Assembly (NCBI GenBank): GCA_030674455.1
Contig: JAUSGQ010000015.1
Location: 5,574-69,573, forward strand
DNA length: 64,000 bases
DNA from: a bacterium
GTDB lineage: Bacteria; Patescibacteriota; Minisyncoccia; Phycocordibacterales; UBA2100
Reading direction: 5' to 3'
Shown: positions 1 through 64,000 of the stretch, in pieces
Layout of the letters: every line of letters begins with the position of its first letter
Position numbering within the stretch: the stretch's first letter is position 1
Made by a program: the position numbers and the translations under genes
The notes under the pieces: generated by a model
Told to the model about the DNA's origin: nothing
The model's input: the letters and a program-made list of their open reading frames with translations, nothing else
Databases searched by the model: none

Positions 1-1059
1 GAGGAGAATACTCTCGCGCTAACCATGCAATCCATTTTTGCGCTGCGCTATCCGCGCGACCTCCTGGAAACAATAATCGTTGACGATGGCTCAACTGATG
101 GCACACTCGCGGTCGCCAAGAAATTTGAGAGAAATGGAGTGCGTGTCCTTCAAAAGGAAAACGGCGGAAAATTCACAGCGCTGAATTTGGCTCTCGAGAA
201 CTCGGATGCAGAAATTATCGGATGCCTTGATGCGGATTCCACGGTGGGAGAAAACGCGCTTAGGCGAGCGGTTGCTGTGTTTGAGAATCCGGATATTGCA
301 GCAGTTACGCCCGGCGTTCACGTGAGAAAGCCAAAAACGGCGCTGCAACACATCCAGAATGCCGAATATGCGTTAAGCGTGTTCAATCGATTTATGTTCG
401 CCGCGCTCGGTTCTGTGTTCATCACTCCCGGCGCGTTTTCTATATATCGGGCAAAAACTATCCGGGATTTGGGCGGCTGGCGGCACGGACATTCCACAGA
501 AGACATGGAATTGGCTCTGCGCATGCAAGAAAATGGTCATAAAATCGCGAACGCCCCTACCGCCGCCGTTTTTACCGCGGCTCCGAGAACCATCGCCGGA
601 CTTTTCCACCAAAGAGTGCGGTGGACGTACGGTTTCTTGCGAAATTTGTCGGACTACAAATTTATGTTCGCTAACCGAGCATACGGCAATCTTGGATTGT
701 TCATCTTGCCGTTCGCGCTCATTTCTATCGGGACGGGAATATATTTTTTTATGCGAGTTCTTTGGTACGGGTTCGAAAATATTTATGACCTTATCGCGCG
801 GATAGAAATAACGGGAATAGCTCCGCATCCGTCATTTGATTTGTTTTACTTTAATACAAGCGCCATGCTCATGATTTCTATCGTTACGATAGCGCTCGTT
901 CTCGCTCTTATAAGCGCCGGCTCATGGCTCGGCACCGGCCGCAGAATGCCGCCGGTCGGGACGCCACTGTTTATTCTGCTCTACGGGCTTCTCGTACCTC
1001 TTTGGATAAGTACCGCTCTCTTTCGCGCTGTATTTAAAACAGGCGTGCGGTGGAGGTAA
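1..1059 (+). CDS. Family 2 glycosyltransferase (5' partial; the frame is open to the window start)
   Basis: Translation shows DDGSTDGT, DADS and QRVRW(T)YG motifs typical of GT2 (cellulose-synthase-like) enzymes, with a hydrophobic C-terminal multi-TM region. The frame continues upstream of the M at position 25 to base 1. Confidence 0.75.
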   Translation, partial: EENTLALTMQSIFALRYPRDLLETIIVDDGSTDGTLAVAKKFERNGVRVLQKENGGKFTALNLALENSDAEIIGCLDADSTVGENALRRAVAVFENPDIAAVTPGVHVRKPKTALQHIQNAEYALSVFNRFMFAALGSVFITPGAFSIYRAKTIRDLGGWRHGHSTEDMELALRMQENGHKIANAPTAAVFTAAPRTIAGLFHQRVRWTYGFLRNLSDYKFMFANRAYGNLGLFILPFALISIGTGIYFFMRVLWYGFENIYDLIARIEITGIAPHPSFDLFYFNTSAMLMISIVTIALVLALISAGSWLGTGRRMPPVGTPLFILLYGLLVPLWISTALFRAVFKTGVRWR

Positions 1060-1113
1060 GGGCTTGTCCCGCACAATCAGAGCGTAGCGAATGATTTTGT
1101 GGATGACAAACCT

Positions 1114-1191
1114 TACCCAGCACCTTTGTTTCATTGAGAAACGAAGGTGCTGGGTGTAAGATTTTCTAAACTCGTTATACTCGTTAACAAA
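1114..1191 (+). promoter_or_regulatory. Conserved hairpin (ACCCAGCACCTT...AAGGTGCTGGGT) plus conserved leader ending CTAACATG, copy 1 of 3, upstream of ORF 1199
   Basis: 13 bp perfect inverted repeat at 1114-1158 followed by TAAGATTTTCTAAACTCGTTATACTCGTTAACAAAATCTAAC-ATG. Near-identical copies in the same gene-relative orientation lie upstream of aroC (47364-47500) and trpE (52618-52694). Confidence 0.5.
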
Positions 1192-1198
1192 ATCTAAC

Positions 1199-1906
1199 AT
1201 GAACAGCCCAATCATCGGCGCGCGCGCCGCACAATTCAAGAACTACGGAATCGCGTTCGTCATCACAGCGGCGATTTTCGCGACCGCGCTGTATGCCTCC
1301 AACTATTTCAATGACCGGCGCATCGCCGAAATTCGCACGACGCAGGACAATATTTCCATAGACATTCTCTCGCTTGAAACTCAATTTGAGCTTCTTGCCG
1401 AACATTCGTGCAAAGATATTTCGGAAAATTCGGTTTTATCGAAGGAAATCCGTCCGTTGGCAGACCGTCTTTCATATCTTGAGAACCAAACTTCGGTAGA
1501 CGAGGAGGAACTGCTCCGGCTCAAGCGCTACTATTCCCTGCTTCAGATAAAAGACCTTCTACTGATGAAAAAAGTCGCTTCAAAATGCAAATTGAAATCC
1601 GTGTTCATTCTTTATTTCTATTCCAATGAAGGCGATTGCAAAGATTGCGAGAACCAAGGATACGTTTTGACTGCCCTATCCGAAAAGTACCCGCAGCTGC
1701 GCATCTATTCTTTCGACTACAATCTCGACCTCTCTGCCCTTCAAACGCTCCTCAGCATTAGCGATGTGGAAAATAAATTACCCGCGCTCTCTATCAACGA
1801 CAAGATTTATTATGGATTCAAAGGAGTGGATGATATTGAGAAAATCCTTCCGCAGCTGGCGACACTCGACAAGACAGCGACAAGTACGAAGAGCAGTTCC
1901 CGCTAG
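1199..1906 (+). CDS. Hypothetical membrane-anchored protein with a CxxC (CKDC) motif, possibly a thioredoxin-like fold
   Basis: 235 aa ORF with an N-terminal TM helix and a CKDC motif. The start codon sits in the conserved CTAACATG context. No confident family assignment. Confidence 0.45.
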   Translation: MNSPIIGARAAQFKNYGIAFVITAAIFATALYASNYFNDRRIAEIRTTQDNISIDILSLETQFELLAEHSCKDISENSVLSKEIRPLADRLSYLENQTSVDEEELLRLKRYYSLLQIKDLLLMKKVASKCKLKSVFILYFYSNEGDCKDCENQGYVLTALSEKYPQLRIYSFDYNLDLSALQTLLSISDVENKLPALSINDKIYYGFKGVDDIEKILPQLATLDKTATSTKSSSR

Positions 1907-1918
1907 CGCGCCCAACGT

Positions 1919-2368
1919 TTACTGAAACGTTATTCGAAAGTTATACATTCCCATTGAGCAGAGTCCTTGCATAGTGCCTTGGGCTTGTTCTGGGGAAATT
2001 GGGATTTCTTCCGTCCCTGTCGAACTTAAAAATTTCTGATACCGCAACTTTGGAATCACAAGACTGGCCGAGCAGTCGAATGTGCCTCTGGTGCTGACAC
2101 GAAGTAAGGTCGGCATGCCGGCTTTCGCTACTACGACGCGCGGCGAATAACCGCCCTTGGCCGAAATATCTATGAGCTGTCTGCCTCCCACAATGGAAAC
2201 CACTGATGAACTGTCGGGGCCACTTTGTCTTCCGGCAAACCAGACTGCGCCGAAGATTAGGAGCAGGCTGACGCAGATGGAAACGAGAATTGATTTGTTC
2301 ATCCCATTAGAGACATTTCGCGGTCGTGTATTATTTTGTGACGACATGGAATTTGTAACTTTATACAT
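1919..2368 (-). CDS. Hypothetical membrane-anchored secreted protein (possible cupredoxin-like domain)
   Basis: 149 aa with an N-terminal TM/signal (ILVSICVSLLLIFGAVWFAG) and Cys/Met-rich C-terminal motifs (TFDCSAS, GLCSMGMY). It is the last gene of the metal cluster. Confidence 0.4.
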   Translation of the reverse strand: MYKVTNSMSSQNNTRPRNVSNGMNKSILVSICVSLLLIFGAVWFAGRQSGPDSSSVVSIVGGRQLIDISAKGGYSPRVVVAKAGMPTLLRVSTRGTFDCSASLVIPKLRYQKFLSSTGTEEIPISPEQAQGTMQGLCSMGMYNFRITFQ

Positions 2369-2424
2369 GAAGTGAGTAATTCGATATTTTTTCGCACGAC
2401 CGCGGTCTCTAACGGGACAGGTCC

Positions 2425-3522
2425 CTAAAAATTAAAAAGTGGATTAATGATTCCGGCAGTCGCCAGTGCATTCGAAAGGTTGAGAAGCGCTAGCGCGATT
2501 ACGATGAGACCGGCTGTCTTGAAGAATATTCCTTTCCACGGCTTGTGCGCGATGTTGAGAGAGCCGAATGATAGGAGCGCCAGCATGGGAAGCGTGCCGA
2601 GAGCGAAGAATGTCATGGTGAGAGCGCCTGTCATGAAGCTGCCTGTCGAGAGCGCGTAGAGCTGCATTGATTGTGTGAATCCACACGGCAGAAAGAACGT
2701 TCCGATGCCGACGAGCACAGGGGCTAGGTAGTGATCGTGCCTGCTTCCGCGCACTACATGCCGCGAGAAAACTTTAGGGAGCGTGAACTGTAAGCGTTTT
2801 GTGAAATGGAACACGTCAAGCAGGTTAATTCCAAGAATGAGCATCACGAGAGCGACAATGACTCCAAGAACAATATTGGCCGTTAGTCCGAGATGAAGAG
2901 AATTACCGAGTATTCCCACAACGCCGCCCAAAACAAAAAAACCGGCCAATCTTCCAACATGAAATAACGATTGCGTTCTCCATGTCCCGCCTTCTTTTGC
3001 GGAACTTGCGGAAAGCGAGAGTACAAGCCCGCCCACTATCGCAAGACACGTAGAAACAGAGGCAATGAGTCCGATTACAAACGCAGTTCCATAACTCACA
3101 TCCGACGAAGTAATCAGATTGGTTAATCCGGCTTTTTGGAGTGCAAGAAATCCAACTATGATAACGAGCGCTATGGGAAATGCGTAGGCAAAATCTCCCC
3201 AGCCGGCATTCTTCTTAGCTTTTTCCAAAGAAAGCGTATAGCCGTGGCCTTTAACAAGCTTCGTCAGCTCTTCGGCTATCAACTCCGGCGCTTTGGCAAA
3301 CTCTCCCGCAATCGTTACCTGATGGCTTGCGAGCGAGGCCTCCACACGGGAAACATTCGGCAACTCCTTAAACGTCTCCTCAATGAGGAGCGTGCAGGAG
3401 GCGCAATGCATTCCGTGTACGTGAAAGGTGTAAGTCTGTTGTTGCGCTTCTGAGCCTATGAGTCCGACATCGGCACCTGTAGACGGACCGACCGATCCAT
3501 GGTCGGCATCTGTAGACGACAT
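2425..3522 (-). CDS. HMA (heavy-metal-associated) domain fused to a multi-TM DsbD_2/CcdA-like membrane domain
   Basis: GMHCASC metal-binding motif in a ferredoxin-like HMA domain, followed by about 8 TM helices with LPCGFT and STCLAIVGG motifs. The N-terminal 20 aa (MSSTDADHGSVGPSTGADVG) are encoded by a copy of the GTCTACAG palindromic element. Confidence 0.7.
   Translation of the reverse strand: MSSTDADHGSVGPSTGADVGLIGSEAQQQTYTFHVHGMHCASCTLLIEETFKELPNVSRVEASLASHQVTIAGEFAKAPELIAEELTKLVKGHGYTLSLEKAKKNAGWGDFAYAFPIALVIIVGFLALQKAGLTNLITSSDVSYGTAFVIGLIASVSTCLAIVGGLVLSLSASSAKEGGTWRTQSLFHVGRLAGFFVLGGVVGILGNSLHLGLTANIVLGVIVALVMLILGINLLDVFHFTKRLQFTLPKVFSRHVVRGSRHDHYLAPVLVGIGTFFLPCGFTQSMQLYALSTGSFMTGALTMTFFALGTLPMLALLSFGSLNIAHKPWKGIFFKTAGLIVIALALLNLSNALATAGIINPLFNF
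3470..3519 (-). repeat. In-frame copy of the GTCTACAG(A/G)TGCCGA palindromic element (doubled) encoding the HMA protein N-terminus
   Basis: On the coding strand the sequence is ATGTCGTCTACAGATGCCGACCATGGATCGGTCGGTCCGTCTACAGGTGCCGAC, which matches the intergenic element in repeats R1, R5 and R6. Confidence 0.6.
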
Positions 3523-3551
3523 AAGGCACCATCTTATCATGCCAGCATTCT

Positions 3552-3806
3552 TCACGCCTTAATTTTGTTGGACAGTATCGCGTACAAACCGACAGCCAAG
3601 TATGCAATCACATTCCAGATCACGAGACCGGTGATAAATGTCGTGAGCGTTGCGACGTTCTCGCCCACGTTTGCATTTGTGTGGAGACCGTAATACATAA
3701 ACGCTGACACGATGTTCGGAAACAAAGCTACTCCGAGATAACAAACCGCATACACGATGCTTATCCACGCCGCAGTAACCTTCAAAAGATGTTTTGTGTT
3801 TATCAT
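3552..3806 (-). CDS. Small hypothetical membrane protein (2-3 TM)
   Basis: 84 aa hydrophobic ORF in the co-directional metal cluster. Confidence 0.4.
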   Translation of the reverse strand: MINTKHLLKVTAAWISIVYAVCYLGVALFPNIVSAFMYYGLHTNANVGENVATLTTFITGLVIWNVIAYLAVGLYAILSNKIKA

Positions 3807-3864
3807 AAATATTAAATTTCATTCTAATAATAGACGCTAATAAATATCGACCTTTTTGTTGATG

Positions 3865-4347
3865 CTATTTGAGGGTCCATGTGAAATTCCTTTCGGGGAC
3901 GTCAATGTTGAGGATTTTTAGCTGTACCTGTTTCGGCACAGAAGTGCTTGTCATAAACGACAGAACGCCCTCGCGGTGGTGTCCGCCGGGAGGCGCTCCG
4001 TCCCATTTCGTGGGACGATATATCCTGTTGCTGTCGTCAACGAGAACCGCAGTTGTGAGCATGTCTTGGTCCAATGAACCGGAATGCACATCGAGTACCA
4101 CCTTGAATTTCCACACCGAGTCCGCGGCAGAAAGCTGGAATGGGGTAACCGTTACGGCGACTATTCCTTGCGAATCGGTTATTTCCTCATATCCCGCGCC
4201 CACTGAACTTTGTGCGGGCGGTTCGGGAGGAAAGCCGGAACTGGAACCAGGCTGCGGTTGACTGTTTTGTCCGTAAGCGAGAAACAGAGCAACGATAATA
4301 GCGCCTCCGATAACGAGAAGTGGTACGTTGTTTTTTGTTTTTTCCAT
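3865..4347 (-). CDS. Hypothetical secreted / membrane-anchored protein
   Basis: 160 aa with an N-terminal TM, a Gln/Pro/Ser-rich linker and a beta-rich C-terminal domain with a GGHH motif. Part of the metal cluster. Confidence 0.5.
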   Translation of the reverse strand: MEKTKNNVPLLVIGGAIIVALFLAYGQNSQPQPGSSSGFPPEPPAQSSVGAGYEEITDSQGIVAVTVTPFQLSAADSVWKFKVVLDVHSGSLDQDMLTTAVLVDDSNRIYRPTKWDGAPPGGHHREGVLSFMTSTSVPKQVQLKILNIDVPERNFTWTLK

Positions 4348-4355
4348 ATATTTTC

Positions 4356-4829
4356 TTATCTACTGATTTGCATAGCGTAAACTTTTCTTATGCTATTAAG
4401 TATGAAGGCAATCCCCGCAAGATTGAAGAGCAAGCCGACCCAGAATAATTCTACCTGATATTGCGTCACAAAGGTTACGGCTCCCGAAATACCGAGAATT
4501 GGAAGCAAATTCGCAAGATAATGAGTGCAGCACGAAATCATCGCGGCGGTAGAGGTTGTGCCGGTTACTCCCAAGACTTTCCCACTTCCTCCCCCGCCTG
4601 CGGTGAGCGGCGTCGAACTGCCGTGAACAAGATTGCGCAGATAGATAAAAAGGCCGATCTGTATTCCGAATCCAATCGCAAGAGCAACGACGAAGTACCA
4701 GAAGTCCAAGAACTGGTCGACGGTGAAACTCCAGCCGGAAACAAACGTCAGAGCAAGAAAATAGACAGCAAGCAGAATGAGAGATGCTCCGAGCCCAAAG
4801 ACGATTGATTTTGCTATTGTATTTCTCAT
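4356..4829 (-). CDS. MerT-like heavy-metal transport membrane protein (CC motif)
   Basis: 4 TM helices. ISCCTHYLANLLPILGISGA resembles the MerT signature SACCLGPLVLIALGFSGA. The upstream Arg-rich extension in the ORF track looks non-coding, so the start was taken at MRNTIAKS. Confidence 0.45.
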   Translation of the reverse strand: MRNTIAKSIVFGLGASLILLAVYFLALTFVSGWSFTVDQFLDFWYFVVALAIGFGIQIGLFIYLRNLVHGSSTPLTAGGGGSGKVLGVTGTTSTAAMISCCTHYLANLLPILGISGAVTFVTQYQVELFWVGLLFNLAGIAFILNSIRKVYAMQISR

Positions 4830-4861
4830 ATCATTCAACCATCCGAGAACTTTTACACGTT

Positions 4862-5134
4862 TCAATGGCAGCATCCGCCTTTCTCGTGGCTTTCCGTATC
4901 TGCCTGTTCGGATGCGGCGGCTTTGCTGTTTCCGTCGAAACCGCGTCCTCCATGTCCTTTCCACATCATCCAGACATGAGGCACAACGCAGACACCAAGG
5001 ATAATCAGCCACAGATATCCGGAGGAAAATAATTTCTCTCCGCCAAAAAATAGGAATCCGATAAGTAACAGACATGGGACCATCATCCAGAGCATGGCTT
5101 TGTGCCCGCCGTACTTGTTATTGTAATTGTGCAT
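4862..5134 (-). CDS. Small 2-TM membrane protein ending in ...GGCCH (putative metal-binding tail)
   Basis: 90 aa ORF in a different frame from the spurious N-terminal extension of the MerT-like ORF, with two clear TM helices and a C-terminal Cys-Cys-His. Confidence 0.4.
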   Translation of the reverse strand: MHNYNNKYGGHKAMLWMMVPCLLLIGFLFFGGEKLFSSGYLWLIILGVCVVPHVWMMWKGHGGRGFDGNSKAAASEQADTESHEKGGCCH

Positions 5135-5169
5135 AATGAATTAAATTGTGAATTAATTGCCATTCCCAA

Positions 5170-5197
5170 CGTTTTGCCTGCCCGCGCAGGCAAAACG
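5170..5197. promoter_or_regulatory. Perfect 28 bp palindrome CGTTTTGCCTGCCCGCGCAGGCAAAACG
   Basis: Read directly from the sequence. It lies between the His-rich protein gene and the small CCH protein gene and has no T tract, so it looks more like an operator than a terminator. Confidence 0.4.
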
Positions 5198-5216
5198 TCA
5201 AGTGTGCCACAATTGC

Positions 5217-6338
5217 CTAGATACCGCAGCCGCTTTGCTGGCGAGGCTGCGCAGACGCACCGCCGGCTTCTACGCCGCAGCCGCTGCCGCCTCCGCCCTG
5301 CGCGGGAGCGCTCACTTGCGATAGAATGTTCCGAAATCCTGCCGCACTTGAATAATTCACTCCTAGCATCTCGCGCGGAGAGACTTTTTTCCAATCAATT
5401 CCCTTGCCTTGCATGTATTCCGCCATGGTGAGATACGTGTCCGGGAACCAGTATGAGTTGACCTTTAGAGCATACTTGTACATATTCTCCTCGCTCATGC
5501 CTTGAGCAGCCATGAGTTCCAATAGCCCGAGCATCGCCATGCCGTGATTGCAGTCGGGGAAATGCGTGGAATTTCCGCAGCACGGCCGATAAATGTTTCG
5601 CGACACGCGGTCGACAAGTTCCTGCTGCTCTTCAGTCAACGCCACGAGCGCGTGCTTGCCGTAGTGTTCCATTGCGCCGCCTTTCGCAATTGTCCATCCG
5701 CCGGTTGAGGCAAAATTCCCGGCTCCGCCGTATGCCGGATTCATCATTTCCGTTTTGTCGCCCAGTATCGGATTTTCATTGGCAAGTCCGAATGCCCAGA
5801 GCAAATTCAAGAGATATCCGGCGTTATTTCCATCGATTGTAAGCTCACCATTGGTACGCCCTGAAAGAAGTTTTTCGTACTCGGAAGGGAACGAGCCGCC
5901 GGTTGTGGCGGCAGGCCAAGCCACGAAATCTGCTGATTCGCCTGTAGACGGACCGCGCGACTCGTAAACTTGTTTGAGCGCGACGGGGTCAATGGCACCG
6001 GCTTCAACCAGCCGCGCGCCCAAATCGCCCCACACAACCGGCAGCTTGACGCCTTTCGCCGGAAGAACCGCCTCTTCAATCGCAGAAGGACCGGAAGCAC
6101 TTCCTGTTTTTGCAAACAGATTCGCGATGCTTCCCCATTGCGAGCCGGGCATTGCGCTCGCGATAATAATTCCCGCGATAATGATACTGACCGGAGTTCC
6201 GTACTCTTGGTAAAGCGCTTTCCAGTTTACTCCTTTAGACGCGGAATGTTCCGAGTGATGATGCTGGCAGCACGAATGTGTGGCATGTTCCTGATGCGTG
6301 CCGGAATGATGTATATTATTCGACGAATGATTTTCCAT
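5217..6338 (-). CDS. His/Cys-rich membrane-anchored protein (putative metal-binding), novel
   Basis: N-terminus HHSGTHQEHATHSCCQHHHSEHS, one TM, then a large extracytoplasmic domain with CCGNSTHFPDCNHGM and a C-terminal GGGGSGCG...SGCGI. Contains an in-frame GTCTACAGG fragment (GPSTGES). Confidence 0.5.
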   Translation of the reverse strand: MENHSSNNIHHSGTHQEHATHSCCQHHHSEHSASKGVNWKALYQEYGTPVSIIIAGIIIASAMPGSQWGSIANLFAKTGSASGPSAIEEAVLPAKGVKLPVVWGDLGARLVEAGAIDPVALKQVYESRGPSTGESADFVAWPAATTGGSFPSEYEKLLSGRTNGELTIDGNNAGYLLNLLWAFGLANENPILGDKTEMMNPAYGGAGNFASTGGWTIAKGGAMEHYGKHALVALTEEQQELVDRVSRNIYRPCCGNSTHFPDCNHGMAMLGLLELMAAQGMSEENMYKYALKVNSYWFPDTYLTMAEYMQGKGIDWKKVSPREMLGVNYSSAAGFRNILSQVSAPAQGGGGSGCGVEAGGASAQPRQQSGCGI

Positions 6339-6363
6339 AGTTAAGTGATAATTAATTAATAAT

Positions 6364-6807
6364 CTAACAGCAATCTTTCATCTTCTGCTCGATTTCCGCG
6401 ACGGTTCCTTCACGCGGTTTTACTCGCGAAGACAAAAATAGGAACGATACCAGCACGAGAAATGCAAGAGCAAGAAACGCCGCCGCCCATAGCTCAGCAA
6501 GAATTCCATAAGCAGCGACGAATCCAGCCGGAATAAAGAGGATTTTAAGGAGGAGACGAGATTGCTGGGACGAGCCCGCAAGCATCTTCTCCATCTGGTA
6601 AGCGATGCCGACAACCGAACCGCCCATTAGAAGCGCCGGGATTATTAGAGTTATTTCGTAGCCCAGGAAGTGAGCGGCAAGAAGCCCTGCCCACGTGACA
6701 AACACGCCGGAACAAATCGGGCAAACCTGAACCGGCAGTATTTTGTTTGCCACCCACGTCAACCCCGTGATGATGAGGATTGAGACAACTGTGATTGTTA
6801 TGAGCAT
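6364..6807 (-). CDS. Membrane protein with CPIC (CxxC) in TM1 and a C-terminal CC
   Basis: 147 aa, 4 predicted TM helices, Cys motifs. Co-operonic with the metal cluster. Confidence 0.5.
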   Translation of the reverse strand: MLITITVVSILIITGLTWVANKILPVQVCPICSGVFVTWAGLLAAHFLGYEITLIIPALLMGGSVVGIAYQMEKMLAGSSQQSRLLLKILFIPAGFVAAYGILAELWAAAFLALAFLVLVSFLFLSSRVKPREGTVAEIEQKMKDCC

Positions 6808-6822
6808 ACTTGTTCGAGCTGA

Positions 6823-7602
6823 TCAGAATACGAGGATAAGAGTTCCCAATACTATCATGGCAATTCCGGCGATAAGGCGGACCCGGTCGATATGGTCGCG
6901 CTTCCATCCCTGCATTTTTTCTACGACTCCTTTATCCGCTGCAAACCAAAGCACCAAGACGAGCGGAACTATCAGCACGAGATTGTAGAGCAAGAGATAC
7001 CAGAATCCCGCGAAATAGGTTACCTGGTCGCGCAAGAGACCTATGACCATAAGGTATGGCCCGCCCATGCAGGGGAACTGGCAAATTCCCACAAGAAGTC
7101 CGAGGCCGAAAGCCGCTATAATGGAGGTCTTTTCCAACAGCTTCGCCATCGGTTTATGCGCTATTGCAGGCATCTTGAGCTTGAGGGGAATGTTCGGGAA
7201 GAATCTGTTCAGGAGATTGATGATGCCGAAGAGAATGAGAATTGATGCGCCAAGCTTGCCCATGAAGTGCGGCGTGTTGAAGAGGTGCAATACTTTCAAG
7301 AGTCCGAGCCCTATCAAGAGATAAGAGGCGAAAATGCCTGCAATGTATACGCCTCCTATCTGCAAGATTTTCTCCCGCGTCAACTGTAATCCGAACAGGA
7401 ATGCTATCGTGATGAGGAGAATCGAGAACGAGCATGGATGCACGCTATCGAGGAGCGAAGAGATGAGTACAAGCGGAAGAAGCCACGCGCCGCCTTGGCT
7501 TATGTTCCAGATTATCTCCGAAGTAGCCGGACTGAATTTAAGGATGAGTATCGCGAGAATGAACGTGCCAATAACGCCAGCGATGATTAGAAGCCGTTGC
7601 AT
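6823..7602 (-). CDS. Cytochrome c biogenesis CcdA / DsbD transmembrane-domain-like protein
   Basis: Multi-TM with conserved Cys in TM helices (HPCSF, CQFPC), typical of the DsbD/CcdA thiol-disulfide transporter family. Start taken at MQRLLIIAG to abut the DUF1573 gene stop. Confidence 0.6.
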   Translation of the reverse strand: MQRLLIIAGVIGTFILAILILKFSPATSEIIWNISQGGAWLLPLVLISSLLDSVHPCSFSILLITIAFLFGLQLTREKILQIGGVYIAGIFASYLLIGLGLLKVLHLFNTPHFMGKLGASILILFGIINLLNRFFPNIPLKLKMPAIAHKPMAKLLEKTSIIAAFGLGLLVGICQFPCMGGPYLMVIGLLRDQVTYFAGFWYLLLYNLVLIVPLVLVLWFAADKGVVEKMQGWKRDHIDRVRLIAGIAMIVLGTLILVF

Positions 7603-7603
7603 A

Positions 7604-8128
7604 CTAAGGTGTAACGAGTGCCTTGATATCAAGCTGAAGAACGCCGCCGGCTTCATCGGTGAGCGTCACGAACCGGTCGATTTGGCCGACGCCGGCAGGG
7701 CCGTGAGCATTGGGGTCATAGACTACGCGCACGGTTCGGCTTTCTCCCGGCTTCAACGTTTCGTTTGCGGGCGGAATGTAGCCCATGCCAGGCATTCGAA
7801 ACGGCCCTTTCACACTCCCCTCGGCAGTGAGGAGGTAGGCGGTAGTACACATGCAGGATGTGAACATGCTGCTAACTGTAATGTCTTTTTCGGTCGGATT
7901 CGTTACGCTGAATTCTTTGTACACGAGCCCATTCTTCATGGAGATAGTGCCAAAGTCGTAAAGAATTTCCGGAGCGGCAAGTTCGCTTTTTTGGCCGCCG
8001 GTCGTGGCGGCACCTGTAGACGGTCCTCCGCTTGCTTGCGCCGGCAGAGGCGCTTGATTGGTGCGGCCCCACCACATGAGGCCGAATCCGACGAGAACGA
8101 CAGCCGCGACTGTAAGTATTGTTTTCAT
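7604..8128 (-). CDS. DUF1573-like membrane-anchored protein
   Basis: N-terminal TM, Gly/Thr linker (containing in-frame GPSTGA from a GTCTACAGG fragment), then an Ig-like domain with an SCMCT motif, as in DUF1573 proteins. Confidence 0.6.
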   Translation of the reverse strand: MKTILTVAAVVLVGFGLMWWGRTNQAPLPAQASGGPSTGAATTGGQKSELAAPEILYDFGTISMKNGLVYKEFSVTNPTEKDITVSSMFTSCMCTTAYLLTAEGSVKGPFRMPGMGYIPPANETLKPGESRTVRVVYDPNAHGPAGVGQIDRFVTLTDEAGGVLQLDIKALVTP

Positions 8129-8162
8129 GTTGTTTAGGATTGATGTTCGTAATGGCAAACAC

Positions 8163-8218
8163 AAAACTCGCGTGTAAACGCGAGCGAGAGCGCAAAAAAA
8201 GCCCGGCTTTTTTTGCGC
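8163..8218 (-). terminator. Tandem hairpins (GCGCAAAAAAAGCC-CGG-GCTTTTTTTGCGC and CTCGCGTGTAAACGCGAG) followed by a T run on the minus strand
   Basis: Read from the sequence. Positioned just 3' of the 8221-8640 minus-strand gene. Confidence 0.6.
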
Positions 8219-8220
8219 TC

Positions 8221-8640
8221 TTAAAATGCGGACGGGCTATTTTCAAATAACGAGAGCCATCTTTTGGCCTCTCTATTCTGCGGAGAGGAAACGGGATGCC
8301 GCGAGTATCGTAAGAGCCCGGGCGAAAGTGCGGGCGGAGGAATCGTGAACAAGAAGAATCCGCACGCTAAGAGAAGTAGCGCAATAATAAAAATAATCGT
8401 ATTGATGACAACAGGCGCAGCCGTAAGCGATTGATATGCCGAGATATGATGAACGGCCGCCGCAACTAGATCTTGAGGGCAGAGCGGCTCTCCCATAACG
8501 GAGAACGGGCAATCGCTCTCTATGCCCGTGTCGGCGTGGGCCATTGTCGCAAAACTAAAAAATACGATTGCAAGAAGCGACACAAGCATGAACGCCGCGG
8601 CGATTCTTTTTTGCAGAGATGCATGATGTACTGTTTTCAT
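8221..8640 (-). CDS. Hypothetical membrane protein
   Basis: 139 aa with a signal/TM, a DCPF...PLCPQD motif and two further TM helices. Confidence 0.45.
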   Translation of the reverse strand: MKTVHHASLQKRIAAAFMLVSLLAIVFFSFATMAHADTGIESDCPFSVMGEPLCPQDLVAAAVHHISAYQSLTAAPVVINTIIFIIALLLLACGFFLFTIPPPALSPGLLRYSRHPVSSPQNREAKRWLSLFENSPSAF

Positions 8641-8804
8641 AAATACGGAGTGTCAGCCCTTACAGCATGACTGATAATTTCCAAATTGCAACTTTTGTGT
8701 TCCTTGCACCACGCCTCGCATCTCTTTTTCCACTCCTCCTCTTTGTAAGCTGATCCGCATTCGCTGCAAACGTATACGAGCGGCGTTATTTTAGATGTTG
8801 CCAT
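8637..8804 (-). CDS. Small Cys-rich (CxxC...CxxxC...C) zinc-ribbon-like protein, 56 aa, absent from the ORF track
   Basis: Manual translation gives MATSKITPLVYVCSECGSAYKEEEWKKRCEAWCKEHKSCNLEIISHAVRADTPYL*. Its stop overlaps the ATG of the downstream gene (ATGA). Confidence 0.35.
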   Translation of the reverse strand: MATSKITPLVYVCSECGSAYKEEEWKKRCEAWCKEHKSCNLEIISHAVRADTPYL

Positions 8805-8808
8805 GGTT

Positions 8809-11223
8809 TTAGAGCCGCTTCGCTTTCAAACGAAGCGAGTTCCCGACGACGGATACGCTTGAGAACGCCATGGCAAGCCCCGCGAACACGGGACTTAGCA
8901 GCCAGCCGAATAGTGGGAAGAATATTCCGGTCGCAAGAGGAATTCCCACGATATTGTATATGAATGCCCAGAAAAGATTCTGTTTGATGCCGCGCATCGT
9001 CAGTTTGGAAAGCCGGATGGCTTTCACCAGTTTTGAAATATCGCCGTGCAGGAGCGTGATACCCGCAGACTCAATGGCGACATCTGTTCCTGTCGCCATG
9101 GCGATGCCAACGTCGGCCTGTGCGAGGGCCGGTGCGTCGTTGACGCCGTCTCCCGCCATGGCTACTACCAGCCGCTGGCTGGAATTTTCAATTTTTAATT
9201 TCCAATTTTCAAATTTCCCAGACTGCAAATCTTTAATCAGATTAAGTTTATCTTCGGGCAGGACTTCGGCCACAACTTCGTCTATTCCCGCTTGCTCAGC
9301 AATGAATGCGGCGGTGCGTTTGTCGTCGCCCGTCAGCATGACCACTTTGATTCCGAGCGCGTGCAAATCCTTGACCGCAGCAACAGCTTCCGGTTTGATT
9401 TGGTCGGCTATCATCGCAACCGCAAGAACCGTATTTTCTGCAACAAGTATGACCGGGGTTTTTCCTTCCGATGTGTCCTTCTCAACCATGTCCCGCAACT
9501 TGGCGGTTGAACCGCCAAGTTGGTCGATACCTTTGATACTGCCGACAAAGTACTTTACGCCGCCGATACTGCCACCAATCCCCTTGCCTTTTACACTCTC
9601 AAATTCCTCAACGGGCAACAGCGTGATATTTTTCTCTTTTGCATTCGAAACAACCGCGTGCGCAATCGGATGCTCCGATTTATTTTCAAGCGAAGCAAGA
9701 ATCGCGATAATTTCCGCATCGCTTTTCCTCGATAGATTTTGCAGAGAAACCAATTCGGGCTTGCCTTTCGTAATCGTCCCGGTCTTATCCATTAAGACAA
9801 CGCTGACTTTGTGCAATTTCTCGAGAGTGGCCGCGTCTTTTACCAGTATCCCTTCACGCGCTCCCTTTCCGACTCCTACGATTATTGCTGTCGGTGTGGC
9901 GAGACCAAGTGCGCATGGGCATGCGATTACCAATATTCCCACGAACGAGACAAGACCGAATGAAAGTGCTTGAGAAAATCCGAGATATTGAGACCCGATT
10001 GCGAGCCACGCTCCCAGAGAAACGAACGCGATGACCAGTACAATGGGCACAAAAACGGCCGAAATTTTGTCCGCAAGCGCTTGTATGGGCGCGCGGCTTC
10101 CCTGCGCCTCCTCAACCATTTTCACTATGTGTGCAAGCATGGTTTCTTGGCCGACTTTCGTCGCTTTGAACGTAAATGAACCGCTCGTGTTTATTGTTCC
10201 GGCTACGACTGAATCACCGACGGCTTTTTTGACCGGCATCGGCTCGCCCGTCACCATTGATTCGTCCACGTGCGAGGAACCTTCCGTCAAAATTCCATCA
10301 ACGGGGATTTTACCCGCCGGTTTTACGACAACAATATCTCCCACGACCACTTGATCAATTGGGATTTCAATCTCTTGCCCTTCGAAGCCCTTGGGCGAAG
10401 TAGGGTCTTTTCCCTCCCGTATTACCAATGCGGTTTTTGCCTGCAAGTTCAAAAGTTTCTCTATCGCGTCCCCCGTCTTTACTTTCGCGCGGGCTTCAAG
10501 ATATTTTCCGAGAGCAATGAAAGTAATAACGATTATTGTTACGTCAAAGTACGTGGCGTCTATATTTATGAAGCGGCTTAAAGATGCTCCAAAAAACAGG
10601 ATGGCTAAACTGTATACATATGCGACGGAGGTTCCAAGTCCTATAAGCGTATCCATATTGGCCTTCCCATAGCGCAAAAAACGATAAAAACCCAAAAGGT
10701 ACGGTTTTCCAACGACAAAAAGTACGTAAGTCGCCATGAGCGGAAGCAAATAATTTATGGGAACTTTCAGCACGGATGGAATCGGGCCGACAGTGCCAAA
10801 TTGAGATAGAACATCCCACCCCAAAATGAGTGCGCTTATAATTGAGAGCGGTACAGCTGAAACTACCTTCCATTTCAAATCGGCGATTTCAGCGAGCTTT
10901 TCTTCCTTTGATTGGTTAAGCCCAAGATGAGCCGCGTGCTCATCCTCCGACATTCCCATTTCACTCGCACTGAGCGAAGTCGAAGTGTGCGCCGACATCC
11001 CCTCTCTTGCTTTCGGCTGAATGAAAGAGTATCCGAGCGGCTTTATTTTTTCCGAAAGATGATGCGGATTTGTTTTTACCTCGTCGTATGAGATTTTCGC
11101 CGCCTCGGTGCCGTAATTAACTTCCACGGATTGCACGCCTTCGACTTTCTTTAGCGTCTTTTCGATAATCGCCGCACAGCTGGCGCAATGCATGCCCCTT
11201 ATGTTAAGCGTCTTATTGATCAT
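8809..11223 (-). CDS. copA: Copper-translocating P1B-type ATPase CopA
   Basis: N-terminal HMA domain ([15 protein letters not shown]), [20 protein letters not shown] and 8 TM helices. Start taken at [10 protein letters not shown]; the longer ORF in the track overlaps csoR. Confidence 0.9.
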
Positions 11224-11267
11224 AAAATTGAAGCGCAACCTGCCCCGTAGCTCCGCTGGAGGCGGAT

Positions 11268-11291
11268 GGTACCGGGGTGCATTCCCCGGAG
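11268..11291. promoter_or_regulatory. GC-rich inverted repeat GGTACCGGGGTGCATTCCCCGGAG between csoR and copA (possible second CsoR site)
   Basis: Read from the sequence. The adjacent CTGGAGGCGGATGG resembles the GGATCC-linker palindromic element. Confidence 0.3.
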
Positions 11292-11361
11292 TTTGAAAGT
11301 ATTTGATTTCATGACTTGCATTTAGTATTTTTGCTGGAACCTGTAACCTGACACCTGACAC

Positions 11362-11616
11362 CTATTTCCTCTTGAGCTTATAAACATTGATAATTTCTCC
11401 GACCGCCTTTTTCGCGCTGCCGTTTTTTATCTGCTTCACCAAGCAGGTTGATAAGTGGTCCTGCAGTATCAAGTCTTCCACATTTGACAATCCCTGCTTT
11501 ACCGCTGAACTCTGCGTGATGACATCGATACAATACGCATCTTTTTCTATCATCTCGCGAAGTCCTCTCACCTGGCCCTCGATTATATTCAATCGCCGCA
11601 CAGTGTCCGTTTTCAT
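11362..11616 (-). CDS. csoR: CsoR/RcnR-family metal-sensing transcriptional repressor
   Basis: 84 aa with the DUF156 fold hallmarks: conserved C (YCIDV) and an H...C pair (HLSTC). Sits immediately upstream of copA. Confidence 0.8.
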   Translation of the reverse strand: MKTDTVRRLNIIEGQVRGLREMIEKDAYCIDVITQSSAVKQGLSNVEDLILQDHLSTCLVKQIKNGSAKKAVGEIINVYKLKRK

Positions 11617-11622
11617 ACTTGG

Positions 11623-11862
11623 TTATGCGTGAATATCCTTTTTCATGCTTTCAAACTGTTCCCTCGTAATCTCGCCCTTCGCATAGCGAGTCTTTAGGAT
11701 GTCGAGAGCCGACTCACGCGAAGTACCATTGCCGGTATTGGTGTTGCGCACAAGCCAAACGATGCCCGCGATGACGAGAGCCCAGAACGCGAGCATTCCG
11801 ATAAAACCCAAGAAATGAAACGGAAAGAATCCGCCATCGTAATTTCCGTAGTAGTACATCAT
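11623..11862 (-). CDS. SHOCT-domain membrane protein
   Basis: 79 aa with an N-terminal TM and a C-terminal ILKTRYAKGEITREQFESMKKDI, the SHOCT motif. Confidence 0.7.
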   Translation of the reverse strand: MMYYYGNYDGGFFPFHFLGFIGMLAFWALVIAGIVWLVRNTNTGNGTSRESALDILKTRYAKGEITREQFESMKKDIHA

Positions 11863-11941
11863 AGAGATAGGTAGCAGGTTATAGGTTACAGGTAGTAGTT
11901 AGTAGAGGATGCGAAACTAATGTGCCAATAATAGCGCTAGT

Positions 11942-11959
11942 ATACCCCCCAGGGGGTAT
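11942..11959. promoter_or_regulatory. CsoR-type operator ATACCCCCCAGGGGGTAT upstream of the SHOCT-csoR-copA operon
   Basis: GC-tract pseudo-palindrome matching the known CsoR operator architecture (ATACCC-N-GGGTAT), about 80 bp upstream of the first gene of the operon. Confidence 0.6.
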
Positions 11960-11993
11960 CTGTCAATGTGGATGTGGAAAACTCGCAACCCCC

Positions 11994-14471
11994 CTACATA
12001 ACCCCAATCGGCGCCGGCGGGGTTGGCATATCCCCGCCCATGCTGTTTTCCGCGCGAGGAGTGCCTGAAATCGTATTGCCTGACGCGTCTGTTTCAGCGG
12101 AAGCCGCCGTACTTATGCCTCTATGCCAATTGTCCGCGGTCGCATCACCCGGATTCGAATCGCGCTCCATGGTCATCGGATTAATTAAATCAGGGGCGAA
12201 AATAGCGCCAGAGACTCCGGAACACCAGCCCCCGCACAGGGAAACTGCGGGCGTGCCGTCAACTGTGGTCGTCGCGCTTCCGCTTCCCCACTCCAGCCGC
12301 AACTCTTCGCCGTCGTTTGAAAGTTCATCAAAGGCAAGGATAATATTTCCAGCGACACTTGTCGCTTCTTCACGCCGCTCAATAAGATAATATCCGCCTT
12401 GCGTAATCGCGCCGGAGAGCTGTATGTATGATGGAGACCCATCCGCGGAAACAAGCGCAAAGCGCGAAAGCGCAAGCGCGTACAGCGAGTTGTTTTTTAA
12501 TTCTATCCATTCATCGCTCGCTTCTGCTTGCGTTCCCGCCCACGCAATTTCATTGATTATTAACGGCTGTGTCGCGACGTAGACATCCACGGGGGTAGAG
12601 GTCGCGGCATTTCCCGCCGCGTTGTACGCACCAACAGAGAGAGTGGTTGAAGCGTTCGCGGCCAAGGAGAGCGCGACATTCGTTCCTGATGTAGTCGCCA
12701 CGGTCGCGCCGTTCACCGCGTACGCGTAATACTCTGTGCCTGCGACAGGCGACCAAGCGAGTGTCGCGCTGGTGGTTGGTATGAGACAAAACAGCGTTGA
12801 TAGAGACGCCGAGCATTCAGAAACAAACGCGGAGGGCGCCGTGCCAACGATAACCGTACGCGTAATCGCATCGGATGTGTTTCCCGCGCCATCGGCCGCG
12901 ACCACGCCGATTGAAATTGTCCCTTCCGGCAACGAGAGAGCTATGGACCAATCGCCGCCCGAATCGGCAACGGTTGCCACTGTTCCGCCCGCGTATGAAG
13001 CGACTACCGAGTAGCCGGAATTCGTCGTGCCGGAAAACGTAACTGGTGATGTCGCGAAAAACGCCCCTTCGAGGGGCGCTTGGACAGCGAGTGGAACGGA
13101 AACGGATACCGGCGCCGCGACCGGACTTGGAGCCGCGCCTCCCCCGCCTCCCCCGAAGCCGGGAGAAACACCGATGAGCGGCAACCCCGACCCCAGCGGA
13201 ACAATCATTTTCGGCTGGCTCGGTGAAGGCGCGGGCGGTGGCGAAACTGGCGGAGGCGGTGGCGGTGGCGGTGGCGAAGCCGGAGCTTTGGGCGTTATTG
13301 GAGCAACGACTGCGACTGTTTTTGGAGTTGGCGGCGCGGGGGCAACAGTGGGCGCGGGTTTAGCAGGGGCCGGCGCCGGAGGCGGCGAAGACATCTTGAG
13401 TAATGCGGGAGAGATCGCGGCGACTTGGCTCGCCGCGCCTGCTTTGCCGGCGGCCGAAGTCGCGGTTGCGAACACTTTTCTTATTTGGGCGGCCGCGTAT
13501 GCCGCGGCCGCGGCCGCTTTCTGCGCCGCGACTACGACTGCATTTGTTACAACATTAGCCGTATAAACGATTGCTTTTCCTGTAATAATTATTCCGGTAC
13601 CGAGGGCGCGGCCAGTCGCGGAAGCCGCTCCATCAATCGCGTTTACAACAGCAACGTCGGCGGTTTTTATCGCTTGCGCGACAGGGTCAGCGATAGCAAA
13701 CACGACAGCTTTCGTTTTGTGCGCGATAGTCTTAGGAGGCGGATTAAAGCATCCCTCGGAAACAGTGGAAGCGCTGGTTTTTAAGTTTCCGAGCGCGCGT
13801 GAAATGTCGGCGACGATTCTATCGGGTTCACCGGCAAGATAACTGCTACTAAAATGATGTCCGCCAGCTTTTTCGCTTATTTCATTTGGTGGAAGAGGAA
13901 TGGTTATGTTCGCTGGAAGCGGCGCCGGTGCGCCTGCCTTAGCCATCCATGGGCGAATTCCGTTAATCACTCTGTCGTTCGTAGAAGTGAGATACGCGCC
14001 TCCGCCTTCTACGCGGTCGGCCGGAGTAGCAAGATTGTATACGGCCAGCGATTCTACCGGCACTCCGTTATTGAGAAAATACTGATAGAGCGCATTGGTG
14101 TAGAAAGTCCCCTGCGAATGTCCGAGAAGAAGTATTTTGCGAGTGGAAACCTGCGGATGAATTTGCATCAAGATGGTATCGCGGTCAAAATCCGAGATTG
14201 AATTGCCGAAAGCTTGAGCTATTGATTGAAGCGTATCTCCAAAACCGCCGATGTGGGGTGGATTGTAGCCGTTAATAAATTGAACATCAGTTTCTTTACC
14301 TTTCTTTTCAAACTGTTTTGTGAGCGCATAAGTATCTTTATCAGCATCTTCTTTATTGGTCCAGATACCATTTACATACACAACCGTTGTTCCATTCGGC
14401 TCGCAAACAGCAAAAACATATGACGGAGTCAAAACAACAAGAAATACAAGAGTTAATGTCACTTTCTTCAC
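11994..14471 (-). CDS. Secreted multidomain protein: N-terminal alpha/beta-hydrolase (lipase-like, GHSQG), Pro-rich linker, Ig-like repeats, C-terminal lamin-tail domain (LTD)
   Basis: Signal peptide, nucleophile elbow LLLGHSQGT, a PPPPPPPP linker, and a C-terminus IINEIAWAGT...EWIELKN...YYLIERREEA typical of LTD (PF00932). Confidence 0.7.
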   Translation of the reverse strand: MKKVTLTLVFLVVLTPSYVFAVCEPNGTTVVYVNGIWTNKEDADKDTYALTKQFEKKGKETDVQFINGYNPPHIGGFGDTLQSIAQAFGNSISDFDRDTILMQIHPQVSTRKILLLGHSQGTFYTNALYQYFLNNGVPVESLAVYNLATPADRVEGGGAYLTSTNDRVINGIRPWMAKAGAPAPLPANITIPLPPNEISEKAGGHHFSSSYLAGEPDRIVADISRALGNLKTSASTVSEGCFNPPPKTIAHKTKAVVFAIADPVAQAIKTADVAVVNAIDGAASATGRALGTGIIITGKAIVYTANVVTNAVVVAAQKAAAAAAYAAAQIRKVFATATSAAGKAGAASQVAAISPALLKMSSPPPAPAPAKPAPTVAPAPPTPKTVAVVAPITPKAPASPPPPPPPPPVSPPPAPSPSQPKMIVPLGSGLPLIGVSPGFGGGGGGAAPSPVAAPVSVSVPLAVQAPLEGAFFATSPVTFSGTTNSGYSVVASYAGGTVATVADSGGDWSIALSLPEGTISIGVVAADGAGNTSDAITRTVIVGTAPSAFVSECSASLSTLFCLIPTTSATLAWSPVAGTEYYAYAVNGATVATTSGTNVALSLAANASTTLSVGAYNAAGNAATSTPVDVYVATQPLIINEIAWAGTQAEASDEWIELKNNSLYALALSRFALVSADGSPSYIQLSGAITQGGYYLIERREEATSVAGNIILAFDELSNDGEELRLEWGSGSATTTVDGTPAVSLCGGWCSGVSGAIFAPDLINPMTMERDSNPGDATADNWHRGISTAASAETDASGNTISGTPRAENSMGGDMPTPPAPIGVM

Positions 14472-14478
14472 ACCAATA

Positions 14479-15177
14479 TTACGTCCCTACGTCACAATCT
14501 TGTCCTGACAGAACCTTGAAAGACGTCCGGTACGCATCGAGGTTGGAATATTTCTGTTTTCGGTCCTTCGTGTTCCTAACCAAATCTTCCACCTCCGTTA
14601 CTTTTTTAGAATAATCCGTATTTCCATCCAAGGCATCAAACACACAACCAAAACCTTGTCCCCTCTTTTGTGCAACAGCTACCCAAGTCTCCGAATTAAA
14701 CACCTGCGTTAATTCCATCTGCAACGCCTTAGCATACTGCAACTCGGCGGCGCGGATTTTTGCCTCGTTAGGATATTTCTTAAAAATCGCAAGTTCGACA
14801 TCGTCGCGGATGCCGTTTCCGTTTGCGTCTATTCCCTCAACAGTCGCGTCAACTTGCGCGGGGTCGGGCGGCGGCGGGAGATTCTCGCCCATTACGTCTG
14901 CGAGCGTGAGTTTTTGCGCGTGAATTTGCGCGACTACTTCTTGTGTTTTTTCTTGCTCCAATACAAAAGGAAGGCGATAAATAAGCAGGGCGACAAAAAG
15001 CCAGAACGGCACGGCAATAACCCAAAACCACCACTTGCGATAAATGGAGCGGCGGGCTACCGAAATCAAGGGTTCCCCCTGATTCTCTTCATTCCCAGGG
15101 CTGCTCATATTTGAGATTGTAGCACCGTCTCTTTTCTTAACCTCATCACTATCCACAACCCTAGAAAAAACAAACAT
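14479..15177 (-). CDS. Hypothetical membrane protein
   Basis: 232 aa with one TM (WWFWVIAVPFWLFVALLIY). No family recognised. Confidence 0.45.
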   Translation of the reverse strand: MFVFSRVVDSDEVKKRDGATISNMSSPGNEENQGEPLISVARRSIYRKWWFWVIAVPFWLFVALLIYRLPFVLEQEKTQEVVAQIHAQKLTLADVMGENLPPPPDPAQVDATVEGIDANGNGIRDDVELAIFKKYPNEAKIRAAELQYAKALQMELTQVFNSETWVAVAQKRGQGFGCVFDALDGNTDYSKKVTEVEDLVRNTKDRKQKYSNLDAYRTSFKVLSGQDCDVGT

Positions 15178-15211
15178 CCCTATCTTGCGCGGTAGCGTAA
15201 GATAGGGATGT
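15174..15211. promoter_or_regulatory. 38 bp palindrome ACATCCCTATCTTGCGC-GGTA-GCGTAAGATAGGGATGT overlapping the start codon of the PaaX-like gene
   Basis: Read from the sequence. A second copy lies at 15866-15902, immediately downstream of the same gene. Confidence 0.6.
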
Positions 15212-15791
15212 GGGACAGATTGAGGAGAAATCCCGAAAACGCCGAAAGAAGGAGAACATTCAGCAGGCAGTTCTTGCCGCGATAGGAATCGCGGGCATTC
15301 TTGCCGTGACTATGATTGCGCCAAATATCTTTCAGGCGGTTCCCGGTCTCATGGGAAGAAAGCGATACAAACTGGCCTTTCAAGCTCGCACTGCCTCTTC
15401 TCGTCTCGCCATAAAGGGCTACGTGCGATTCATTTTGAAAAATGGAAAGAAATGGATTGAGATTACTGATGCTGGAAGACGCGCTCTGTTGCTCGAGCAT
15501 GAAAAAGCGCGACTCGATGTCATACAGGGCAAACGGTGGGACAAGCGTTACAGACTGGTCATGTTTGACATCCCGCAGAAACGCAAAAACACGAGGGACA
15601 GTGTAAGACGGTTGTTGCGCGAGTGCGGGTTCCTTCGATTGCAGGACAGCGTGTGGGTATTTCCCTACGACTGCGAGGAGTTGATTGTTCTAATTAAGTC
15701 GGATATGCGGCTCGGCAAGGATTTACTGTATGTCATTGTTGATTCGATAGAGAACGACGGTTGGATAAAAAAACACTTCGGCTTGGGATGA
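15210..15791 (+). CDS. PaaX-like transcriptional regulator (N-terminal TM, winged HTH, WDxRW...FDIP central domain); paralog 1
   Basis: RWDKRYRLVMFDIPQKRKNTRDSVRRLLRECGFLRLQDSVWVFPYD resembles the PaaX central/C-terminal (Cas2-like fold) region WDGKWLLLL, and GYVRFILKNGKKWIEITDAGRRALL resembles the PaaX wHTH. GTG start. A paralog lies at 58173-58748. Confidence 0.55.
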   Translation: MGQIEEKSRKRRKKENIQQAVLAAIGIAGILAVTMIAPNIFQAVPGLMGRKRYKLAFQARTASSRLAIKGYVRFILKNGKKWIEITDAGRRALLLEHEKARLDVIQGKRWDKRYRLVMFDIPQKRKNTRDSVRRLLRECGFLRLQDSVWVFPYDCEELIVLIKSDMRLGKDLLYVIVDSIENDGWIKKHFGLG

Positions 15792-15865
15792 TGCGAGAGA
15801 TAGAAATGCGATTGATTCATTTTTGCCCTTTAGCTTTCGATGTCCATTGCATTTCACATTTCCCA

Positions 15866-15902
15866 ACATCCCTATCTCGCGCTACCGCGCAAGATAGGGA
15901 TG
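15866..15902. promoter_or_regulatory. Second copy of the ACATCCCTATCTCGCGC-tacc-GCGCAAGATAGGGATGT palindrome, 3' of the PaaX-like gene
   Basis: Read from the sequence. Together with 15174-15211 it brackets the gene. Confidence 0.6.
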
Positions 15903-15958
15903 TTTGAATGGTTGAGCGTGTAAAACTGTAAAATCGCGAATTACAGAGTCCGAGGGCG

Positions 15959-16183
15959 CTACTCCGCTACAGATAACATCTTTGACGGGGCGTGATGCCC
16001 GCTTATTATTCGCACTTTTTTCGCTGGGACGCCGAGCTTCTCCGCTATTATTTTTATTACTCTAGCGTTCGCGGAATTTCTTTCCGCTTTTTCTTTTACC
16101 GCAATCTTAAAAACATCTCTCGAAATAAGTTCAATGCTCTCCTTTTTCTGCCCCGTTTTCACCCGCGCCTTTATGTACACCAT
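15959..16183 (-). CDS. DUF167 (YggU) family protein
   Basis: 74 aa, MVYIKARVKTGQKKESIEL...IKIIAEKLGVPAKKVRIISG, typical of DUF167. Confidence 0.65.
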   Translation of the reverse strand: MVYIKARVKTGQKKESIELISRDVFKIAVKEKAERNSANARVIKIIAEKLGVPAKKVRIISGHHAPSKMLSVAE

Positions 16184-16396
16184 GTGAGATACGGCATCAT
16201 ATACCCATGCTAAGAATACCGAAAATATCGAACTCCTCCGCCCAGATTTTCATCCCTAAATTATATCAACAATTTCTTTGAGCCGCCTCCGCAGACATCT
16301 GGGAAACTCTCGGTTTTCCCAATCCTTCCGACACGAGGAACTCCCGTTCCCCGACCCCCTCCCAGTCTGGGAGTCGTCTCTTACGCTTCGCCTTAG

Positions 16397-16469
16397 AGCC
16401 GCCTCCCAGACTCGAACTGGGGACCTTCACTTTACAAAAGTGTTGCTCTACCAACTGAGCTAAGGCGGC
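16397..16469 (-). tRNA. tRNA-Thr (anticodon UGU)
   Basis: Reverse complement GCCGCCTTAGCTCAGTTGGTAGAGCAACACTTTTGTAAAGTGAAGGTCCCCAGTTCGAGTCTGGGAGGCGGCT gives a 7 bp acceptor stem, D arm, anticodon loop TTTGTAA, and T arm CCCAG-TTCGAGT-CTGGG. CCA is not encoded. The ORF 16266-16454 is therefore spurious. Confidence 0.85.
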
Positions 16470-16645
16470 TTATCTAATATCTAAAGAACAATCTTTTACT
16501 ACCAAAGCCGACGCTTCGGTCGGCTCCCCGACCCCACAGGGCGTCGGAGCTGAGCTAAGGCGGCATTCACCATCTTACTGAGTCCCGACGTTTCAGTCGG
16601 GATCCCGACCGCTTTACGCGTCGGGACTAAGGCGGCGTGAGACTA
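16470..16645 (-). repeat. Two partial duplicates of the tRNA-Thr 5' end (GCCGCCTTAG...), each fused to GC-rich hairpins (GCCGAC-CGAAGC-GTCGGC and CCCGAC-TGAAAC-GTCGGG)
   Basis: Read from the sequence. On the minus strand, GCCGCCTTAGCTCAG and GCCGCCTTAGTCCC copies begin near 16568 and 16640. Confidence 0.5.
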
Positions 16646-17068
16646 CTATAATCTTTCCGCGCCGTTCTGACCACTGTTCGCGCCAGAATCCTTGCCATTG
16701 CGTAATGGATGCTCGCTCACCTGCTTCAAGAATTCCGAGTGTGTTTCCTTCTTTTCGAAATTGTGTTTGTGGGAAACGAGGTCTGCCAAACGATGTGCCT
16801 GCGTTTCAAGGTATCGCGCGAATCGCGCCGCCTCGAGCGCGCCCCAGTGTATAGCCATGCGGGACAAAAGCAAAAGAATGCCGGGGAGTTTTGATAGCTC
16901 TTCCCTTTTTTCCAGAATGCGCTCCTTAAGTTCTATTGCTTTTTCGTCTGCTATTTTGCGTAAGTTGGGAGAAAGCACCTTTTGACTGCGTTCCTCAAAC
17001 TGCTTCACGACGAACAGGCCGACGATTCCGAGCAGTGACAGAAAAAAGATTACGGATGCGAAAAGCAT
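16646..17068 (-). CDS. Hypothetical membrane protein
   Basis: Start taken at MLFASVIFF. The upstream 20 aa of the ORF (MSVFYSQLFVDWNSFVDW) are read-through into repeat R1 and are repeated verbatim at the sufD ORF. Confidence 0.45.
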   Translation of the reverse strand: MLFASVIFFLSLLGIVGLFVVKQFEERSQKVLSPNLRKIADEKAIELKERILEKREELSKLPGILLLLSRMAIHWGALEAARFARYLETQAHRLADLVSHKHNFEKKETHSEFLKQVSEHPLRNGKDSGANSGQNGAERL

Positions 17069-17071
17069 AAA

Positions 17072-17207
17072 GTGCCAATCAACGAATGAATTCCAATCTA
17101 CAAATAACTGCGAATAAAATACGCTCACCGTCTACAGGTGCCGACCAATGACCGGTCGGCCATTTGTAGCCATTTGTAGTATTCGGATGATTTGTATATT
17201 GGGACAT
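17072..17207. repeat. MITE-like intercistronic element R1 (ends GTGCCAATCAACGAATGAATTCCAATCTACAAAT ... ATTTGTATATTGGGAC), carrying the nested GTCTACAGGTGCCGACCAATGACCGGTCGGC palindrome
   Basis: Shares more than 100 bp with R5 (35290-35459) and R6 (37475-37640). Confidence 0.8.
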
Positions 17208-17210
17208 AGG

Positions 17211-17795
17211 TTATTTCACTGAAAGACGTTCGAATCTGACTACTTCTATCTTCTCGCCGAATTTCTGAATGGCTGAATCTATGAGCCCGCGAATCGTTAT
17301 CGTCGGGTCTTTTACATACGACTGTTCCAGAAGTATGCGTTCTTTGAGGTAGCTCTCGATCTTGCCCTCAACCGCGCGCACTCGCACCGCCTCGGGAAGA
17401 CTCTCGGCTTCTTTTTCAAACACTTCCAGAGCCGCCCGCTTGTCTGCATCTTTCACGTCCGCGCGCGACCTGAACTGCGGGTTCATCGCTGCGACATGCA
17501 TCGCGATTCCGTATGCCAATTTCGCAAATTCCTCGTTCTTCGCGACGAAGTCGGTCTCGCACGCGAGAACGACCGCTCCGACGACGCTTCCGCCGGCATG
17601 CGTGTAGGCGCTCGCGACCCCAGCGCCGAGCGCGCGGCCGGATTTCTTCGACGCTATCGAGGAACTCTGTTTGCGAAGAATTACTTTCGCCTTCTCCATG
17701 TCGCCACCAGCCTCCTGCAGAGCTTTCTTGCACTGCATGACTGAAACGCCGGTCTCATCTCGTAAAGATTTAATGAGTTCAGTAGTTATTTCCAT
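17211..17795 (-). CDS. tsf: Elongation factor Ts
   Basis: N-terminal UBA-like ITTELIKSLRDETGVSVMQCKKALQEAGGDMEKA and the dimerisation domain. Start taken at MEITTE; the longer ORF reads into repeat R2. Confidence 0.9.
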   Translation of the reverse strand: MEITTELIKSLRDETGVSVMQCKKALQEAGGDMEKAKVILRKQSSSIASKKSGRALGAGVASAYTHAGGSVVGAVVLACETDFVAKNEEFAKLAYGIAMHVAAMNPQFRSRADVKDADKRAALEVFEKEAESLPEAVRVRAVEGKIESYLKERILLEQSYVKDPTITIRGLIDSAIQKFGEKIEVVRFERLSVK

Positions 17796-17901
17796 AAGAT
17801 GTTCCAATCTACAAATACATTCCAATCTACAAATTACCACGAATATGACGTGGTGTTATTTGTGGATATTTGTAGCATTCGCATCATTCGCAGATTGGGA
17901 C
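17794..17901. repeat. MITE-like element R2 between rpsB and tsf; it encodes the last 14 aa and the stop codon of rpsB
   Basis: CATAAGATGTTCCAATCTACAAAT...GCAGATTGGGAC. The rpsB C-terminus SQSANDANATNIHK* lies inside the element. Confidence 0.75.
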
Positions 17902-18644
17902 TTCCCCTTCTCGTATGCCTCCGCAATCGCGTTCACCACGAGCCGGATACTGCGCACGGATGTGTCGTTCGCCGGCACCGGATACTGCACTTGAGAAAAG
18001 TCGCAGTCCGAGCTTGAAAGGCCGATGACTGGAATTCCCAACTGGTTCGCCTCGCGTACCGCTGTAAACTCACGCTTCGTATCTACGATGAAAAGCGCCG
18101 CCGGAAGGTCAAGCATTTTCACCAATCCGCCAAAGCGCGCAAGAAGCTCTGTTATCTCCCGGTCAATGAGAAGGCGTTCTTTTTTCGTGTACTTCTCAAG
18201 CTCGCCCGAGTCACGTTCGCTCATAAGCTTTTCCAAACGGTCGATTCGCTTTCGGATATTCTTGAAATTCGTGAGCGAGCCCCCTATCCAGCGTCCGGCA
18301 ACATACGGCGCGCCAATACGCAGGGCGACTTCCTTAACGATATCAACCGCCTCATTCTTGCCGCCGACGAAGAGAAGCTGTTTTGAACTCACAGACTTCG
18401 CACCAGCTTGCGGAGCGCCAACAGCGGGAGTATTACCCGCGATAGAACGCGCGAATTCGCAAGCCGCCTCGAGGCGCTTCTGGGTTTGCTCAAGGTCAAA
18501 AATGTCGTTGCGGTCTTTAGTGCCGAAAATGAAAGGCGAAGCTGTTGGGTGGCGGCGCGTGCGCGAATAGCCAAAATGTGCGCCTGCATCAAACAGAGTT
18601 TTAATGTCTTGTGTTCCTGCGGTCACCCCATTAGAAGTTATCAT
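17856..18644 (-). CDS. rpsB: 30S ribosomal protein S2
   Basis: HFGYSRTRRHPTASPFIFG...and a conserved S2 core. An alternative start lies at 18680. Confidence 0.9.
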   Translation of the reverse strand: MITSNGVTAGTQDIKTLFDAGAHFGYSRTRRHPTASPFIFGTKDRNDIFDLEQTQKRLEAACEFARSIAGNTPAVGAPQAGAKSVSSKQLLFVGGKNEAVDIVKEVALRIGAPYVAGRWIGGSLTNFKNIRKRIDRLEKLMSERDSGELEKYTKKERLLIDREITELLARFGGLVKMLDLPAALFIVDTKREFTAVREANQLGIPVIGLSSSDCDFSQVQYPVPANDTSVRSIRLVVNAIAEAYEKGKSQSANDANATNIHK

Positions 18645-18845
18645 GGTTGTATGTGATTGTTTTTTGGATTCTTTAAGCACCCCCTCGTCGCATTAAAACC
18701 ACGCGTTTTCTGAACTTCAAACGGGGCAGGTGTCGCGCGAGTGTATCACAGGCAATAGGCACTAGGCAAATGACCGTACAGTCCGTAACCAGCAGTTACT
18801 AGTTAGTTGTCAATGTACCAAGGGGCGCCCTTGCCGCTTCTTTGT

Positions 18846-18883
18846 ATTGCTTTAGCAAATGCGGCCGCATTTTCTAAAGCAAT
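18846..18883. promoter_or_regulatory. Palindrome ATTGCTTTAGCAAATGCGGCCGCATTTTCTAAAGCAAT (core ATGCGGCCGCAT) in the rpsB upstream region
   Basis: One of three ATGCGGCCGCAT-centred long palindromes in the window; the others are at 20989-21028 and 40015-40056. Confidence 0.6.
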
Positions 18884-19006
18884 ATGCAGTCATACCAACA
18901 TTTTCAGTATCCGATACTTAGTTATAGACCTAAGTATCTGGATGCAAAAATCGCGAGACGCTCTGGACACTTTCGCCACTTTGTACTTATTGGTATCGTA
19001 TAGGTT

Positions 19007-19348
19007 ATGGGAAAACGCATGATAGTCCGGCGTCGGAACATACCCTGCTCGATATGCGAGAGGGTCATGCACGTTGTTTTCTACAGAGACCGTAGCTATC
19101 GCGGCGGACATTATTTTGGAAAAATTCCGATGTATCGGAAATCGGAGTTGGACAAAATGAGGCATCGCGGGCTCCACAAATCAAACATCACTCCAACGTG
19201 GACAGTCGATGTCTACAATTATGACCCCAAGCCATATGCTCATTTCGAGTATTGGGAGTGTCCGGAATGCTACTGGCATCCGAGAGTAAGAATCAACGAG
19301 ATACGCGCTTCTCGGGTCAAGGTTGCAGTGAAAAAGAAGAGGTGCTAA
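19007..19348 (+). CDS. Hypothetical Cys-rich (CxxC...CxxC) zinc-ribbon protein
   Basis: 113 aa with PCSICERV and ECPECYW motifs. Basic. Confidence 0.45.
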   Translation: MGKRMIVRRRNIPCSICERVMHVVFYRDRSYRGGHYFGKIPMYRKSELDKMRHRGLHKSNITPTWTVDVYNYDPKPYAHFEYWECPECYWHPRVRINEIRASRVKVAVKKKRC

Positions 19349-19382
19349 AAGCGTCTACTAAATCGCTGGATTCTACAAGTGC

Positions 19383-19420
19383 TTGCACAATTTTGTACAT
19401 TTTGTACAATGTGTGCATGA
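19383..19420. promoter_or_regulatory. Nested inverted repeat GCTTGCACAA-TTTTGTACATTTTGTACAA-TGTGTGCATG overlapping the phd start (candidate toxin-antitoxin operator)
   Basis: Read from the sequence. A TTGTACA direct/inverted repeat flanked by TGCACAA/TTGTGCA. Confidence 0.5.
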
Positions 19421-19668
19421 AGATTCTCACAACAACCAGCGCGCGCAAGCACATCGGAGACATTGTGAATCGCGCGAAATACCGCGGTGAGGTTTTTGCG
19501 ATCGGCAGGCGCGACTCGATTGATGCGGTTCTCATTGGATTCCCCAGATTCTACAATGCGGCGCTGGACGACATAACGAATGTGAACGCGTATTCCAGAA
19601 GCTTCGATTTTTTGGAGAACGAGCCCGATATCTATTCCGCTTCCGATTTGAAGGAGCGCTATGTCTAA
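19417..19668 (+). CDS. Phd/YefM-family antitoxin
   Basis: MKILTTTSARKHIGDIVNRAKYRGEVFAIGRR... is a typical Phd/YefM N-terminus. The stop overlaps the toxin start. Start taken at the internal M. Confidence 0.7.
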   Translation: MKILTTTSARKHIGDIVNRAKYRGEVFAIGRRDSIDAVLIGFPRFYNAALDDITNVNAYSRSFDFLENEPDIYSASDLKERYV

Positions 19669-19981
19669 AGGGCGCATTGTCCTCATTCCATTCCCTTTCA
19701 CCGACCTCTCGGGACAGAAAGTTCGTCCCGCGCTTATACTGCACGTATCGCGCGGCGATGATTGCATCGTCGCATTCATTTCTTCGCGAGCCGAGCAGAA
19801 AAGTCCTTTTGATGTTCGCATCTCCGCGACACATGCGAACGGCCTCAAAATAAATTCGGTCATAAAAGTCGATAAGCTCGCGACACTGCAAAAGAAGATT
19901 GTTATCGGTGAGCTAGGCGTTGCAGAACATCCGGTGCGTCGCGCCGTGGACGCGGCACTGCGGAAATTACTCCGCGTATGA
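19661..19981 (+). CDS. MazF/PemK-family toxin (type II toxin-antitoxin endoribonuclease)
   Basis: KGRIVLIPFPFTDLSGQKVRPALILH is the MazF/PemK signature. 8 bp overlap with the antitoxin gene. Confidence 0.75.
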   Translation: MSKGRIVLIPFPFTDLSGQKVRPALILHVSRGDDCIVAFISSRAEQKSPFDVRISATHANGLKINSVIKVDKLATLQKKIVIGELGVAEHPVRRAVDAALRKLLRV

Positions 19982-20019
19982 ACGTGTGGACGCAGACGAG
20001 GTAAATTCATGATAAAGTA

Positions 20020-20631
20020 GTGCTTATGAATAAACACAGCAAAGAACGCACGCTCGTTATCATCAAGCCCGATGGCATCCAGCGCTCGCTCATCGGCGAA
20101 ATAATGGTGCGATACGAACGGCTCGGCCTCAAGTTGGTTGGCCTCAAAATGGTCATCCCTACCACAGAGCAAATCGAGGGCCACTACACACTAGACCCGA
20201 ATTGGCGGCGCGTAACGGGCGAAAAGACGATTAAGAGCTACCGCGACCGGGGGCTTCCCCCACCGTCGGAAGACCCGCTCGCGATTACGGCGGTAATTCT
20301 CAAAAATCTCAAAAAGTACATGACAGCCGGCCCCGTCATCTGCATGGTGTGGGAGGGCGCGCACGCGGTAGAGCTCGTCCGCAAGATTACAGGCGGCACG
20401 GAACCGCGCTCGGCGCAAGTTGGAACCATCCGCGGAGACTTCGTGCTGGATTCCTACATAATGTCAGACCAAGACGACAGGGCCGTACGCAATCTCATCC
20501 ACGCTTCCGGTTCTGTTCCCGAAGCGGAAATGGAAATCCCCCACTGGTTCGAAAAAGAAGAGCTTATTGATTACAAAGTCTCGCACGAAGATATCATTTA
20601 CGGAAAAGAGTTGGAGGGAATTCTTCCTTGA
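20020..20631 (+). CDS. ndk: Nucleoside diphosphate kinase (long form with insert)
   Basis: ERTLVIIKPDGIQRSLIGEIMVRYERLGLKLVGLKM and the NLIHASGS active-site region. Confidence 0.85.
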   Translation: MLMNKHSKERTLVIIKPDGIQRSLIGEIMVRYERLGLKLVGLKMVIPTTEQIEGHYTLDPNWRRVTGEKTIKSYRDRGLPPPSEDPLAITAVILKNLKKYMTAGPVICMVWEGAHAVELVRKITGGTEPRSAQVGTIRGDFVLDSYIMSDQDDRAVRNLIHASGSVPEAEMEIPHWFEKEELIDYKVSHEDIIYGKELEGILP

Positions 20632-20942
20632 CCAAACGCGAGTGTATCTTGCATTAAGTATCTGTGAACAACTTCCTTTACAAATTTTTATGTCGCGGGA
20701 TACTTAACCCAGCGACAGGTATCACACCTGCTGGTACAACTTAGGGAGCTCGAATCGCTTCATGCTTTTGGTGTGAATGCTGAGAGCACCCACCTGGTAA
20801 AACCCAGGCTTGCCGTGCCTGCCGCGCCTTGCCGCCCCGCTAACTGCGGGGCGCTAGAGCGTAAGGGTAATCTAAAGACTGAAAGACAAACTCGAGAGCG
20901 TGCCGCAAGATGGAAAGGGCGTTTTCGGGGCCGCCCATAGAA

Positions 20943-20972
20943 ACTCCGCATCCGCGGGGTTTTTGTGTTTTA
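20943..20972 (+). terminator. Rho-independent terminator module CTCCGCATCCGCGGGG-TTTTTGTGTTTT (copy 1)
   Basis: GC hairpin plus a T run. The identical 32 bp module ATAGAAACTCCGCATCCGCGGGGTTTTTGTGT recurs at 21650-21684 after relE. Confidence 0.6.
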
Positions 20973-20988
20973 GGGAGTGCGGATGCGG

Positions 20989-21028
20989 TATCATCGTAGC
21001 CGATGCGGCCGCATCGGCTATGATGATA
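20989..21028. promoter_or_regulatory. Palindrome TATCATCGTAGCCGATGCGGCCGCATCGGCTATGATGATA (ATGCGGCCGCAT core) abutting the relBE -35 TTGACA (21034-21039)
   Basis: Read from the sequence. Operator-like position immediately upstream of the TTGACA...TATA(T/A)A promoter, 30 bp before the relB ATG. Confidence 0.6.
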
Positions 21029-21068
21029 CGGTCTTGACATATGTTTAAGCTATATATAAACTATACGC

Positions 21069-21335
21069 ATGACTACACAGGTGGTATTTAATATAGACTC
21101 GAAGGTAAAGGCGCGCGCAATGGAACGAGCCAAGCGCGAGGGTATTCCCTTTGCTTCAGTGTTGAAGCTCGCCACAAAAGCTTTTGCCGAGGGGCAATTC
21201 TCCATTGGAATCGTTGATGAAATTCTTCCTCAAAAGATGCGGCTGCTTGAGCGTGAGTCAAAATTGCTTGACAAAGGAAAAGGCCGTCGTTTTTCTTCTG
21301 TGAAAGACGCTCTCGCTTTTGTGGAGCATCTATAA
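21069..21335 (+). CDS. RelB/DinJ-like antitoxin
   Basis: 88 aa with a ribbon-helix-helix-like N-terminus (VVFNIDSKVKARAMERAKREG). Immediately upstream of the RelE-like toxin. Confidence 0.55.
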   Translation: MTTQVVFNIDSKVKARAMERAKREGIPFASVLKLATKAFAEGQFSIGIVDEILPQKMRLLERESKLLDKGKGRRFSSVKDALAFVEHL

Positions 21336-21338
21336 TAT

Positions 21339-21620
21339 ATGCGCGAGCGAGAACCGAATCGGCTGACTTTCTCGCCTTGGTTCGAGAAGGTGCTTCGGTC
21401 CTTAAAACGAAAGAATCCGAATCTGGTTCGCGCGTTTGCAAAACACCTGCCAAAAATTGTTGCGAATCCAGAACTGGGCAAGCCGTTACGACATTCTCTT
21501 CGAAACTATCGTCGCATTCATATTGAAGGTTCATTTGTCCTTTTGTATGAGATACGAGAACGCGAGGTATACCTTATTGACCTCGACCACCACGATAAGG
21601 TATACAAAAAATACTCGTAG
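21339..21620 (+). CDS. RelE/ParE-family toxin
   Basis: 93 aa with ...LRNYRRIHIEGSFVLLYEIREREVYLIDLDHH typical of RelE/YoeB-like mRNA interferases. Confidence 0.65.
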   Translation: MREREPNRLTFSPWFEKVLRSLKRKNPNLVRAFAKHLPKIVANPELGKPLRHSLRNYRRIHIEGSFVLLYEIREREVYLIDLDHHDKVYKKYS

Positions 21621-21659
21621 TCGGACTCAAAGGGCTACCCTTGGAATGGTTCATAGAAA

Positions 21660-21684
21660 CTCCGCATCCGCGGGGTTTTTGTGT
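21660..21684 (+). terminator. Rho-independent terminator module (copy 2) after relE
   Basis: CTCCGCATCCGCGGGG-TTTTTGTGT. Confidence 0.65.
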
Positions 21685-21688
21685 AATA

Positions 21689-22186
21689 CTATTGTCCTCT
21701 TGTCGTTCTTTCAATCATTTTATTGAGATCATCTAAATACGGACCCTGGCAATTGGCTAATTTAAAGAAGGTTATATACCCACTTATAACTGCACCCTTG
21801 GCAAATCCTTGCGCTGTGTCTTTTTCATAATCTCTGACGTCAACGATACAGTTCATCCCAAGCATCCTTGTTCCATCGGTTAGAGAAGGTCCTTCCAAAT
21901 AAATCTCACAGTTACTTATTGACCCGCCCTTAATTACCGTAGCGCCACCGCCGACTTTTGCGGGCGTACACGTTTTATAGTTTCTCGTAAAGCAGTTTTG
22001 ATCAGTGCCACAGTCAATAGCGTTGTTAGTTGCTGAAGTTGAGGGTTGCGTAGTAACTTGACTAGTAACCTGTGTCGCTGGTGTGTTTGATGTAGATTTT
22101 GATTGTTGATTTTTATTAAAGTAAAAATAACCAAAACCCGCAACTACCAGTAGAACAATCAAATCGATTATAATTTTTTTACTCAT
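21689..22186 (-). CDS. Hypothetical secreted protein (TM anchor, Thr/Ser-rich linker, Cys-containing globular domain)
   Basis: 165 aa ORF. No family recognised. Confidence 0.45.
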   Translation of the reverse strand: MSKKIIIDLIVLLVVAGFGYFYFNKNQQSKSTSNTPATQVTSQVTTQPSTSATNNAIDCGTDQNCFTRNYKTCTPAKVGGGATVIKGGSISNCEIYLEGPSLTDGTRMLGMNCIVDVRDYEKDTAQGFAKGAVISGYITFFKLANCQGPYLDDLNKMIERTTRGQ

Positions 22187-22330
22187 ATCATTTAATAATC
22201 ATTTCTTTTTATTTCTAATGCCGTAATGCTACCCCCCCCTCAAGATACGCAAGCGACAAAAAAGGAAAGGTCCTCGGAAGTTCACCTCCGTGTTTGAAGG
22301 GGACACCTTGACGCTCCCAGCTTCAACGAG

Positions 22331-22388
22331 AAGGTACGAGGTTTTTTGACGGTACGGGTTCATCTTCCGTCAAAAAACCTCGTACCTT
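22331..22388. other. Long perfect hairpin (22 nt arms AAGGTACGAGGTTTTTTGACGG / CCGTCAAAAAACCTCGTACCTT)
   Basis: Read from the sequence. Lies upstream of the leuC promoter motif. Confidence 0.6.
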
Positions 22389-22398
22389 TGAGCCCCTC

Positions 22399-22436
22399 CC
22401 TCTCGCAAGAGAGGCCAGGTTTGTTATATTAGTAAG
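22399..22436 (+). promoter_or_regulatory. Conserved promoter-like motif CTCTCGCAAGAGAGGCCAGGTTTGTTATATTAGTAAG (-10 TATATT 22425-22430) upstream of leuC
   Basis: An almost identical motif sits upstream of leuA (25269-25306). Confidence 0.55.
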
Positions 22437-22449
22437 TACAACTAAATGT

Positions 22450-23907
22450 ATGGCAAAAGCAAAAACTGAAACAACAAGCAAGGCGACAAAAAAGACCCTG
22501 TACGAAAAGCTGTGGGATGCGCATGTGGTGCGCGAAGCAAAGGGCGAACCTACTATATTGTATATAGACCTGCATCTAATCCACGAGGTTACTACGCCGC
22601 AGGCATTCACCGGATTGCACAACCGCAAACTGCCTGTTCGCCGTACCGACCTCACCATCGCGACCATGGACCATTCGGTGCCTTCCGCAAATCGCAAGAA
22701 GCTCCCGTGGCCCGACGTCATGGCGCAAAAGCAAGTAGAGATGCTGGCGAAGAACTGCAAGAAGCATGGCATCACGCTCTACGGTCTCGACAGCGAGCAT
22801 CAGGGTATCGTACACGTCATCGGGCCGGAACTTGGTATCACACAACCGGGAAAAACAATCGTCTGCGGAGACAGCCACACATCCACGCACGGCGCTTTCG
22901 GTGCGCTTGCCTTCGGCATCGGCACGTCGGAAGTCGAGCACGTACTCGCCACACAGTGCCTGCTTCAGAACAAAACAAAAACGATGGCAATCACCGTAAA
23001 CGGCTCGCTCAAGCCCGGCGTCTATTCCAAAGACATTATCCTGCGCATCATCCACGAGCTCGGCATCGGCGGAGGAACCGGCTATACCTTTGAATATCGC
23101 GGGAGCGCCATCCGCGCCCTCTCGATGGAAGCGCGCATGTCGATCTGCAATATGAGTATCGAAGCCGGCGCGCGCGCGGGAATAATAGCTCCCGACCAGA
23201 CCACAATTGATTACCTCGAAAAGCGCGTGAAATTCAAAAATGATGGCCGTCTACAGGTGCCGACCATGGACCGGTCGGCCGAAAAAAAGCAGGCCATCGC
23301 GAAGTGGCTCTCATGGCAATCCGATGAAGGCGCAAAATTCGACGAAGAACTCATCATTGATGCGGCTACTATTGAGCCGATGGTCACATGGGGTACGAAC
23401 CCGGGCATGTCTGTCGGCATCAGCCAAAAAATCCCAAAAGAAGAAAACGAGGACATCAAAAAAGCACTGGAGTATATGGGGCTCAAGGGAGGCCAAATGA
23501 TGCGCGGGCAAAAAATTGATTACGTATTTTTCGGCAGCTGCACCAACTCCCGCATTGAAGACCTGCGCATAGAAGCGAATATCCTCAAAGGCAAAAAAAT
23601 CGCTCCCGGCGTCACCGTCTTCGCGGTTCCCGGCTCATTCGAGGTCAAAAAGCAGGCCGAAGCCGAGGGACTCCACAAAATATTTCTCGATGCCGGGTGT
23701 GAGTGGCGCGAAGCTGGCTGCTCAATGTGCATCGGCATGAATGGCGACCTTGTGCCTTCGGGAAAATACTGCGCTTCCACTTCAAACCGCAACTTCATCG
23801 GCCGCCAAGGCCGAGGAGCCCGCACGCTCCTCATGTCGCCCGCGATGGCCGCGGTCGCCGCAATTCTAGGCGCTGTCGGCGATTCCCGCGACTACATAAA
23901 GATATGA
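22450..23907 (+). CDS. leuC: 3-isopropylmalate dehydratase large subunit
   Basis: Aconitase-family motifs (GDSHT, SCTNSRIEDL, CIGMNGD). Contains a roughly 12 aa in-frame insertion RLQVPTMDRSAE encoded by the GTCTACAGG palindromic element at 23248-23280. Confidence 0.9.
   Translation: MAKAKTETTSKATKKTLYEKLWDAHVVREAKGEPTILYIDLHLIHEVTTPQAFTGLHNRKLPVRRTDLTIATMDHSVPSANRKKLPWPDVMAQKQVEMLAKNCKKHGITLYGLDSEHQGIVHVIGPELGITQPGKTIVCGDSHTSTHGAFGALAFGIGTSEVEHVLATQCLLQNKTKTMAITVNGSLKPGVYSKDIILRIIHELGIGGGTGYTFEYRGSAIRALSMEARMSICNMSIEAGARAGIIAPDQTTIDYLEKRVKFKNDGRLQVPTMDRSAEKKQAIAKWLSWQSDEGAKFDEELIIDAATIEPMVTWGTNPGMSVGISQKIPKEENEDIKKALEYMGLKGGQMMRGQKIDYVFFGSCTNSRIEDLRIEANILKGKKIAPGVTVFAVPGSFEVKKQAEAEGLHKIFLDAGCEWREAGCSMCIGMNGDLVPSGKYCASTSNRNFIGRQGRGARTLLMSPAMAAVAAILGAVGDSRDYIKI
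23248..23280 (+). repeat. In-frame copy of the palindromic element CGTCTACAGGTGCCGACCATGGACCGGTCGGCC within leuC
   Basis: Identical core to the intergenic copies in R1, R5 and R6. E. coli LeuC lacks these roughly 12 residues at this position. Confidence 0.75.
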
Positions 23908-24040
23908 AGTCCCAATCTACAAATGATACGAATACTACCTGCCCGCCGAAGCCTCGGCGCAGGCGGGCGAATGGCTACGAATACACGTGGTTTAACATTT
24001 GTAGTTATTTGTAGATTGGAATAAATTTGTAGATTGGTAC
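23908..24040. repeat. MITE-like intercistronic element R3, filling the leuC stop to leuD start gap
   Basis: AGTCCCAATCTACAAAT...ATTTGTAGATTGGTACACCT-ATG, with a nested GC hairpin module CCTGCCCGCCGAAGCCTCGGCGCAGGCGGGCG. Confidence 0.8.
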
Positions 24041-24044
24041 ACCT

Positions 24045-24644
24045 ATGAAATCATCTCAATTCAAAGACCTCACATCCACGCTCGCACCCCTGATGCGCGA
24101 CAATGTCGACACCGACCAGATAATTCCGGCGCGCTTTCTCACGGCAACCGACAAAAAGGGATTCGGCATGCGCCTCTTCATGGATTTGCGCTACGAGGAT
24201 GACGGCTTCACGCCCAAGCCCGATTTCGTCCTGAACCAAAAGAAATACAAGAGCGCAAAAATCCTTCTCGCGCATGAAAATTTCGGCTGCGGTTCCTCAC
24301 GCGAACACGCGCCCTGGGCCATCATCGGCGCAGGCTTTACTGCCGTCATCGCGGTCTCATTCGCCGACATATTCAAAAATAATTCGGCAAAAAATGGCTT
24401 GCTCCTCGTCGAACTGCCCCGAGAAGTGATAGACGCGATGCATGCCGACGTCGAAAAAAACCCTAAAGAGAAAGCAAGTATAAATTTGGAAAAGCAAACG
24501 CTCACGTGGAAAAAGCAGGCGCACACATTCGCAATCAACCCGTTCGTTAAGAAGTGCCTTATGGAAGGCCTTGATGACATCGGATACACTTTAAGCTTCG
24601 CTAAGGAAATCAAATCGTTCGAAAACACAAGAGATCAGGCATAA
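24045..24644 (+). CDS. leuD: 3-isopropylmalate dehydratase small subunit
   Basis: LMRDNVDTDQIIPARFL... is a typical LeuD sequence. Confidence 0.9.
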   Translation: MKSSQFKDLTSTLAPLMRDNVDTDQIIPARFLTATDKKGFGMRLFMDLRYEDDGFTPKPDFVLNQKKYKSAKILLAHENFGCGSSREHAPWAIIGAGFTAVIAVSFADIFKNNSAKNGLLLVELPREVIDAMHADVEKNPKEKASINLEKQTLTWKKQAHTFAINPFVKKCLMEGLDDIGYTLSFAKEIKSFENTRDQA

Positions 24645-24754
24645 ATGCTCGGGGCATGCGACCTTTCATTGACGATTCATGGATGTGCCTATATGAGCAA
24701 TGTGCCTGTGGGCGGAAGCCCCTTTTCGGCTAAGGATTCCCAAAGCTGAAGACA

Positions 24755-24797
24755 GGCGCACCAAAGAGCGCCACCATACGGTGGTGTTTTTTGTTTT
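24755..24797 (+). terminator. Rho-independent terminator after leuD (CCACC-ATAC-GGTGG followed by TGTTTTTTGTTTTC)
   Basis: Read from the sequence. Confidence 0.7.
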
Positions 24798-24870
24798 CTA
24801 ATCTAACCACTGCTAGCAAAACCATTTTTGCTTTCAATTCTCACCTCGCTCCCACATTTTCTAACCATTC

Positions 24871-25161
24871 TCATTCTAACATTTTGCAAAATGTTAGAAC
24901 GTGAACTGCACGGGCGGTTAGCTTATGCCTTACGCTCCTCGCGTCGTAGCGTTTCAGAATGAGTCCTGCAATTGCCATCTTGCGCAGGTGGTCGGATGCA
25001 TTCTCGTACCCGATGTTCAATCGCTCGGCGATATCCTCAACCGAAAGCTCCGGCTCTTTGTGCAACAGGTTAAGAATTTCGAGCCGCCGGTGATTCGCAA
25101 AACCTTTTACCACCCTCTCAAGCCGCCGATAGTTAGTTGGATTGTTAGTCGCTCCTGTCAT
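24871..25161 (-). CDS. ArsR/SmtB-family HTH transcriptional regulator (paralog 1)
   Basis: 96 aa with ...RRLEILNLLHKEPELSVEDIAERLNIGYENASDHLRKMAIAGLI... (wHTH). The C-terminal ...VLTFCKMLE is encoded by the 3' palindrome. Confidence 0.75.
   Translation of the reverse strand: MTGATNNPTNYRRLERVVKGFANHRRLEILNLLHKEPELSVEDIAERLNIGYENASDHLRKMAIAGLILKRYDARSVRHKLTARAVHVLTFCKMLE
24874..24899. promoter_or_regulatory. Palindrome TTCTAACATTTTGCAAAATGTTAGAA overlapping the 3' end (C-terminal codons) of ArsR paralog 1
   Basis: Read from the sequence. Same core as the 44 bp palindrome upstream of the gene. Confidence 0.65.
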
Positions 25162-25170
25162 GCTTGCATG

Positions 25171-25214
25171 TTATCCACATTCTAACATTTTGCAAAATGT
25201 TAGAATGTGGATAA
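25171..25214. promoter_or_regulatory. Perfect 44 bp palindrome TTATCCACATTCTAACATTTTGCAAAATGTTAGAATGTGGATAA between the ArsR gene (divergent) and leuA
   Basis: Read from the sequence. 10 bp upstream of the ArsR start codon. Confidence 0.7.
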
Positions 25215-25268
25215 CCGAATGAGCGGAGAGATGAAATCTCGATGAGAAAACGGTCGAGACGTAGCCGC

Positions 25269-25306
25269 GCCTCTCGCAAGAAAAGCCAGTTCTGCTATAT
25301 TAGTGA
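25269..25306 (+). promoter_or_regulatory. Conserved promoter-like motif CCTCTCGCAAGAAAAGCCAGTTCTGCTATATTAGTGAG (-10 TATATT 25285-25290) upstream of leuA
   Basis: Paralogous to the motif at 22399-22436 upstream of leuC. Confidence 0.55.
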
Positions 25307-25318
25307 GACCAAAACAAT

Positions 25319-27049
25319 ATGCGTAATTCAGCAAAAAAATACCGTTCGTTTCCGCCCGTCGGCCTCAAAGACCGGACGTGGCCAAACAAGACCATAACCA
25401 AAGCGCCTCGCTGGTGCTCTGTCGATTTGCGCGACGGCAATCAGGCGCTCATAACGCCGATGAACCTTGAGCAGAAACTCAACATGTTCAAACTGCTCGT
25501 GGACATAGGATTCAAGGAAATCGAGGTGGGCTTCCCTTCCGCTTCGCAGGTGGAATTTGATTTTGTCCGCACGCTTATCGAGCGCAAGTTGATTCCGGCC
25601 GACGTTACCATCCAAGTGCTGACGCAAGCGCGCGAACACCTCATCGAAACCACGTGCCGCTCGCTCGTGGGAGCTAAGCGCGCGCTCATTCACGTGTACA
25701 ACTCCACTTCGGAACTCCAGCGCCGCGTCGTATTCCGAATGGGCAAGAAGGAGGTAAAAGAGCTGGCCGTCAAAGGAACCGCATGGACGCGCCAGTACAG
25801 CGAGAAATATCTTAATGGCACGGATGTCTTCTACGAATACAGTCCCGAAAGCTTCATGGGAACAGAGCTGGATTTCGCAGTTGAGGTGTGCGACGCAGTC
25901 GTCGATGAATGGAAACCGAAAGCTGGAGAAAGGGTCATCATCAATTTGCCCAACACGGTTGAACTCGCAACCCCCAATATTTACGCCGACCAAATCGAGT
26001 GGTTCTGCCGACACTTCAAATCACGCGACAAAGCGATTATCAGTCTTCACTGCCACAACGACCGCGGGAGCGCAGTTGCTGCGTCCGAGCTCGGCATCAT
26101 GGCCGGCGCCGAACGCGTGGAAGGCACGCTCTTCGGCAACGGCGAGCGCACCGGCAATGTCGACATCATCACGCTCGCGCTCAATCTCCACACACAGGGC
26201 ATCGACCCGGGACTCGACCTGCACGATATGGACCACTGCATTGAAGTCTACGAATCATGCACCGACCTCACCGTCCCCCCGCGCCATCCATACGCGGGCG
26301 AATTGGTCTTTACCGCATTTTCCGGCTCGCATCAAGACGCGATAGACAAGGGCTTCCGTGCGATGAAAGATTCCGGGAAAACTCTCTGGGAAGTTCCCTA
26401 CATCCCGATGGACCCCAAAGATGTCGGCCACACCTACGAGGCGGTCATCCGCATCAACAGCCAGTCCGGCAAGGGAGGCGTTGCGCACATTCTGCGCGTC
26501 GAGTTCGGCTACAACACACCGAAGGCGATGCACCCCGAGTTGGGCAAGATGATCCAACGCATTTCCGACGCGACCGGCCAAGAAGTACTGCCAGGAGTAA
26601 TCCGAAAAGCGTTTGAGGATGAATATCTGAATCGTTCGAGCCCAGTCTCGCTCGAGAGTTTCAAGATCAGCGACCAGAGCGGCCTAAATGGCGACGTCAC
26701 CTCAATTTCTGCAGTCATCAAAAAGGACGGGAAAAAGCGCACGGTTAAAGACACCGGCAACGGCCCTATCGATGCCTTCAGCAAAGCACTCAAGCGCGCT
26801 GGCGCTGGCCACTACACGTTCCTCTCATACGAGGAACACGCGCTCGGCAAAGGCGAAGACGCGCGCGCCGTCGCCTACATTCAAATAGCCGATGAACATG
26901 GCAAAGCATATTTCGGCGTCGGCACCGATTTCAACATTGTCGGCGCATCTCTGCGCGCTCTTTTGAGCGCACTGAATCGTTCGGAACAATCTAAAACCGA
27001 CAAATCAAAACAGAAAGCATCCGCCACCGGCGCAAAGAAACACACATGA
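25319..27049 (+). CDS. leuA: 2-isopropylmalate synthase (long form with C-terminal regulatory domain)
   Basis: DLRDGNQ, HCHND and a LeuA dimer/regulatory C-terminal domain. 576 aa. Confidence 0.9.
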   Translation: MRNSAKKYRSFPPVGLKDRTWPNKTITKAPRWCSVDLRDGNQALITPMNLEQKLNMFKLLVDIGFKEIEVGFPSASQVEFDFVRTLIERKLIPADVTIQVLTQAREHLIETTCRSLVGAKRALIHVYNSTSELQRRVVFRMGKKEVKELAVKGTAWTRQYSEKYLNGTDVFYEYSPESFMGTELDFAVEVCDAVVDEWKPKAGERVIINLPNTVELATPNIYADQIEWFCRHFKSRDKAIISLHCHNDRGSAVAASELGIMAGAERVEGTLFGNGERTGNVDIITLALNLHTQGIDPGLDLHDMDHCIEVYESCTDLTVPPRHPYAGELVFTAFSGSHQDAIDKGFRAMKDSGKTLWEVPYIPMDPKDVGHTYEAVIRINSQSGKGGVAHILRVEFGYNTPKAMHPELGKMIQRISDATGQEVLPGVIRKAFEDEYLNRSSPVSLESFKISDQSGLNGDVTSISAVIKKDGKKRTVKDTGNGPIDAFSKALKRAGAGHYTFLSYEEHALGKGEDARAVAYIQIADEHGKAYFGVGTDFNIVGASLRALLSALNRSEQSKTDKSKQKASATGAKKHT

Positions 27050-28140
27050 GCAAGACCGGCACCATAGCAGTCCTGCCGGGCGACGGCATCGGCCCCGAGA
27101 TAATGGCCTCAGCAATCAAGGTCTTGGACGCAGTCAGCGCGAAATGCGGCCACACATTTGAGACAAAAGAAGGATTAACCGGCGGCCTCGCGTACGACAA
27201 ATTCGGCGTCCACCTGCCGGAAGAGACAATAAAAATCTGTGAAGCTTCCGACGCAATCCTCTTCGGCGCCGTCGGCGGTCATGTTTCCGACCAGGAATCC
27301 CCGCGCTGGAAAGATGCCGAAAAGAACGTCATCCTTGGGCTTCGCAAGAAATTCAATCTGTTCGCCAACCTGCGCCCGCTCAAAGTCTGGCCCGGAACGG
27401 AATCTTTTAGCCCGCTTCAGGAGCGCTTCATCAAAGGCACCGACGTTTTAATCGTGCGCGAACTTATCGCCGGTCTCTACTTCGGCCCGATGCGCCGCTT
27501 TGAAGAGAATGGAGAAATTACAGCGGAAGAAACGAGCCGCTACACATGGAAACAAATCGAGAACGTCGTGCGCATCGCGTTTCAGGCCGCGCAAAAGAGA
27601 AAAAAGAAACTCACCGTCGTCGACAAAGCGAATGTGCTGGAAACGTCGCGTCTCTGGCGCGAAGTCGCGCGCAAAATCCAGCTCGAGTTCCTTGATGTCG
27701 CCATGGATTTTATGTTCGTCGACAACGCGGCCCAACAGCTCGTTCGCTCACCCGCTTCGTTTGATGTCATTGCGACAGACAACATGTTCGGCGACATTTT
27801 AAGCGACCTCGGCGGCGCCGTCGTCGGCTCTCTCGGCTTGGTACCTTCCGCCAGCATATCCGCCAAAGGCGGAGAAAAGAAATTCGGCCTTTACGAACCC
27901 GCCCACGGCTCCGCGCCTGACATTGCAGGGAAAGGAATCGCGAACCCGACCGCGCAAATCCTCTCGCTCGCGATGCTCCTGCGCTACACCTACGAGCTAG
28001 ACAAAGAGGCGCAGGCAATTGAGGAAGCGGTGCTCGCAGCATGGAAAGCAGGCAAGAAAACGAAAGACCTCGCGGCCCCGGGCGAAGCGAGTCTTTCTAC
28101 CGATGAGTTCACATCTTGCGTCATCGAGAGATTGAAGTAA
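27046..28140 (+). CDS. leuB: 3-isopropylmalate dehydrogenase
   Basis: MSKTGTIAVLPGDGIGPEIM..., NMFGDILSDLGG, GSAPDIAGKG. Confidence 0.9.
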   Translation: MSKTGTIAVLPGDGIGPEIMASAIKVLDAVSAKCGHTFETKEGLTGGLAYDKFGVHLPEETIKICEASDAILFGAVGGHVSDQESPRWKDAEKNVILGLRKKFNLFANLRPLKVWPGTESFSPLQERFIKGTDVLIVRELIAGLYFGPMRRFEENGEITAEETSRYTWKQIENVVRIAFQAAQKRKKKLTVVDKANVLETSRLWREVARKIQLEFLDVAMDFMFVDNAAQQLVRSPASFDVIATDNMFGDILSDLGGAVVGSLGLVPSASISAKGGEKKFGLYEPAHGSAPDIAGKGIANPTAQILSLAMLLRYTYELDKEAQAIEEAVLAAWKAGKKTKDLAAPGEASLSTDEFTSCVIERLK

Positions 28141-28156
28141 TAATCAGGTGACTATG

Positions 28157-28260
28157 AAGTCCCAATCTGCAAATGATACGAATACTACGAATGGCTACAA
28201 ATATTACACATCTTACATTTGTAGTTATTTGTAGATTGGGATAGATTCGTAGATTGGTAC
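28157..28260. repeat. MITE-like intercistronic element R4, filling the leuB stop to ilvE start gap
   Basis: GAAGTCCCAATCTGCAAATGATACGAATAC...ATTTGTAGATTGGGATAGATTCGTAGATTGGTACAC. Confidence 0.8.
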
Positions 28261-28265
28261 ACTCT

Positions 28266-29204
28266 ATGCAAGCGACAAAATACATCTGGTTTAATGGGAA
28301 GCTCGTTCCATGGAAGAGCGCAAAAATCCATGTGCTATCGCACTCGCTCCACTATGGTACTGCTGCTTTCGAGGGCATCCGCATGTACGACACAAAAAAA
28401 GGTCCTGCCATCTTCCACCTGAAACGACACATGGAACGCCTCATCTTCTCGGCCAAAAGTCTCGGGATGGATTTGCCGTATACACTCCCCCAGCTCATGC
28501 AGGCCGCGGTAGACACGGTGAGCAAGAATAAATTGAAGTCGTGCTACATCCGCCCCATCGCCTACTACGGTTTCGGCGAAGTGCGCGTGCTCCCCACCAA
28601 CTGCCCTATCGAAGTCGCTATCGCCGCATGGCCGTGGGGCGCCTACTTGGGCGACGAGCCGGCTCGCATCACAGTGGTAAAGACGCTCCGCATCCATCCG
28701 CAAACGCTCCGCGTGAAAGCGAAAATCAGCGGCCACTATGTGAACTCCATGCTCGCTGGCCGCGAGGCCACAGACCGCGGATTCACCGAAGCGCTTCAAC
28801 TAGACTACAAGGGCAATATCGCCGAAGGCCCGGGCGAAAATTTCTTTATCGTTAAGGGAAAGACCCTTACGACGCCGGCACTCGGCTCGATTCTCCCCGG
28901 CATTACTCGCGAATCTGTCATCACCCTCGCGCGCGACTTGGGCTACAAAGTGGTGGAGCGTGCGGTAACGGTTAAAGACGCGCTTTCTGCCGACGAATGT
29001 TTCTTCACCGGCACCGCCGCGGAAGTGACGGCCATCGCCTCGATAGACAATAAGAAAATGAAAACCGCTAGTGGTTCGTCTACAGATGCCGATGCCTACT
29101 CCATCGGCCCAGTCACTAAACAAATCCGCGAAGAATTCCTCAAAATAACGAGAGGCGAAAATCCAAAGTACAAAAAGTGGCTGACGTTTGTAAAAGAATA
29201 CTAG
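28266..29204 (+). CDS. ilvE: Branched-chain amino acid aminotransferase (class IV)
   Basis: YIWFNGKLVPW, a C-terminal EGPGENFF...GTAAEV motif region. ATG at 28266; the track's TTG start at 28254 lies inside R4. Contains an in-frame palindromic element (SSTDADAYS) at 29077-29108. Confidence 0.85.
   Translation: MQATKYIWFNGKLVPWKSAKIHVLSHSLHYGTAAFEGIRMYDTKKGPAIFHLKRHMERLIFSAKSLGMDLPYTLPQLMQAAVDTVSKNKLKSCYIRPIAYYGFGEVRVLPTNCPIEVAIAAWPWGAYLGDEPARITVVKTLRIHPQTLRVKAKISGHYVNSMLAGREATDRGFTEALQLDYKGNIAEGPGENFFIVKGKTLTTPALGSILPGITRESVITLARDLGYKVVERAVTVKDALSADECFFTGTAAEVTAIASIDNKKMKTASGSSTDADAYSIGPVTKQIREEFLKITRGENPKYKKWLTFVKEY
29077..29108 (+). repeat. In-frame copy of the type-B palindromic element CGTCTACAGATGCCGATGCCTACTCCATCGGC within ilvE
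   Basis: The same element occurs intergenically at 36767-36799 and at the purD 3' end at 56746-56778. E. coli IlvE is about 10 aa shorter at this position. Confidence 0.7.
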
Positions 29205-29312
29205 CGGTTCCCATCGTATTCTCGAGGTGACTCCTGCCTTAACTTCGGACTCACCGAGGTGACTCCTTGGCATTTGCAAGGTGTCTCCTCGGGTTCGACC
29301 TCTCGCTTTCGC

Positions 29313-29708
29313 TCATCTATTCAAAATAGTTACCGTCAGCTGCAAAATTGTCGCAAAAGAAACCCAGAGAAGATACGGGATTTGAATGTACGTAATCCAG
29401 CGCGCAAAGGGATATATGGCGAGCATCGCCCAAATAAGCGTCGCGAGCACTAGAACAACGTCCACCGCAGCAAGCTCATTATTTTTCAGGCCGAATTGGA
29501 TCCACGTGAACGCGAAATTGAAGACAAGATTCAGAAGAAATGGCAGAGCAACCAGGAACGGAATTTCTTTTTGCCAGGCCATAAAAAACACTTTCCCGAA
29601 CGAAACCGCAATCAATATATACAGCACGCTCCACACCGGTCCGAATATCCAGCCGGGCGGCGCCCACGATGGCTTGATGAGGGTCTGGTATGAGGCGTAT
29701 GAATCCAT
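29313..29708 (-). CDS. TspO/MBR (tryptophan-rich sensory protein) family membrane protein
   Basis: LIKPSWAPPGWIFGPVWSVLYILIAVSFG matches the TspO signature PxWxPPxWxFGPVWxxLY. 131 aa, 4-5 TM. Confidence 0.6.
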   Translation of the reverse strand: MDSYASYQTLIKPSWAPPGWIFGPVWSVLYILIAVSFGKVFFMAWQKEIPFLVALPFLLNLVFNFAFTWIQFGLKNNELAAVDVVLVLATLIWAMLAIYPFARWITYIQIPYLLWVSFATILQLTVTILNR

Positions 29709-29731
29709 AACTGCTCCCGCATTATAACCCG

Positions 29732-30001
29732 CTAATCTTCCCTCAAGTGCTTATTGCGCGACTTTTTCATGCTCTCCATCCTGCCCTTCATGAGCGTAGA
29801 CCAGCCCAAAATCCCAATGGCCGACCGCACCGCCTCCGCCTCATCATCGCTAAGCGGATACTTACTAATCAGCTTTGTTAACACATCAATCGCCGTCTTA
29901 TCTTCCATCCCAAAATTATACCAAACCACCAACCGCCAATCCCAACCCGTCTCCAATGACACTCTCACATTCTTGAGAATGTGAGAATGTTCATAAGACA
30001 A
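29732..30001 (-). CDS. Hypothetical small protein
   Basis: 89 aa ORF preceded by the palindrome TCTCACATTCTTGAGAATGTGAGA (29958-29981). Start uncertain. Confidence 0.3.
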   Translation of the reverse strand: MSYEHSHILKNVRVSLETGWDWRLVVWYNFGMEDKTAIDVLTKLISKYPLSDDEAEAVRSAIGILGWSTLMKGRMESMKKSRNKHLRED

Positions 30002-30025
30002 GCCGTACCGATATTGCTTTCTTTT

Positions 30026-31177
30026 TTAGCGCCAGCTTTTTGCACCCTCAAAAACAATCTTCGCGGAAGAACCGAGAACAATCAGAACTAGTACGAATTT
30101 AGCGAGACCGCCGAGCACGGGGATAAGTCCGAGCAACGTGTAGATAAGCACGCCGAGCAGTATCGTCTGCCATGTGAGCTGATATTCCGCTTGTTTGTAG
30201 AATTTCTTATACACGTATGCGCCGAGAAGCACCGCCGCCCACGCCGAAGCCGTGAGCATAAGCGCCCCGAAGAGGAGGAGCCCCAGCACGCCGAATGGAA
30301 TGCCGATGAGCGTTACAAGCGCAATGACAGAAGCTATCGGAAGAACAATAAGTACGATGAATCCTCGGCCAATTTCTTGGAACGGATGTGCCGCTGCGCT
30401 CGCGACAACCGCGAACGCAAAGCGTTTGAATAAGAGTCCGAGTACGAGTGCGAAGAGAAGCGCAGCCAGGAACTTACCGAGGAAGAGAGCGGACAGAATC
30501 GCGATTATGCCCTCTTTTGTAATCGGACTTTTTGCAGGACTCGTTAGCTGCGTGAAGGTCGTCTTCCCTTTCACCACAGCGCCGGTTTCAATAGTGGCTT
30601 CCGATGCCGCTGCGTAATCCAGATTGCCGTCGATAACAGCATCTTTGCCCAGTGTAAGTTTGTTGCCGGTGAATATTACATTTCCGCTCACATGAGAATT
30701 GATGACGACTTCGCCGCCCTTTAACTGCATCTTTCCTCCCACCGGAGCGTTTACCGCGAGAGCACCGCCTGCCCATACCACATCTCTGCCGACACTGCCG
30801 GAAATTTGCGTTTGTCCGCCCGCCACTACGATATCTTTTCCGACTTTACCGGCAATAGAAATGTTACCGCCCGCTACGCGCAAATCATCGCCAACATCCG
30901 AAAGAATAGCAATCGAGCCGCCGCCGATGAGAGCATCCTGCGAGACCGGACCATTAACTGAAACATTGCCTCCGCCGATAACAAGATCGCCGACCACCGT
31001 GCCGCCGCTTGAGATATTGCCGCCGAGGAGATAGAGGTCGTTATTTACCGTTTCTGTCGCGGAAAGCGTTGGCGACTCGCCCGTGCGAATCTCCGCCGCT
31101 ATCGCAGCTACCGGAATAATAAGCGTACTAATGATAATTGCCGCCCACGCCCACGAACCCTTTAAAGAGTTGCTCAT
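30026..31177 (-). CDS. Bactofilin-like polymer-forming protein with a C-terminal multi-TM domain
   Basis: Signal/TM, then degenerate beta-helix repeats (GGNIS.GG, GDLVIGGGNVSVNG, VAGGNISIAG, as in bactofilin/CcmA) and 4-5 C-terminal TM helices. Confidence 0.55.
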   Translation of the reverse strand: MSNSLKGSWAWAAIIISTLIIPVAAIAAEIRTGESPTLSATETVNNDLYLLGGNISSGGTVVGDLVIGGGNVSVNGPVSQDALIGGGSIAILSDVGDDLRVAGGNISIAGKVGKDIVVAGGQTQISGSVGRDVVWAGGALAVNAPVGGKMQLKGGEVVINSHVSGNVIFTGNKLTLGKDAVIDGNLDYAAASEATIETGAVVKGKTTFTQLTSPAKSPITKEGIIAILSALFLGKFLAALLFALVLGLLFKRFAFAVVASAAAHPFQEIGRGFIVLIVLPIASVIALVTLIGIPFGVLGLLLFGALMLTASAWAAVLLGAYVYKKFYKQAEYQLTWQTILLGVLIYTLLGLIPVLGGLAKFVLVLIVLGSSAKIVFEGAKSWR

Positions 31178-31212
31178 GAATAAATGATACCCCCTCCCAC
31201 AGGCTTTTCAAC

Positions 31213-31255
31213 TCCCTTATCAACCCCCTTTTCAACCCCCTTTTCAACCCCTATT
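31213..31255. repeat. Short tandem repeat (TTCAACCCCCTT)x3
   Basis: Read from the sequence. It creates the STPFSTPFSTP spurious ORF. Confidence 0.7.
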
Positions 31256-31257
31256 TT

Positions 31258-31291
31258 CTTATTGCAGTGTTTTGCAAAACACTGCAATAAG
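31258..31291. promoter_or_regulatory. Perfect 34 bp palindrome CTTATTGCAGTGTTTTGCAAAACACTGCAATAAG
   Basis: Read from the sequence. Related copies lie at 31356-31387 and 31652-31683, flanking ArsR paralog 2. Confidence 0.65.
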
Positions 31292-31355
31292 ATACTGAAA
31301 GAAAAAATCGGCGCTATCGTTTTTACACTTTATCGCCCCGTCACTCAATTTCTCG

Positions 31356-31637
31356 CTATTGCAGTCTTTTGCAAAACACTAGAATAGACTCCCCGCGCGG
31401 CGTTAGTTTGTGTCGGACACTGGGTCCCTCGTTTCGCTTCAGCACAAGACCTGCAATCGCAAGTTTGCGAACATGGTCGGACGCATTTTCGTATCCAATA
31501 TCCAACCTTTCGGAAATATCCTCTACTGATAACTCCGGTTCGCGCTTCAGCAAATCCATAATCTGAACGCGCCGGTGATTAGCGAACCCCTTCACGATTC
31601 GTTCGATATTTCTGTACTGACTACTATCTACCGCCAT
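31356..31637 (-). CDS. ArsR/SmtB-family HTH transcriptional regulator (paralog 2)
   Basis: 93 aa, about 60% identical to paralog 1 (RVQIMDLLKREPELSVEDISERLDIGYENASDHVRKLAIAGLVLKR). The C-terminal ILVFCKRLQ is encoded by the palindrome at 31356-31387. Confidence 0.75.
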   Translation of the reverse strand: MAVDSSQYRNIERIVKGFANHRRVQIMDLLKREPELSVEDISERLDIGYENASDHVRKLAIAGLVLKRNEGPSVRHKLTPRGESILVFCKRLQ

Positions 31638-31651
31638 GCTCCCATTTTACC

Positions 31652-31683
31652 CTATTGCAGTGTTTTGCAAAACACTGGAATAG
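31652..31683. promoter_or_regulatory. Palindrome CTATTGCAGTGTTTTGCAAAACACTGGAATAG, 15 bp upstream of the ArsR paralog 2 start
   Basis: Read from the sequence. Confidence 0.65.
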
Positions 31684-31746
31684 AGAAAACTGTTTATAAC
31701 CGTGTACAGACAGTACAGACGAGGTGTGCGCTCCGTCGGAAACTGG

Positions 31747-32061
31747 CTAGTATGAATACGTAATTTCCCTAATTTGCGGCAATACCTTTTTTATCTTTTC
31801 ATCCATGCTTACGCCGAAGTGAAGGTCTGCCAATCCGCATCCTTGGCAATTTCCGACCAAGCGCAAGATAACCGAATCCGACTCCACGGCAACGAGTTCC
31901 GCGCCCCCTCCGTGTTCCGTGAACATGGGCTCAAATTCTTTCAAAACTGCCTCAACCGCGGCGATGATTTGTTTTGTGGTCTTCTTTTTAGTTGGTTTTG
32001 TGCTCTTTTTCCCTGCCCCACTAGAGACAGTTCGCGCTCGTATGTCTTTCTTTATAGTCAT
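31747..32061 (-). CDS. NifU-like (Nfu) Fe-S cluster carrier domain protein
   Basis: C-terminal ...LRLVGNCQGCGLADLHF... (CxxC Nfu motif), with an N-terminal Lys/Thr-rich tail. Confidence 0.55.
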   Translation of the reverse strand: MTIKKDIRARTVSSGAGKKSTKPTKKKTTKQIIAAVEAVLKEFEPMFTEHGGGAELVAVESDSVILRLVGNCQGCGLADLHFGVSMDEKIKKVLPQIREITYSY

Positions 32062-32132
32062 AGGTCATTTAGTGTATCAAAAACCAGCAAACATTCGATA
32101 TTTTTTTCTCTAATGGAGAACTTTTGAGTTGT

Positions 32133-33032
32133 TCACTTTGATTCACCAATTCCGATCAGAGTGTCTCCGATTCGCACGATGCGAATTTCATCATTATCCA
32201 TTTCACACACCAGCCCCGTAAAATTGCTGCGTACAAAGTTTCTTGTTCTATCGGAAATCATCTCTCCTACTACATCCCCTTTCAAGATTTTTTTGCCGAG
32301 AGCAAGCTGTTTGTTTTTAATAAACTCTCCTGTTTTTTCTGATTTGATAAGATTTATTACAACATGGGGAATTTCATCAAATTCAATTGCTTTGAAATTA
32401 TTTTTATTTTCACGACCCTGCAGATAAGCAATTAATCCAGATACGATTCGGTCTATCTGCTCTCGACTCACTTTATGCTCAACTGGTACTTCGAGAAGAA
32501 TGTATGGGATGCGCGATTCTTTTAAATACTGCGCCAATGTTCCGGTCTTTCGGTTCTTATGCTCCGCGGGTGAGGAGCGGACCACATCTGGATCGAAGAG
32601 GGTCGCTACCTGATCTGCACGGCCAACATGATTAGAGACAACTTGAATCAAGCCCGCGGTAGTGAAATTGTGCAGGTCAATAACGCAATCATGTTGTTTT
32701 GCAATACTGATAATCTTTCTGATGATTCCATGCGCGAGACCCTCATCAACTGCGTCAAAGAAATGTCTGTTCAGATCGAGACCAGAGGTACTTTCCTGGC
32801 GAGAATTTGCCAGAAAACCTGTGGGATTTGCGATCGGCAGGATAGTTAATGTGCCAATAAATGTCGGCAATTTCTGCATTAATTCGCCAATGATAATCTG
32901 TCCCGATTTTTCATTACCATGTATGCCGGATATCAATAATGTTTTCGGCGCACCCCCACCAAATGAAAGACAATCAAGGAAAATCGGTTCATCCGGGTTG
33001 GGAATCGAGAGTTTGCTTTTTACAAAATCCAT
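32133..33032 (-). CDS. Succinylglutamate desuccinylase / aspartoacylase (AstE/AspA) family zinc hydrolase
   Basis: ISGIHGNEKSG and the ...DLHN... motifs typical of AstE_AspA. 299 aa. Confidence 0.55.
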   Translation of the reverse strand: MDFVKSKLSIPNPDEPIFLDCLSFGGGAPKTLLISGIHGNEKSGQIIIGELMQKLPTFIGTLTILPIANPTGFLANSRQESTSGLDLNRHFFDAVDEGLAHGIIRKIISIAKQHDCVIDLHNFTTAGLIQVVSNHVGRADQVATLFDPDVVRSSPAEHKNRKTGTLAQYLKESRIPYILLEVPVEHKVSREQIDRIVSGLIAYLQGRENKNNFKAIEFDEIPHVVINLIKSEKTGEFIKNKQLALGKKILKGDVVGEMISDRTRNFVRSNFTGLVCEMDNDEIRIVRIGDTLIGIGESK

Positions 33033-33106
33033 CGGAATGGCGCAGCCAGAACTACTGAACGCACTTTTTAACGATATTTTTTAACTTTCAACTACAGGCG
33101 AATGGG

Positions 33107-34711
33107 TTACTGGTTGAGAGCCGCGCGGGTACTCGGGCCGACATAGCCGGCCGCTTTAATGCCTTTCGCGTTTTGGAATTTCTTGACTGCGGCTTCTGTC
33201 ACTTTCCCGAAGTATCCGGTCGCCGAGCCCGAGAAAAATCCAAGCCCGGCGAGGCGCTTCTGGAGTTCAAGAACGTCCGTCCCAGTGTCGCGCAGGCCGA
33301 TGAAATTCTTGAAGACGTACGCATCTCCCGCCGTCGTGCTCGCGCCCCCACTTGCGTTCGCCGCTCCGGAGGAACTCTGTGGCAGCGCATTGAGAGCCGC
33401 GCGAGTCGCGGGACCGACGATACCGACCGCCTGCAATCCGTTCGCCTTTTGGAATTTCTTGACGGCGGCGGTCGTGGCCGGCCCGAAGTGGCCATTCGGA
33501 ACGGCCGTTAGGAATCCTTGCTCCGCGAGTACTTTTTGCAATTGTAAAACGATATCGCTCGTTTGCCCTGGGCGCAGAGTTGCGCTGAAGATGCCGACGG
33601 AAGAAGGCGCGGGATTCGCGGCGCTTGCTGGAGTCGATAGAGTGGCGATTTGAGCCTGAACTTTGGCGACTTGGTCCAGCAGAGCGGAAAGCGCCGTACT
33701 GCTCGCGGTGCCTGATGTGGAACTGGCGACACTAGCGGAACTGGAAGCGGAAACTGCCGACGAGGGGTCAACTCCGCCGGGGCCCAGAACGACGATGGTC
33801 TGCGTCGTTGAAGCGGATTGTCCGTATGAGCCTATCGTTCCGATGACTTTGATGACATGCGTTCCGAAATCGCTCGCGAGCGGCGTCCACGAGAAGAGCC
33901 CCGACGCGTTAATGTTGCTGTTCGTTATGGATGATGTTGTACCGGTGAACGCGTCGGAGACGGAAAAGGTAGTGGGCCAATAACCCGCAGCGCTCGTCGT
34001 AAATGTAACGGTCTGACCGGGGGTAATGTTTCCCGATGGAGAGACGGACGGGATAGTGAGCGTCGGGTCCGCGCCCACGCGCAATGTTTTACTGACTGAG
34101 GCACTGCGGCCTAAAGAATCGCGGGCATATACCGTGAGAAGGTGTTCGCCTTGCTGATCCACATCCGGAGTCCAAGAGAAATTCCCCGCTGCATCAATGT
34201 TTGTATCCCTGATACTTGTCCCAGCGGTTCCGCCGAACGAATCACCGAGGGAAAAAATCGGGTTGGTGAATCCCGATGTAGTCGCGGTAAACGTAAGTTT
34301 TGCGGCGGATAAAACGGTTGTTCCGGGGGATAGTGATTGGATCGAAATCGAGGGCGGCGGAATTACGACAATCGTCGCGGTCGTACTCGCCGCATTGCCA
34401 ATATTATCAGAGGCGCTGATAGTGAGCGGGTGAGTGCCTACGTCGCTTACTGCCGGAGTCCAAGAGAACTCACCGACGACGCTGAAGTTGCTATTTGATA
34501 CAGTTGATGTGCCAAAGGCATCCGATATTACGTATATGCGCGAGGTGAAACCAGTGGGCACGATAGTGAATGCGATAGTTGTGCCGGCAGGTACCGCACC
34601 CGTTGGAGAAAGCGATTGGACGGCAATCGACAGTGTGTCTGCGAATGCAAAAGGGGCTACGAAGAGTACGCACCCGAATACCGCCGCGACAAGATGCTTA
34701 AGCGATTTCAT
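33107..34711 (-). CDS. Secreted protein with Ig-like repeats and two C-terminal peptidoglycan-binding (PG_binding_1) domains
   Basis: Signal peptide, four roughly 90 aa beta-rich repeats, then 2x ...LQKVLAEQGF...GHFGPATTAAVKKFQKANGL.... Confidence 0.65.
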   Translation of the reverse strand: MKSLKHLVAAVFGCVLFVAPFAFADTLSIAVQSLSPTGAVPAGTTIAFTIVPTGFTSRIYVISDAFGTSTVSNSNFSVVGEFSWTPAVSDVGTHPLTISASDNIGNAASTTATIVVIPPPSISIQSLSPGTTVLSAAKLTFTATTSGFTNPIFSLGDSFGGTAGTSIRDTNIDAAGNFSWTPDVDQQGEHLLTVYARDSLGRSASVSKTLRVGADPTLTIPSVSPSGNITPGQTVTFTTSAAGYWPTTFSVSDAFTGTTSSITNSNINASGLFSWTPLASDFGTHVIKVIGTIGSYGQSASTTQTIVVLGPGGVDPSSAVSASSSASVASSTSGTASSTALSALLDQVAKVQAQIATLSTPASAANPAPSSVGIFSATLRPGQTSDIVLQLQKVLAEQGFLTAVPNGHFGPATTAAVKKFQKANGLQAVGIVGPATRAALNALPQSSSGAANASGGASTTAGDAYVFKNFIGLRDTGTDVLELQKRLAGLGFFSGSATGYFGKVTEAAVKKFQNAKGIKAAGYVGPSTRAALNQ

Positions 34712-34775
34712 TAGCTTTAATTATACGCCAGAGCTGAAAACGTACCAGTCCAGCTTGGGTGCGCATCTTGCGTCA

Positions 34776-34900
34776 TTGCGAGCGGAGCGGAGCAAGCCAG
34801 AATCCTTCCCCAAGGTGAGACCTTAGGAGTGACTCTTTAAGGTCTCACCTTAAGAATTCAAATTTCCTGGATTGCTTCGCATAGCTCACAATGACAATTC
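34776..34900. repeat. Palindromic repeat R11 (TTGCGAGCGGAGCGGAGCAAGCCAG ... GGATTGCTTCGCATAGCTCACAATGACAATTC) with an inserted AAGGTGAGACCTT hairpin
   Basis: A shorter relative, R10, lies at 36805-36882. Confidence 0.6.
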
Positions 34901-34914
34901 AAGGGTATGGGTGA

Positions 34915-35289
34915 CTACTCTCCAGCTACCGCCTTTTGAAGTGCATATAGCGAAAGAAGCATGCAGGGTAACCTGGCCGGTCCTATTTTGGCGCGCATTA
35001 ATTCTTGAATCTGGTCGGGGCCGGTGGATTTTAGTTTTTTGACAGTTTTGCCAACCATCCATTCGGTAAATTGAGAGCTGGACGCAACGGAAAGCGCACA
35101 CCCCGAACCGCTGAAACGCACTTTCTCAACGACACCTTTCTTGTTCACCTTTAACTGTAAACGAATTTTGTCGCCGCACAATGGATTTACCGCTTCCGCT
35201 TCATACGTTGGATTTTTCATCACGCCGAAATTTTGCGGATTTCGGTAATGCTCCATTATTTCCTCTCTGTAGATGTCATTATTATCCAT
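34915..35289 (-). CDS. sufU: SufU/IscU-like Fe-S cluster assembly scaffold (sulfur acceptor)
   Basis: NPLCGDKIRL...GSGCALSVASSS...ARLPCMLL. Start taken at MDNND. Confidence 0.75.
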   Translation of the reverse strand: MDNNDIYREEIMEHYRNPQNFGVMKNPTYEAEAVNPLCGDKIRLQLKVNKKGVVEKVRFSGSGCALSVASSSQFTEWMVGKTVKKLKSTGPDQIQELMRAKIGPARLPCMLLSLYALQKAVAGE

Positions 35290-35459
35290 ACTTGTACCAA
35301 TCAACGAATGAATTCCAATCTACAAATAACTGCGAATGAACAACTCGCACCGTCTACAGGTGCCGACCAATGACCGGTCGGCCATTTGTAGCCATTCGCC
35401 CGCCTGCGCCGAGGCTTCGGCGGGCAGGTAGTATTCGGATGATTTGTAGATTGGGACAT
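35290..35459. repeat. MITE-like intercistronic element R5 (sufS-sufU junction) with nested GTCTACAGG and GC-hairpin modules
   Basis: Near-identical to R6 over about 165 bp. Confidence 0.85.
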
Positions 35460-35467
35460 ATAGTTTT

Positions 35468-36718
35468 TTATTGAAATTTCCTTTGAATCGTAACGAGCGC
35501 ACTCACCAATCGGTCAACCTCTTCGGCGGTATTGTAAATACAAAGACTAGCTCTCACCGATGCATCAAGCGAAAGGCTCTCGTGCAAAATCTGCGCGCAG
35601 TGGTGGCCGGCGCGAACGGCAATCCCCTCTCTATCAAGCAGGGTCGCAATATCGTGCGCGTGAATTCCTTTGATCGTAAAACTGAATATCGGCGCTCTCG
35701 CCTTCGTTGTCGCGGGGCCGAGCAGTGCGAGGCCGGGAACATTTTTGAGTGCGCGGAGCGCGTAGGCAGTCAGACTGCCTTCATATTTCGCAATGTTATT
35801 CAATCCGATACTTTGCAGAAATGAAATCGCCGCGCCCAAGCCGATAACTTCGGCAACGGGCGGCGTCCCGCCTTCAAATTTCTCGGGCAAGGGCGCGTAG
35901 GTAGTCTTTGTGCGCGTGACTTCTGCTATCATGTGGCCGCCGAATTTATGAGGCGGCAATTTCTCCAACAGTTCTTTTTTACCGTACAAAACGCCAATCC
36001 CCGTCGGACCGTACATTTTATGGCCGGAAAAGGCCAAGAAATCGCACCCGAGCGCCTGCACGTCAACCGCGCCGTGCGCTATTGATTGCGCCGCGTCCAC
36101 CAGCACCAACGCGCCTGCCTTGTGCGCGAGTGAGATCATCTCCCGAACAGGATTCTCAGTTCCCAGTACGTTTGAAACATGAGTAACGCCGACAAACTTC
36201 GGCTTGTGCTTCGCCAATAATTTCTTGAAAGCGCCAATATCAATTCTTCCCTCGCTATTGAGCGGAACAAAATCTAGTTTCAATTTCTTCCGCGCGGTCG
36301 ACCGATCAATGGTCGACACCTGTAGACGGGCTGCGGCCTGCCACGGCACAATCATCGCGTGATGCTCCATGTCTGATAGCAAAATCCGGTCTCCACGTTT
36401 CAAAAAAGCCTCGGATAATCCGGCAACGACGACATTGATGCTCTCGGTTGCTCCCGAAGTAAATATGATTTCTTCGCGATGCTTTGCGTTTACAAATTCT
36501 TTTACCTGGTCGCGAACTTTCTCGTACGCTGCAGTCGCGCCTTCGGCAAGCGCGTACACGCCGCGATGAACCGGCGCATTCTGCGAGCGGTAAAATTTGT
36601 CCATCGCTTCAATAACCGTAGCGGGCTTCTGCGTCGTCGCCGCGTTGTCCAAATACGCCAGGGGCTTCAGGCCTCGCTTTTGAAATATGGGAAATTGATT
36701 GCGGATTTTGGGAATCAT
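35468..36718 (-). CDS. sufS: Cysteine desulfurase SufS
   Basis: Class V aminotransferase, PLP-lysine region ...FLAFSGHKMYGPTGIG..., and a C-terminal ...RAGHHCAQ.... Contains an in-frame palindromic element (RLQVSTIDRST) at 36296-36329. Confidence 0.9.
   Translation of the reverse strand: MIPKIRNQFPIFQKRGLKPLAYLDNAATTQKPATVIEAMDKFYRSQNAPVHRGVYALAEGATAAYEKVRDQVKEFVNAKHREEIIFTSGATESINVVVAGLSEAFLKRGDRILLSDMEHHAMIVPWQAAARLQVSTIDRSTARKKLKLDFVPLNSEGRIDIGAFKKLLAKHKPKFVGVTHVSNVLGTENPVREMISLAHKAGALVLVDAAQSIAHGAVDVQALGCDFLAFSGHKMYGPTGIGVLYGKKELLEKLPPHKFGGHMIAEVTRTKTTYAPLPEKFEGGTPPVAEVIGLGAAISFLQSIGLNNIAKYEGSLTAYALRALKNVPGLALLGPATTKARAPIFSFTIKGIHAHDIATLLDREGIAVRAGHHCAQILHESLSLDASVRASLCIYNTAEEVDRLVSALVTIQRKFQ
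36296..36329 (-). repeat. In-frame copy of GTCTACAGGTGTCGACCATTGATCGGTCGACC within sufS
   Basis: On the coding strand this gives CGTCTACAGGTGTCGACCATTGATCGGTCG. E. coli SufS is about 11 aa shorter here. Confidence 0.7.
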
Positions 36719-36766
36719 ATAGGACCTACGCAAGAACCTCAAAAAACAGCGCAAAACCGAGCTTCT

Positions 36767-36799
36767 CGTCTACAGATGCCGATGCATACCCCATCGGCC
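36767..36799. repeat. Intergenic type-B palindromic element CGTCTACAGATGCCGATGCATACCCCATCGGCC
   Basis: Read from the sequence. Confidence 0.7.
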
Positions 36800-36804
36800 T
36801 GTCT

Positions 36805-36882
36805 TTGCGAGCGGAGCGAAGCAATCCAGGTTCTATGGCTCTAATCCTAGATTGCTTCGGCAAAGCCTCGCAATAACGATTC
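36805..36882. repeat. Palindromic repeat R10 (TTGCGAGCGGAGCGAAGCAATCCAGG...CCTAGATTGCTTCGGCAAAGCCTCGCAA)
   Basis: Related to R11 at 34776-34900. Confidence 0.6.
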
Positions 36883-36901
36883 AGATGTTGCGTAAGTCCT
36901 T

Positions 36902-37468
36902 TCATAGTTTTAATAATGCGGAACGGATTTCTTTTGATTCCGCGGGAGGAAACTCATCCACAAACGACTCCAGAAATCCGCGCACAATCATTTTCTTCGC
37001 CTCTTTGCGGGAAAGTCCTCGAGTCGCGAGATAAAACAGTTCCTCCTCGCCGACTTTTCCCACCGTGGCGCCGTGTCCGGCCTTGACTTCATTTTCCAAG
37101 ACTTCGAGCCGCGGAATTGCACCCGCGCGCGCGCCCTGCGAAAGCAAAATTGCGTGTTCATTCAAATCCGCGTCCGCGTTTTTCGCTCCCTTCTTGATAA
37201 CGACGAGCCCTTCGTAGTTTGCAACAGCGTCTCCATCCAGCACGCCTTTGACGAGAGTTCGGGAAAAAGTGTTAGGTGCGTCGTGAATAACCTCGGTCTC
37301 CAATTTGAACATGCCCTTTTTCGCAAAGAAAATGCAAAGTACCTTGACCGACCCGCCGGGCGCATCCATTAGAATCCGTGCTTTTACATGGCGGTCGCCA
37401 CGGCCCAACCATACGATAGGAACAATTCTTTTTTCGTCGACTCCTACATGTACGTCAATAGTTTCCAT
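36902..37468 (-). CDS. sufD: SufD-like Fe-S assembly protein (short form)
   Basis: Beta-helix core and a C-terminal helical region similar to SufB/SufD. Start taken at METIDV; the track's upstream extension reads into R6. Confidence 0.7.
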   Translation of the reverse strand: METIDVHVGVDEKRIVPIVWLGRGDRHVKARILMDAPGGSVKVLCIFFAKKGMFKLETEVIHDAPNTFSRTLVKGVLDGDAVANYEGLVVIKKGAKNADADLNEHAILLSQGARAGAIPRLEVLENEVKAGHGATVGKVGEEELFYLATRGLSRKEAKKMIVRGFLESFVDEFPPAESKEIRSALLKL

Positions 37469-37474
37469 AGTTAT

Positions 37475-37640
37475 GTGCCAATCAACGAATGAATTCCAAT
37501 CTACAAATAACTGCGAATAAAATACGCTCACCGTCTACAGGTGCCGACCAATGACCGGTCGGCCATTTGTAGCCATTCGCCCGCCTGCGCCGAGGCTTCG
37601 GCGGGCAGGTAGTATTCGGATGATTTGTAGATTGGGACAT
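37475..37640. repeat. MITE-like intercistronic element R6 (sufB-sufD junction)
   Basis: TGTGCCAATCAACGAATGAATTCCAATCTACAAAT...GATTTGTAGATTGGGACAT. About 97% identical to R5. Confidence 0.85.
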
Positions 37641-37647
37641 ACGATAT

Positions 37648-39072
37648 TCATCCAAGGGAGCCTTCCATTTCGAGCTGGATAAGCCGGTTCAATTCAACGG
37701 CATATTCGAGCGGAAGCGTTTTTATAACCGGCTCCATAAACCCTTGTACTACAAGGTTAATAGCCTCCTCTTCGGTAAGCCCGCGGCTCATTAGATAAAA
37801 CACCTGCTCTTCGGAAATTCTGCCGATTTTCGCCTCGTGTCCGATAGTCACGTCCTCTTCGTCGACAGTTATATACGGCACAGTATTGGAGACTGAAATG
37901 TTGTCGGGCATCAGAGCGTCGCACTGCACGTGCGAGGTGGCACCCTTCGCACCTTTCACGATTTTGAGCTGGCCTCGATATGTGGAGATGCCGCCGCCGA
38001 AACTGATGCTTTTTGAGATAACGGTTGAAGATGTCTGCGGAGCCAGATGAATGACTTTCGCGCCAGTGTCTTTGTGCTGACCGGGGCCCGCGACCGCGAT
38101 GTTCAGATGCTCGGCGCGCGCGCCGCGGCCTTGCAGAATCGAGCACGGATAGAGCATTGTCGTCTTGCTTCCCATGCTCCCTCCAACCCATTCTTGAATC
38201 CCATCTTCTTCCACAATTGAGCGCTTCGTATTCAGGTTGTAAACATCCTTGCTCCAATTCTGAATCGTCGTGTATCGGCATCGCGCTCCCTTTTTTACGA
38301 AAATCTCTACAACCGCCGCATGAAGCGACGAAGTATTGTACATTGGCGCAGTGCATCCTTCTATGTACTGTACCGAGGCACCCTCATCGACAATTATTAA
38401 CGTGTGTTCAAATTGGCCAGACGCACGCGCGTTCATGCGGAAATATGTTTGGAGAGGCATGTCTACATGCACGCCATTCGGCACATACAAGAAACTCCCG
38501 CCCGACCACACGGCCCCATGGAGAGCCGCAAGCTTGTGCTCGCTGGTCTTCACGCACTTCGTCATAAAATATTCTTTTACCAATTCGGGATATTTCTGGA
38601 CCGCAGTATCAGTGTCGCAAAAGATAACGCCTTTATCTTCCCATTTCGGGCGCAACTTTTGATAGAAGCCTTCGGATTCGTACTGGCCGATGACGCCGGC
38701 GAGAAAAGCGCGCTCGGCTTGAGGTACGCCGATTTTTTCAAACGTATTTTTAATATCGGCTGGCACATCATCCCAGCTTTTGTATCTCCCTTCTTCAGTA
38801 CGTTGGTAGTATGTAATCTCATCGAAATGGAGACCGCTCAAATCCGGCCCCCATGTGGGAACCGGCAGGCGCATAAATTCCTCGAATGACTTGAGCCGCA
38901 ATTCCCGCATCCACGCCGGCTCATTTTTGATTGTTGAAATTTCCTCAACAACCTCGCGCGTAATCCCCTTTTTAGCGCGATAGAGGAAGCGATCCGGAAT
39001 GGCTGTTGCTCCGCCGTCTTTTGTTTGTTCTCCGATAGGTGCTTGGGTTTGGGTCTTCATAGCATGTGCCAA
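37648..39072 (-). CDS. sufB: Fe-S cluster assembly protein SufB
   Basis: Highly conserved SufB (..FYQKLRPKWEDKG..., C-terminal ...LMSRGLTEEEA...). The track uses a TTG start at 39072; an ATG lies at 39060. Confidence 0.9.
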   Translation of the reverse strand: MAHAMKTQTQAPIGEQTKDGGATAIPDRFLYRAKKGITREVVEEISTIKNEPAWMRELRLKSFEEFMRLPVPTWGPDLSGLHFDEITYYQRTEEGRYKSWDDVPADIKNTFEKIGVPQAERAFLAGVIGQYESEGFYQKLRPKWEDKGVIFCDTDTAVQKYPELVKEYFMTKCVKTSEHKLAALHGAVWSGGSFLYVPNGVHVDMPLQTYFRMNARASGQFEHTLIIVDEGASVQYIEGCTAPMYNTSSLHAAVVEIFVKKGARCRYTTIQNWSKDVYNLNTKRSIVEEDGIQEWVGGSMGSKTTMLYPCSILQGRGARAEHLNIAVAGPGQHKDTGAKVIHLAPQTSSTVISKSISFGGGISTYRGQLKIVKGAKGATSHVQCDALMPDNISVSNTVPYITVDEEDVTIGHEAKIGRISEEQVFYLMSRGLTEEEAINLVVQGFMEPVIKTLPLEYAVELNRLIQLEMEGSLG

Positions 39073-39168
39073 TTTACGAATGATGCGAATACTACAAATG
39101 GCTACAAATATAAGAAGCCTGGTATTCGTAGTTATTCGTAGATTGGAATAAATTTGTAGATTGGGACT
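39066..39168. repeat. MITE-like intercistronic element R7 (sufC-sufB junction)
   Basis: GTGCCAATTTACGAATGATGCGAATAC...ATTCGTAGATTGGAATAAATTTGTAGATTGGGAC. Confidence 0.8.
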
Positions 39169-39179
39169 TCATATATTTT

Positions 39180-39950
39180 CTAGATGTAATCGCTATATCC
39201 ATTTTTCTCGATGTCTTTTGCGAGCGCCTGCGTGCCGGATTTAATAATCTTTCCTTTGTGCAAAATGTGCACTCTGTCGGCCTTTATCCACCGCAGTATG
39301 CGGTTGTAGTGCGTGATGATAATGATGGAGACGCCGCGCGCGCGAAGTTTCGTGATTTGTTTGGCAACAAGCTTTAGAGCGTCGATATCCAGCCCCGAAT
39401 CTATCTCGTCAATTATGACGCATTTGGCGGGCAAGAGTGACAACTGCAGAATTTCCATTTTCTTTTTTTCTCCTCCCGAAAACCCATCGTTTAGGGAGCG
39501 CGAGAGAAACTCGTCCTGTATGTGGAGAGCTTTCGCGGTCTCTTTTATATCGTTGCGAAAATGCGCCATTTTGAAATCCTTCCGTTTCACAGAAAATTTC
39601 CGTATAGCAATCGTGAGCAGATTCGTGACTGAAACTCCCGAGACTGCCTGAGGATGCTGGAGAGCGAGCAAGACGCCCGCGCGCGCGATTTCGTCGGTCT
39701 TCATCGAAGAAAGCTTGTTTTTGCCGAACGCTATTGTGCCTCTCGCTATCTTGCAGCTTGGATGCCGAAGTATTGTGTTGCCAAGCGTAGATTTGCCCGA
39801 GCCGTTCGGACCCATAATCACATGCGTCTTGCCCTGCGGCAAAATCAAATTGATGCCGTTCAAAATCGGCTTAGCTTCAAGCGTAACGTGCAGATTCTTG
39901 ATGGTGAGTGTGGACATAATGTTCATTTGCCCGCCTAAACGGCTACGCAT
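39180..39950 (-). CDS. sufC: Fe-S cluster assembly ATPase SufC
   Basis: Walker A GPNGSGKST, ABC signature LSGGEKKK, Walker B IIDEIDSGLD. Start possibly at 39920 (MNIMSTL). Confidence 0.9.
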   Translation of the reverse strand: MRSRLGGQMNIMSTLTIKNLHVTLEAKPILNGINLILPQGKTHVIMGPNGSGKSTLGNTILRHPSCKIARGTIAFGKNKLSSMKTDEIARAGVLLALQHPQAVSGVSVTNLLTIAIRKFSVKRKDFKMAHFRNDIKETAKALHIQDEFLSRSLNDGFSGGEKKKMEILQLSLLPAKCVIIDEIDSGLDIDALKLVAKQITKLRARGVSIIIITHYNRILRWIKADRVHILHKGKIIKSGTQALAKDIEKNGYSDYI

Positions 39951-40014
39951 TATGGGGCTGGATTAGCTCTCGAGCAATAGCACGCGAGGGTCGGATATAA
40001 ACTCGACTTCTAGC

Positions 40015-40056
40015 ATATTGCTGTAGCAAATGCGGCCGCATTTGCTACAGCAATAT
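40015..40056. promoter_or_regulatory. Perfect 42 bp palindrome ATATTGCTGTAGCAAATGCGGCCGCATTTGCTACAGCAATAT upstream of the suf operon
   Basis: Read from the sequence. Same ATGCGGCCGCAT core and near-identical arms to 18846-18883. Confidence 0.65.
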
Positions 40057-40083
40057 GCAACTGGAATCATTTCTCCAAATTCG

Positions 40084-41373
40084 CTAAATAATAAATTTAA
40101 AGACGGGGCTGTCAGTCTTCAAAAGCTCATACGACATGCCGATAGCGTCCATTCGCTTCAGCAATGGCTTTAGGTCTTCTTTTTTCGCGAGTTCGATTCC
40201 CACGAGCGCCGGACCGCTTTCGCGATTATTCTTCTTCGTGTACTCAAAAAGAGTAATGTCATCCGTTGGCCCGAGTGCCTCGTTTAAGTATCGGCGAAGA
40301 GCGCCGGGCCTCTGGGAGAAATTTATGATGAAGTAATGTTTCAGCCCCTGGTGTACAAGGCTGCGTTCTATTATTTCGGGATATCGGCTGATGTCGTTGT
40401 TACCGCCGGAGAGAATACACACGACTGTTTTTCCCTTTCCGCCGGAGGCGGATCCTCCTCCGGAGGACAATTCTCCTTTAAGCTGTTCGAGCGCGGCAAT
40501 AGAAAGCGCGCCCGCCGGCTCCGCGACAATGCCATCGCGCTGGTAGAGAGAAATCATCGTCTCGCACACCTTGCCTTCCGGCACTAAAAGTAATTTATCA
40601 AGAACCTTCTTGCAGAGTTGAAACGTGAGATCGCCAACAGTTCGCACCGCCGCTCCGTCAACGAACGTGTCCAGTTTTTCGAGCGTTACAACCTTGCCTG
40701 CTTTCAGCGCTTTGTCCATTGAGGGCGCACCGGCAGGTTCCGCTCCGATTATTTTTACCGAAGGATTCTTCGATTTGAGATACGAGCCGATGCCCGCGCA
40801 CAATCCGCCGCCGCCGATTGGCACAACAACTGTATCAACTTTCTCGATGCCGGCAGCAGACAACTGTTCAATTATTTCCGCGCCCACCGTTCCTTGTCCG
40901 GCAATTACATACGGGTCGTTGAATGGGTGCACCAAAACCATTCCCTTCTTTTTCGACACACTCTGTGCTTCCGCAAACGATTCATCGAACGTGTCGCCAT
41001 AAAGTTCAATGGTGACGTATGAGCCGCCGAGGGTGCGCACGCGGTCAATCTTTTGCTTTGGGGTGTTCTGCGGCATGTAAATCACGCCTTGGGTTTTCAG
41101 GGCTTTGCAGCTAAATGCCACGCCCTGCGCATGATTTCCGGCGCTTGCGCACACGATGCCGCGCTTTTTCTCCGCCTCGGTGAGTAGGCGCATTCTGTTG
41201 TATGCCCCGCGCAGTTTGTATGAACGAACGACCTGCAAATCTTCCCGCTTCAAATAAATCTTCGCGCCATACCTTTCCGAAAGCGGTTTGTGCAATTGGA
41301 GAGGCGTTTCTTTCACCACATCGCGCAAATGTTCGCGCGCTTCTTCCACCATTTTTACATCAAATTGTTTCAT
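40084..41373 (-). CDS. ilvA: Threonine dehydratase (biosynthetic, with C-terminal regulatory domain)
   Basis: PLP-lysine region (..SYKLRGAYN..), GNHAQGVA, a Gly-rich loop, SGGNND. Contains an inserted SSGGGSASGG linker encoded by a GGATCC palindrome (40439-40467). Confidence 0.9.
   Translation of the reverse strand: MKQFDVKMVEEAREHLRDVVKETPLQLHKPLSERYGAKIYLKREDLQVVRSYKLRGAYNRMRLLTEAEKKRGIVCASAGNHAQGVAFSCKALKTQGVIYMPQNTPKQKIDRVRTLGGSYVTIELYGDTFDESFAEAQSVSKKKGMVLVHPFNDPYVIAGQGTVGAEIIEQLSAAGIEKVDTVVVPIGGGGLCAGIGSYLKSKNPSVKIIGAEPAGAPSMDKALKAGKVVTLEKLDTFVDGAAVRTVGDLTFQLCKKVLDKLLLVPEGKVCETMISLYQRDGIVAEPAGALSIAALEQLKGELSSGGGSASGGKGKTVVCILSGGNNDISRYPEIIERSLVHQGLKHYFIINFSQRPGALRRYLNEALGPTDDITLFEYTKKNNRESGPALVGIELAKKEDLKPLLKRMDAIGMSYELLKTDSPVFKFII
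40439..40467. repeat. GGATCC-centred palindromic element TCCGCCGGAGGCGGATCCTCCTCCGGAGGA, in-frame within ilvA
   Basis: The 18 nt TCCGCCGGAGGCGGATCC stretch is identical in trpA (45499-45527) and aroC (46892-46920). Confidence 0.7.
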
Positions 41374-41379
41374 ATGAAT

Positions 41380-41500
41380 TGGAGTTTATCTGCGTTAATG
41401 TGCGTTAGTTCTGCGTAAATCTGCATGTATTTTGTATTTGCGTTAATCTGCGTTAGTTCTGCGTAAATTTGCGTGTATTTTTTATCTGCGTAAATCTGCG
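41380..41500. repeat. About 48 bp tandem direct repeat (2.5 copies) made of phased CTGCGT(T/A)A units at roughly 10.5 bp spacing
   Basis: ATCTGCGTTAATGTGCGTTAGTTCTGCGTAAATCTGCATGTATTTTGTAT / TTGCGTTAATCTGCGTTAGTTCTGCGTAAATTTGCGTGTATTTTTTAT / CTGCGTAAATCTGCG, between the ilvA start and the ridA stop. Confidence 0.7.
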
Positions 41501-41506
41501 AGGTCT

Positions 41507-41932
41507 TTAGCCGACAAGGCCGGTGTCGGCACCTGTAGACGGTTTGCGTGAATCTGCGACTCGTAGGGCGATGCACGAAACTTCTATGCGCGCATTCTTC
41601 GGCAGAGAAGATACGCCGACCGTAGCCCGCGCCGGTTTATGCTCGCCAAAAACAGCCGCATACACTTCGTTCATGTCTTTAAAATCATTCATGTCGCGAA
41701 GATACACATTGACGCTCGCGACCGAGGCAAAGCCAACGCCGGCGGCGCGAAGAACTTCTCCAAGATTCTTGAATATCTGCTCGGTTTGCTCCCTTATTCC
41801 TCCTTTTACGAATTCTCCTGTAGCCGGGTCAATTGCAATCTGCCCCGAGCAAAATATCGTATCCCCCGCCACAGTGGCCTGCGAATACGGACCGATTGCC
41901 TTGGGTGCCTTCTCTGTCTGAACTGTGTGCAT
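41507..41932 (-). CDS. ridA: RidA (YjgF/TdcF) family reactive-intermediate deaminase
   Basis: PKAIGPYSQA..., ...ARATVGVSSLPKNARIEV.... The 13 aa C-terminal extension ...RKPSTGADTGLVG is encoded by a GTCTACAGG element copy (41526-41543). Confidence 0.8.
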   Translation of the reverse strand: MHTVQTEKAPKAIGPYSQATVAGDTIFCSGQIAIDPATGEFVKGGIREQTEQIFKNLGEVLRAAGVGFASVASVNVYLRDMNDFKDMNEVYAAVFGEHKPARATVGVSSLPKNARIEVSCIALRVADSRKPSTGADTGLVG

Positions 41933-41963
41933 AAAGATAGATTGTTACATCATTTTTAATATT

Positions 41964-42005
41964 AAACCAGCCTCCCGATGGGAGGCTGGTTTGCTGGTCT
42001 TTGTT
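41964..42005. terminator. Hairpin AAACCAGCCTCCC-GAT-GGGAGGCTGGTTT followed by a U-rich tract on the + strand; gene assignment ambiguous
   Basis: Read from the sequence. Lies between the ridA start and the trpF stop, which are both minus-strand genes. Confidence 0.4.
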
Positions 42006-42130
42006 TGGAACAACGGCGTGCAAATCAAACCCCCATCGTGGGTCGAATGATAATGCGAATCGCTATGGCCGTTGCCGCTCCTTTCATGCGTTTAATCTTA
42101 ACCATTAAGTGACAGTCTGTCAATACCTGG

Positions 42131-42781
42131 CTATAGGTTAGACTTTCTCGCCCAATTAACAAACAACTTCACTTTCTCCAAATCTTTTGTTCCATCCGCA
42201 TTTGATACTCCAGAATTTACATCGACGCCGTATGGGCGGACTTTTTCCACCGCATCGGCTACGTTATCGGGATTCAAGCCGCCGGCCAAAATTATCGGAA
42301 GCTTGATTGATTCCACAATTCTTTTGCTGATGTTCCAATCGTGAGTCTTCCCCGTTCCACCCTTCTGCCCATTCTCCTTAATTCCAGAGTCAAGAACGAG
42401 CCCGTCTGCCGCACCCTCATAGCTCTTCGCTTCCTCAATCGCGCTTTCGTCGTACACATTGACCACTTTAAATAATTTGATGTTCGGAAGTACTGATTTG
42501 ATTTTGTGCATTCCATCTACGTCTGCATGCGTTTGAACGGCTTTGACCCCCGTTTTTTTAACAAGCCCAATAAGTTCTTCCGGGTCAGTAACCGATGTCA
42601 CCAAAACCGGCGTAGAATCTTTCGGCAATTGCGAAATAATGTCGGCTGCTTTCTCGATGGTGATAGGATTCCTCGCGTGCTTGAGCTCGATGTGAAAACC
42701 GAGCATATCTGCTCCGCGCGCGAGCACCGCACGAGCAGTTTCGATATCCATGATTCCGCAGATTTTCACGAGAGCATTCAT
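42131..42781 (-). CDS. trpF: Phosphoribosylanthranilate isomerase
   Basis: VKICGI...ARGADMLGFHIE... is the PRAI TIM-barrel signature. Divergent from trpCBA. Confidence 0.85.
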   Translation of the reverse strand: MNALVKICGIMDIETARAVLARGADMLGFHIELKHARNPITIEKAADIISQLPKDSTPVLVTSVTDPEELIGLVKKTGVKAVQTHADVDGMHKIKSVLPNIKLFKVVNVYDESAIEEAKSYEGAADGLVLDSGIKENGQKGGTGKTHDWNISKRIVESIKLPIILAGGLNPDNVADAVEKVRPYGVDVNSGVSNADGTKDLEKVKLFVNWARKSNL

Positions 42782-42884
42782 ACCAATATACAAATGTATT
42801 CCAATCTACAAATAACTACAAATGTAAAGCAATGTAATATTTGTAGCCATTCGTAGTATTCGTATCATTTGCAGATTGGGACAT
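42782..42884. repeat. MITE-like element R8 in the divergent trpF/trpC promoter region
   Basis: TACCAATATACAAATGTATTCCAATCTACAAATAACTACAAATG...ATTTGCAGATTGGGACAT. Confidence 0.75.
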
Positions 42885-42912
42885 GGTACTTAGAAGACTC
42901 TTAAAATCATAG

Positions 42913-43710
42913 ATGTATAATGACACGGTGAGCATACTAGACGAAATAGTGAACAACAAGAAAATCGAGGTCGAGGCCTTAAAGGCTGTTCGGCCGCTTG
43001 AAATTTTGCAAGAAGAGGCCGCCGAGGTAACTATCAAAAAGCGTCCGTTTCGCGAACTTTTTAAGAAGGGCCCCGTATTGATTGCCGAGATTAAGCCCCA
43101 CTCTCCTTCCATGGGAGAAATCATGGATGAGTCTCCGCTTGAAATGGCAGACCTCTACTCAAAAAGCGATGCCGATGTGATCTCTGTTCTCACCGATTCC
43201 GAATATTTCGGTGGCAGCAACGAACTGCTTCGGGATGTTCGCGGGCGCGTCCCACAAGCAATCCTGCGCAAAGATTTCATTATCGACGAATATCAGGTCT
43301 ACGAAACGCTCCTTCTACCGGCTGACGCATTCTTATTGATTGCATCCATTCTGACAGAGAGCGAACTCGCGAATTTGCTTAAGCTCGGGAGCAAACTAGG
43401 CCTTGATGCGCTCGTTGAGGTTCACGACGAGGAAGACATCGAAAAAGCGCTCCGCGCGGGAGCAAAAATCATGGGAATAAATAATCGCGACTTAAAGACT
43501 TTCAAAACCGACATTGCCGTTACTGAAAAACTAATGGCAAAAATTCCCAAAGGAACCTTCGTCGTGAGCGAATCAGGAATTGGGTCTGCAGACGACGTAA
43601 AAAAGGTGCGCCGAAGCGGCATTAGCGGTATTCTGGTAGGTACATCGGTTCTGCAAGCCACTGACCCAATTGCAAAAATAAATGAATTGAAACAGGCACT
43701 AAACTCATGA
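42913..43710 (+). CDS. trpC: Indole-3-glycerol phosphate synthase
   Basis: ...LIAEIKPHSPSMGEI..., ...INNRDLKTF... are IGPS motifs. Confidence 0.9.
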   Translation: MYNDTVSILDEIVNNKKIEVEALKAVRPLEILQEEAAEVTIKKRPFRELFKKGPVLIAEIKPHSPSMGEIMDESPLEMADLYSKSDADVISVLTDSEYFGGSNELLRDVRGRVPQAILRKDFIIDEYQVYETLLLPADAFLLIASILTESELANLLKLGSKLGLDALVEVHDEEDIEKALRAGAKIMGINNRDLKTFKTDIAVTEKLMAKIPKGTFVVSESGIGSADDVKKVRRSGISGILVGTSVLQATDPIAKINELKQALNS

Positions 43711-44933
43711 ATAAAGAAATTAAATACGGCGGTGCATACGTTCCTGAAATGTTATGGGATACGTTGAGGAAGCTCACCGAAGAATTTGAGCGCGCAAAAA
43801 AAGACGAAGCGTTTCAAAGCGAATTCCAAGACCTTCTTCGCAATTTCTCCGGCCGTCCGACGCCGCTCATTTTCGCCGCGCGTGCGACAGCCGACCTCGG
43901 CGGACTGACCGGCCAGGGCGCAAAAGTCTATCTCAAAAATGAGGGCGCAAATCACACGGGCGCGCACAAAATAACGCACTGCCTCGGGCAAGGGCTTCTT
44001 GCAAAACGCCTCGGGAAATCGATGCTCATTGCCGAAACTGGCGCAGGCCAACATGGCGTTGCCACCGCCACTGCGGCCGCCAAATTAGGGCTTGAATGCG
44101 TCGTTTTTATGGGCAGCCATGACATCAAGCGGCAACGCCCCAACGTGTTCCTTATGGAGCGCTTGGGCGCAAAAGTCGTACCCGTGGAATACGGAAGCAA
44201 AACGCTCAAAGATGCCGTGAATGAGGCGCTCAAATTCTGGATGGAACATTTAGACGAAGCGCACTACTGTATCGGCTCGGTCTTGGGGCCGGCGCCCTAC
44301 CCCGAGATGAACCGATACTTCCAGTCTGTCATCGGGCGGGAGATTCGCGCGGAGCTTTCAGAACGAGAAAATAAACTTCCAGACGCAATCGTCGCATGCG
44401 TCGGCGGAGGCTCAAATGCAATGGGAAGTTTTTATGATTTCATTCCCGAAAAGTCGGTGCGTCTTATCGGCGTCGAAGCCGGAGGAGTCGGAAAGAAAAT
44501 GGGAGAACATGCGTCGCGCAAAATTGCCGGAGAGCTCGGCATTTTCCAGGGTTACAAATCTCTTTTCTTGCAAACGGATGAGGGGCAAATCGCGCCCACA
44601 CATTCCATCTCTGCCGGTCTGGATTACCCGGGGGTCGGCCCCGAGCTTGCAGAGCTTTACACCAGTGGCCGTGTCGAGCTGACATATGCCACTGATGCGG
44701 AAGCGGTTTCTGCCGTGGATTATTTCGCCAAGCTTGAAGGCGTTATTTCCGCGCTTGAGAGCGCGCACGCGCTCGCGGAAGTGCGCAAAATCGCACCCAA
44801 AATGCCAAAGAATTCCATAGTGGTCGCAACTCTCTCCGGCCGCGGCGACAAAGACCTATTCAACTTCGCCCGCGCGTTCAAAGATGAAAGCTTCCGCGAA
44901 TTTTTGAAGGACGAGTACAATCGGTATGAGTAA
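43707..44933 (+). CDS. trpB: Tryptophan synthase beta chain
   Basis: FSGRPTPL, GAKVYLKNEGANHTGAHKI, GGGSNAMG. Confidence 0.9.
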   Translation: MNKEIKYGGAYVPEMLWDTLRKLTEEFERAKKDEAFQSEFQDLLRNFSGRPTPLIFAARATADLGGLTGQGAKVYLKNEGANHTGAHKITHCLGQGLLAKRLGKSMLIAETGAGQHGVATATAAAKLGLECVVFMGSHDIKRQRPNVFLMERLGAKVVPVEYGSKTLKDAVNEALKFWMEHLDEAHYCIGSVLGPAPYPEMNRYFQSVIGREIRAELSERENKLPDAIVACVGGGSNAMGSFYDFIPEKSVRLIGVEAGGVGKKMGEHASRKIAGELGIFQGYKSLFLQTDEGQIAPTHSISAGLDYPGVGPELAELYTSGRVELTYATDAEAVSAVDYFAKLEGVISALESAHALAEVRKIAPKMPKNSIVVATLSGRGDKDLFNFARAFKDESFREFLKDEYNRYE

Positions 44934-44953
44934 TTACTCTGCGTCGCATCAAG

Positions 44954-45796
44954 GTGACTCCTTGCGTGCAAGGTGTCTCCTTGATGCATTTCACCACCAT
45001 GAATAACCTTGGAACACTACTTTCGGAATCTAGAGGCAAAAAACCTCTCTTCATGGCGCATATGATTGCCGGATACCCCACAATTGAGGATTCGGAAAAA
45101 GTGGCGGAAGCTCTTGTAAAAGGCGGAGCGGATATTATTGAACTGCAAATTCCTTTTTCCGACCCCATGGCCGATGGTCCGGCAATCGCGGTTGCGAGCG
45201 AAGAAGCAATAAAGGCAGGCGCGACGGTTGCAAAATCTCTTTCCCTTCTGAAAAAGGTGGCGGCTCTTGGAAAGCCGGTTGCAGTGATGACATACGTAAA
45301 TATTCCTTTCAGATACGGAATTCCCAAATTCGTAAAATCTATTGCGGATGCGGGCGCAAGCGCCCTAATAGTCCCGGACTGCCCGTTCGATACTCAAGAA
45401 GGTCAGACCTTCTTCGACAGTTGCAAAGAATGTGGCGTGTATTTTGTTCCCGTCGTTTCGCCCGGTGTGCCAAAGGAACGGCTGGAACAACTAGCATCCG
45501 CCGGAGGCGGATCCTCCTCTGGAGGAAAAGATTCAAGAGGATTCGTCTATTGCACCTCGCGCCAAGGAATCACGGGAGCAAACAGCAAATTCGCGAAAGA
45601 ACTGTTTGATTTCGTGAAAGAATTGAAACAAATTTTCAAGCTCCCCATAGCCGTCGGCTTCGGCGTTAAATCAAAGGAAGATGTCGCCGAGCTGGCACAA
45701 GTAGCCGATATAGTCATCGCCGGCAGTGTTTTTGTGAATGCAATTAAGAATTCCGGCATTGGACATGTTGAACCTCTGGTGCGAACGCTGATGTAA
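44954..45796 (+). CDS. trpA: Tryptophan synthase alpha chain
   Basis: ...MIAGYPT..., ...IIELQIPFSDPMADGP.... Contains an inserted AGGGSSSGG linker from the GGATCC palindrome (45499-45527). Start uncertain (44954, 44978 or 44993). Confidence 0.85.
   Translation: MTPCVQGVSLMHFTTMNNLGTLLSESRGKKPLFMAHMIAGYPTIEDSEKVAEALVKGGADIIELQIPFSDPMADGPAIAVASEEAIKAGATVAKSLSLLKKVAALGKPVAVMTYVNIPFRYGIPKFVKSIADAGASALIVPDCPFDTQEGQTFFDSCKECGVYFVPVVSPGVPKERLEQLASAGGGSSSGGKDSRGFVYCTSRQGITGANSKFAKELFDFVKELKQIFKLPIAVGFGVKSKEDVAELAQVADIVIAGSVFVNAIKNSGIGHVEPLVRTLM
45499..45527. repeat. GGATCC-centred palindromic element TCCGCCGGAGGCGGATCCTCCTCTGGAGGA, in-frame within trpA
   Basis: Shares an identical 18 nt half with the ilvA and aroC copies. 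Confidence 0.7.
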
Positions 45797-45872
45797 CGGA
45801 ACACCCAATATAGAATGAACTAGCATCATATTTGTCGAAATTTGTACCCCATTTTTATTTTCCCGTAAGTGA

Positions 45873-46259
45873 TTAGGATTGTCCAACATTATCAAACCCT
45901 TGTAAGGGCTCATTATGCTCCCAATCATCTGTAAAACGTGTTTTTATTAGATCCCCCCATTTAGATACTTTTACTAACAATTCCATTGCATCTCGTACAG
46001 ATTCCGAGGTTGTCGTTCCAGCATGCAGCGAATCCGCATGCGCAAATCCCACAGCTCGAGGGAAGTTAGGGTGCGTGTCTAGATATTTCGCGAAGTTAGC
46101 TGCATATCTTGCAACTTCTCTTTTATGAGCGTCCATACAATTATCCAAATATTCGTGCCAAATTTGCTGATTTTTAACCTCGAAAGATGGCAGAGCCGCG
46201 CGCCAATTTTTTAGAACTTCCGTGCCCTGACGGTTGAGATGCTTATCCATTTTGGGCAC
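45873..46259 (-). CDS. Hypothetical protein
   Basis: 128 aa, overlaps aroC by 17 nt, co-directional with aroC and aroAK. No family recognised. Confidence 0.4.
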
Positions 46260-47355
46260 GATTGCGCAAAAAGTGATCCATGATGACGAGTGCTGACATC
46301 GCGTCTACTATCGGAACTGCGCGCGGAAGAACACACGGGTCGTGGCGGCCGGAGGCCTCAAGCTTCGTCGCTTCGCCTCCTATTTTCACCGTTTCTTGTT
46401 CCTTGCGTATCGTTGAAACCGGCTTGAAAACAACGCGGAAGTGAATTGTTTCTCCGTTCGAAATCCCGCCTATGGTGCCGCCGGCGTTGTTCGTTTTTGT
46501 GTGTATGTTGCCGTTTTTATCGGTGTAAAACGGGTCGTTGTGTTCGCTTCCGCGCATGCCGACGCTTCGAAAGCCGAGACCGATGTCGAATCCCTTAACC
46601 GCGTTGATTGAGAGCATGGCACGCCCTAGGTCTGAATTGAGTTTGTCGAACACAGGCTCGCCCAGACCGGCGGGTACGTTTCGGATGACACCCTGAATGA
46701 TGCCACCGATAGAATCGCCGTCTTTTCGCACCTCGTCAACAAGCTCGATCATCTTCTCGGCAACTTTTTGGTCGGGACAGCGGATGATATTTGATTCAAT
46801 GTCTTCCGCCTTCACCGCATTGAAATCCACTTCGGCCTTGATATCGCCCACCTGGGTCACGTAGCTCAATATTTCGACGCCGGAATGTTTTCCGCCGGAG
46901 GCGGATCCGCCTATGGCGGACAGATATTTCTGCGCGATAGCGCCAGCGGCAACGCGCGCGAGAGTTTCCCGCGCCGAAGCGCGGCCGGACCCCCTCCAAT
47001 CACGAGTCCCGTATTTCGCTTCGTAAGTGTAATCGGCATGCGATGGGCGATATAAATCTTTGAGAGCCAGATAATCCTCCGGCTTCGCGTCTTCGTTGAG
47101 TACCATCATGAGAATCGGCGTACCCGTCGTCTTCCCCTCAAAGTAACCAGAAAGAATGTGAATTTTGTCGGACTCTTTTCTCGGAGTCGTTATTTTACTT
47201 TGCCCCGGTCGCCGTCTATCAAGCGCCACCTGGATTTCCTCTTCCGTGATTTCAATACCCGGCGGGCATCCGTCTACCACAACGCCCACAGCCCCGCCGT
47301 GCGACTCGCCGAATGTCGTTATGCGAAAAAGTTGTCCGAATGAATTTCCTGCCAT
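46243..47355 (-). CDS. aroC: Chorismate synthase
   Basis: [33 protein letters not shown]... is the canonical AroC N-terminus. Contains an inserted IGGSASGG linker from the GGATCC palindrome (46892-46920). Confidence 0.9.
46892..46920. repeat. GGATCC-centred palindromic element TCCGCCGGAGGCGGATCCGCCTATGGCGGA, in-frame within aroC
   Basis: Shares an identical 18 nt half with the ilvA and trpA copies. Confidence 0.7.
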
Positions 47356-47363
47356 GTTAGATT

Positions 47364-47500
47364 TTGTTACGAGTAATTACGAGTTAGAAAATCTTACACC
47401 CAGCACCTTTCACGCTCATTCTACCATTTAATCGGCGAGTGACATCTGTTGTTTGTGGTTTACAAATGTAACTAATTCCACATTAAAGGTGCTGGGTTAT
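47364..47500 (-). promoter_or_regulatory. Hairpin (ACCCAGCACCTT / AAGGTGCTGGGT, with a roughly 70 nt loop) plus conserved leader ...TAACAAAATCTAACATG upstream of aroC (copy 2)
   Basis: Same element and orientation relative to the gene start as 1114-1191 and 52618-52694. Confidence 0.5.
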
Positions 47501-47543
47501 AGAAAATGTAGTCACTTCGTTTCTTATTTTCTTATAATAACCC

Positions 47544-49391
47544 TTATTTTTCTACAATACCGCGTCTTTCTAATCGCTCGAGCACTTCCTCTGTTTTCTG
47601 CTCCAGCGTCAGATTGGTGTCCATAACAATCTCATCTGCTGCAGCCTCATAGAGCTTTTTGCGCTCGGCGAGAACCGTCTCAATCTCTTCGCGCGTGCTT
47701 GCTGCATTCGTAAGAGCCGGCCTTCCGGGGTCGTGCTCAATTCGCTCCGCCAGGATATCCGCCGGCGCATTCAGGAAGATGAGAATGCCGTTCTCCTTCA
47801 AAACAGCGACATTTTCCGGACGCTCTATCACGCCTCCGCCGGTGGAAATGATAGTGTCTTTCTGCTTGCCAACTTCCGATACAATCTCTGATTCCCGGTC
47901 CCTGAAATATTCCCAACCGCGCTTCTGCACTGTCTCCGCTATCTTCATCCCCTCGCGCTCTTCTATTAGGTCGTCTATATCTATGAGCTCTTTATTGAGT
48001 TTCTGCGCAAGCAAGCGCCCCACCGTGGTCTTGCCGCCGCCGCGCATACCGATAAGAATGATGTTCGGATGCTCGTAGCTGATGGAGAATGGGGCGCCGG
48101 CGAGCGCAAGCGATTTCCAAAAACGCGGGAAGGTCTTCGTGACGACATCAGGATCTACGATCTCCATGCCGGGCAATTTTGCGGCGGCAACCGCGAACGC
48201 CATCGCCATGCGGTGGTCGCCGTACGTGTCTATGCGGGCTGGCTTTGGTTTGCCGCCGTACACGGTGAGCGTGTCCTGCGTCGATTCGGCACGTATACCC
48301 ATCTTCTTGAGCTCTGTTTCGATGGCGGCGACGCGTTCGGTTTCTTTGACGCGGAGCGACTGCACGCCTCTTATGGTCGTTGTTCCATCCGCAAACGCAG
48401 CGAGCACAGAAAGAGTCTGCGCCTGATCGGGACAGTCTTGCATGTCAACGGAAACTGCTTTCACGCCTTTGCCCGTAATGGTTATTGAGTGCTCTCCATA
48501 GGTGACTTCGTTCCCCATATCCTCAAGGATTTTCAAGAAGCGAATGTCGGCTTGATAGGTTTTCGGATTGAGATTGGTGAGCGTCAGGGTTGAACGTGTC
48601 AAAGCTGCAATGGCGAAGAAGTAGGCGGCGCTCGAAAAATCACCCTCTACCGTATGTTCAGTAGCGCGATACGCCTGTCCGGCAGGCACGAAGTAGTGCT
48701 TGTAACCATCGTTCTCTACCGATACGCCGAACGAGCGCATGGCGTCGATTGTCATATCGATATACGGCTTGGATATCTGATTACCCACTATGTCAATGCG
48801 AAGCTCGCCGATCAAGGGCGCGATCATAAGAATGGCCGAAAGAAATTGGCTCGAGACCGTGCCTTTTATCTTCACAACTCCGGACTCAAGATGCGAAGAA
48901 AGAACCTTGACCGGCGGATAGCCGTGCTTGTCTACATATTCTATGCGCGCGCCGAGCTGCTCGAGGGATTCCACGAGATGTGCGATCGGACGCTCGTTGA
49001 GGCGGCCGCGGCCGCGTATGATTTTGATACCCGGAACAATCGCGGAAAGCGCGAGAACAAAACGGATAGCTGTTCCAGAGAGATTGGCGTTGAGATGGTA
49101 CTCGCCTTCTCGTATCGCGCTTATGTCGGAAGTAACTATTAGAGAACCGGGCTGCCGCGCGATGTCTTCCGGAGCAAGCATGTCATCCTTAAAAGCGAAG
49201 TGTATCCCCAATTCCCGCAAGCACGCTATCATCGCGTGCGTATCGTCTGAAACGAGCGGGTTGTTGATGGTGACTGTGCCTTTTGTGAGAGCGGCGAGAA
49301 GAAGTGCCCTGTTGGTATAGCTTTTCGAACCCGGAATGGCGATGGTCGCAGTCACCGGCTTATTGAACGGGGTTATCCGGACGGTTTTCAT
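47544..49391 (-). CDS. aroA: Bifunctional 3-phosphoshikimate 1-carboxyvinyltransferase / shikimate kinase (AroA-AroK fusion)
   Basis: N-terminal EPSP synthase (about 430 aa), then a C-terminal shikimate kinase (GMRGGGKTT Walker A, ...DIDDLIEEREGM...). Confidence 0.85.
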   Translation of the reverse strand: MKTVRITPFNKPVTATIAIPGSKSYTNRALLLAALTKGTVTINNPLVSDDTHAMIACLRELGIHFAFKDDMLAPEDIARQPGSLIVTSDISAIREGEYHLNANLSGTAIRFVLALSAIVPGIKIIRGRGRLNERPIAHLVESLEQLGARIEYVDKHGYPPVKVLSSHLESGVVKIKGTVSSQFLSAILMIAPLIGELRIDIVGNQISKPYIDMTIDAMRSFGVSVENDGYKHYFVPAGQAYRATEHTVEGDFSSAAYFFAIAALTRSTLTLTNLNPKTYQADIRFLKILEDMGNEVTYGEHSITITGKGVKAVSVDMQDCPDQAQTLSVLAAFADGTTTIRGVQSLRVKETERVAAIETELKKMGIRAESTQDTLTVYGGKPKPARIDTYGDHRMAMAFAVAAAKLPGMEIVDPDVVTKTFPRFWKSLALAGAPFSISYEHPNIILIGMRGGGKTTVGRLLAQKLNKELIDIDDLIEEREGMKIAETVQKRGWEYFRDRESEIVSEVGKQKDTIISTGGGVIERPENVAVLKENGILIFLNAPADILAERIEHDPGRPALTNAASTREEIETVLAERKKLYEAAADEIVMDTNLTLEQKTEEVLERLERRGIVEK

Positions 49392-49619
49392 CCCGTTAGA
49401 AGCCCGCCTGCCATCGCCTGAAGCCGCGATAGTAAGATGGCTTGGTTAGTTAATAAATACATAGCATTCATTTCTATCATTGATTCCCCCGCTCTGGCTT
49501 TGGCGGGCAGGTAGGAAGCTCACGCTTCCGACTCGGAAGTTATTGCTTGTAAGCATACGACCAATGTTAAACATATAGAGAATGTACCACATGTGAACTT
49601 CCGCGACTTCTAACGGGAT

Positions 49620-50630
49620 TCATACGGAATTGCTCTCTTTTATGAGGCGCTCAAGCGCTTCTCGGGCAGTGCCGGAATCCAATGAACGCTCCGCAAGTTC
49701 GATTCCCTCTTTCGGCGTCTTTGCTATACCAGCGACGTAAAGGCCGAGCGCGGCGTTCAGAACCACAATGTCGCGCTTCGGCCCTTTCTCACCGTTCAAA
49801 ATTGCGCGAATCATCGCAGCATTTTCTTCAGGTCCGCCGCTTTGAAGCTCCAAAATGGATGCCTTTTTAAATCCAAGCTTTGCCGGATCAATCGCGTACT
49901 TTTTTACATGCCGTTCGGTAATCTCAAAAACGTGCGTCGGGGCGCTGATGCTGACCTCATCCATGCCGTCCTCGCTCGTCACTATGAGCAAATGTTTGTA
50001 TTCGAGCTCGCGCGCCACCTCGGCCAACTTTTCCGCAAGTGCAAGATTCGGCACGCCGACAAGCTGCCGCTTGGTGCTCGCCGGATTTGAGAACGGCCCT
50101 AAAACATTGAAAATCGTGCGAATTTTGAGTTCCTTGCGCACCAAAACAACTTGCTTCATTGATGGATGGTAGAGGGGCGCGAACAAAAAGACCATGCCTA
50201 CATTTCTAAATACGTCTTCCGCCTGTGTAGGCGTAAGTACTATTCGCACGCCGAGAGCTTCAAGTACATCGGCACTCCCGCATTTACTGCTCGCCGCGCG
50301 ATTCCCGTGCTTCGCAATTTTCGCACCCGCACCGCAGGCAACGAATGCGGCGGCCGTTGAAATATTAAATGTGCCGGTCCCGTCGCCACCCGTGCCGACG
50401 ACATCAATCGCATCCTTTGCGCGCACCGTAAGCATTTTCTCGCGCATGCCCTCTATCAATCCTTTCACTTCGGCAACGCTTTCCCCTTTCATGCGGAATG
50501 CAGTCAAGATTGCTCCCGTTTGCACGGGGGAAATCACTCCTTCCATCACATCAAGAAGAAACTGCCTCGCATCGGCAGATGTGAGATCCTTCTTTTCAAC
50601 CAGTGTGTTCAAGATTTCTGTAGCATTCAT
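49620..50630 (-). CDS. trpD: Anthranilate phosphoribosyltransferase
   Basis: GTGGDGTGTFNISTAAAFVACGAG...KHGNRAASSKCGSADVLEALG. Confidence 0.9.
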   Translation of the reverse strand: MNATEILNTLVEKKDLTSADARQFLLDVMEGVISPVQTGAILTAFRMKGESVAEVKGLIEGMREKMLTVRAKDAIDVVGTGGDGTGTFNISTAAAFVACGAGAKIAKHGNRAASSKCGSADVLEALGVRIVLTPTQAEDVFRNVGMVFLFAPLYHPSMKQVVLVRKELKIRTIFNVLGPFSNPASTKRQLVGVPNLALAEKLAEVARELEYKHLLIVTSEDGMDEVSISAPTHVFEITERHVKKYAIDPAKLGFKKASILELQSGGPEENAAMIRAILNGEKGPKRDIVVLNAALGLYVAGIAKTPKEGIELAERSLDSGTAREALERLIKESNSV

Positions 50631-50647
50631 ACGTAGAGTCTATCCTA

Positions 50648-51244
50648 TTATCGCGCAATGAAATTCGCGAGCAATTGTTTTCCGCCTTCCGTCGCAAACG
50701 ACTCAGGATGGAATTGGATTCCTTCTATCGGATATTCCAAATGCCGCAAGCCCATGATCTCTCCAGTATCCAGCGATGTCGCGGTTACCGCAAGACATGA
50801 GGGCAACGTGGCTCTTTCAGCGATAAGCGAATGATAACGCATCACCTCCAATTTTTGTGGCAAACCCTTGAACACGCCCTTGCCGTCATGTTCGATAATA
50901 CTGGTTTTTCCATGCATCGGTTTTTGTGCGCGCACAACACCTCCGCCAAAGCAGTATGCTATTCCCTGCATTCCAAGGCACACGCCGAGAACCGGAGTGG
51001 TCTTCCCTATTTTTGTAATGACATCCGCGCATACGCCGAAATATTTTGGGTCGCGCGGGTCTCCGGGGCCGGGAGAAATAATTATTTTGTCGTACTTCCG
51101 TTTTTCTATTTCCGCGAGCGTTATTTCGTCGTTCCGCACGACATCCAATGTGAACTTCTCTCCGTTCTCGGAAAGTATCTCTCCCACGTACTGGTAGAGA
51201 TTGAATGTGAACGAATCGTAATTATCTATTATTAGGACTTTCAT
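50648..51244 (-). CDS. trpG: Anthranilate synthase component II (glutamine amidotransferase)
   Basis: MKVLIIDNYDSFTFNLYQY..., a catalytic Cys in GVCLGMQ, and the HPES motif. Start taken at MKVLII; 4 nt overlap with trpE. Confidence 0.85.
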   Translation of the reverse strand: MKVLIIDNYDSFTFNLYQYVGEILSENGEKFTLDVVRNDEITLAEIEKRKYDKIIISPGPGDPRDPKYFGVCADVITKIGKTTPVLGVCLGMQGIAYCFGGGVVRAQKPMHGKTSIIEHDGKGVFKGLPQKLEVMRYHSLIAERATLPSCLAVTATSLDTGEIMGLRHLEYPIEGIQFHPESFATEGGKQLLANFIAR

Positions 51245-52608
51245 ACTTTTTTTGCGGAAACGCCAAGCACCTCTTTCATCGCGGCGGATTTGTTTTGAAT
51301 CTCCTCGTACTCTTTTTTCGGAACGGAGTCGTATACGATGCCTCCGCATGTTTGAGTATACGCATCTTCGCCGGTAATGAAAACCGAGCGCAGGGCGAGC
51401 GCGAATGTGCAGTCGCCGTTGAACCCAAAATGCCCAACTCCTCCGCCATACGGTCCGCGCGCCTCTTTTTCGTTAGCATCTATAATTTTTATGGTCTCTA
51501 TCTTCGGCGTCCCGCACACCGTTCCCATCGGAAATTGGCTCGCAAAACCGGAAAACATGTCTTCCTCGGGGCGAATCGTGCCAACAACCTCGCTCGAAAT
51601 GTGCTGTACATGGCTGAACTTCTTAACGGTCATAAGGTCGCGGATTTTCACCGTGCCGAATTTGGCCACTTTTCCGAGGTCATTTCTGTGCAGGTCCACG
51701 AGCATGTTGTGCTCGGCGCGCTCTTTTTCGTCGTTCACAAGTTCGCGCGCGAGCTTCTGGTCTTCCTTCTCATCGGCGCCTCGACGGATCGTTCCCGCGA
51801 GCGGCCGCGTCGTCATTTCCCCATCGCGCAATGAGAACAATAATTCCGGACTCGCGCCGATAATTCTTTTTCCTTGGAATTTGAGGTAGTACATGAACGG
51901 CGACGGGTTTATTTCTCTCAATCGTTCATAGATTTTCACCGTATCGCCTTTAATCTTGTATTTCGTCTTGAATCCGACTTCGCACTGAAATGTTTTCCCT
52001 TCTCTGATTTTCTCCTTCACATCCTCCACGATTTTCGCGTGTTCAGTTTCCGAAAGTCCTTCGTCGACGCACTGCGCACTGAAAGGCTCCGCGCTGATTT
52101 CGGAAGCAATTATTTCCTTCAGTATCGCGCTTCTATCAGTTTCGTAATAAAAATATGTCAGTTCATCGGTCTGCTTGTCCATTATTAATCCGTCCGTATA
52201 GGCCCCAAAAAGGAACTGGTCGAACGTGTCGTGCACTTTGACGTGGAGAGAGGGTTCCATAAGATTAATCGCCTCATAGCTTAAGTATCCGACGAGCCCT
52301 CCGTCGTAATTTCTCCCGATAGTGCGCGCGGGCATGGTATCGCGCAGGGCGTAGTATGGATTCGCAACGGAATAATCTTTTCCATCAACGGTCAAAGTTT
52401 TTTCCCTGCCGCTAATCAGATGTGCAGGCTCAAAACCCAATATTGAGTAGCGGGCGAATTTTCCTTCGTCTCCCAATGATTCAAAAATAAAACAGGTATC
52501 AAATCGCCGTTCGATTTTCCTGAACAATTCGAAGAAGTCCACTCCGTCCGCAAGTTTGACGTATGTCGGTTTCTGCGAAATCTTGATTTTTGGAATTTCT
52601 TTTGTCAT
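51241..52608 (-). CDS. trpE: Anthranilate synthase component I (chorismate-binding)
   Basis: Chorismate-binding enzyme C-terminal motifs (..GAYTDGLIMD.., ..RGPYGGGVGHFGFNGD..). Assigned as TrpE rather than PabB from the trpG-trpD context. Confidence 0.8.
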   Translation of the reverse strand: MTKEIPKIKISQKPTYVKLADGVDFFELFRKIERRFDTCFIFESLGDEGKFARYSILGFEPAHLISGREKTLTVDGKDYSVANPYYALRDTMPARTIGRNYDGGLVGYLSYEAINLMEPSLHVKVHDTFDQFLFGAYTDGLIMDKQTDELTYFYYETDRSAILKEIIASEISAEPFSAQCVDEGLSETEHAKIVEDVKEKIREGKTFQCEVGFKTKYKIKGDTVKIYERLREINPSPFMYYLKFQGKRIIGASPELLFSLRDGEMTTRPLAGTIRRGADEKEDQKLARELVNDEKERAEHNMLVDLHRNDLGKVAKFGTVKIRDLMTVKKFSHVQHISSEVVGTIRPEEDMFSGFASQFPMGTVCGTPKIETIKIIDANEKEARGPYGGGVGHFGFNGDCTFALALRSVFITGEDAYTQTCGGIVYDSVPKKEYEEIQNKSAAMKEVLGVSAKKV

Positions 52609-52617
52609 GTTAGTTTT

Positions 52618-52694
52618 TCTTAACGAGTTTACGAGTTTAGAAACAGCTTACACCCAGCACCTTTGTTTCAGTAAGAAACGAAGGTGCTGGGTTA
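52618..52694 (-). promoter_or_regulatory. Hairpin ACCCAGCACCTT-TGTTTCAGTAAGAAACG-AAGGTGCTGGGT plus conserved leader ...TTAAGAAAAACTAACATG upstream of trpE (copy 3)
   Basis: See 1114-1191 and 47364-47500. Confidence 0.5.
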
Positions 52695-52727
52695 GGAATA
52701 TGTAATTCGCTTCGCTCATAACACTTC

Positions 52728-52781
52728 CTAAAAATAAAAACCGCCCTCACCGCACAAGTATACCTTGTGCTGTAAGGGCGG
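52728..52781 (-). terminator. Strong rho-independent terminator on the minus strand (CCGCCCTTACAGCACAAGG-TATAC-TTGTGCGGTGAGGGCGG followed by TTTTTATTTTT)
   Basis: Read from the sequence. It ends the candidate ncRNA. Confidence 0.7.
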
Positions 52782-52993
52782 ATTTCCGCGGTACCACCTT
52801 ATTTCGGATAGTTTACAGTTGACAGTGAACAGTCTACAGAAACATCCATCTCATCCCGATGCGGGATTGCTCTGTTACGGGAGAACCCGGACCCGCACAC
52901 GCCTTTCGATAAACTCAGGACAAGCACGAGTCGCTGTTGTCATTTCCGAGCCCAATCTCTTGCTTTTACAAGAGACCCGGACAGCGTTAACTA
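52741..52993 (-). ncRNA. Candidate structured ncRNA (about 250 nt) between a sigma70-like promoter (TCGACA-16 bp-TATAAT at 53027-53000) and a strong intrinsic terminator; class unassigned
   Basis: No credible ORF. Promoter and terminator were read from the sequence. The internal hairpins UCUCUUG-UAAAAG-CAAGAGA and CCCG-CAU-CGGG and the segment GCGUGUGCGGGUCCGGG...AACAGAGCAAUCCCGC loosely resemble SRP/RNase P conserved regions but do not match either fully. Confidence 0.4.
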
Positions 52994-53008
52994 TTGGTAA
53001 TTATACCA

Positions 53009-53893
53009 CTAATCTTCTACCTGTCGAGACGCAGATATTTTCATCACCAGGAAAAACGAAGGCAACCGGCATAATCCGTATCGGCTAAATACATACCTCT
53101 CACTGCGTATTATTCTTTGTAATGAAATACTCTTATTCTGTACGCTGGCAATTTGCATTAAAGCCCGGAAAACAAGTTCTATATCTTCGCACGCGTCTTT
53201 GCCCTTTGTAAGAAAATTGAGATGTTTCCTATCAGCTGCAGGAACTCCAAAAGGATATGCGGGAAATTTCCCTTCCAAAATAATTTCTCCGTTTGGTTTG
53301 GTGATACGAACTGCCTCTTCGAATGTCTTTTCCTGATCTGTATCGAAGTCTAGGAAATACGACAGAAATGCCAGATCAAAATGATTTGTCGGGAAGCCTA
53401 GGTGTTCTATCCTTCCCGTATATCCGTGGAAACCATTCGCGCGAATTATCGCGGTACTTGCCGGACTTATGTCTGTACCATGTAATTGACGGCTGTTAAC
53501 GCCAAACTGGTGGTGTAAAAAACGGAGGAGTTCGTTGCTTCCCGCTCCAATATCGATAATTTGTAAATCATTGAGTTTAGGCGCCGCAATGCCGGTTATT
53601 TTATTAAATTGCTCCGGGAAAAGGAGTGCATTCAAATACATATAGTTTGGTCGGTTGCCCTGGTATTCGATATCGTAGATAGAGGCAATAACCTGTTCCG
53701 AACCGGAACTCATCTTATAGGCATGTTTCGCGAGCCTTTGCACTGCATAAAGCCCCGCCATGCGCTTTAATGCCTCGAATCTAAATGCCCAAAGCGGGCG
53801 GCAAAAAAGTCCTGATAGACCGGACAGGGTTTTGATGTGCACGTATTTCGCGCCAAACGAATTTGCGAAGCGAAGTAGTTTGCCGTCTTGCAT
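53009..53893 (-). CDS. Class I SAM-dependent methyltransferase
   Basis: Motif I IIDIGAGSNELL and post-I acidic D (HGTDIS). No DPPY/NPPY, so probably not a DNA methyltransferase. Confidence 0.6.
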   Translation of the reverse strand: MQDGKLLRFANSFGAKYVHIKTLSGLSGLFCRPLWAFRFEALKRMAGLYAVQRLAKHAYKMSSGSEQVIASIYDIEYQGNRPNYMYLNALLFPEQFNKITGIAAPKLNDLQIIDIGAGSNELLRFLHHQFGVNSRQLHGTDISPASTAIIRANGFHGYTGRIEHLGFPTNHFDLAFLSYFLDFDTDQEKTFEEAVRITKPNGEIILEGKFPAYPFGVPAADRKHLNFLTKGKDACEDIELVFRALMQIASVQNKSISLQRIIRSERYVFSRYGLCRLPSFFLVMKISASRQVED

Positions 53894-53905
53894 ACATTTC
53901 AGCTA

Positions 53906-56725
53906 TCACTGAAACGGCTGCATCATGGGGTCGGCAGGTTTCTCCTCGACATATCGCGCGCGAATATCGGCCTCTATCTCTTCCCTGTCTTTTCCGTATG
54001 TCAGATATGAAAGTTCTTTGAGCGCTGGCACTTTGCTGGAATCCGAAACCTCCGGCTTCACCGTCTGTATAGTGAACGGCCGCGCCGGTACCCCGTTTAC
54101 AAGGAGTGACATCACAGCGTTGTAGTTAGGGAGATTTTCCAAATCGGGCGCGGTGAAACCCGGTTCAAATTGCTTTGCAAGGAATTCGGCATCGGTTGTG
54201 CCTACGCGGAATGCCGCTTTCGTACCGACGTTGCCGATGACGGCATCGCGTATTTTCTCGTCTAACTGCGCGATGAACTGGTGCGCGATGATGAGCGAGA
54301 GTTTGTATTTTCGCGCCTCGGAAAGAATAGTTCCGATAGAGGGTGTCGCAAAGTTCTGGAATTCGTCGATGTAGAGATAGAACACCGGAAGATTGCCGCC
54401 TACCGAATCAATGCGTGAGAATGCGGCCTGGAGGAATTTGGAAACCAGAACAAGCCCCAGGAGCGAAGTGTTCCTGTCGCCTAAACGCCCCTTTGAGAGG
54501 TTCGCGAGGAAGATTTTCTTGTCGTCCATGATTTTTCGGAAGTCGAACGCGGATTTTTCCTGCGCGACGATAGGCCGCATGATGTCGTTGGCGAGAAAGA
54601 CGTCGAATTTGCTGGAAATGTACGGTGTCACGTTCTCGAGCGAAGCATCTCCGCCAGCCGCTTCGGCGATTTTCCGCCAGAATTGGATGATGACCGGATT
54701 TTTGCACTTCGAGATCTTGAGGTCGCGGAATGTGGGGTCGGCAAATACGCGCGGAACTTCGAGGAACGTGGAACCCGATTCCGGGTCTTCGACGACGAGT
54801 TGAACGGCGTTGCGATAGTATTGCTCGAACATCGGGCCGAAGGCTTCAGGAACATCCGCATAGAGCTTACGGAAAATCCCATACACTTCATCCACCACGA
54901 ATGTTTTCATTTCCGGCTTTGAGCGGTCGTATTCCAGCATGTTGAGGCCCATCGGGCGTGCTGTGTAGGCAGGGTCAAAGTAGATGACATCGTTCATTCG
55001 CTCCGGAGGAATTGCCGCGAGAATGTCTTCGATGTCGTTTCCGTGCGGGTCTATGAACGCGACCCCTTCCCCGTTCTTGATGTCCTGAATAATCATGTTC
55101 TTGATAAGCGTCGTTTTTCCTGTACCCGTCTGCCCGATGACGTAGCAATGACGCATGCGGTCGGCTGGTGCGAATCGAACCGGAGTTTCCGTAGCACCGT
55201 ATCGATTGATACCAAGAACAACACCTTCCGAAGCCATTGCGACGGGCGCCGGCATCTGCTTGGCAAACGCCCGCTTGAGTTCGCGCGAGGTCGTAACGCG
55301 TTCGGCGGTAAAGTGGAACATAGTCGTCACCTCCGCAAGACTAAGCGGCATCGTAATTGACCGGTCGAAAGCGCGATATATGTAATCGCGCAAAAAACTC
55401 TGCAGGCTCCAACTGCTTACTTCTTTAAAGCCCATGTGATTCCCCTTTGGGTCGTCGTATTGGTTGAACGGCGCCATCAAATTCTGGAGAATATCCTGCG
55501 CGCGTTTTTTATCAGGCGCCGAAGCCACAAGACGGATAAGCACGGGGGCAATGCGACTCTTAATTTTGCGTCCGATGACTTCCGTTGCGACTTGATCTGT
55601 GGCGCGCCTATATTCCTTGTCTTTTTCTTCTTTGTAAAGTTCCGGCATGAAAATTGCCCTTCCAAGTTCAGAGGCAAAATCTCCAATAACGGTTTCCGGA
55701 ACTTGGAGCGCCCGAGAAATATGCCAACCCTTTTCTATCACGCGGATCATTTTCTTATAGTGTCTGTTGTATCTGTCGCCTTCATTGCCTACGACAAACT
55801 GGATAGCAGCGCCTTCCCCATGCTTAGCGAGCTTTGCAAACGCGGAAAGCAATACGTTCATAGGGTCGTGCTCGAACATCTCGGCAGTCTTCAGAGGAAA
55901 GGCGGGGTGGTCGGCAAGCTTCCCTATCGCGCCGGCGTTTTCCCCTTCATAATTAAAAATATTGTAGTCGCCGCGGCTCTCGGAAATACGCGCGTTCGGA
56001 AATACTGATGAAATTAAGCGCTCGGCGAGGACTTGCTTGGCGCGCGGAACACCGAGATAGAGGGAAGCTTCCTCGGACCCGTTCGGAACCGCGATTTCAA
56101 GAGAGAACCCTTCGTCCCGAGATATGAGCGACGTGAGACCCGCATAGAGTTGTTCGGAGGATGAAAGAATTTGCTCCAATTTCATCTGCCCCATCTGCTT
56201 CTCATCTTTTTCCCCATGCGCCTGCGGTTGTATCTCAAAAAGAACCATGTGAAGCGCGCGCTTCACTTTTTCCGGCGGCGCAAATCCTTTTTCAGGAAGC
56301 CCTTCGGCAATGTAGCGCACCAGCATCCTGTGCAAATCGTCTTCCAAATGCGGATTTTTCATGCGAGCCGCCACCGAAAGTGCGTTGCGTATACCATGTT
56401 CGGCGACAATCTTGAGAAGCCCGTCCATTTGCGCATCGTGCTCTTCCGGTTCAAGGTTCAGCGCGTGCCGGATCGTGTCATGCTCCGGCATGACTGCCTC
56501 CTCGTGGAGAACTGCGTGCGCGGGCGTCGCCGCGTACGCGGCGATTTCGCGTTTTGCAATTCGGTCCTTCTCGATGCGATTTTCTGCGGTTTCTAATTCC
56601 CCCGTCTTTTCTTTTACCTGCTCGCGTAAATAAGCAAGCTCCTCTTGCGGAGATTTGAATTTTTCCGCCGTCTTAGTGATACGCTCTGCAATAAAGCGCG
56701 GTTCGTGTGTAGCCAATGCCACCAT
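53906..56725 (-). CDS. Large P-loop ATPase with a VirD4/TraG/TraD (T4SS coupling protein)-like C-terminal half and a unique roughly 480 aa N-terminal domain; no TM segments
   Basis: Walker A VIGQTGTGKTT, FIDPHGND (as in DPKGE of VirD4), Walker B-like YLYIDEFQNF, followed by a TraM-recognition-like region. Confidence 0.55.
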   Translation of the reverse strand: MVALATHEPRFIAERITKTAEKFKSPQEELAYLREQVKEKTGELETAENRIEKDRIAKREIAAYAATPAHAVLHEEAVMPEHDTIRHALNLEPEEHDAQMDGLLKIVAEHGIRNALSVAARMKNPHLEDDLHRMLVRYIAEGLPEKGFAPPEKVKRALHMVLFEIQPQAHGEKDEKQMGQMKLEQILSSSEQLYAGLTSLISRDEGFSLEIAVPNGSEEASLYLGVPRAKQVLAERLISSVFPNARISESRGDYNIFNYEGENAGAIGKLADHPAFPLKTAEMFEHDPMNVLLSAFAKLAKHGEGAAIQFVVGNEGDRYNRHYKKMIRVIEKGWHISRALQVPETVIGDFASELGRAIFMPELYKEEKDKEYRRATDQVATEVIGRKIKSRIAPVLIRLVASAPDKKRAQDILQNLMAPFNQYDDPKGNHMGFKEVSSWSLQSFLRDYIYRAFDRSITMPLSLAEVTTMFHFTAERVTTSRELKRAFAKQMPAPVAMASEGVVLGINRYGATETPVRFAPADRMRHCYVIGQTGTGKTTLIKNMIIQDIKNGEGVAFIDPHGNDIEDILAAIPPERMNDVIYFDPAYTARPMGLNMLEYDRSKPEMKTFVVDEVYGIFRKLYADVPEAFGPMFEQYYRNAVQLVVEDPESGSTFLEVPRVFADPTFRDLKISKCKNPVIIQFWRKIAEAAGGDASLENVTPYISSKFDVFLANDIMRPIVAQEKSAFDFRKIMDDKKIFLANLSKGRLGDRNTSLLGLVLVSKFLQAAFSRIDSVGGNLPVFYLYIDEFQNFATPSIGTILSEARKYKLSLIIAHQFIAQLDEKIRDAVIGNVGTKAAFRVGTTDAEFLAKQFEPGFTAPDLENLPNYNAVMSLLVNGVPARPFTIQTVKPEVSDSSKVPALKELSYLTYGKDREEIEADIRARYVEEKPADPMMQPFQ

Positions 56726-56745
56726 CGTTGAATTATATCATCACT

Positions 56746-56778
56746 CCGTCCACAGATGCCGATACCTACCTCATCGGC
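56746..56778. repeat. Type-B palindromic element CCGTCCACAGATGCCGATACCTACCTCATCGGC forming the purD C-terminus (..ALAMPMR*) and 3' flank
   Basis: Read from the sequence. Confidence 0.6.
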
Positions 56779-58046
56779 ATAGCAAGCGCCTTCCTGCCGA
56801 TATCGCGGCGGAAATATTTTCCCTCAAAATGAATCAGCTCTACGGCCTCGTACGCTCGCGCAAGTGCCTCCTTGAGCGTGTCGCCCACGGCAGAAACTCC
56901 AAGTACGCGTCCCCCCGCCGTAATCAAGGACTCCCCTTGATTTGAGGTGCCGGAGTGAAATACGACAACACCCGGGACTTTTTCTGCTTCCTCTATTCCC
57001 GTTATTGGGAATCCTTTTTTGTAAGCATCGGGATATCCGCCGGAAGCAAGAACAATATTTACCGCGAATCCCGAATTCCACTCAATTTTTGCACTGCCTA
57101 GTTTGCCATCGGCAGACGCTTCCAAAGCATCTAGCAAGTCTGTCTTTAAGAGACGCGTGTAAACTTGGCACTCCGGGTCGCCAAAGCGCGCGTTAAATTC
57201 AAGGACTTTGTGTCCCTGCGACGACATTTTGAGACCCGGATACAAAATCCCGACAAACGGCGCACCGTGTTCCGCAAGCGCGCGAAGCGTGGGGCGCACT
57301 ACGCGCGTTTCTATATCTTTCAGAGCTTCCGCTCCAACCCACGGGACGGGGACTATTGCGCCCATGCCACCCGTATTTTTTCCAGTATCATTTTCGCCTA
57401 TCTGCTTGTGGTCCTGCGATGGCGGAAATAGTACAAAATCCTTTCCATCCGAAAGCGCGTGAATGGAGATTTCCTGTCCATCGAGATATTCCTCGATGAC
57501 AACCTCGTCGCCCGCATCTTTAAAAACGCGTTCTACCATAATTTCATTGAGAGCGGCTTCAGCTTCCGCAAGAGTCGAACAGACATACACCCCCTTCCCC
57601 AAGGAAAGCCCGCTCGCTTTGATAACGATGGGCGCTCCGCGCTCTCGCACATACGAGAGCGCATCGTCGTGATTCGAGAAAACCTCGAATTCTGCGGTAG
57701 GCACGCCCGCCTCTCTCATCAAGCGCTTCGCAAATGCCTTTGAACCTTCAATGTGCGCTGCAGCTTTCACCGGCCCCCACACTCGCAACCCGCGCTGTTT
57801 GAAAAAATCGACAATGCCTTCGCCCAATGGATTGTCGGGACCCACAACTGTGAAAGCTATATTTTTCTCTTTTGCAAATTTCGCGAGACCTTCAAAATCC
57901 ATCGCATCAATCAGTACGTTTTCACCCACGAGCCGTGTACCGCCATTTCCCGGCGCAATGTAGAGCTTCCCGATGCGTGGAGACTGCTTAAGTTTCCACG
58001 CGAGAGAATGTTCTCTCCCCCCAGAACCAATAACCAAAACATCCAT
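56766..58046 (-). CDS. purD: Phosphoribosylamine--glycine ligase
   Basis: MDVLVIGSGGREHSLAWKL..., ATP-grasp motifs. Confidence 0.9.
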   Translation of the reverse strand: MDVLVIGSGGREHSLAWKLKQSPRIGKLYIAPGNGGTRLVGENVLIDAMDFEGLAKFAKEKNIAFTVVGPDNPLGEGIVDFFKQRGLRVWGPVKAAAHIEGSKAFAKRLMREAGVPTAEFEVFSNHDDALSYVRERGAPIVIKASGLSLGKGVYVCSTLAEAEAALNEIMVERVFKDAGDEVVIEEYLDGQEISIHALSDGKDFVLFPPSQDHKQIGENDTGKNTGGMGAIVPVPWVGAEALKDIETRVVRPTLRALAEHGAPFVGILYPGLKMSSQGHKVLEFNARFGDPECQVYTRLLKTDLLDALEASADGKLGSAKIEWNSGFAVNIVLASGGYPDAYKKGFPITGIEEAEKVPGVVVFHSGTSNQGESLITAGGRVLGVSAVGDTLKEALARAYEAVELIHFEGKYFRRDIGRKALAMPMR

Positions 58047-58124
58047 GATTAGATTATATACGAGAATTCAAAAAAAGGTTCTTGTGTACGTGCCCTCTTA
58101 TCCTTATTAACTTATTATTTGCAT

Positions 58125-58160
58125 GGTACAATCAATCAACAGGTGTTGATGGATTGTACC
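58125..58160. promoter_or_regulatory. Palindrome GGTACAATCAATCAACAGGTGTTGATGGATTGTACC, 12 bp upstream of PaaX-like paralog 2
   Basis: Read from the sequence. A second copy lies 3' of the gene at 58764-58797. Confidence 0.6.
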
Positions 58161-58172
58161 TGACGCACCGTA

Positions 58173-58748
58173 ATGATAACGCCCAATATAAAAACTCTAA
58201 ATAATAAAAGTCGGCGCGAGCGAACTGTGCAAGTCTTAAAGATGATAGCCATCGGCGCACTTATTATTGGTATCGGTGCCGTGCCATCTCCGCGAGCAAT
58301 GAGTAAACTTCTTTCTGAATTGGCACTTGGAGATAACCAAAGAAATAGAAAGTATGCGGGCCGAAAAATCCGTGAACTGAAGAAGCGAGGATATCTTGAG
58401 GAGCATGGAGTTAGATATGCTGTCAGCGACAAAGGCCAGGAAATACTTTCTCGCGAACACATTACGAATCTTGTAATACCAAGGCCACGCAAGTGGAACG
58501 GGAAGTGGCATTTTATCATGTTTGACATTCCGCTAACAGATTCGTATGCACGTCAGGCCCTGAATAAGATTCTACTCGGCATGGGTCTGGTGCAGTATCA
58601 GCAGTCGGTTCTTATATACCCGTATCCAATCAAAGAAACTGTTCTGCATGTCTGCAGGTTTTACAAAGTCGCCCGTTATGTATCGTTCGTTACCGCGGAA
58701 GATATTGATGGCTTTGATAAACTCAAAAGACAGTTCGGCTTAACATGA
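58173..58748 (+). CDS. PaaX-like transcriptional regulator (paralog 2)
   Basis: N-terminal TM (IAIGALIIGIGAV), wHTH (HGVRYAVSDKGQEIL), and RKWNGKWHFIMFDIPLTDSYARQALNKILLGMGLVQYQQSVLIYPY, paralogous to 15210-15791. Confidence 0.55.
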   Translation: MITPNIKTLNNKSRRERTVQVLKMIAIGALIIGIGAVPSPRAMSKLLSELALGDNQRNRKYAGRKIRELKKRGYLEEHGVRYAVSDKGQEILSREHITNLVIPRPRKWNGKWHFIMFDIPLTDSYARQALNKILLGMGLVQYQQSVLIYPYPIKETVLHVCRFYKVARYVSFVTAEDIDGFDKLKRQFGLT

Positions 58749-58763
58749 AATTGCTCTGCGGTA

Positions 58764-58797
58764 GGACAATCAATCGACACCTGTTGATTGATTGTCC
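58764..58797. promoter_or_regulatory. Palindrome GGACAATCAATCGACACCTGTTGATTGATTGTCC, 3' of PaaX-like paralog 2
   Basis: Read from the sequence. Confidence 0.6.
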
Positions 58798-58820
58798 TTT
58801 GTCCTCTTGTCATGTCGTAA

Positions 58821-59354
58821 CTATTTGTGATTCTTCTCGATATACCCTATCGCTTCTTCCGGTGTATCGGCAAAATACACAAGTTCTTTGAGCGAAAAAG
58901 GTAAAAATCCTTCTTCATCCATTTTTGCAAGTTGAATTTTAAGCCCTTCGTAGAAATTGTCAGTGTTCAGTATAACTACGAGCTTTTGGTGCATTTTGTG
59001 TTTTTTTAGTTCAAGAATTTCTGTCACTTCGTCCAAGGTACCAACTCCACCAACCAGCACGATTATTACGTCTGCTCGTTTAAGCAACGTTTCCTTCCGC
59101 TCCTTAATGTCTTTCGTGATTATCATCTCGTCCGCATTTTTGCGCGCGTGGTCTTTCAAGAATTCAACCGATATCCCTACGACTTTACCGTTGGCTCTTT
59201 GAACGCCATTGGCTAGAACCTTGAGTAATCCCCTATCAGAACCACCATATATCAAGGTATGGCCGTTCTCTCCGATCAATTTCGCGAGTCCAGCCGTAGC
59301 TTGTGCGTACTTCTTTTCTACATCGTTTACAGAACCAAAGACACAGATGTTCAT
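58821..59354 (-). CDS. LOG-family protein (TIGR00730; cytokinin riboside 5'-monophosphate phosphoribohydrolase-like)
   Basis: ...IYGGSDRGLL..., ...LVGGVGTLDEV... (PGGxGTxxE-like). Confidence 0.75.
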   Translation of the reverse strand: MNICVFGSVNDVEKKYAQATAGLAKLIGENGHTLIYGGSDRGLLKVLANGVQRANGKVVGISVEFLKDHARKNADEMIITKDIKERKETLLKRADVIIVLVGGVGTLDEVTEILELKKHKMHQKLVVILNTDNFYEGLKIQLAKMDEEGFLPFSLKELVYFADTPEEAIGYIEKNHK

Positions 59355-59368
59355 TCGGTTATTCTAAC

Positions 59369-60139
59369 CTATTCTTTGGTCAAAATCTCCGGGCCGTTTT
59401 TGGTTACGATTATCGTGTGTTCACAGTGCGCCGTGCGCGAGCCGTCTTTTGTGCGATACGAGTGGCCGTCTTTATCGACATAAAGGTCGCCCGAGCCGAG
59501 CGTCATCATTGGCTCGATAGCAATCACTAATCCTTCTTCGAGTTTTACGCCGCTTCCTGGAGCCCCAAAATTCGGTACATGCGGTTCTTCGTGAACCCGA
59601 AGTCCCACGCCATGCCCGGAAAGATTTCGCGGGAATCCAAACTGGTATTTCTTTGCTACACGCTCCACGGCATAACCGATGTCTCCAGTCGTGTTCCCGA
59701 TCATAGCCCTCGCAATGCCGGCTGCGAGCGCTTCCTGCGTGCCCTTGAGCAAGCGTACATCCTCCGGGTCGCGCTTCGTGCCCGCTATTACCGTAACCGC
59801 GGAATCGGTAAAGAATCCTTCGTGCCTGATGCCGAAGTCCAGACAAACGATATCGCCATTGAGTATCGCGGTATGGTTCAGTGCGGCGGGGCTGTGTACG
59901 ATGATGTCGTTAACAGAAACGCACAGGCCAGACGGATAGGGTTCCTCATTTTTGCCTGTCTTGTAACCTAAAAAAGCCAGGTCATCGCCGTCTTTTGCGA
60001 CCATTTCCTGGGCATTGTCCTCAAGCTCTTTCGGCGTAATCCCCGGCTCAACCATTTCACTCAATATTCGAAGGTGCTTCGCCAGGCGACGGCCTCCCTC
60101 GCGCAACGCTGATATTTCTTTTTCAGTTCTGGCAATCAT
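59369..60139 (-). CDS. map: Type I methionine aminopeptidase
   Basis: Pita-bread fold metal ligands (..DIVCLDFG.., ..GHGVGL..HE.., ..EPMM..). Confidence 0.9.
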   Translation of the reverse strand: MIARTEKEISALREGGRRLAKHLRILSEMVEPGITPKELEDNAQEMVAKDGDDLAFLGYKTGKNEEPYPSGLCVSVNDIIVHSPAALNHTAILNGDIVCLDFGIRHEGFFTDSAVTVIAGTKRDPEDVRLLKGTQEALAAGIARAMIGNTTGDIGYAVERVAKKYQFGFPRNLSGHGVGLRVHEEPHVPNFGAPGSGVKLEEGLVIAIEPMMTLGSGDLYVDKDGHSYRTKDGSRTAHCEHTIIVTKNGPEILTKE

Positions 60140-60311
60140 ATTAGAGATTCTTAGTGAGCATAGCGAGCTTAGAAACTCTTATATCCGCCCAAATTTTTGA
60201 CTTCGGAAACTTTGTGGCAAAATGCTCAAAATTCGGCATGTGATTGATGTTTAGCATAACTCCGGCACGGCCAAAAATTTAGGCGGATCGTTAAAAACAT
60301 ATTCGCTTCGC

Positions 60312-60911
60312 TCATTGTTTTAGCCCAAGGGCAACGAGAATAGACTTGTGTATAACGGCCACCTCCGGCTCTCCGTTAATTTCATGGATAACGCGGCCGC
60401 GGCTTTTAAGAAGATCGAGCTGCGGCAGCACATCTGTCTTCGTCCATGCGAGTCGCCTGCGAATTCCCTCCTCGGTGTCGTCATTGCGCCCGCGGCTTAT
60501 TAATCGCTTCACCGCAGTGTCGTCGGAAATGACGAGATTGACAACCTGCAGATTATCGCGCTTGAAAAATTTCATCATGTCGTCGAACGCGCGCGTCTGG
60601 TCGTCACCGCGTGCAAGCCCATCAGCAATAATGTGTTCCTCGCCTGTAAAACTATCTATGAGCAATTTGGTTTGAAGATAAATGGCCATGAAATCATAGA
60701 TGCGGATTCCGTTGTCTATTATCTCGCCCGTTAATTTGCCCGCGTACGTTCCCGTATCGCGCAACTTGCGAAGTTCGTGGCCCATGTCAATACGAATAAC
60801 TTTTCGGTCAGATTTGGTCTTCAAGTAATCCGCAAGCAGCTGCACCTGGGTGCCTTTGCCGGCGCCTTGTGAGCCAAAGAAAAGCAGCGTGACAGGCTTG
60901 GATAGAGTCAT
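60312..60911 (-). CDS. adk: Adenylate kinase
   Basis: P-loop FFGSQGAGKGTQ, AMP-binding and LID segments. Confidence 0.85.
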   Translation of the reverse strand: MTLSKPVTLLFFGSQGAGKGTQVQLLADYLKTKSDRKVIRIDMGHELRKLRDTGTYAGKLTGEIIDNGIRIYDFMAIYLQTKLLIDSFTGEEHIIADGLARGDDQTRAFDDMMKFFKRDNLQVVNLVISDDTAVKRLISRGRNDDTEEGIRRRLAWTKTDVLPQLDLLKSRGRVIHEINGEPEVAVIHKSILVALGLKQ

Positions 60912-60975
60912 ATTTTAAGAGTATACCTTTTACTATACGTTGATGAAAGTGTTTTCTTTATTTATTTTCTGTTAT

Positions 60976-61560
60976 TTATTTGAGATCGTATCCTTCTTTT
61001 CTAAGAATCGCCACTACCTGCTCAACCGCTTCGTTTAATTTTCCGTCTGCATTCACTACGGTGTAATCGTAAAAAGACTTTTCATCTTTCATTTCCGCTT
61101 CCGCATTCTCTCGACGCTTCGCAATGTCTGCGTCTGCAAGTTCAGGATTCCTCTGTCTAAGACGGCGCTCTATGGTCTCAATATTCTCCGGCACGATAAA
61201 AATAGTTGCCGCGCTAAAATTAGCCTTGTAGTATTTTGCACCGACAATGTCGGGATTTACTATTACTATCTTTTGAGAATCGATTTTTTCTTTCAGATCA
61301 GATGCATAAGTGCCGTAATATGTATTCCTGTTCGGAATGTACGTTGACTCCAAAATGGCGCCATTTTGCTTATACCGTAAAAATTCGTCCTGCGTAATAA
61401 AATAGTAATCTTTACCATTCCTTTCATCCGCTCTTGGTTTGCGAGTTGTCGCTGTTACGAGCCGGCTCGCCGTACCGGGGAAACGCTTAACGATTTCGTT
61501 CGTGATTGTTGTTTCCCCGCTCCCGGTTGGACCGGCAATAACCACTACTTGTTTAGGCAT
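60976..61560 (-). CDS. gmk: Guanylate kinase
   Basis: AGPTGSGETT P-loop and ATTRKPRADERNGKDYYFITQDEF (GMP-binding TTRxPRxGE..G.dY.F). Start taken at MPKQVVV. Confidence 0.75.
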   Translation of the reverse strand: MPKQVVVIAGPTGSGETTITNEIVKRFPGTASRLVTATTRKPRADERNGKDYYFITQDEFLRYKQNGAILESTYIPNRNTYYGTYASDLKEKIDSQKIVIVNPDIVGAKYYKANFSAATIFIVPENIETIERRLRQRNPELADADIAKRRENAEAEMKDEKSFYDYTVVNADGKLNEAVEQVVAILRKEGYDLK

Positions 61561-61704
61561 AGCACAGTATACGATGCGATAAACAATTTTCAATTTGCAA
61601 TTTTCAATCAATTTTCAAATTTTAATGACCAAAAGCGTCCGCCTGAAAATTGGGTCTTGAAAATTCAATGCAAATTGAGAATTAAAAATTAAAAATTCCG
61701 CGAG

Positions 61705-62985
61705 TTAGTACTCGCGGATAGAAGTTTGCGCATCAACTTTCTTAACGACATCCAAAACTACGGACACAACGATCAAAAGCGCCGTGCCGCCGATAGTAAC
61801 CGCTGTAATTCCTGTAACTCCCTGCAAAATAATAGGCAAAATAGCCAGGAATCCGAGGAAGAGCGCACCCACGAGCGTGATGCGCGTAATGATATTGCCG
61901 AGATATTCCGAGGTCATCACTCCCGGACGTACTCCGGGAATAAATGCTCCGTTCTTTTGCAGATTTTTAGCGATTTGTGTTGGCTCGAACGTGATAGCCG
62001 TATAGAAGTATGTGAACAAAAACACCATTACGAAATACAACGCTCCATATATCCACTGGTTCGCCAAAACCGCGACTATCCACGATGCAACGGCGGCAAC
62101 AATTGCTATTGAGCTTTGTGCGAGGAACGACGCGATCATTTGCGGGAAAAGCAGGATTGAGAGCGCGAAAATTATCGGCATGACTCCCGCTTGATTGACG
62201 CGGATAGGCAAATATGTGGAGACGCCTCCCATGACCTTCATACCGCGTATGCGCTTCGCGTAGGTAACGGGGATAGGCCTTTCCGCTTCCGTCACGTAGA
62301 CGACTCCTGCCACAATGACGAGAGCAACGGCCGCAAATCCCAAATATGCGGGCAATTGGGAAATATCAAAGGTGAAAATAAATTGCGATATGGCGTTGGG
62401 AATTCCCGCTACTATTCCCGCAAATATCAGTAGCGAGATTCCGTTACCGACGCCGAATTCAGTAATCAGTTCCCCTATCCACATGAGCAGGATCGCTCCT
62501 GCGGCAATCACGACCACGTTAGTGAGGGTGTGAATAAAATCCATCTGCGGAACAATGCCATTCTGGCGTAAAAGAACAAGAAAACCGAATGCCTGTATAA
62601 AGGCGAGCGGTACGGTAAGATATCGCGAATACTGCGTGAAGCGCATTCTTCCGGAGTCTCCTTCTTCCTGATACATGGCTTTGAGCGAGGGAGAAAGAAC
62701 CGACATCAGCTGCATAACAATTGACGCAGTAATGAATGGAGAAACTCCAATCATCATTATGGAAAGGTTTGAGAATCCGCCGCCGGAAAATACGTTCAGC
62801 AATCCTAAGAATTGTCCGGCACTTCCGGAAAAGAATCTCTCCAATGCCCCTGCATCAACGCCCGGAATAGGAATCGCCGCAAGCAAGCGGAACACGACAA
62901 GAGCGCCCAACACGAACAAAATTCGATTGCGAAGTGTCTCGTCGGTGACGATGAGTTTGAGCTTGCGAATGAAGGTATCGAACAT
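61705..62985 (-). CDS. secY: Preprotein translocase subunit SecY
   Basis: 10 TM, ...LAAIPIPGV..., a plug and lateral gate regions typical of SecY. Confidence 0.9.
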   Translation of the reverse strand: MFDTFIRKLKLIVTDETLRNRILFVLGALVVFRLLAAIPIPGVDAGALERFFSGSAGQFLGLLNVFSGGGFSNLSIMMIGVSPFITASIVMQLMSVLSPSLKAMYQEEGDSGRMRFTQYSRYLTVPLAFIQAFGFLVLLRQNGIVPQMDFIHTLTNVVVIAAGAILLMWIGELITEFGVGNGISLLIFAGIVAGIPNAISQFIFTFDISQLPAYLGFAAVALVIVAGVVYVTEAERPIPVTYAKRIRGMKVMGGVSTYLPIRVNQAGVMPIIFALSILLFPQMIASFLAQSSIAIVAAVASWIVAVLANQWIYGALYFVMVFLFTYFYTAITFEPTQIAKNLQKNGAFIPGVRPGVMTSEYLGNIITRITLVGALFLGFLAILPIILQGVTGITAVTIGGTALLIVVSVVLDVVKKVDAQTSIREY

Positions 62986-63093
62986 AAGATATGTACCAAT
63001 CTACGAATTTATTCCAATCTACGAATGACTACGAATAAGAAACACGAGTATTTGTAGCCATTTGTAATATTCTTATCATTTGTAGATTGGGAC
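62986..63093. repeat. MITE-like intercistronic element R9, filling the rplO stop to secY start gap exactly
   Basis: AAGATATGTACCAATCTACGAAT...ATCATTTGTAGATTGGGAC. Confidence 0.8.
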
Positions 63094-63094
63094 T

Positions 63095-63544
63095 TCATAT
63101 GGTTATTGTTCCACCAGCTTTTTCAATTGCTGCGCGTGCTGTAGCGGAAACCGCGCATCCTTTGAAATTCAATTTCTTGCTTATCGAGCCGCCCATTATT
63201 TTGACCGGCGGAAAGAGCGGGCCGCGCGCGCGAATAATCCTCTTTTCATTCAAACCCTTCGGTGTAACTTCCGCTCCGTCTTCAAAATGCGACTGGAGAA
63301 CCGCGAGTGAAACCGGGATGGCGTCTTTGCGTGAGGGATTGACTGTGCGTCCGCGATTCTTGCCGTACCCGCGGCGTTTCGGAAGCTTTTTGATGATGTC
63401 GCGCATCTCGGGGCGCTTCTTTCGGCCCGCGCGCGCGTTCTGACCCTTTGTGCCGCGTCCGGCAGTTTTTCCGCGCTTTCCGCCGCGACCAACTCGCTTG
63501 CGCGAACGCGCCGCAATTCTTTTGAGCATGTGTAATCCGGACAT
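63095..63544 (-). CDS. rplO: 50S ribosomal protein L15
   Basis: MLKRIAARSRKRVGRGGKRGKTAGRGTKGQNARAG... Start taken at MSGLHML. Confidence 0.85.
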   Translation of the reverse strand: MSGLHMLKRIAARSRKRVGRGGKRGKTAGRGTKGQNARAGRKKRPEMRDIIKKLPKRRGYGKNRGRTVNPSRKDAIPVSLAVLQSHFEDGAEVTPKGLNEKRIIRARGPLFPPVKIMGGSISKKLNFKGCAVSATARAAIEKAGGTITI

Positions 63545-63599
63545 AAAGTAGGTTATAGGTGTTAGGTTATAGGTTACAGTAAAAAATACAGATAAAAAA

Positions 63600-64000
63600 T
63601 CATTTCTTAGATACTGCTTTAAGCGCCTCCATCGCTGCGCGCGCATTGTTAAGCGGATTCTTGCTTCGCGAAAGAAGTTTCGCCGTAACGTCGGAAATTC
63701 CCGCCAACTCCAACACCGCACGCACCGATGAACCGGCGACAAGACCGCGGCCCGGGCTCGGCCTGATTTCAACGACTGAAGCGCAGTATTTTGCTTCAAT
63801 GTTGCGCGGAATGCTTCTCGTTTTTGTCAGATTTACCGTTAACATACCGCGTTTCGCCGCGCGCGTGGCCTTCTCGATGGCAAGCGCAGTGTCGGCGGCT
63901 TTACCCAAACCAACGCCGACTCGTCCCTTTTTGTCGCCCAACACGAGCGCCGCGCTGAAGTTAAATCGGCGTCCGCCTGCCATGACACGCGCAACGCGGC
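63600..64000 (-). CDS. rpsE: 30S ribosomal protein S5 (N-terminus beyond the window end)
   Basis: ...GRRFNFSAALVLGDKKGRVGVGLGKAADTALAIEKA... is S5. No L30 gene lies between rpsE and rplO. Confidence 0.8.
   Translation of the reverse strand, partial: RVARVMAGGRRFNFSAALVLGDKKGRVGVGLGKAADTALAIEKATRAAKRGMLTVNLTKTRSIPRNIEAKYCASVVEIRPSPGRGLVAGSSVRAVLELAGISDVTAKLLSRSKNPLNNARAAMEALKAVSKK

What the first reader, a model, noticed from the sequence alone, without database searches (positions are those of the whole stretch)
15174..15902. Two membrane-anchored PaaX-like regulators, each bracketed on both sides by its own long palindrome
- The genes 15210-15791 and 58173-58748 are paralogs sharing a TM helix, a wHTH and a W(D/N)(K/G)(R/K)W...FDIP central domain.
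- The C-terminal motif is Cas2-like in sequence (FDIP...R...L...G...Q.SV..YP), but the overall architecture and the WDGKW motif match PaaX.
- Paralog 1 is flanked by the 37-38 bp palindrome ACATCCCTATCT(T/C)GCGC...GCG(T/C)AAGATAGGGATGT at 15174-15211 and 15866-15902.
- Paralog 2 is flanked by GGACAATCAATC(A/G)ACA(G/C)(G/C)TGTTGAT(G/T)GATTGT(A/C)C at 58125-58160 and 58764-58797.
- This is the same regulator-between-two-operators layout seen for the ArsR paralogs. It suggests a general regulatory or mobility architecture in this genome, and the membrane anchoring of a PaaX-like repressor is itself unusual.
Basis: partly seen in the sequence, partly recalled or inferred. Interest (0 to 1): 0.65.

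Follow-up and report, generated by a model that had tools for sequence, protein, structure and literature searches.

The report
Palindrome-bracketed PaaX-like regulator genes
Two small genes in this Patescibacteria (candidate phyla radiation) genome encode cut-down PaaX-type DNA-binding proteins, each flanked before and after by its own private ~38-bp palindrome; the layout recurs in dozens of related genomes and most likely marks self-regulating repressors, often mislabelled as CRISPR Cas2.

Summary
Genes 15210-15791 and 58173-58748 are distant paralogs. Each has a hydrophobic N-terminal helix, a winged helix and a Cas2-like PaaX_M domain, and lacks PaaX_C. Each is bracketed by two copies of its own 36-44 bp palindrome, found nowhere else in the 64 kb.

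The layout is a family trait. In 42 of 73 homologous loci the two flanks share a segment above every shuffled control, almost always this palindrome, against 6 of 322 other ORFs in the same loci. Arms are private to each paralog; the centre (CGGTCG, CCATGG or CTATAG) is shared. The two copies evolve in concert (90% identity within a locus, 61-65% between related loci).

The gene-proximal arm of the upstream copy carries a -10 box 6-7 nt before the start codon, implying a leaderless promoter inside the palindrome. Downstream copies mostly lack that -10 pattern.

Best reading (about 0.55): truncated PaaX-type autorepressors with two cognate operators. E. coli PaaX binds a 39-bp TGATTC-N27-GAATCA site of similar span.

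Unresolved:
- the role of the downstream copy;
- membrane anchoring, since charges sit on both sides of the helix;
- the invariant Cas2-type Asp;
- excess compensatory changes and flipped centres;
- gene-free sites holding a single palindrome, which keep a structural or recombinational role open.

This is a new variant of a known kind.

The parts
15174..15211 (.). Upstream palindrome of paralog 1 (ACATCCCTATCTTGCGC GGTA GCGTAAGATAGGGATGT). Proposed operator overlapping the promoter and start codon.
   Evidence: The single G-T mismatch in the stem creates the T of the -10 box. Orthologous loci have the same geometry.
15198..15203 (+). -10-like hexamer TAAGAT, 6 nt before the GTG start codon at 15210. 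Implies a leaderless or near-leaderless transcript.
   Evidence: TAnnnT lies 5-9 nt (mostly 6-7) before the start in 49 of 74 loci. The N-terminus MGxxE is conserved, so the start is real.
15210..15791 (+). Paralog 1, 193 aa. Basic N-terminus, hydrophobic helix (residues 20-38, nt 15267-15323), winged helix (about residues 40-86), Cas2-like PaaX_M domain (residues 108-193).
15863..15906 (.). Downstream palindrome of paralog 1 (core 15866-15903), 75 nt after the stop, between convergent genes (the DUF167 gene ends at 15959). Same arms, centre inverted, -10 position reads CAAGAT/CGAGAT.
   Evidence: RNA hairpin -31.4 kcal/mol, no T tail, not called as a terminator.
58125..58160 (.). Upstream palindrome of paralog 2 (GGTACAATCAATCAACA GG TGTTGATGGATTGTACC), 13 nt before the ATG.
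   Evidence: Orthologs keep GGTAC...ACAGGTGT...GTACC.
58124..58132 (+). Extended -10-like TGGTACAAT inside the left arm of palindrome 2. Transcription would start inside the palindrome.
   Evidence: The same TGGTACAAT is present in L078, L079 and L082. This is a reading of the sequence; the simple promoter scan did not call it.
58173..58748 (+). Paralog 2, 191 aa, same architecture (hydrophobic helix at residues 19-37, nt 58227-58283).
58763..58798 (.). Downstream palindrome of paralog 2, 15 nt after the stop, between convergent genes (the LOG-family gene ends at 58821). The -10 position is degraded to GACAAT.
   Evidence: RNA hairpin -25.7 kcal/mol.

Best explanation
Each gene encodes a truncated PaaX-type DNA-binding protein. 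It has a winged helix that reads DNA, a Cas2-like domain that makes the dimer, and no effector-binding C-terminal domain. A very hydrophobic N-terminal helix may tether it to the membrane or drive oligomerisation.

The roughly 38-bp palindrome is its cognate site. The outer arms are the specific half-sites and are about as far apart as in the E. coli PaaX operator.

The upstream copy contains the gene's own -10 box, and in paralog 1 also the start codon of a leaderless transcript. A bound dimer would therefore exclude RNA polymerase, giving negative autoregulation.

The second copy just after the stop codon keeps the arms and centre but usually not the -10 pattern. It would be a second operator. 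It could cooperate with the first by looping out the roughly 650-bp gene, or block transcription arriving from the convergent neighbour. Once transcribed, it also forms a strong 3' hairpin.

Shown: domain architecture, the geometry of palindrome, -10 box and start codon, family-wide conservation of the two-copy layout, paralog-private arms, and concerted evolution.

Inferred: DNA binding, repression, and any role of the downstream copy.
For: Protein:
- PaaX_M hits at E about 1e-15 in both proteins.
- Best structural matches are E. coli PaaX 8a39 and Rv0674 over 134 columns, then Cas2 proteins.
- The Cas2-like domain is modelled at pLDDT above 90.

Operator span:
- E. coli PaaX binds TGATTC-N27-GAATCA (39 bp) and represses its own promoter by steric hindrance (PMC9493321). 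The palindromes here are 36-44 bp.

Specificity:
- Each palindrome occurs only at its own gene within 64 kb.
- In 42 of 73 homologous loci the upstream and downstream flanks share a segment above the maximum of shuffled pairings, almost always the palindrome. Only 6 of 322 other ORFs in the same loci do.
- 185 kb of unrelated Patescibacteria loci hold only 10 long palindromes.
- Four paralogs from one genome (L040, L051, L072, L074) share the centre CG(G/A)(T/C)CG but have unrelated arms.

Promoter overlap:
- TAnnnT lies 5-9 nt (mostly 6-7) before the start codon in 49 of 74 loci. Many loci in L016-L043 have TGnTATAYT, 6 nt, then ATG.
- The same leaderless geometry is seen at purD, LOG, the VirB4-like gene and TM232 in the window.
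- The -10 pattern is kept in only 3 of 11 mirrored upstream arms and 13 of 42 downstream arms.

Functional coupling of the copies:
- Identity is 0.90 within a locus, against 0.61 (upstream vs upstream) and 0.65 (downstream vs downstream) between related loci.
- DNA homology between related loci begins at the outer edge of the upstream palindrome and often ends at the outer edge of the downstream one.

Same layout elsewhere:
- Both ArsR-family regulators in the window have it.
Against: - There is no binding or expression data.
- The downstream copy has no obvious target. The downstream neighbour is convergent in 51 of 75 loci, and there is no helical phasing between the copies.
- Where the two copies differ, both arms differ in a complementary way at 27 positions, against about 1.7 expected (with an ascertainment caveat).
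- Three copies in L072 are identical apart from a flipped centre.
- Both of the last two points suggest selection or repair for hairpin symmetry, or gene conversion, beyond what a dimeric repressor needs.
- The proteins have no ligand-binding domain, so the input signal is unknown.
- The hydrophobic helix has positive charge on both sides. If the N-terminus stays inside the cell, the DNA-binding part would be outside.
- The Cas2 catalytic-position Asp is invariant in the family, whereas the PaaX-like Rv0674 has Thr there. A pure repressor does not explain this.
Confidence: 0.55

Rival explanations
1. The palindromes are structural elements that no dedicated protein reads. They would be hairpins that terminate, insulate or stabilise a monocistronic transcript at both ends. 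The two copies would resemble each other only because they arose by local duplication and are homogenised by recombination or hairpin-templated repair.
For: - The hairpins are very stable: -22 to -31 kcal/mol, z-scores -4.7 to -9.4.
- Compensatory both-arm differences are in excess, 27 against about 1.7 expected.
- Downstream copies are usually the more perfect palindromes. In AT-rich relatives (L040, L051, L054, L071, L074) they are flanked by an A run and a T run, like bidirectional terminators.
- The downstream position usually lies between convergent genes.
- Single palindromes of the same design sit between LOG and the purD promoter where the gene is absent.
Against: - There is no T-tail enrichment overall: 2.5 T in 8 nt against 2.2 expected. 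The terminator scan calls none of the four palindromes in the window.
- In the leaderless class the upstream copy would not be transcribed from the gene's own promoter, and it contains the -10 box.
- The association is with this gene family and with ArsR regulators, not with genes in general.
- The arms are private to each paralog while the centre is conserved across the family. A plain hairpin does not require that.
Confidence: 0.15
2. The unit palindrome-gene-palindrome is a recombinational or formerly selfish module. The encoded protein, with its winged helix and a Cas2-like domain carrying an Asp at the Cas2 catalytic position, would act enzymatically on its flanking palindromes. This would resemble the way RAYT transposase-like proteins maintain their flanking REP palindromes, or the way hairpin ends define IS200/IS605 elements. 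Such action would homogenise, flip, copy or excise the palindromes.
For: - Concerted evolution of the copies.
- The orientation of the centre differs between copies about as often as not: 10 inverted and 6 direct pairs read. The centre is also flipped between otherwise identical palindromes in L107 and L117, and within L072.
- Presence/absence at one syntenic site. L117 (flanking genes 85-89% identical) and L107 lack the gene and keep one palindrome. L096 keeps one palindrome and L102 none.
- L001 and L004 share an 89% identical unit. Homology runs from 70 nt before the start (about 30 nt beyond the upstream palindrome) to the outer edge of the downstream palindrome. The downstream gene is only 78% identical and the upstream context is unrelated.
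- Extra copies bracket a neighbouring 99-aa gene in L072.
- The Asp of the MFDIP motif is invariant and aligns with the Cas2 active-site Asp.
Against: - Orthologs sit in conserved synteny down to 60-76% identity, which points to mostly vertical descent.
- There are no near-identical gene copies.
- There are only two copies of each palindrome in 64 kb.
- There is no transposase, HUH or recombinase signature in Pfam, NCBIfam, PADLOC or PHROGs.
- Synteny breaks can equally come from ordinary recombination between paralogous genes.
- Loss of the gene by recombination between its two repeats needs no dedicated enzyme.
Confidence: 0.15
3. The protein is not the reader of the palindromes. It could be an extracytoplasmic, membrane-anchored Cas2-like protein or nuclease. 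The palindromes would then be sites for some other factor.
For: - The N-terminal segment looks like a signal anchor with a strongly basic N-side (net +4). By the positive-inside rule (general knowledge) that would put the rest of the protein outside the cell.
- The winged helix is modelled only at moderate confidence, pLDDT 64-79, and no Pfam HTH model passes its threshold.
Against: - The C-side of the helix is also basic (+3).
- The palindrome pair tracks this gene family across 40 or more loci, with arms that change with the paralog. That is hard to explain if another factor reads them.
- The whole-chain fold match is to PaaX, a DNA-binding repressor.
Confidence: 0.07

Closest known systems
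PaaX, the phenylacetyl-CoA-responsive repressor of the paa genes (E. coli PaaX, PDB 8a39; PaaX-like Rv0674, PDB 3kfw)
   Same: - N-terminal winged helix followed by a Cas2-like central domain.
- Long palindromic operator with widely spaced half-sites (TGATTC-N27-GAATCA).
- Autorepression by promoter occlusion (PMC9493321).
   Different: - No PaaX_C effector domain: 191-193 aa against about 305-316.
- Scores far below the TIGR02277 cut-off.
- No paa genes nearby.
- An extra hydrophobic N-terminal helix.
- Keeps the Cas2-type Asp, where the PaaX-like Rv0674 has Thr (E. coli PaaX itself was not aligned).
- Several paralogs per genome, each with a private palindrome placed on both sides of its gene.
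Cas2, the CRISPR adaptation protein
   Same: - Ferredoxin-like fold.
- The motif MFD(I/M)P...R...L..GF..Q.SV, including the active-site Asp position.
- Paralog 1 passes the TIGR01573 cut-off, and NCBI names it Cas2.
   Different: - Only the first 40 or so residues of the Cas2 profiles match.
- The domain is fused to a winged helix and a hydrophobic helix.
- There is no CRISPR array in the window and no cas gene among the immediate neighbours examined.
- The Cas2 name is most likely a misannotation.
REP palindromes and their RAYT genes; IS200/IS605 hairpin ends
   Same: - A single small gene flanked on both sides by its own palindromic hairpin-forming repeats.
- The repeats co-evolve with the gene.
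- The gene is inherited mostly vertically.
   Different: - No HUH/tyrosine transposase signature.
- Two copies of each palindrome in 64 kb, not dozens.
- The upstream palindrome doubles as the gene's promoter.
Two-operator repression loops (lac O1/O2, gal OE/OI, deo operators)
   Same: A primary operator at the promoter plus an auxiliary copy several hundred base pairs downstream. This comparison rests on general knowledge and is not tested here.
   Different: - Here the auxiliary site lies beyond the stop codon and brackets the regulator's own gene.
- No phasing signal was found.
- Looping is purely inferred.
ArsR-family paralogs in the same window (24871-25161 and 31356-31637, minus strand)
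   Same: - Small winged-helix regulators, each with its own palindrome just upstream and again at the 3' end.
- The arms contain a -10-like hexamer.
   Different: - Unrelated protein family.
- Their downstream palindrome lies inside the last 10 or so codons.
- Extra copies lie near other genes (29959-29990, 31253-31296).

Membership tests
PaaX family (TIGR02277; Pfam PaaX + PaaX_M + PaaX_C) | Central Cas2-like domain (PF20803 PaaX_M) | tested here: met
   E = 1.4e-15 and 5.9e-16, 57.5 and 58.8 bits against a cut-off of 24.
PaaX family (TIGR02277; Pfam PaaX + PaaX_M + PaaX_C) | N-terminal PaaX-type winged helix | tested here: inconclusive
   - No Pfam HTH model passes its threshold.
- TIGR02277 aligns residues 59-157 to model positions 37-131.
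- Foldseek aligns 134 columns to 8a39.
- Model confidence is pLDDT 64-79.
PaaX family (TIGR02277; Pfam PaaX + PaaX_M + PaaX_C) | C-terminal effector-binding domain (PaaX_C) | tested here: not met
   No hit at E up to 1. The proteins end right after the Cas2-like domain, at 193 and 191 aa.
PaaX family (TIGR02277; Pfam PaaX + PaaX_M + PaaX_C) | Whole-protein equivalog score | tested here: not met
   36.8 and 23.6 bits against a cut-off of 264.55.
PaaX family (TIGR02277; Pfam PaaX + PaaX_M + PaaX_C) | Genomic association with phenylacetate catabolic (paa) genes | tested here: not met
   The neighbours are a membrane protein, DUF167, tsf/rpsB, purD, a LOG-family gene, map and adk.
PaaX family (TIGR02277; Pfam PaaX + PaaX_M + PaaX_C) | Long dyad-symmetric operator overlapping the regulated promoter | tested here: met
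   Met at the sequence level only. The 36-44 bp palindromes overlap the -10 box and start codon, comparable to the 39-bp PaaX site. Binding cannot be tested with these tools.
Cas2 (TIGR01573 / PF09827) | Profile score above the curated cut-off | tested here: inconclusive
   - Paralog 1 scores 29.6 against 24.5 for TIGR01573, but 22.5 against 23.8 for Pfam.
- Paralog 2 scores 15, below the cut-off.
- Only the first 40 or so positions of the profile match.
Cas2 (TIGR01573 / PF09827) | Encoded beside cas1 and a CRISPR array | tested here: not met
   - No CRISPR-like array in 64 kb.
- The immediate neighbours examined are not cas genes.
- A dedicated whole-window cas1 search was not run.
Cas2 (TIGR01573 / PF09827) | Ferredoxin-like fold with Asp at the end of strand 1 | tested here: met
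   - Fold matches to many Cas2 structures.
- MFDIP aligns with MFDMP of type II-A Cas2.
- D120 is invariant in 44 sequences.
REP/RAYT or IS200/IS605-type elements | HUH/tyrosine transposase domain | tested here: not met
   No such hit in Pfam, NCBIfam, PADLOC or PHROGs.
REP/RAYT or IS200/IS605-type elements | Many dispersed copies of the flanking palindrome | tested here: not met
   - Exactly two copies of each palindrome in 64 kb.
- Extra copies were seen only in L072.
- A whole genome was not available.
Membrane-anchored transcription regulators | A transmembrane helix with the DNA-binding domain on the cytoplasmic side | tested here: inconclusive
   - Hydropathy is 2.1-2.3 over 19 residues and is conserved.
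- Flanking charges are +4 on the N-side and +3 (paralog 1) or +1 (paralog 2) on the C-side.
- The helix is unplaced in the model.
- No dedicated topology predictor was available.

The most novel reading that the evidence does not exclude
The palindrome-gene-palindrome units are self-maintaining modules. A sequence-specific protein, possibly membrane-tethered, built from a winged helix and a catalytically competent Cas2-like domain, acts on its own flanking palindromes. It would cut, flip, copy or homogenise them. That would make this a Cas2-fold counterpart of the REP/RAYT relationship in Patescibacteria. It would explain the concerted evolution, the flipped centres, the single-palindrome sites where the gene is absent, and the synteny breaks at the unit borders.
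Probability: 0.15. Interest if true: 0.8.

Novelty: new variant of a known kind. Interest (0 to 1): 0.5.

Why it matters
- **Regulation in an unstudied group.** Almost nothing is known about transcription control in Patescibacteria (candidate phyla radiation), which cannot be grown alone. This family is large: 362 clusters at 50% identity with E of 1e-30 or better; the 150 best-scoring listed are about 130-260 aa, mostly 180-200. It offers readable regulator-operator pairs straight from sequence.
- **Annotation.** Many members are labelled 'CRISPR-associated endonuclease Cas2'. That label is probably wrong and can inflate CRISPR counts in these genomes.
- **Evolution and engineering.** The paralog-private arms around a shared centre form a natural set of probably orthogonal protein-DNA pairs. 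This is a clean case for studying how a regulator and its sites co-evolve.
- **Promoter rule.** The leaderless promoter-in-palindrome geometry gives a testable promoter rule for this lineage.
- **If the enzymatic reading were true,** it would add a new activity to the Cas2 fold.

Tried and rejected
- **Consensus promoter and terminator scans** of both loci called none of the palindromes. The -10 assignments are my reading, backed by comparative geometry.
- **T-tail test** after downstream palindromes found no enrichment. A general intrinsic-terminator role is therefore not supported, although AT-rich relatives look terminator-like.
- **Helical phasing** of the distance between the two copies (612-848 bp, n = 24) gave no signal.
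- **A third PaaX-like gene** in the window was not found.
- **CRISPR array** search found none.
- **Defence-system and phage libraries** gave only partial Cas2 hits.
- **Single-sequence PDB search** with the C-terminal domain was uninformative. A small profile worked.
- **Literature searches** for PaaX with Cas2, for Parcubacteria palindromic regulators, and for leaderless with Patescibacteria found no description of this family or layout.
- **A consistent inverted orientation of the centres** (as in Xer/dif modules or terminal inverted repeats) was rejected. The orientation is mixed: 10 inverted and 6 direct pairs.
- **The minus-strand ORF starting at 15177 inside the palindrome** was rejected as the true start. 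The N-terminal 23 codons are not supported, and a TGCTACAAT-7-ATG promoter fits a start at 15108.
Full report
**1. Observation**

The window has 50% G+C. It matches a 90-kb contig of an uncultured Patescibacteria bacterium of the Kaiserbacteria/Paceibacteria type.

Both ORFs exist as described: 15210-15791 (193 aa, GTG start) and 58173-58748 (191 aa).

Each ORF is bracketed by two copies of one long palindrome:
- Pair 1 lies at 15174-15211 and 15866-15903. The second copy extends to 15863-15906.
- Pair 2 lies at 58125-58160 and 58763-58798.

Half-site patterns with up to two mismatches hit only the four expected arms of each pair in 64 kb. Shuffles expect 0.02 and 0.19 matches. In both pairs the short non-palindromic centre is inverted between the two copies.

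**2. The proteins**

The two proteins are 25% identical over their C-terminal 108 residues (E = 6e-15).

Profile results:
- Both hit Pfam PaaX_M, the Cas2-like central domain of PaaX, at E about 1e-15.
- Neither hits PaaX_C.
- No HTH model passes its threshold.
- Against NCBIfam they align to positions 37-151 of the 279-position PaaX model, at 36.8 and 23.6 bits. The cut-off is 264.55.
- Paralog 1 just passes the Cas2 model over its first 40 positions. This explains NCBI's name 'Cas2' for this protein and for many relatives.

Structure:
- An AlphaFold model built on 44 homologs gives a confident Cas2-like domain (residues 110-190, pLDDT above 90).
- It gives a helix-helix-wing unit at moderate confidence (residues 40-85).
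- It gives an unplaced long N-terminal helix with pLDDT below 50.
- Foldseek against the PDB ranks E. coli PaaX (8a39, 134 aligned columns) first and the PaaX-like Rv0674 (3kfw) second. A long list of Cas2 structures follows.

The Cas2-type motif:
- The motif MFDIP...R...L..GF..Q.SVW aligns with MFDMP...GF..Q.SVY of type II-A Cas2.
- The Asp is invariant in the family, whereas Rv0674 has Thr at that position.

The hydrophobic segment:
- It spans residues 20-38 in paralog 1 and 19-37 in paralog 2. Kyte-Doolittle means are 2.3 and 2.2.
- All 44 homologs score at least 1.77.
- Net charge is +4 on the N-side, and +3 (paralog 1) or +1 (paralog 2) on the C-side.
- Membrane insertion is therefore plausible, but its topology is unresolved.

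There is no CRISPR array in the window and no cas gene among the immediate neighbours examined. The architecture is PaaX without its effector domain, plus an extra hydrophobic helix.

A profile search of 1.84 billion representatives finds 362 clusters at E of 1e-30 or better; the 150 best listed are about 130-260 aa (most 180-200), nearly all matched over almost the whole profile including the N-terminal helix.

**3. The layout is a family trait**

I fetched 77 loci encoding relatives (26-81% identity) from species-representative genomes. All are Patescibacteria, often with several paralogs per genome.
- In 42 of 73 usable loci the 200 nt before and the 200 nt after the gene share a segment scoring above the maximum of shuffled pairings.
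- In almost all of these the segment is a 34-50 bp palindrome lying immediately upstream of the gene.
- A few exceptions are shared coding repeats (L006, L016, L019, L020, L023, L024, L056).
- Only 6 of 322 other ORFs in the same loci pass the same test.
- In 185 kb of Patescibacteria loci collected for an unrelated gene there are only 10 long palindromes and no member of this protein family.

Orthologs of paralog 2 sit in the same purD-X-LOG-map-adk synteny. They carry GGTAC...ACAGGTGT...GTACC palindromes, with a downstream copy in 4 of 6.

Across the family the centre is conserved (CGGTCG/CGACCG, CCATGG, CTATAG, CGATCG). The arms differ from paralog to paralog, even within one genome (L040, L051, L072, L074).

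**4. Anatomy of the two copies**

The N-terminus MGxxE is conserved, so the start codon at the edge of palindrome 1 is real.

Promoter geometry:
- In 49 of 74 loci a TAnnnT hexamer lies 5-9 nt (mostly 6-7) before the start codon, inside the gene-proximal arm.
- In many loci of the L016-L043 group the sequence is TGnTATAYT, then 6 nt, then ATG. That is an extended -10 box with no room for a leader or a ribosome-binding site.
- In the window, TAAGAT (15198-15203) sits 6 nt before the GTG. Its first T is the one mismatch in the palindrome.
- The same -10, 6-7 nt, ATG geometry is seen in the window at purD, the VirB4-like gene, LOG, adk and the likely true start of the neighbouring membrane protein (15108). 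Leaderless first genes therefore look common here.
- In paralog 2 and its orthologs, TGGTACAAT lies in the left arm, so transcription would start inside the palindrome.

The other arms:
- Where arms can be aligned, the -10 pattern is kept in only 3 of 11 mirrored upstream arms and 13 of 42 downstream arms.
- Downstream copies are generally the more perfect palindromes.

Position of the downstream copy:
- It lies 1-190 nt after the stop codon.
- Its neighbour is convergent in 51 of 75 loci, including both window genes.
- The downstream copy is therefore not usually a promoter operator for a following gene.

**5. How the copies evolve**

Concerted evolution:
- Within a locus the two copies are 90% identical on average.
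- Positional counterparts in related loci (gene nucleotide identity 69%) are only 61% (upstream) and 65% (downstream) identical.
- The syntenic ortholog L002 (76% protein identity, same neighbours from the 825-aa gene to rpsB) has changed arms and centre in both copies together.

Borders of the conserved unit:
- DNA homology between related loci starts at -36 to -40, the outer edge of the upstream palindrome.
- It often ends at the outer edge of the downstream one.

Compensatory changes:
- Where the two copies differ, both arms differ complementarily at 27 positions, against about 1.7 expected. There are also 30 single-arm differences.
- This is partly biased, because I selected strong palindromes.

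Orientation of the centre:
- It is mixed between the two copies: 10 inverted and 6 direct pairs.
- The centre is a single double-stranded motif, so the orientation is probably immaterial.

**6. Presence/absence and extra copies**

Four metagenome loci keep the adk-map-LOG-purD-VirB4-like synteny without the gene.
- The closest is L117, whose flanking proteins are 85-89% identical to the window's.
- L117 and L107 carry one palindrome of the same design between LOG and a leaderless purD promoter: CCCGTACTTATCTTAACCG[GT/AC]CGGTTAAGATAAGTACGGG. It is identical in the two except for a flipped centre.
- L096 has one different palindrome. L102 has none.
- More distant relatives keep the gene at this site. 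Repeated loss, plausibly by recombination between the two repeats, is therefore the simplest history.

Other observations on modularity:
- L001 and L004 share an 89% identical unit in different upstream contexts. Their common downstream gene is only 78% identical.
- In L072 the palindrome occurs three times without a mismatch. One copy lies upstream of the family gene and two bracket a neighbouring 99-aa gene.

**7. Explanation**

The best-supported reading is a truncated PaaX-type autorepressor with two cognate operators.
- E. coli PaaX binds TGATTC-N27-GAATCA, a 39-bp dyad. It represses its own promoter by excluding RNA polymerase (PMC9493321).
- The palindromes here have the same span, and the upstream one contains the -10 box and the start codon.
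- Paralog-private arms, a family-wide centre and concerted change of four half-sites fit a dimer reading both copies.
- Both ArsR-family regulators in the window show the same bracket. So does a toxin-antitoxin operon, though with a terminator-like repeat. Bracketing thus seems to be a habit of small autoregulators in this genome.

The role of the downstream copy is the weakest link. Looping, blocking convergent transcription, or a 3' hairpin (-26 to -31 kcal/mol) are all possible. I found no phasing and no general T tail.

Several observations go beyond what a repressor needs and keep a structural or recombinational component alive:
- the excess of compensatory changes;
- the identical triple copy in L072;
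- the flipped centres;
- the single-palindrome sites that lack the gene;
- the invariant Cas2-type Asp.

I put the operator model at about 0.55. Plain structural hairpins and an enzymatic, REP/RAYT-like relationship each get about 0.15. A non-DNA-binding extracytoplasmic protein gets under 0.1.

**8. Comparison and novelty**

These are not PaaX proper. They lack the effector domain, fail the equivalog cut-off and have no paa context. They are not Cas2 either, because they are fused proteins with no CRISPR context.

They work most like PaaX. I found no description of the family or of the bracket layout in the searchable literature.

I rate this a new variant of a known kind, of moderate interest. 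It is a large, mislabelled family that gives a first readable regulatory grammar for Patescibacteria: a leaderless promoter inside a private palindrome, repeated after the gene.

Noticed in passing
window 24868-24905 and 25170-25215 (around 24871-25161, minus strand); window 31345-31386, 31650-31685 and 31253-31296 (around 31356-31637, minus strand); third copy of the first family at 29959-29990: Two ArsR-family paralogs are bracketed by their own palindromes (centre TTTTGCAAAA). In both, the downstream palindrome lies inside the last 10 or so codons, which end in ..FCKMLE* and ..FCKRLQ*. The upstream palindrome contains TAGAAT. ArsR1 is divergent from leuA and convergent with leuD.
   Followed up: partly
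window 58047-58070 (purD), 56726-56745 (VirB4-like gene), 59355-59375 (LOG), 60912-60930 (adk), 15109-15125 (membrane protein): Several first genes have a good -10 hexamer exactly 6-7 nt before the start codon: TATAAT-6-ATG at purD and the VirB4-like gene, TAGAAT-6-ATG at LOG, TGCTACAAT-7-ATG at 15108. This suggests widespread leaderless mRNAs. It also suggests that ORF 14479-15177 really starts at 15108.
   Followed up: partly
window 18845-18884, 20986-21031, 40011-40060: A third family of 40-50 bp palindromes has a GCGGCCGC centre, like the GCGGTCGC centre of the PaaX-like palindromes in other genomes. There is no PaaX-like gene next to them. Two lie just upstream of rpsB-tsf and of an ABC ATPase gene. 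They could be sites of a paralog encoded outside the window.
   Followed up: partly
window 1111-1202 and 52605-52696: A 92-nt inverted repeat (78% complementary), 51 kb apart, contains a 41-bp palindrome (ACCCAGCACCTTTGTTTC...). It lies upstream of an unannotated 235-aa gene and of a trpE-like gene, which would fit shared control.
   Followed up: no
window 17066-17238, 17795-17903, 23896-24047, 28138-28271, 35288-35460, 37469-37651, 39058-39191, 42774-42903, 62980-63106: A dispersed intergenic repeat is built from (A/T)TT(T/C)GTAG / CCAATCTAC units, with 7-9 copies in both orientations. It is often next to a hairpin CCGTCTACAGGTGCCGACC...GGTCGGCC. Its function is unknown.
   Followed up: no
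window 21069-21620 and flanks: A two-gene module that looks like a toxin-antitoxin pair (judged by eye, not profile-tested) is bracketed by a repeated terminator-like element, TAGAAACTCCGCATCCGCGGGGTTTTTGTGT. What looks like a second such pair (antitoxin plus a PemK/MazF-type toxin, also judged by eye) lies at 19252-19981.
   Followed up: no
L117 3481-3520, L107 3601-3640, L096 3348-3381: Where the PaaX-like gene is missing from the LOG-purD interval, a single palindrome of the same design remains. L117 and L107 differ only by a flipped central GT/AC, and about 100 nt including the purD promoter are nearly identical.
   Followed up: yes
L072 2913-2950, 3810-3847, 4390-4427: There are three copies of one 38-bp palindrome, identical except for the orientation of the centre. 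One lies upstream of the PaaX-like gene. Two bracket a 99-aa gene (3931-4230, minus strand) with no Pfam match.
   Followed up: partly
L016, L019, L020, L024 (about -147 to -73 relative to the gene start, and again downstream): In this subgroup the regions before and after the gene also share a 45-65 nt segment that looks like coding sequence (CGCCATCGTCCCCGA...GGGAGATTACCAAGGATTC). The flanking genes may be paralogs of each other.
   Followed up: no
window 31204-31251: A 12-nt unit (CTTTTCAACCCC) is repeated four times in tandem. It lies between the extra ArsR2-type palindrome and the start of gene 30026-31177.
   Followed up: no
window 24045-27049, 40084-41373, 51241-52608: The window contains leuD-, leuA-, ilvA- and trpE-like genes. 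As far as I know (general knowledge, not tested here), amino-acid biosynthesis genes are uncommon in Patescibacteria genomes.
   Followed up: no

What the first reader, a model, noticed from the sequence alone, without database searches (positions are those of the whole stretch)
18846..18883. Three long palindromes built on an ATGCGGCCGCAT core in promoter regions of rpsB-tsf, relBE and the suf operon
- The copies are 38-42 bp near-perfect palindromes at 18846-18883, 20989-21028 (abutting the relBE -35 TTGACA) and 40015-40056 (perfect, upstream of sufC).
- They share the 12 bp core ATGCGGCCGCAT. Copies 1 and 3 also share their arms, ATTGCT(T/G)TAGCAA...TTGCTA(A/C)AGCAAT.
- Dyad symmetry of this length at promoters suggests an operator for a dimeric global regulator, or a selfish palindromic element that targets promoter DNA.
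Basis: seen in the sequence. Interest (0 to 1): 0.55.

Follow-up and report, generated by a model that had tools for sequence, protein, structure and literature searches.

The report
Dispersed palindromic sites of PaaX-like regulators
The three palindromes are real copies of a conserved 42-bp DNA site found in one group of tiny groundwater bacteria (Kaiserbacteria/Paceibacterota), most likely the docking site of an uncharacterised PaaX-like DNA-binding protein whose own gene is always bracketed by two such sites; they are not specific to promoters.

Summary

They belong to a sharply bounded 42-bp dyad family, (A/G)TAT-N4-N-TAGC-NN-ATGCGGCCGCAT-NN-GCTA-N-N4-ATA(T/C). I found 40 further instances (about 30 distinct), all in CPR (Kaiserbacteria/Paceibacterota) contigs, and none in the viral, plasmid or phage collections.

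The key lead is a ~190-aa PaaX-like protein (wHTH plus Cas2-like domain):
- In four unrelated neighbourhoods, its gene is bracketed by two family copies, about 7 nt before the ATG and 3 nt after the stop.
- More distant paralogues, including two in this window, are bracketed by different palindromes (10 of 10 genes examined).

So the sites are most likely cognate operators of this regulator subfamily.

The promoter story is only partly right:
- Sites avoid genes (P~5e-20), but they split among tandem, divergent and convergent spacers as intergenic DNA does.
- Copy 1 lies in a 1.3-kb accessory insertion that relatives lack, not in the conserved rpsB promoter.
- Copy 3 is absent from a syntenic relative, and copy 2 travels with the parDE cassette.

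Some sites elsewhere are conserved at 95-100% identity while their flanks have diverged 18-24%. How sites spread is unknown; there are no target duplications and no transposase. Novelty: a new variant of a known kind (repressor and operator).

The parts
18844..18885 (.). Family-A palindrome, copy 1 (42-bp frame; arms TATTGCTTTAGCAA / TATTGCTTTAGAAA)
   Evidence: 24.3 + 20.0 bits. The left arm plus core is 27/27 identical to the site downstream of the PaaX-like gene in L055. It lies inside a segment that relatives lack.
20988..21029 (.). Family-A palindrome, copy 2 (CATCG-type arms, one G.T mismatch)
   Evidence: 27.6 + 24.8 bits. The same 42-mer is 97-100% identical in L016, L019, L021, L051 and L063.
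40013..40058 (.). Family-A palindrome, copy 3 (perfect 46 bp; the 42-bp frame is 40015-40056), between the ilvA stop and the sufC start
   Evidence: 26.2 + 26.2 bits. It is absent from the syntenic ilvA-sufC spacer of L066.
18749..20034 (+). Lineage-specific segment carrying copy 1, ORF113 and the phd-mazF pair; absent in relatives, where ndk abuts rpsB
   Evidence: homology to L058-60 and L063 stops at 18748 and resumes at 20035.
19007..19348 (+). ORF113, a Zn-ribbon protein of unknown function, 121 nt downstream of copy 1
   Evidence: It is 62% identical (4e-59) to an ORF that ends 12 nt before the family-A site of the PaaX-like cassette in L053/L054. No Pfam or PADLOC hit.
19417..19981 (+). 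Phd/YefM-like antitoxin and MazF/PemK toxin pair within the inserted segment
   Evidence: Pfam.
21034..21062 (+). Promoter-like site TTGACA-17-TAAACT, 5 nt after copy 2; the ATG follows 6 nt later (leaderless-type start)
   Evidence: It is conserved in L063, but there it lies 25 nt from the palindrome.
21069..21620 (+). Antitoxin (88 aa) plus ParE/RelE-type toxin (93 aa) cassette downstream of copy 2
   Evidence: Pfam ParE_toxin. The cassette is present or absent together with copy 2 among relatives.
20935..20967 (+). Terminator CATAGAAACTCCGCATCCGCGGGGTTTTTGTGT, first copy of the 33-bp direct repeat that bounds the copy 2 + parDE indel
21652..21684 (+). Second copy of the 33-bp direct repeat that bounds the copy 2 + parDE indel
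15174..15906 (+). Paralogous system in the window: PaaX-like gene 15210-15791 bracketed by its own dyads, 15174-15211 and 15863-15906
   Evidence: Pfam PaaX_M 1.4e-15. tblastn to the L042 protein gives 33% identity, 6e-23. Dyads.
58125..58798 (+). Second paralogous system: PaaX-like gene 58173-58748 bracketed by its own dyads, 58125-58160 and 58763-58798
   Evidence: Pfam PaaX_M 5.9e-16. Dyads.

Best explanation
The three palindromes are solo copies of a 42-bp two-fold-symmetric DNA site conserved in Kaiserbacteria/Paceibacterota (candidate phyla radiation). It is most likely the cognate binding site (operator) of one subfamily of small (~190 aa) PaaX-like proteins. These proteins have an N-terminal MarR/PaaX-type winged helix and a C-terminal Cas2-like dimerisation domain.

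Shown:
- The site family, its sharp boundaries and its conserved blocks.
- Its strict avoidance of genes.
- Genes of this protein subfamily are bracketed by two copies at fixed offsets, and paralogues by other palindromes.

Inferred:
- A dimer binds the dyad, much as E. coli PaaX binds its 39-bp TGATTC-N27-GAATCA operator.
- At its own gene, the upstream site overlaps a leaderless-type promoter and gives autorepression. The site after the stop codon acts as a second operator or roadblock.
- Solo copies place other junctions under the same protein. In this window these are the ORF113-phd/mazF cassette, the parDE cassette and the ilvA|sufC junction.
- Solo sites are gained and lost together with accessory DNA. 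The cognate gene for the window's copies should lie elsewhere in the source genome.
For: 1. Family:
- The pattern TAGCNNATGCGGCCGCATNNGCTA (about 1 chance hit expected) gave 14 loci in the genome collection and 26 in the metagenome collection. All named ones are CPR.
- The viral hits are non-palindromic chance matches. There were no plasmid or phage hits.
- TAT at positions 18-20 was not in the search pattern, yet it is present in 55-60 of 60 half-sites. Symmetry ends at position 21/22.

2. Cognate protein:
- In L042, two copies bracket a PaaX_M-domain gene with 1-3 nt gaps.
- Orthologues at 85, 80 and 77% identity, in unrelated neighbourhoods, are all bracketed by the same family.
- The 65% paralogue has core TGTCCGGCCGGACA.
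- The two window paralogues, L021 and two genes in L066 each have their own dyads. That makes 10 of 10.
- 9 of 10 are divergent from their upstream neighbour.

3. The protein is a plausible DNA binder:
- Pfam PaaX_M at 1e-16 to 1e-18.
- The NCBIfam PaaX match spans the wHTH and the middle domain.
- The AlphaFold model's best PDB matches are Rv0674 and E. coli PaaX, then Cas2.
- PaaX is an autorepressing dimer with a 39-bp dyad operator (PMC9493321).

4. Sites look maintained:
- Orthologous sites are 42/42 and 40/42 identical while their flanks are 76-82% identical.
- Only one degenerate relic was found in 452 kb.
- 2 of 31 sites lie in ORFs although the DNA is 82% coding, P=5e-20.

5. ArsR-type regulators in the window show the same bracketing by their own palindromes. 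This architecture therefore goes with repressors here.
Against: - No binding has been shown. Protein and site could co-vary simply because they are linked and diverge together.
- The cognate gene was not seen in the window, and the source genome was not found.
- About a fifth of the sites lie between convergent genes, and one lies inside an intact reverse-transcriptase ORF. A classical operator has nothing to regulate in either place.
- Neighbouring genes share no function, so no conserved regulon is visible.
- Variable positions are symmetric between arms far more often than independent half-site evolution predicts: 70 double-sided changes against 23 +/- 4.
- Identical 42-mers sit at non-orthologous places in different species. 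This requires a copying mechanism that the operator model does not supply.
- Two of the three window copies are absent from close relatives.
Confidence: 0.55

Rival explanations
1. The 42-mer is a mobile or selfish palindromic repeat, analogous to REP/REPIN sequences with their RAYT gene or to a minimal MITE. On this view the bracketed PaaX-like/Cas2-like gene is the element's own mobilising or maintenance protein. Solo copies would be transposed copies, or solo-LTR-like footprints left when a bracketed gene was deleted by recombination between its two flanking sites.
For: - The same 42-mer is 97-100% identical at non-orthologous places in different species.
- Copies 1 and 3 are absent in close relatives, and sites lie at indel boundaries.
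- The gene-plus-sites unit occurs in unrelated neighbourhoods and at least twice in one MAG.
- PaaX-like cassettes are present or absent between syntenic genomes.
- Assemblies break inside the downstream palindrome.
- Hybrid-arm copies exist.
- The arms co-vary.
- The Cas2-like domain keeps the Asp of the Cas2 beta1 motif and reaches NCBI's Cas2 cutoff for some members.
- The architecture mirrors RAYT genes flanked by their cognate REPs (my own knowledge of that literature).
Against: - No target-site duplication at any boundary.
- No isolated half-sites, and only one decayed relic in 452 kb.
- Low copy number: 3 per 64 kb, and at most 5 strict matches per MAG.
- Orthologous copies are kept at 95-100% identity while their flanks have diverged 18-24%.
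- No transposase or recombinase in the window or next to the sites.
- Neither the protein nor the site occurs on viral, plasmid or phage records.
- ArsR-type repressors, which have no nuclease-like domain, show the same bracketing.
Confidence: 0.2
2. The palindrome works as an RNA (or single-stranded DNA) hairpin. It could be a U-tract-independent bidirectional terminator, an RNase III processing site or a transcript stabiliser between genes. The protein association would then be incidental.
For: - Many copies start 1-29 nt after a stop codon: copy 3, L014, L017, L021, L030, L047, L050 and every site downstream of a PaaX-like gene.
- The hairpins are very stable, -14 to -25 kcal/mol as DNA, z = -4.6 to -9.4.
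- There is strong arm covariation.
Against: - No T/U tract, and no terminator-like call at any of the three copies, although canonical terminators exist nearby.
- Imperfect copies show no excess of G.U-compatible mismatches: 27 of 66 are transition type.
- Seven sites lie in divergent spacers.
- The sequence of the core, TAGC and TAT blocks is conserved, not merely their pairing.
- A zero-spacer dyad is typical of a protein site.
Confidence: 0.1
3. The palindromes are site-specific recombination sites that bound exchangeable gene cassettes (integron-attC-like or dif-like), with crossover in the GCGGCCGC core.
For: - Copies 1 and 2 adjoin toxin-antitoxin cassettes that vary between relatives.
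- Hybrid-arm sites look like recombination products.
- Genes are bracketed by two sites.
Against: - No integrase or recombinase was seen near any site.
- The copy 2 + parDE indel is bounded by a 33-bp direct repeat of a terminator, not by two palindromes.
- The sites lack the attC R''/R' (GTTRRRY-type) ends and the unpaired bases of attC (direct reading).
- A fully palindromic core would give no directionality.
Confidence: 0.07

Closest known systems
PaaX repressor and its operators (E. coli, Pseudomonas)
   Same: - N-terminal winged helix plus central Cas2-like domain (Pfam PF20803).
- The best structural matches of the model are Rv0674 and E. coli PaaX.
- Dimeric, and autoregulates its own promoter.
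- The operator is an unusually long dyad: TGATTC-N27-GAATCA, 39 bp, against 42 bp here (PMC9493321).
   Different: - The protein is only ~190 aa and lacks the C-terminal phenylacetyl-CoA-binding domain.
- It scores 24-37 bits against a 264-bit equivalog cutoff.
- There are no paa genes.
- The site is conserved along its whole length, including a GC-rich centre, not only at the two ends.
- The gene is bracketed by sites on both sides, there are many paralogues per genome, and there are dispersed solo sites.
REP/REPIN sequences and their RAYT (TnpA-REP) genes
   Same: - A single-gene unit flanked by its cognate palindromes.
- Solo palindromes of the same family are dispersed in intergenic DNA.
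- Several paralogous protein/palindrome pairs occur per genome.
- No target duplications.
   Different: - The flanked gene is not an HUH/Y1 transposase.
- Copy number is tens at most, not hundreds.
- The palindromes are perfect zero-spacer dyads rather than imperfect hairpins led by GTAG.
- Orthologous copies are conserved across about 20% divergence.
Dispersed palindromic operators of heat-shock and other regulons (for example CIRCE/HrcA, TTAGCACTC-N9-GAGTGCTAA)
   Same: A long inverted repeat bound by a dedicated repressor, present in a few copies per genome. There is even a superficial TTAGCA...TGCTAA resemblance in copy 1.
   Different: CIRCE sits at a conserved set of chaperone promoters. 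Here the neighbouring genes are heterogeneous, sites also occur in convergent spacers, and no groES/dnaK link exists.
MITEs / Correia-type miniature elements
   Same: Short, intergenic, terminal-inverted-repeat-only DNA that can carry promoter or terminator activity and shows presence/absence between relatives.
   Different: No target-site duplication, no parent IS or transposase, only 42 bp, and very low copy number.
Cas2 / VapD
   Same: The C-terminal domain has the Cas2 fold and the beta1 'xDIx' Asp. Some database records name these proteins Cas2.
   Different: It is fused to a wHTH. There is no cas1, CRISPR array or other cas gene in any locus seen. The match covers only the first half of the Cas2 models.

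Membership tests
PaaX family (TIGR02277 equivalog) | Central Cas2-like domain (Pfam PaaX_M, PF20803) | tested here: met
   E = 1e-15 to 3e-18 for the L042 protein, P0001, P0003, P0040 and both window paralogues.
PaaX family (TIGR02277 equivalog) | N-terminal winged-helix DNA-binding domain | tested here: inconclusive
   - No Pfam wHTH model passes its threshold.
- The NCBIfam PaaX alignment starts at profile position 37-68.
- There is a weak MarR hit, E = 0.17.
- The model has a helical/winged N-terminal half at pLDDT 55-72, and its best folds are Rv0674 and PaaX.
PaaX family (TIGR02277 equivalog) | C-terminal ligand-binding (phenylacetyl-CoA) domain and full-length score above the curated cutoff | tested here: not met
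   The proteins end at ~190 aa. They score 24-37 bits against a cutoff of 264.55, and the match covers profile positions ~37-150 of 279.
PaaX family (TIGR02277 equivalog) | Genomic association with paa catabolic genes | tested here: not met
   The neighbours are fusA/rpsG, NUDIX, guaB, purD, ridA-ilvA, nifU and others.
PaaX family (TIGR02277 equivalog) | Binds a long dyad operator and represses its own promoter | not testable with these tools
   The geometry is compatible: a 42-bp dyad ends 0-12 nt before the start codon of 10 of 10 genes. Binding itself was not tested.
REP / RAYT system | The flanked gene encodes an HUH Y1 transposase (RAYT) | tested here: not met
   The flanked gene is PaaX_M/Cas2-like, with no Y1_Tnp hit.
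REP / RAYT system | High-copy (tens to hundreds) intergenic imperfect palindromes with a conserved 5' GTAG | tested here: not met
   There are 3 copies in 64 kb and at most 5 strict matches per MAG. The [G/C]TAGC block is internal to each arm, and the copies are zero-spacer dyads. They are intergenic, which matches.
MITE | Target-site duplication flanking terminal inverted repeats, with a related autonomous IS | tested here: not met
   There is no direct repeat of 3 bp or more above expectation at boundaries 19-24. There are no isolated half-sites, and no transposase in the window ORFs that were scanned.
Intrinsic (rho-independent) terminator | GC-rich stem-loop followed by a T tract | tested here: not met
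   The terminator scan calls none of the three copies. The flanks show no T run.
Integron attC site | R''/L''...L'/R' organisation with GTTRRRY ends, extrahelical bases and a nearby intI integrase | tested here: not met
   The ends are TAT/ATA, copies are perfect or near-perfect dyads, and no integrase appears in any locus gene table.
CRISPR-associated Cas2 | Stand-alone ~90-aa protein encoded next to cas1 and a CRISPR array | tested here: not met
   It is fused to a ~100-aa N-terminal domain. No cas1 or array is in the flanking 10 kb. The Cas2 model matches only positions 3-46 of 96.

The most novel reading that the evidence does not exclude
The wHTH-Cas2-like protein and its bracketing palindromes form a previously unrecognised class of self-propagating DNA element, a functional analogue of REP/RAYT built on a Cas2-fold protein instead of an HUH transposase. 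On this reading the protein recognises, and helps to copy or maintain, its cognate 42-bp palindromes around CPR genomes. Hundreds of protein/palindrome specificity pairs would then have diversified in Kaiserbacteria/Paceibacterota.
Probability: 0.12. Interest if true: 0.85.

Novelty: new variant of a known kind. Interest (0 to 1): 0.55.

Why it matters
Gene regulation in candidate-phyla-radiation bacteria is essentially unstudied, and they cannot be grown alone.

This analysis pairs a large, unnamed protein family with precise, long DNA sites. The family has about 240 clusters at 50% identity with strong matches and thousands of weaker ones. Databases label its members 'hypothetical', 'PaaX' or 'Cas2'.

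The protein-site pairs can be tested in vitro with synthetic protein and oligonucleotides. If confirmed, several things follow:
- It would give the first regulator-operator code for this lineage.
- It would correct the Cas2 mis-annotations.
- It would explain recurrent assembly breaks.
- It would provide a natural set of orthogonal repressor/42-bp-operator pairs.

The bracketing of each regulator gene by two cognate sites, and the unexplained spread of identical sites to new loci, also raise a real question: how do operators move?

Tried and rejected
- **CIRCE/HrcA resemblance** (TTAGCA...TGCTAA in copy 1). Rejected: wrong spacing, no chaperone genes, and other copies differ.
- **Nested sub-palindromes in the arms** (CATCG-TAGC-CGATG). 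Not general across arm types.
- **The palindrome as a symmetric bidirectional promoter.** -10-like TAnnnT and TNATAY hexamers occur in some arm types only. Only copy 2 has a good promoter call, and that lies outside the palindrome. This survives only as an inference for the regulator's own upstream site.
- **Larger IS with these ends.** No isolated half-sites.
- **Target-site duplications.** None.
- **RNA-level selection.** No G.U bias, and no Rfam family.
- **NotI / restriction link.** GCGGCCGC occurs 9 times in the window, 6 of them outside the palindromes.
- **Palindrome as a net 14-codon insertion in the L018 reverse transcriptase.** First suggested by a 7-residue gap against the solved bRT structure. 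Withdrawn after alignment with four phage RTs showed that this loop varies in length and is no longer in L018 than in BalMu-1.
- **Source genome.** Exact-protein look-ups of sufC, ilvA and parE found nothing. No fetched contig is the window's own.
- **PaaX-like genes on viral contigs.** None.
- **Literature.** The core string hits only NotI cloning primers. Nothing came up for PaaX or Cas2 combined with CPR, Kaiserbacteria or palindromes.
- **Sequence search of the protein against PDB.** Nothing significant.

Full report
**1. Observation**

- Copy 1 is at 18845-18884: 20-nt arms with one C/T mismatch.
- Copy 2 is at 20988-21029: 21-nt arms with one G.T mismatch.
- Copy 3 is at 40013-40058: a perfect 46-bp palindrome.

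ATGCGGCCGCAT occurs exactly three times. At 50% GC, about 0.004 are expected in 64 kb (my calculation).

TAGC two bases outside the core and TAT at the outer end are common to all three copies.

The flanking gene labels are correct: Ribosomal_S2, NDK, Phd/MazF, ParE toxin, SufC-type ABC ATPase and threonine dehydratase.

The window is unusually rich in long dyads, 18 against about 0.6 in shuffles. They fall into several sequence families.

**2. A conserved, lineage-specific 42-bp element**

I scanned the public collections with the two-sided pattern TAGCNNATGCGGCCGCATNNGCTA. It has 20 specified bases, so about one chance hit is expected.
- The species-representative genome collection gave 14 loci. 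All are CPR/Patescibacteria MAGs (Kaiserbacteria, Paceibacterota, Parcubacteria), with up to five loci per MAG.
- The metagenome collection gave 26 more loci.
- A looser one-sided pattern on viral contigs gave 12 hits, and none extends as a dyad.
- The element is absent from the plasmid and phage collections.

Over 30 distinct sites (60 half-sites), the frame is (A/G)TAT-N4-N-TAGC-NN-ATGCGG|CCGCAT-NN-GCTA-N-N4-ATA(T/C).

Positions 1-6 and 9-12 from the centre were fixed by the search. TAT at positions 18-20 was not, and it is present in 58, 60 and 55 of 60 half-sites. Positions 13, 15 and 16 are moderately conserved, and symmetry stops at position 21/22.

Variable positions 7, 8, 14 and 17 are identical between the two arms in 70-80% of sites, against 27-40% expected. 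The formal count gives 70 double-sided changes against 23 +/- 4 in shuffles, with 0 of 500 shuffles reaching the observed value. About a third of the copies nevertheless combine arms of two different types.

A weight-matrix scan finds only the three known copies in the window and no isolated half-sites. Only one further degenerate copy turns up in 452 kb of related DNA.

**3. Where the sites sit**

I called genes with a codon-usage log-odds method that I trained on the long ORFs. It is ad hoc, so individual calls may be wrong.
- Of 31 distinct sites, 2 lie within ORFs although 82% of the DNA is coding (P = 5e-20).
- Among intergenic sites the split is 13 tandem, 7 divergent and 6 convergent. 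This matches the share of intergenic bases in those classes, 58:23:19%. So there is no enrichment for spacers that contain promoters.
- Neighbouring genes share no function: M16 peptidase/alaS, trmH, aroE, yidC-jag, an SPFH protein, rbfA, membrane proteins and small unknowns.
- One site lies inside an intact DGR-type reverse-transcriptase ORF next to a bAvd gene. I first read this as an in-frame insertion. Alignment with four phage RTs then showed that the loop varies in length and is not longer in this RT. I therefore claim only that a site is tolerated inside a gene.

**4. The associated protein**

In L042, two family copies bracket a single 190-aa gene with gaps of 1-3 nt. Its product carries the PaaX central Cas2-like domain (PF20803, 1.6e-17).

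It has more than 160 homologues at 60-85% identity in Kaiserbacteria/Paceibacterota. Their sources name them hypothetical, PaaX or Cas2.

Contigs for three orthologues lie in unrelated neighbourhoods. These are P0002 (85% identity), P0003 (80%) and P0005 (77%); the last two are from one MAG. Every one has an ATGCGGCCGCAT palindrome ending about 7 nt before the ATG and another starting 3 nt after the stop. Three of the short contigs end inside the downstream palindrome, as an assembler does at a repeat.

The 65% paralogue P0040, from the same MAG, is bracketed by a different palindrome with core TGTCCGGCCGGACA.

Other paralogues are bracketed by their own dyads:
- The two in this window, at 15210-15791 and 58173-58748.
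- One in L021.
- Two in L066, with cores TTACGCCTAGGCGTAA and ACGCCATGGCGT.

That makes 10 of 10 genes examined. Nine of the ten are divergent from their upstream neighbour.

What kind of protein is it?
- It is not a PaaX equivalog. It scores 24-37 bits against a cutoff of 264 and lacks the C-terminal domain. It sits at NCBI's Cas2 threshold, which explains the Cas2 labels.
- An AlphaFold model (pLDDT 73; the Cas2-like half scores 80-90) finds M. tuberculosis Rv0674 and E. coli PaaX as its best PDB matches, followed by Cas2/VapD.
- E. coli PaaX is a wHTH dimer that represses its own promoter and binds TGATTC-N27-GAATCA, a 39-bp dyad (PMC9493321).
- The short family is large: 244 clusters at 50% identity with E <= 1e-30, and 2,710 with E <= 1e-10.
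- Two ArsR-type regulators in the window are bracketed in the same way by TTTTGCAAAA palindromes.

**5. History of the window's three copies**

*Copy 1.* In relatives whose S2 protein is 86% and 79% identical, ndk lies directly next to rpsB and there is no palindrome. One relative has a different small gene there. Window 18749-20034 (copy 1, ORF113 and phd-mazF) is a lineage-specific insertion. The conserved rpsB upstream block ends at 18748, about 100 bp from the palindrome. ORF113 has a 62%-identical homologue that ends 12 nt before the family-A site of the PaaX-like cassette in L053/L054. The left arm and core of copy 1 are 27/27 identical to the site downstream of the P0003 gene.

*Copy 2.* The palindrome and the adjacent antitoxin gene are present in the 79% relative (L063/L064) and absent from the 86% relatives. 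In the window the segment is bounded by a 33-bp direct repeat of a terminator. In L063 the palindrome is perfect and the toxin-antitoxin promoter is conserved, but 20 extra bp separate them.

*Copy 3.* A syntenic relative (SufC 82% identical) has a 543-nt ilvA-sufC spacer with a small ORF and no palindrome.

By contrast, orthologous sites elsewhere are 42/42 identical (L021/L051) and 40/42 identical (L047/L049/L052), while their flanks are 76-82% identical. So sites turn over, but once in place they can be strongly maintained.

**6. Mechanism**

The best-supported reading is that the 42-mers are cognate operators of a PaaX-like repressor subfamily.

At the regulator's own gene, the proximal arm carries -10-like hexamers (TAGAGT, TAATAT/TATAAT) placed for a leaderless start. 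The distal arm often reads TTGC(T/C)G, which is -35-like. This fits autorepression, but it is an inference.

The site after the stop codon may be a second operator or a roadblock. Solo copies would extend the same control to other junctions.

The arm symmetry at non-conserved positions needs another cause. Two candidates are known templated 'quasipalindrome correction' during replication (established mutational mechanism, from my own knowledge) and arm types that track paralogue specificity. I could not decide between them.

An RNA-hairpin function is not favoured. There is no U tract, no terminator call and no G.U bias.

**7. What remains open**

How do identical 42-mers reach new, non-orthologous places? 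I found no target duplications, no transposase and no half-sites. Hybrid arms and cassette indels would fit recombination between sites, or solo-LTR-like loss of a bracketed gene.

The architecture closely parallels REP sequences and their RAYT genes, but with a Cas2-fold protein. The Cas2 beta1 Asp is invariant in the family. I give this more novel, mobile reading about 12-20%.

**8. Caveats**
- The search pattern enforces the core and both TAGC blocks. Conservation there and copy numbers per genome are therefore by construction or lower bounds.
- The source genome was not found, so the cognate gene for the window's copies has not been observed.
- Binding is inferred, not shown.
- The gene calls around the sites are my own approximation.

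**9. Verdict**

Noticed in passing
window 24868-24905, 25170-25215, 31253-31296, 31356-31387, 31650-31685: A second zero-spacer palindrome family has a TTTTGCAAAA core. It brackets two small ArsR/HTH_5-type regulator genes (24871-25161 and 31356-31637, minus strand). The arms differ between the two loci. The perfect 46-bp copy at 25170-25215 contains the consensus DnaA-box sequence TTATCCACA in both arms.
   Followed up: partly
window 17070-17115, 35297-35337, 37476-37518, 39124-39164, 62996-63036; L055 105-150: A ~41-nt direct-repeat element is built of CCAATC[A/T]AC[G/A]AAT units. In four of the five window copies it ends 8-10 nt before start codons when read on the coding strand; the copy at 39124-39164 lies in the opposite orientation. 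Examples are the sufD and sufS region and the gene after tsf. It may be a shared leader or translation-initiation element. Related ~100-nt matches to L021 3387-3500 lie at 17801-17901, 28153-28260, 42783-42883 and 62990-63102.
   Followed up: partly
window ~20700-20830 plus terminator 20935-20967: A non-coding block downstream of ndk is 88-92% identical in three relatives, more conserved than the flanking genes, and ends in a canonical terminator. It looks like a small RNA gene but matches no Rfam family. The window carries a ~100-nt insertion (20842-20934) that the relatives lack.
   Followed up: partly
window 1115-1155 and 52652-52692; L013 6978-7038: An 18-nt-arm dyad, ACCCAGCACCTTTGTTTC-N5-GAAACGAAGGTGCTGGGT, is present twice in the window 51 kb apart and again in another species. 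It may be a solo-site family of another regulator.
   Followed up: no
window 29255-29293, 44946-44987, 34811-34851, 22331-22388: Further intergenic dyads are present: GGTGACTCCTTG...CAAGGTGTCTCC (two copies), AAGGTGAGACCTTAGG..., and a 22-nt-arm repeat. Several recur at 93-98% identity in loci L016, L020 and L026 of other species.
   Followed up: no
window 21057-21071; L047 ~790-812; PaaX-like gene starts in L053, L055 and L056: Start codons lie 6-7 nt after a -10-like hexamer (TAAACT, TACAAT, TATAAT, TAATAT) with no Shine-Dalgarno sequence. This suggests that leaderless mRNAs are common in this lineage.
   Followed up: no
L018 671-2094 (= L039): A diversity-generating-retroelement-type locus (an RVT_1 reverse transcriptase plus a bAvd accessory protein) carries a perfect family-A palindrome inside the intact RT ORF. 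The palindrome lies in the variable loop before the GLPLGNLTSQ motif.
   Followed up: yes
L066 7028-7588 and 14457-15044 compared with window ~41960-42130 and ~34700-34915: Whole PaaX-like cassettes (gene plus bracketing dyads) are present in a syntenic relative next to ridA-ilvA and between the nifU genes, but absent at the corresponding places in the window. The cassettes themselves are therefore indel-polymorphic.
   Followed up: partly
window 53906-56725: A 939-aa protein has weak TraG/TraD-type coupling-protein and HerA-like ATPase matches. It sits in an otherwise housekeeping region near one PaaX-like cassette.
   Followed up: no
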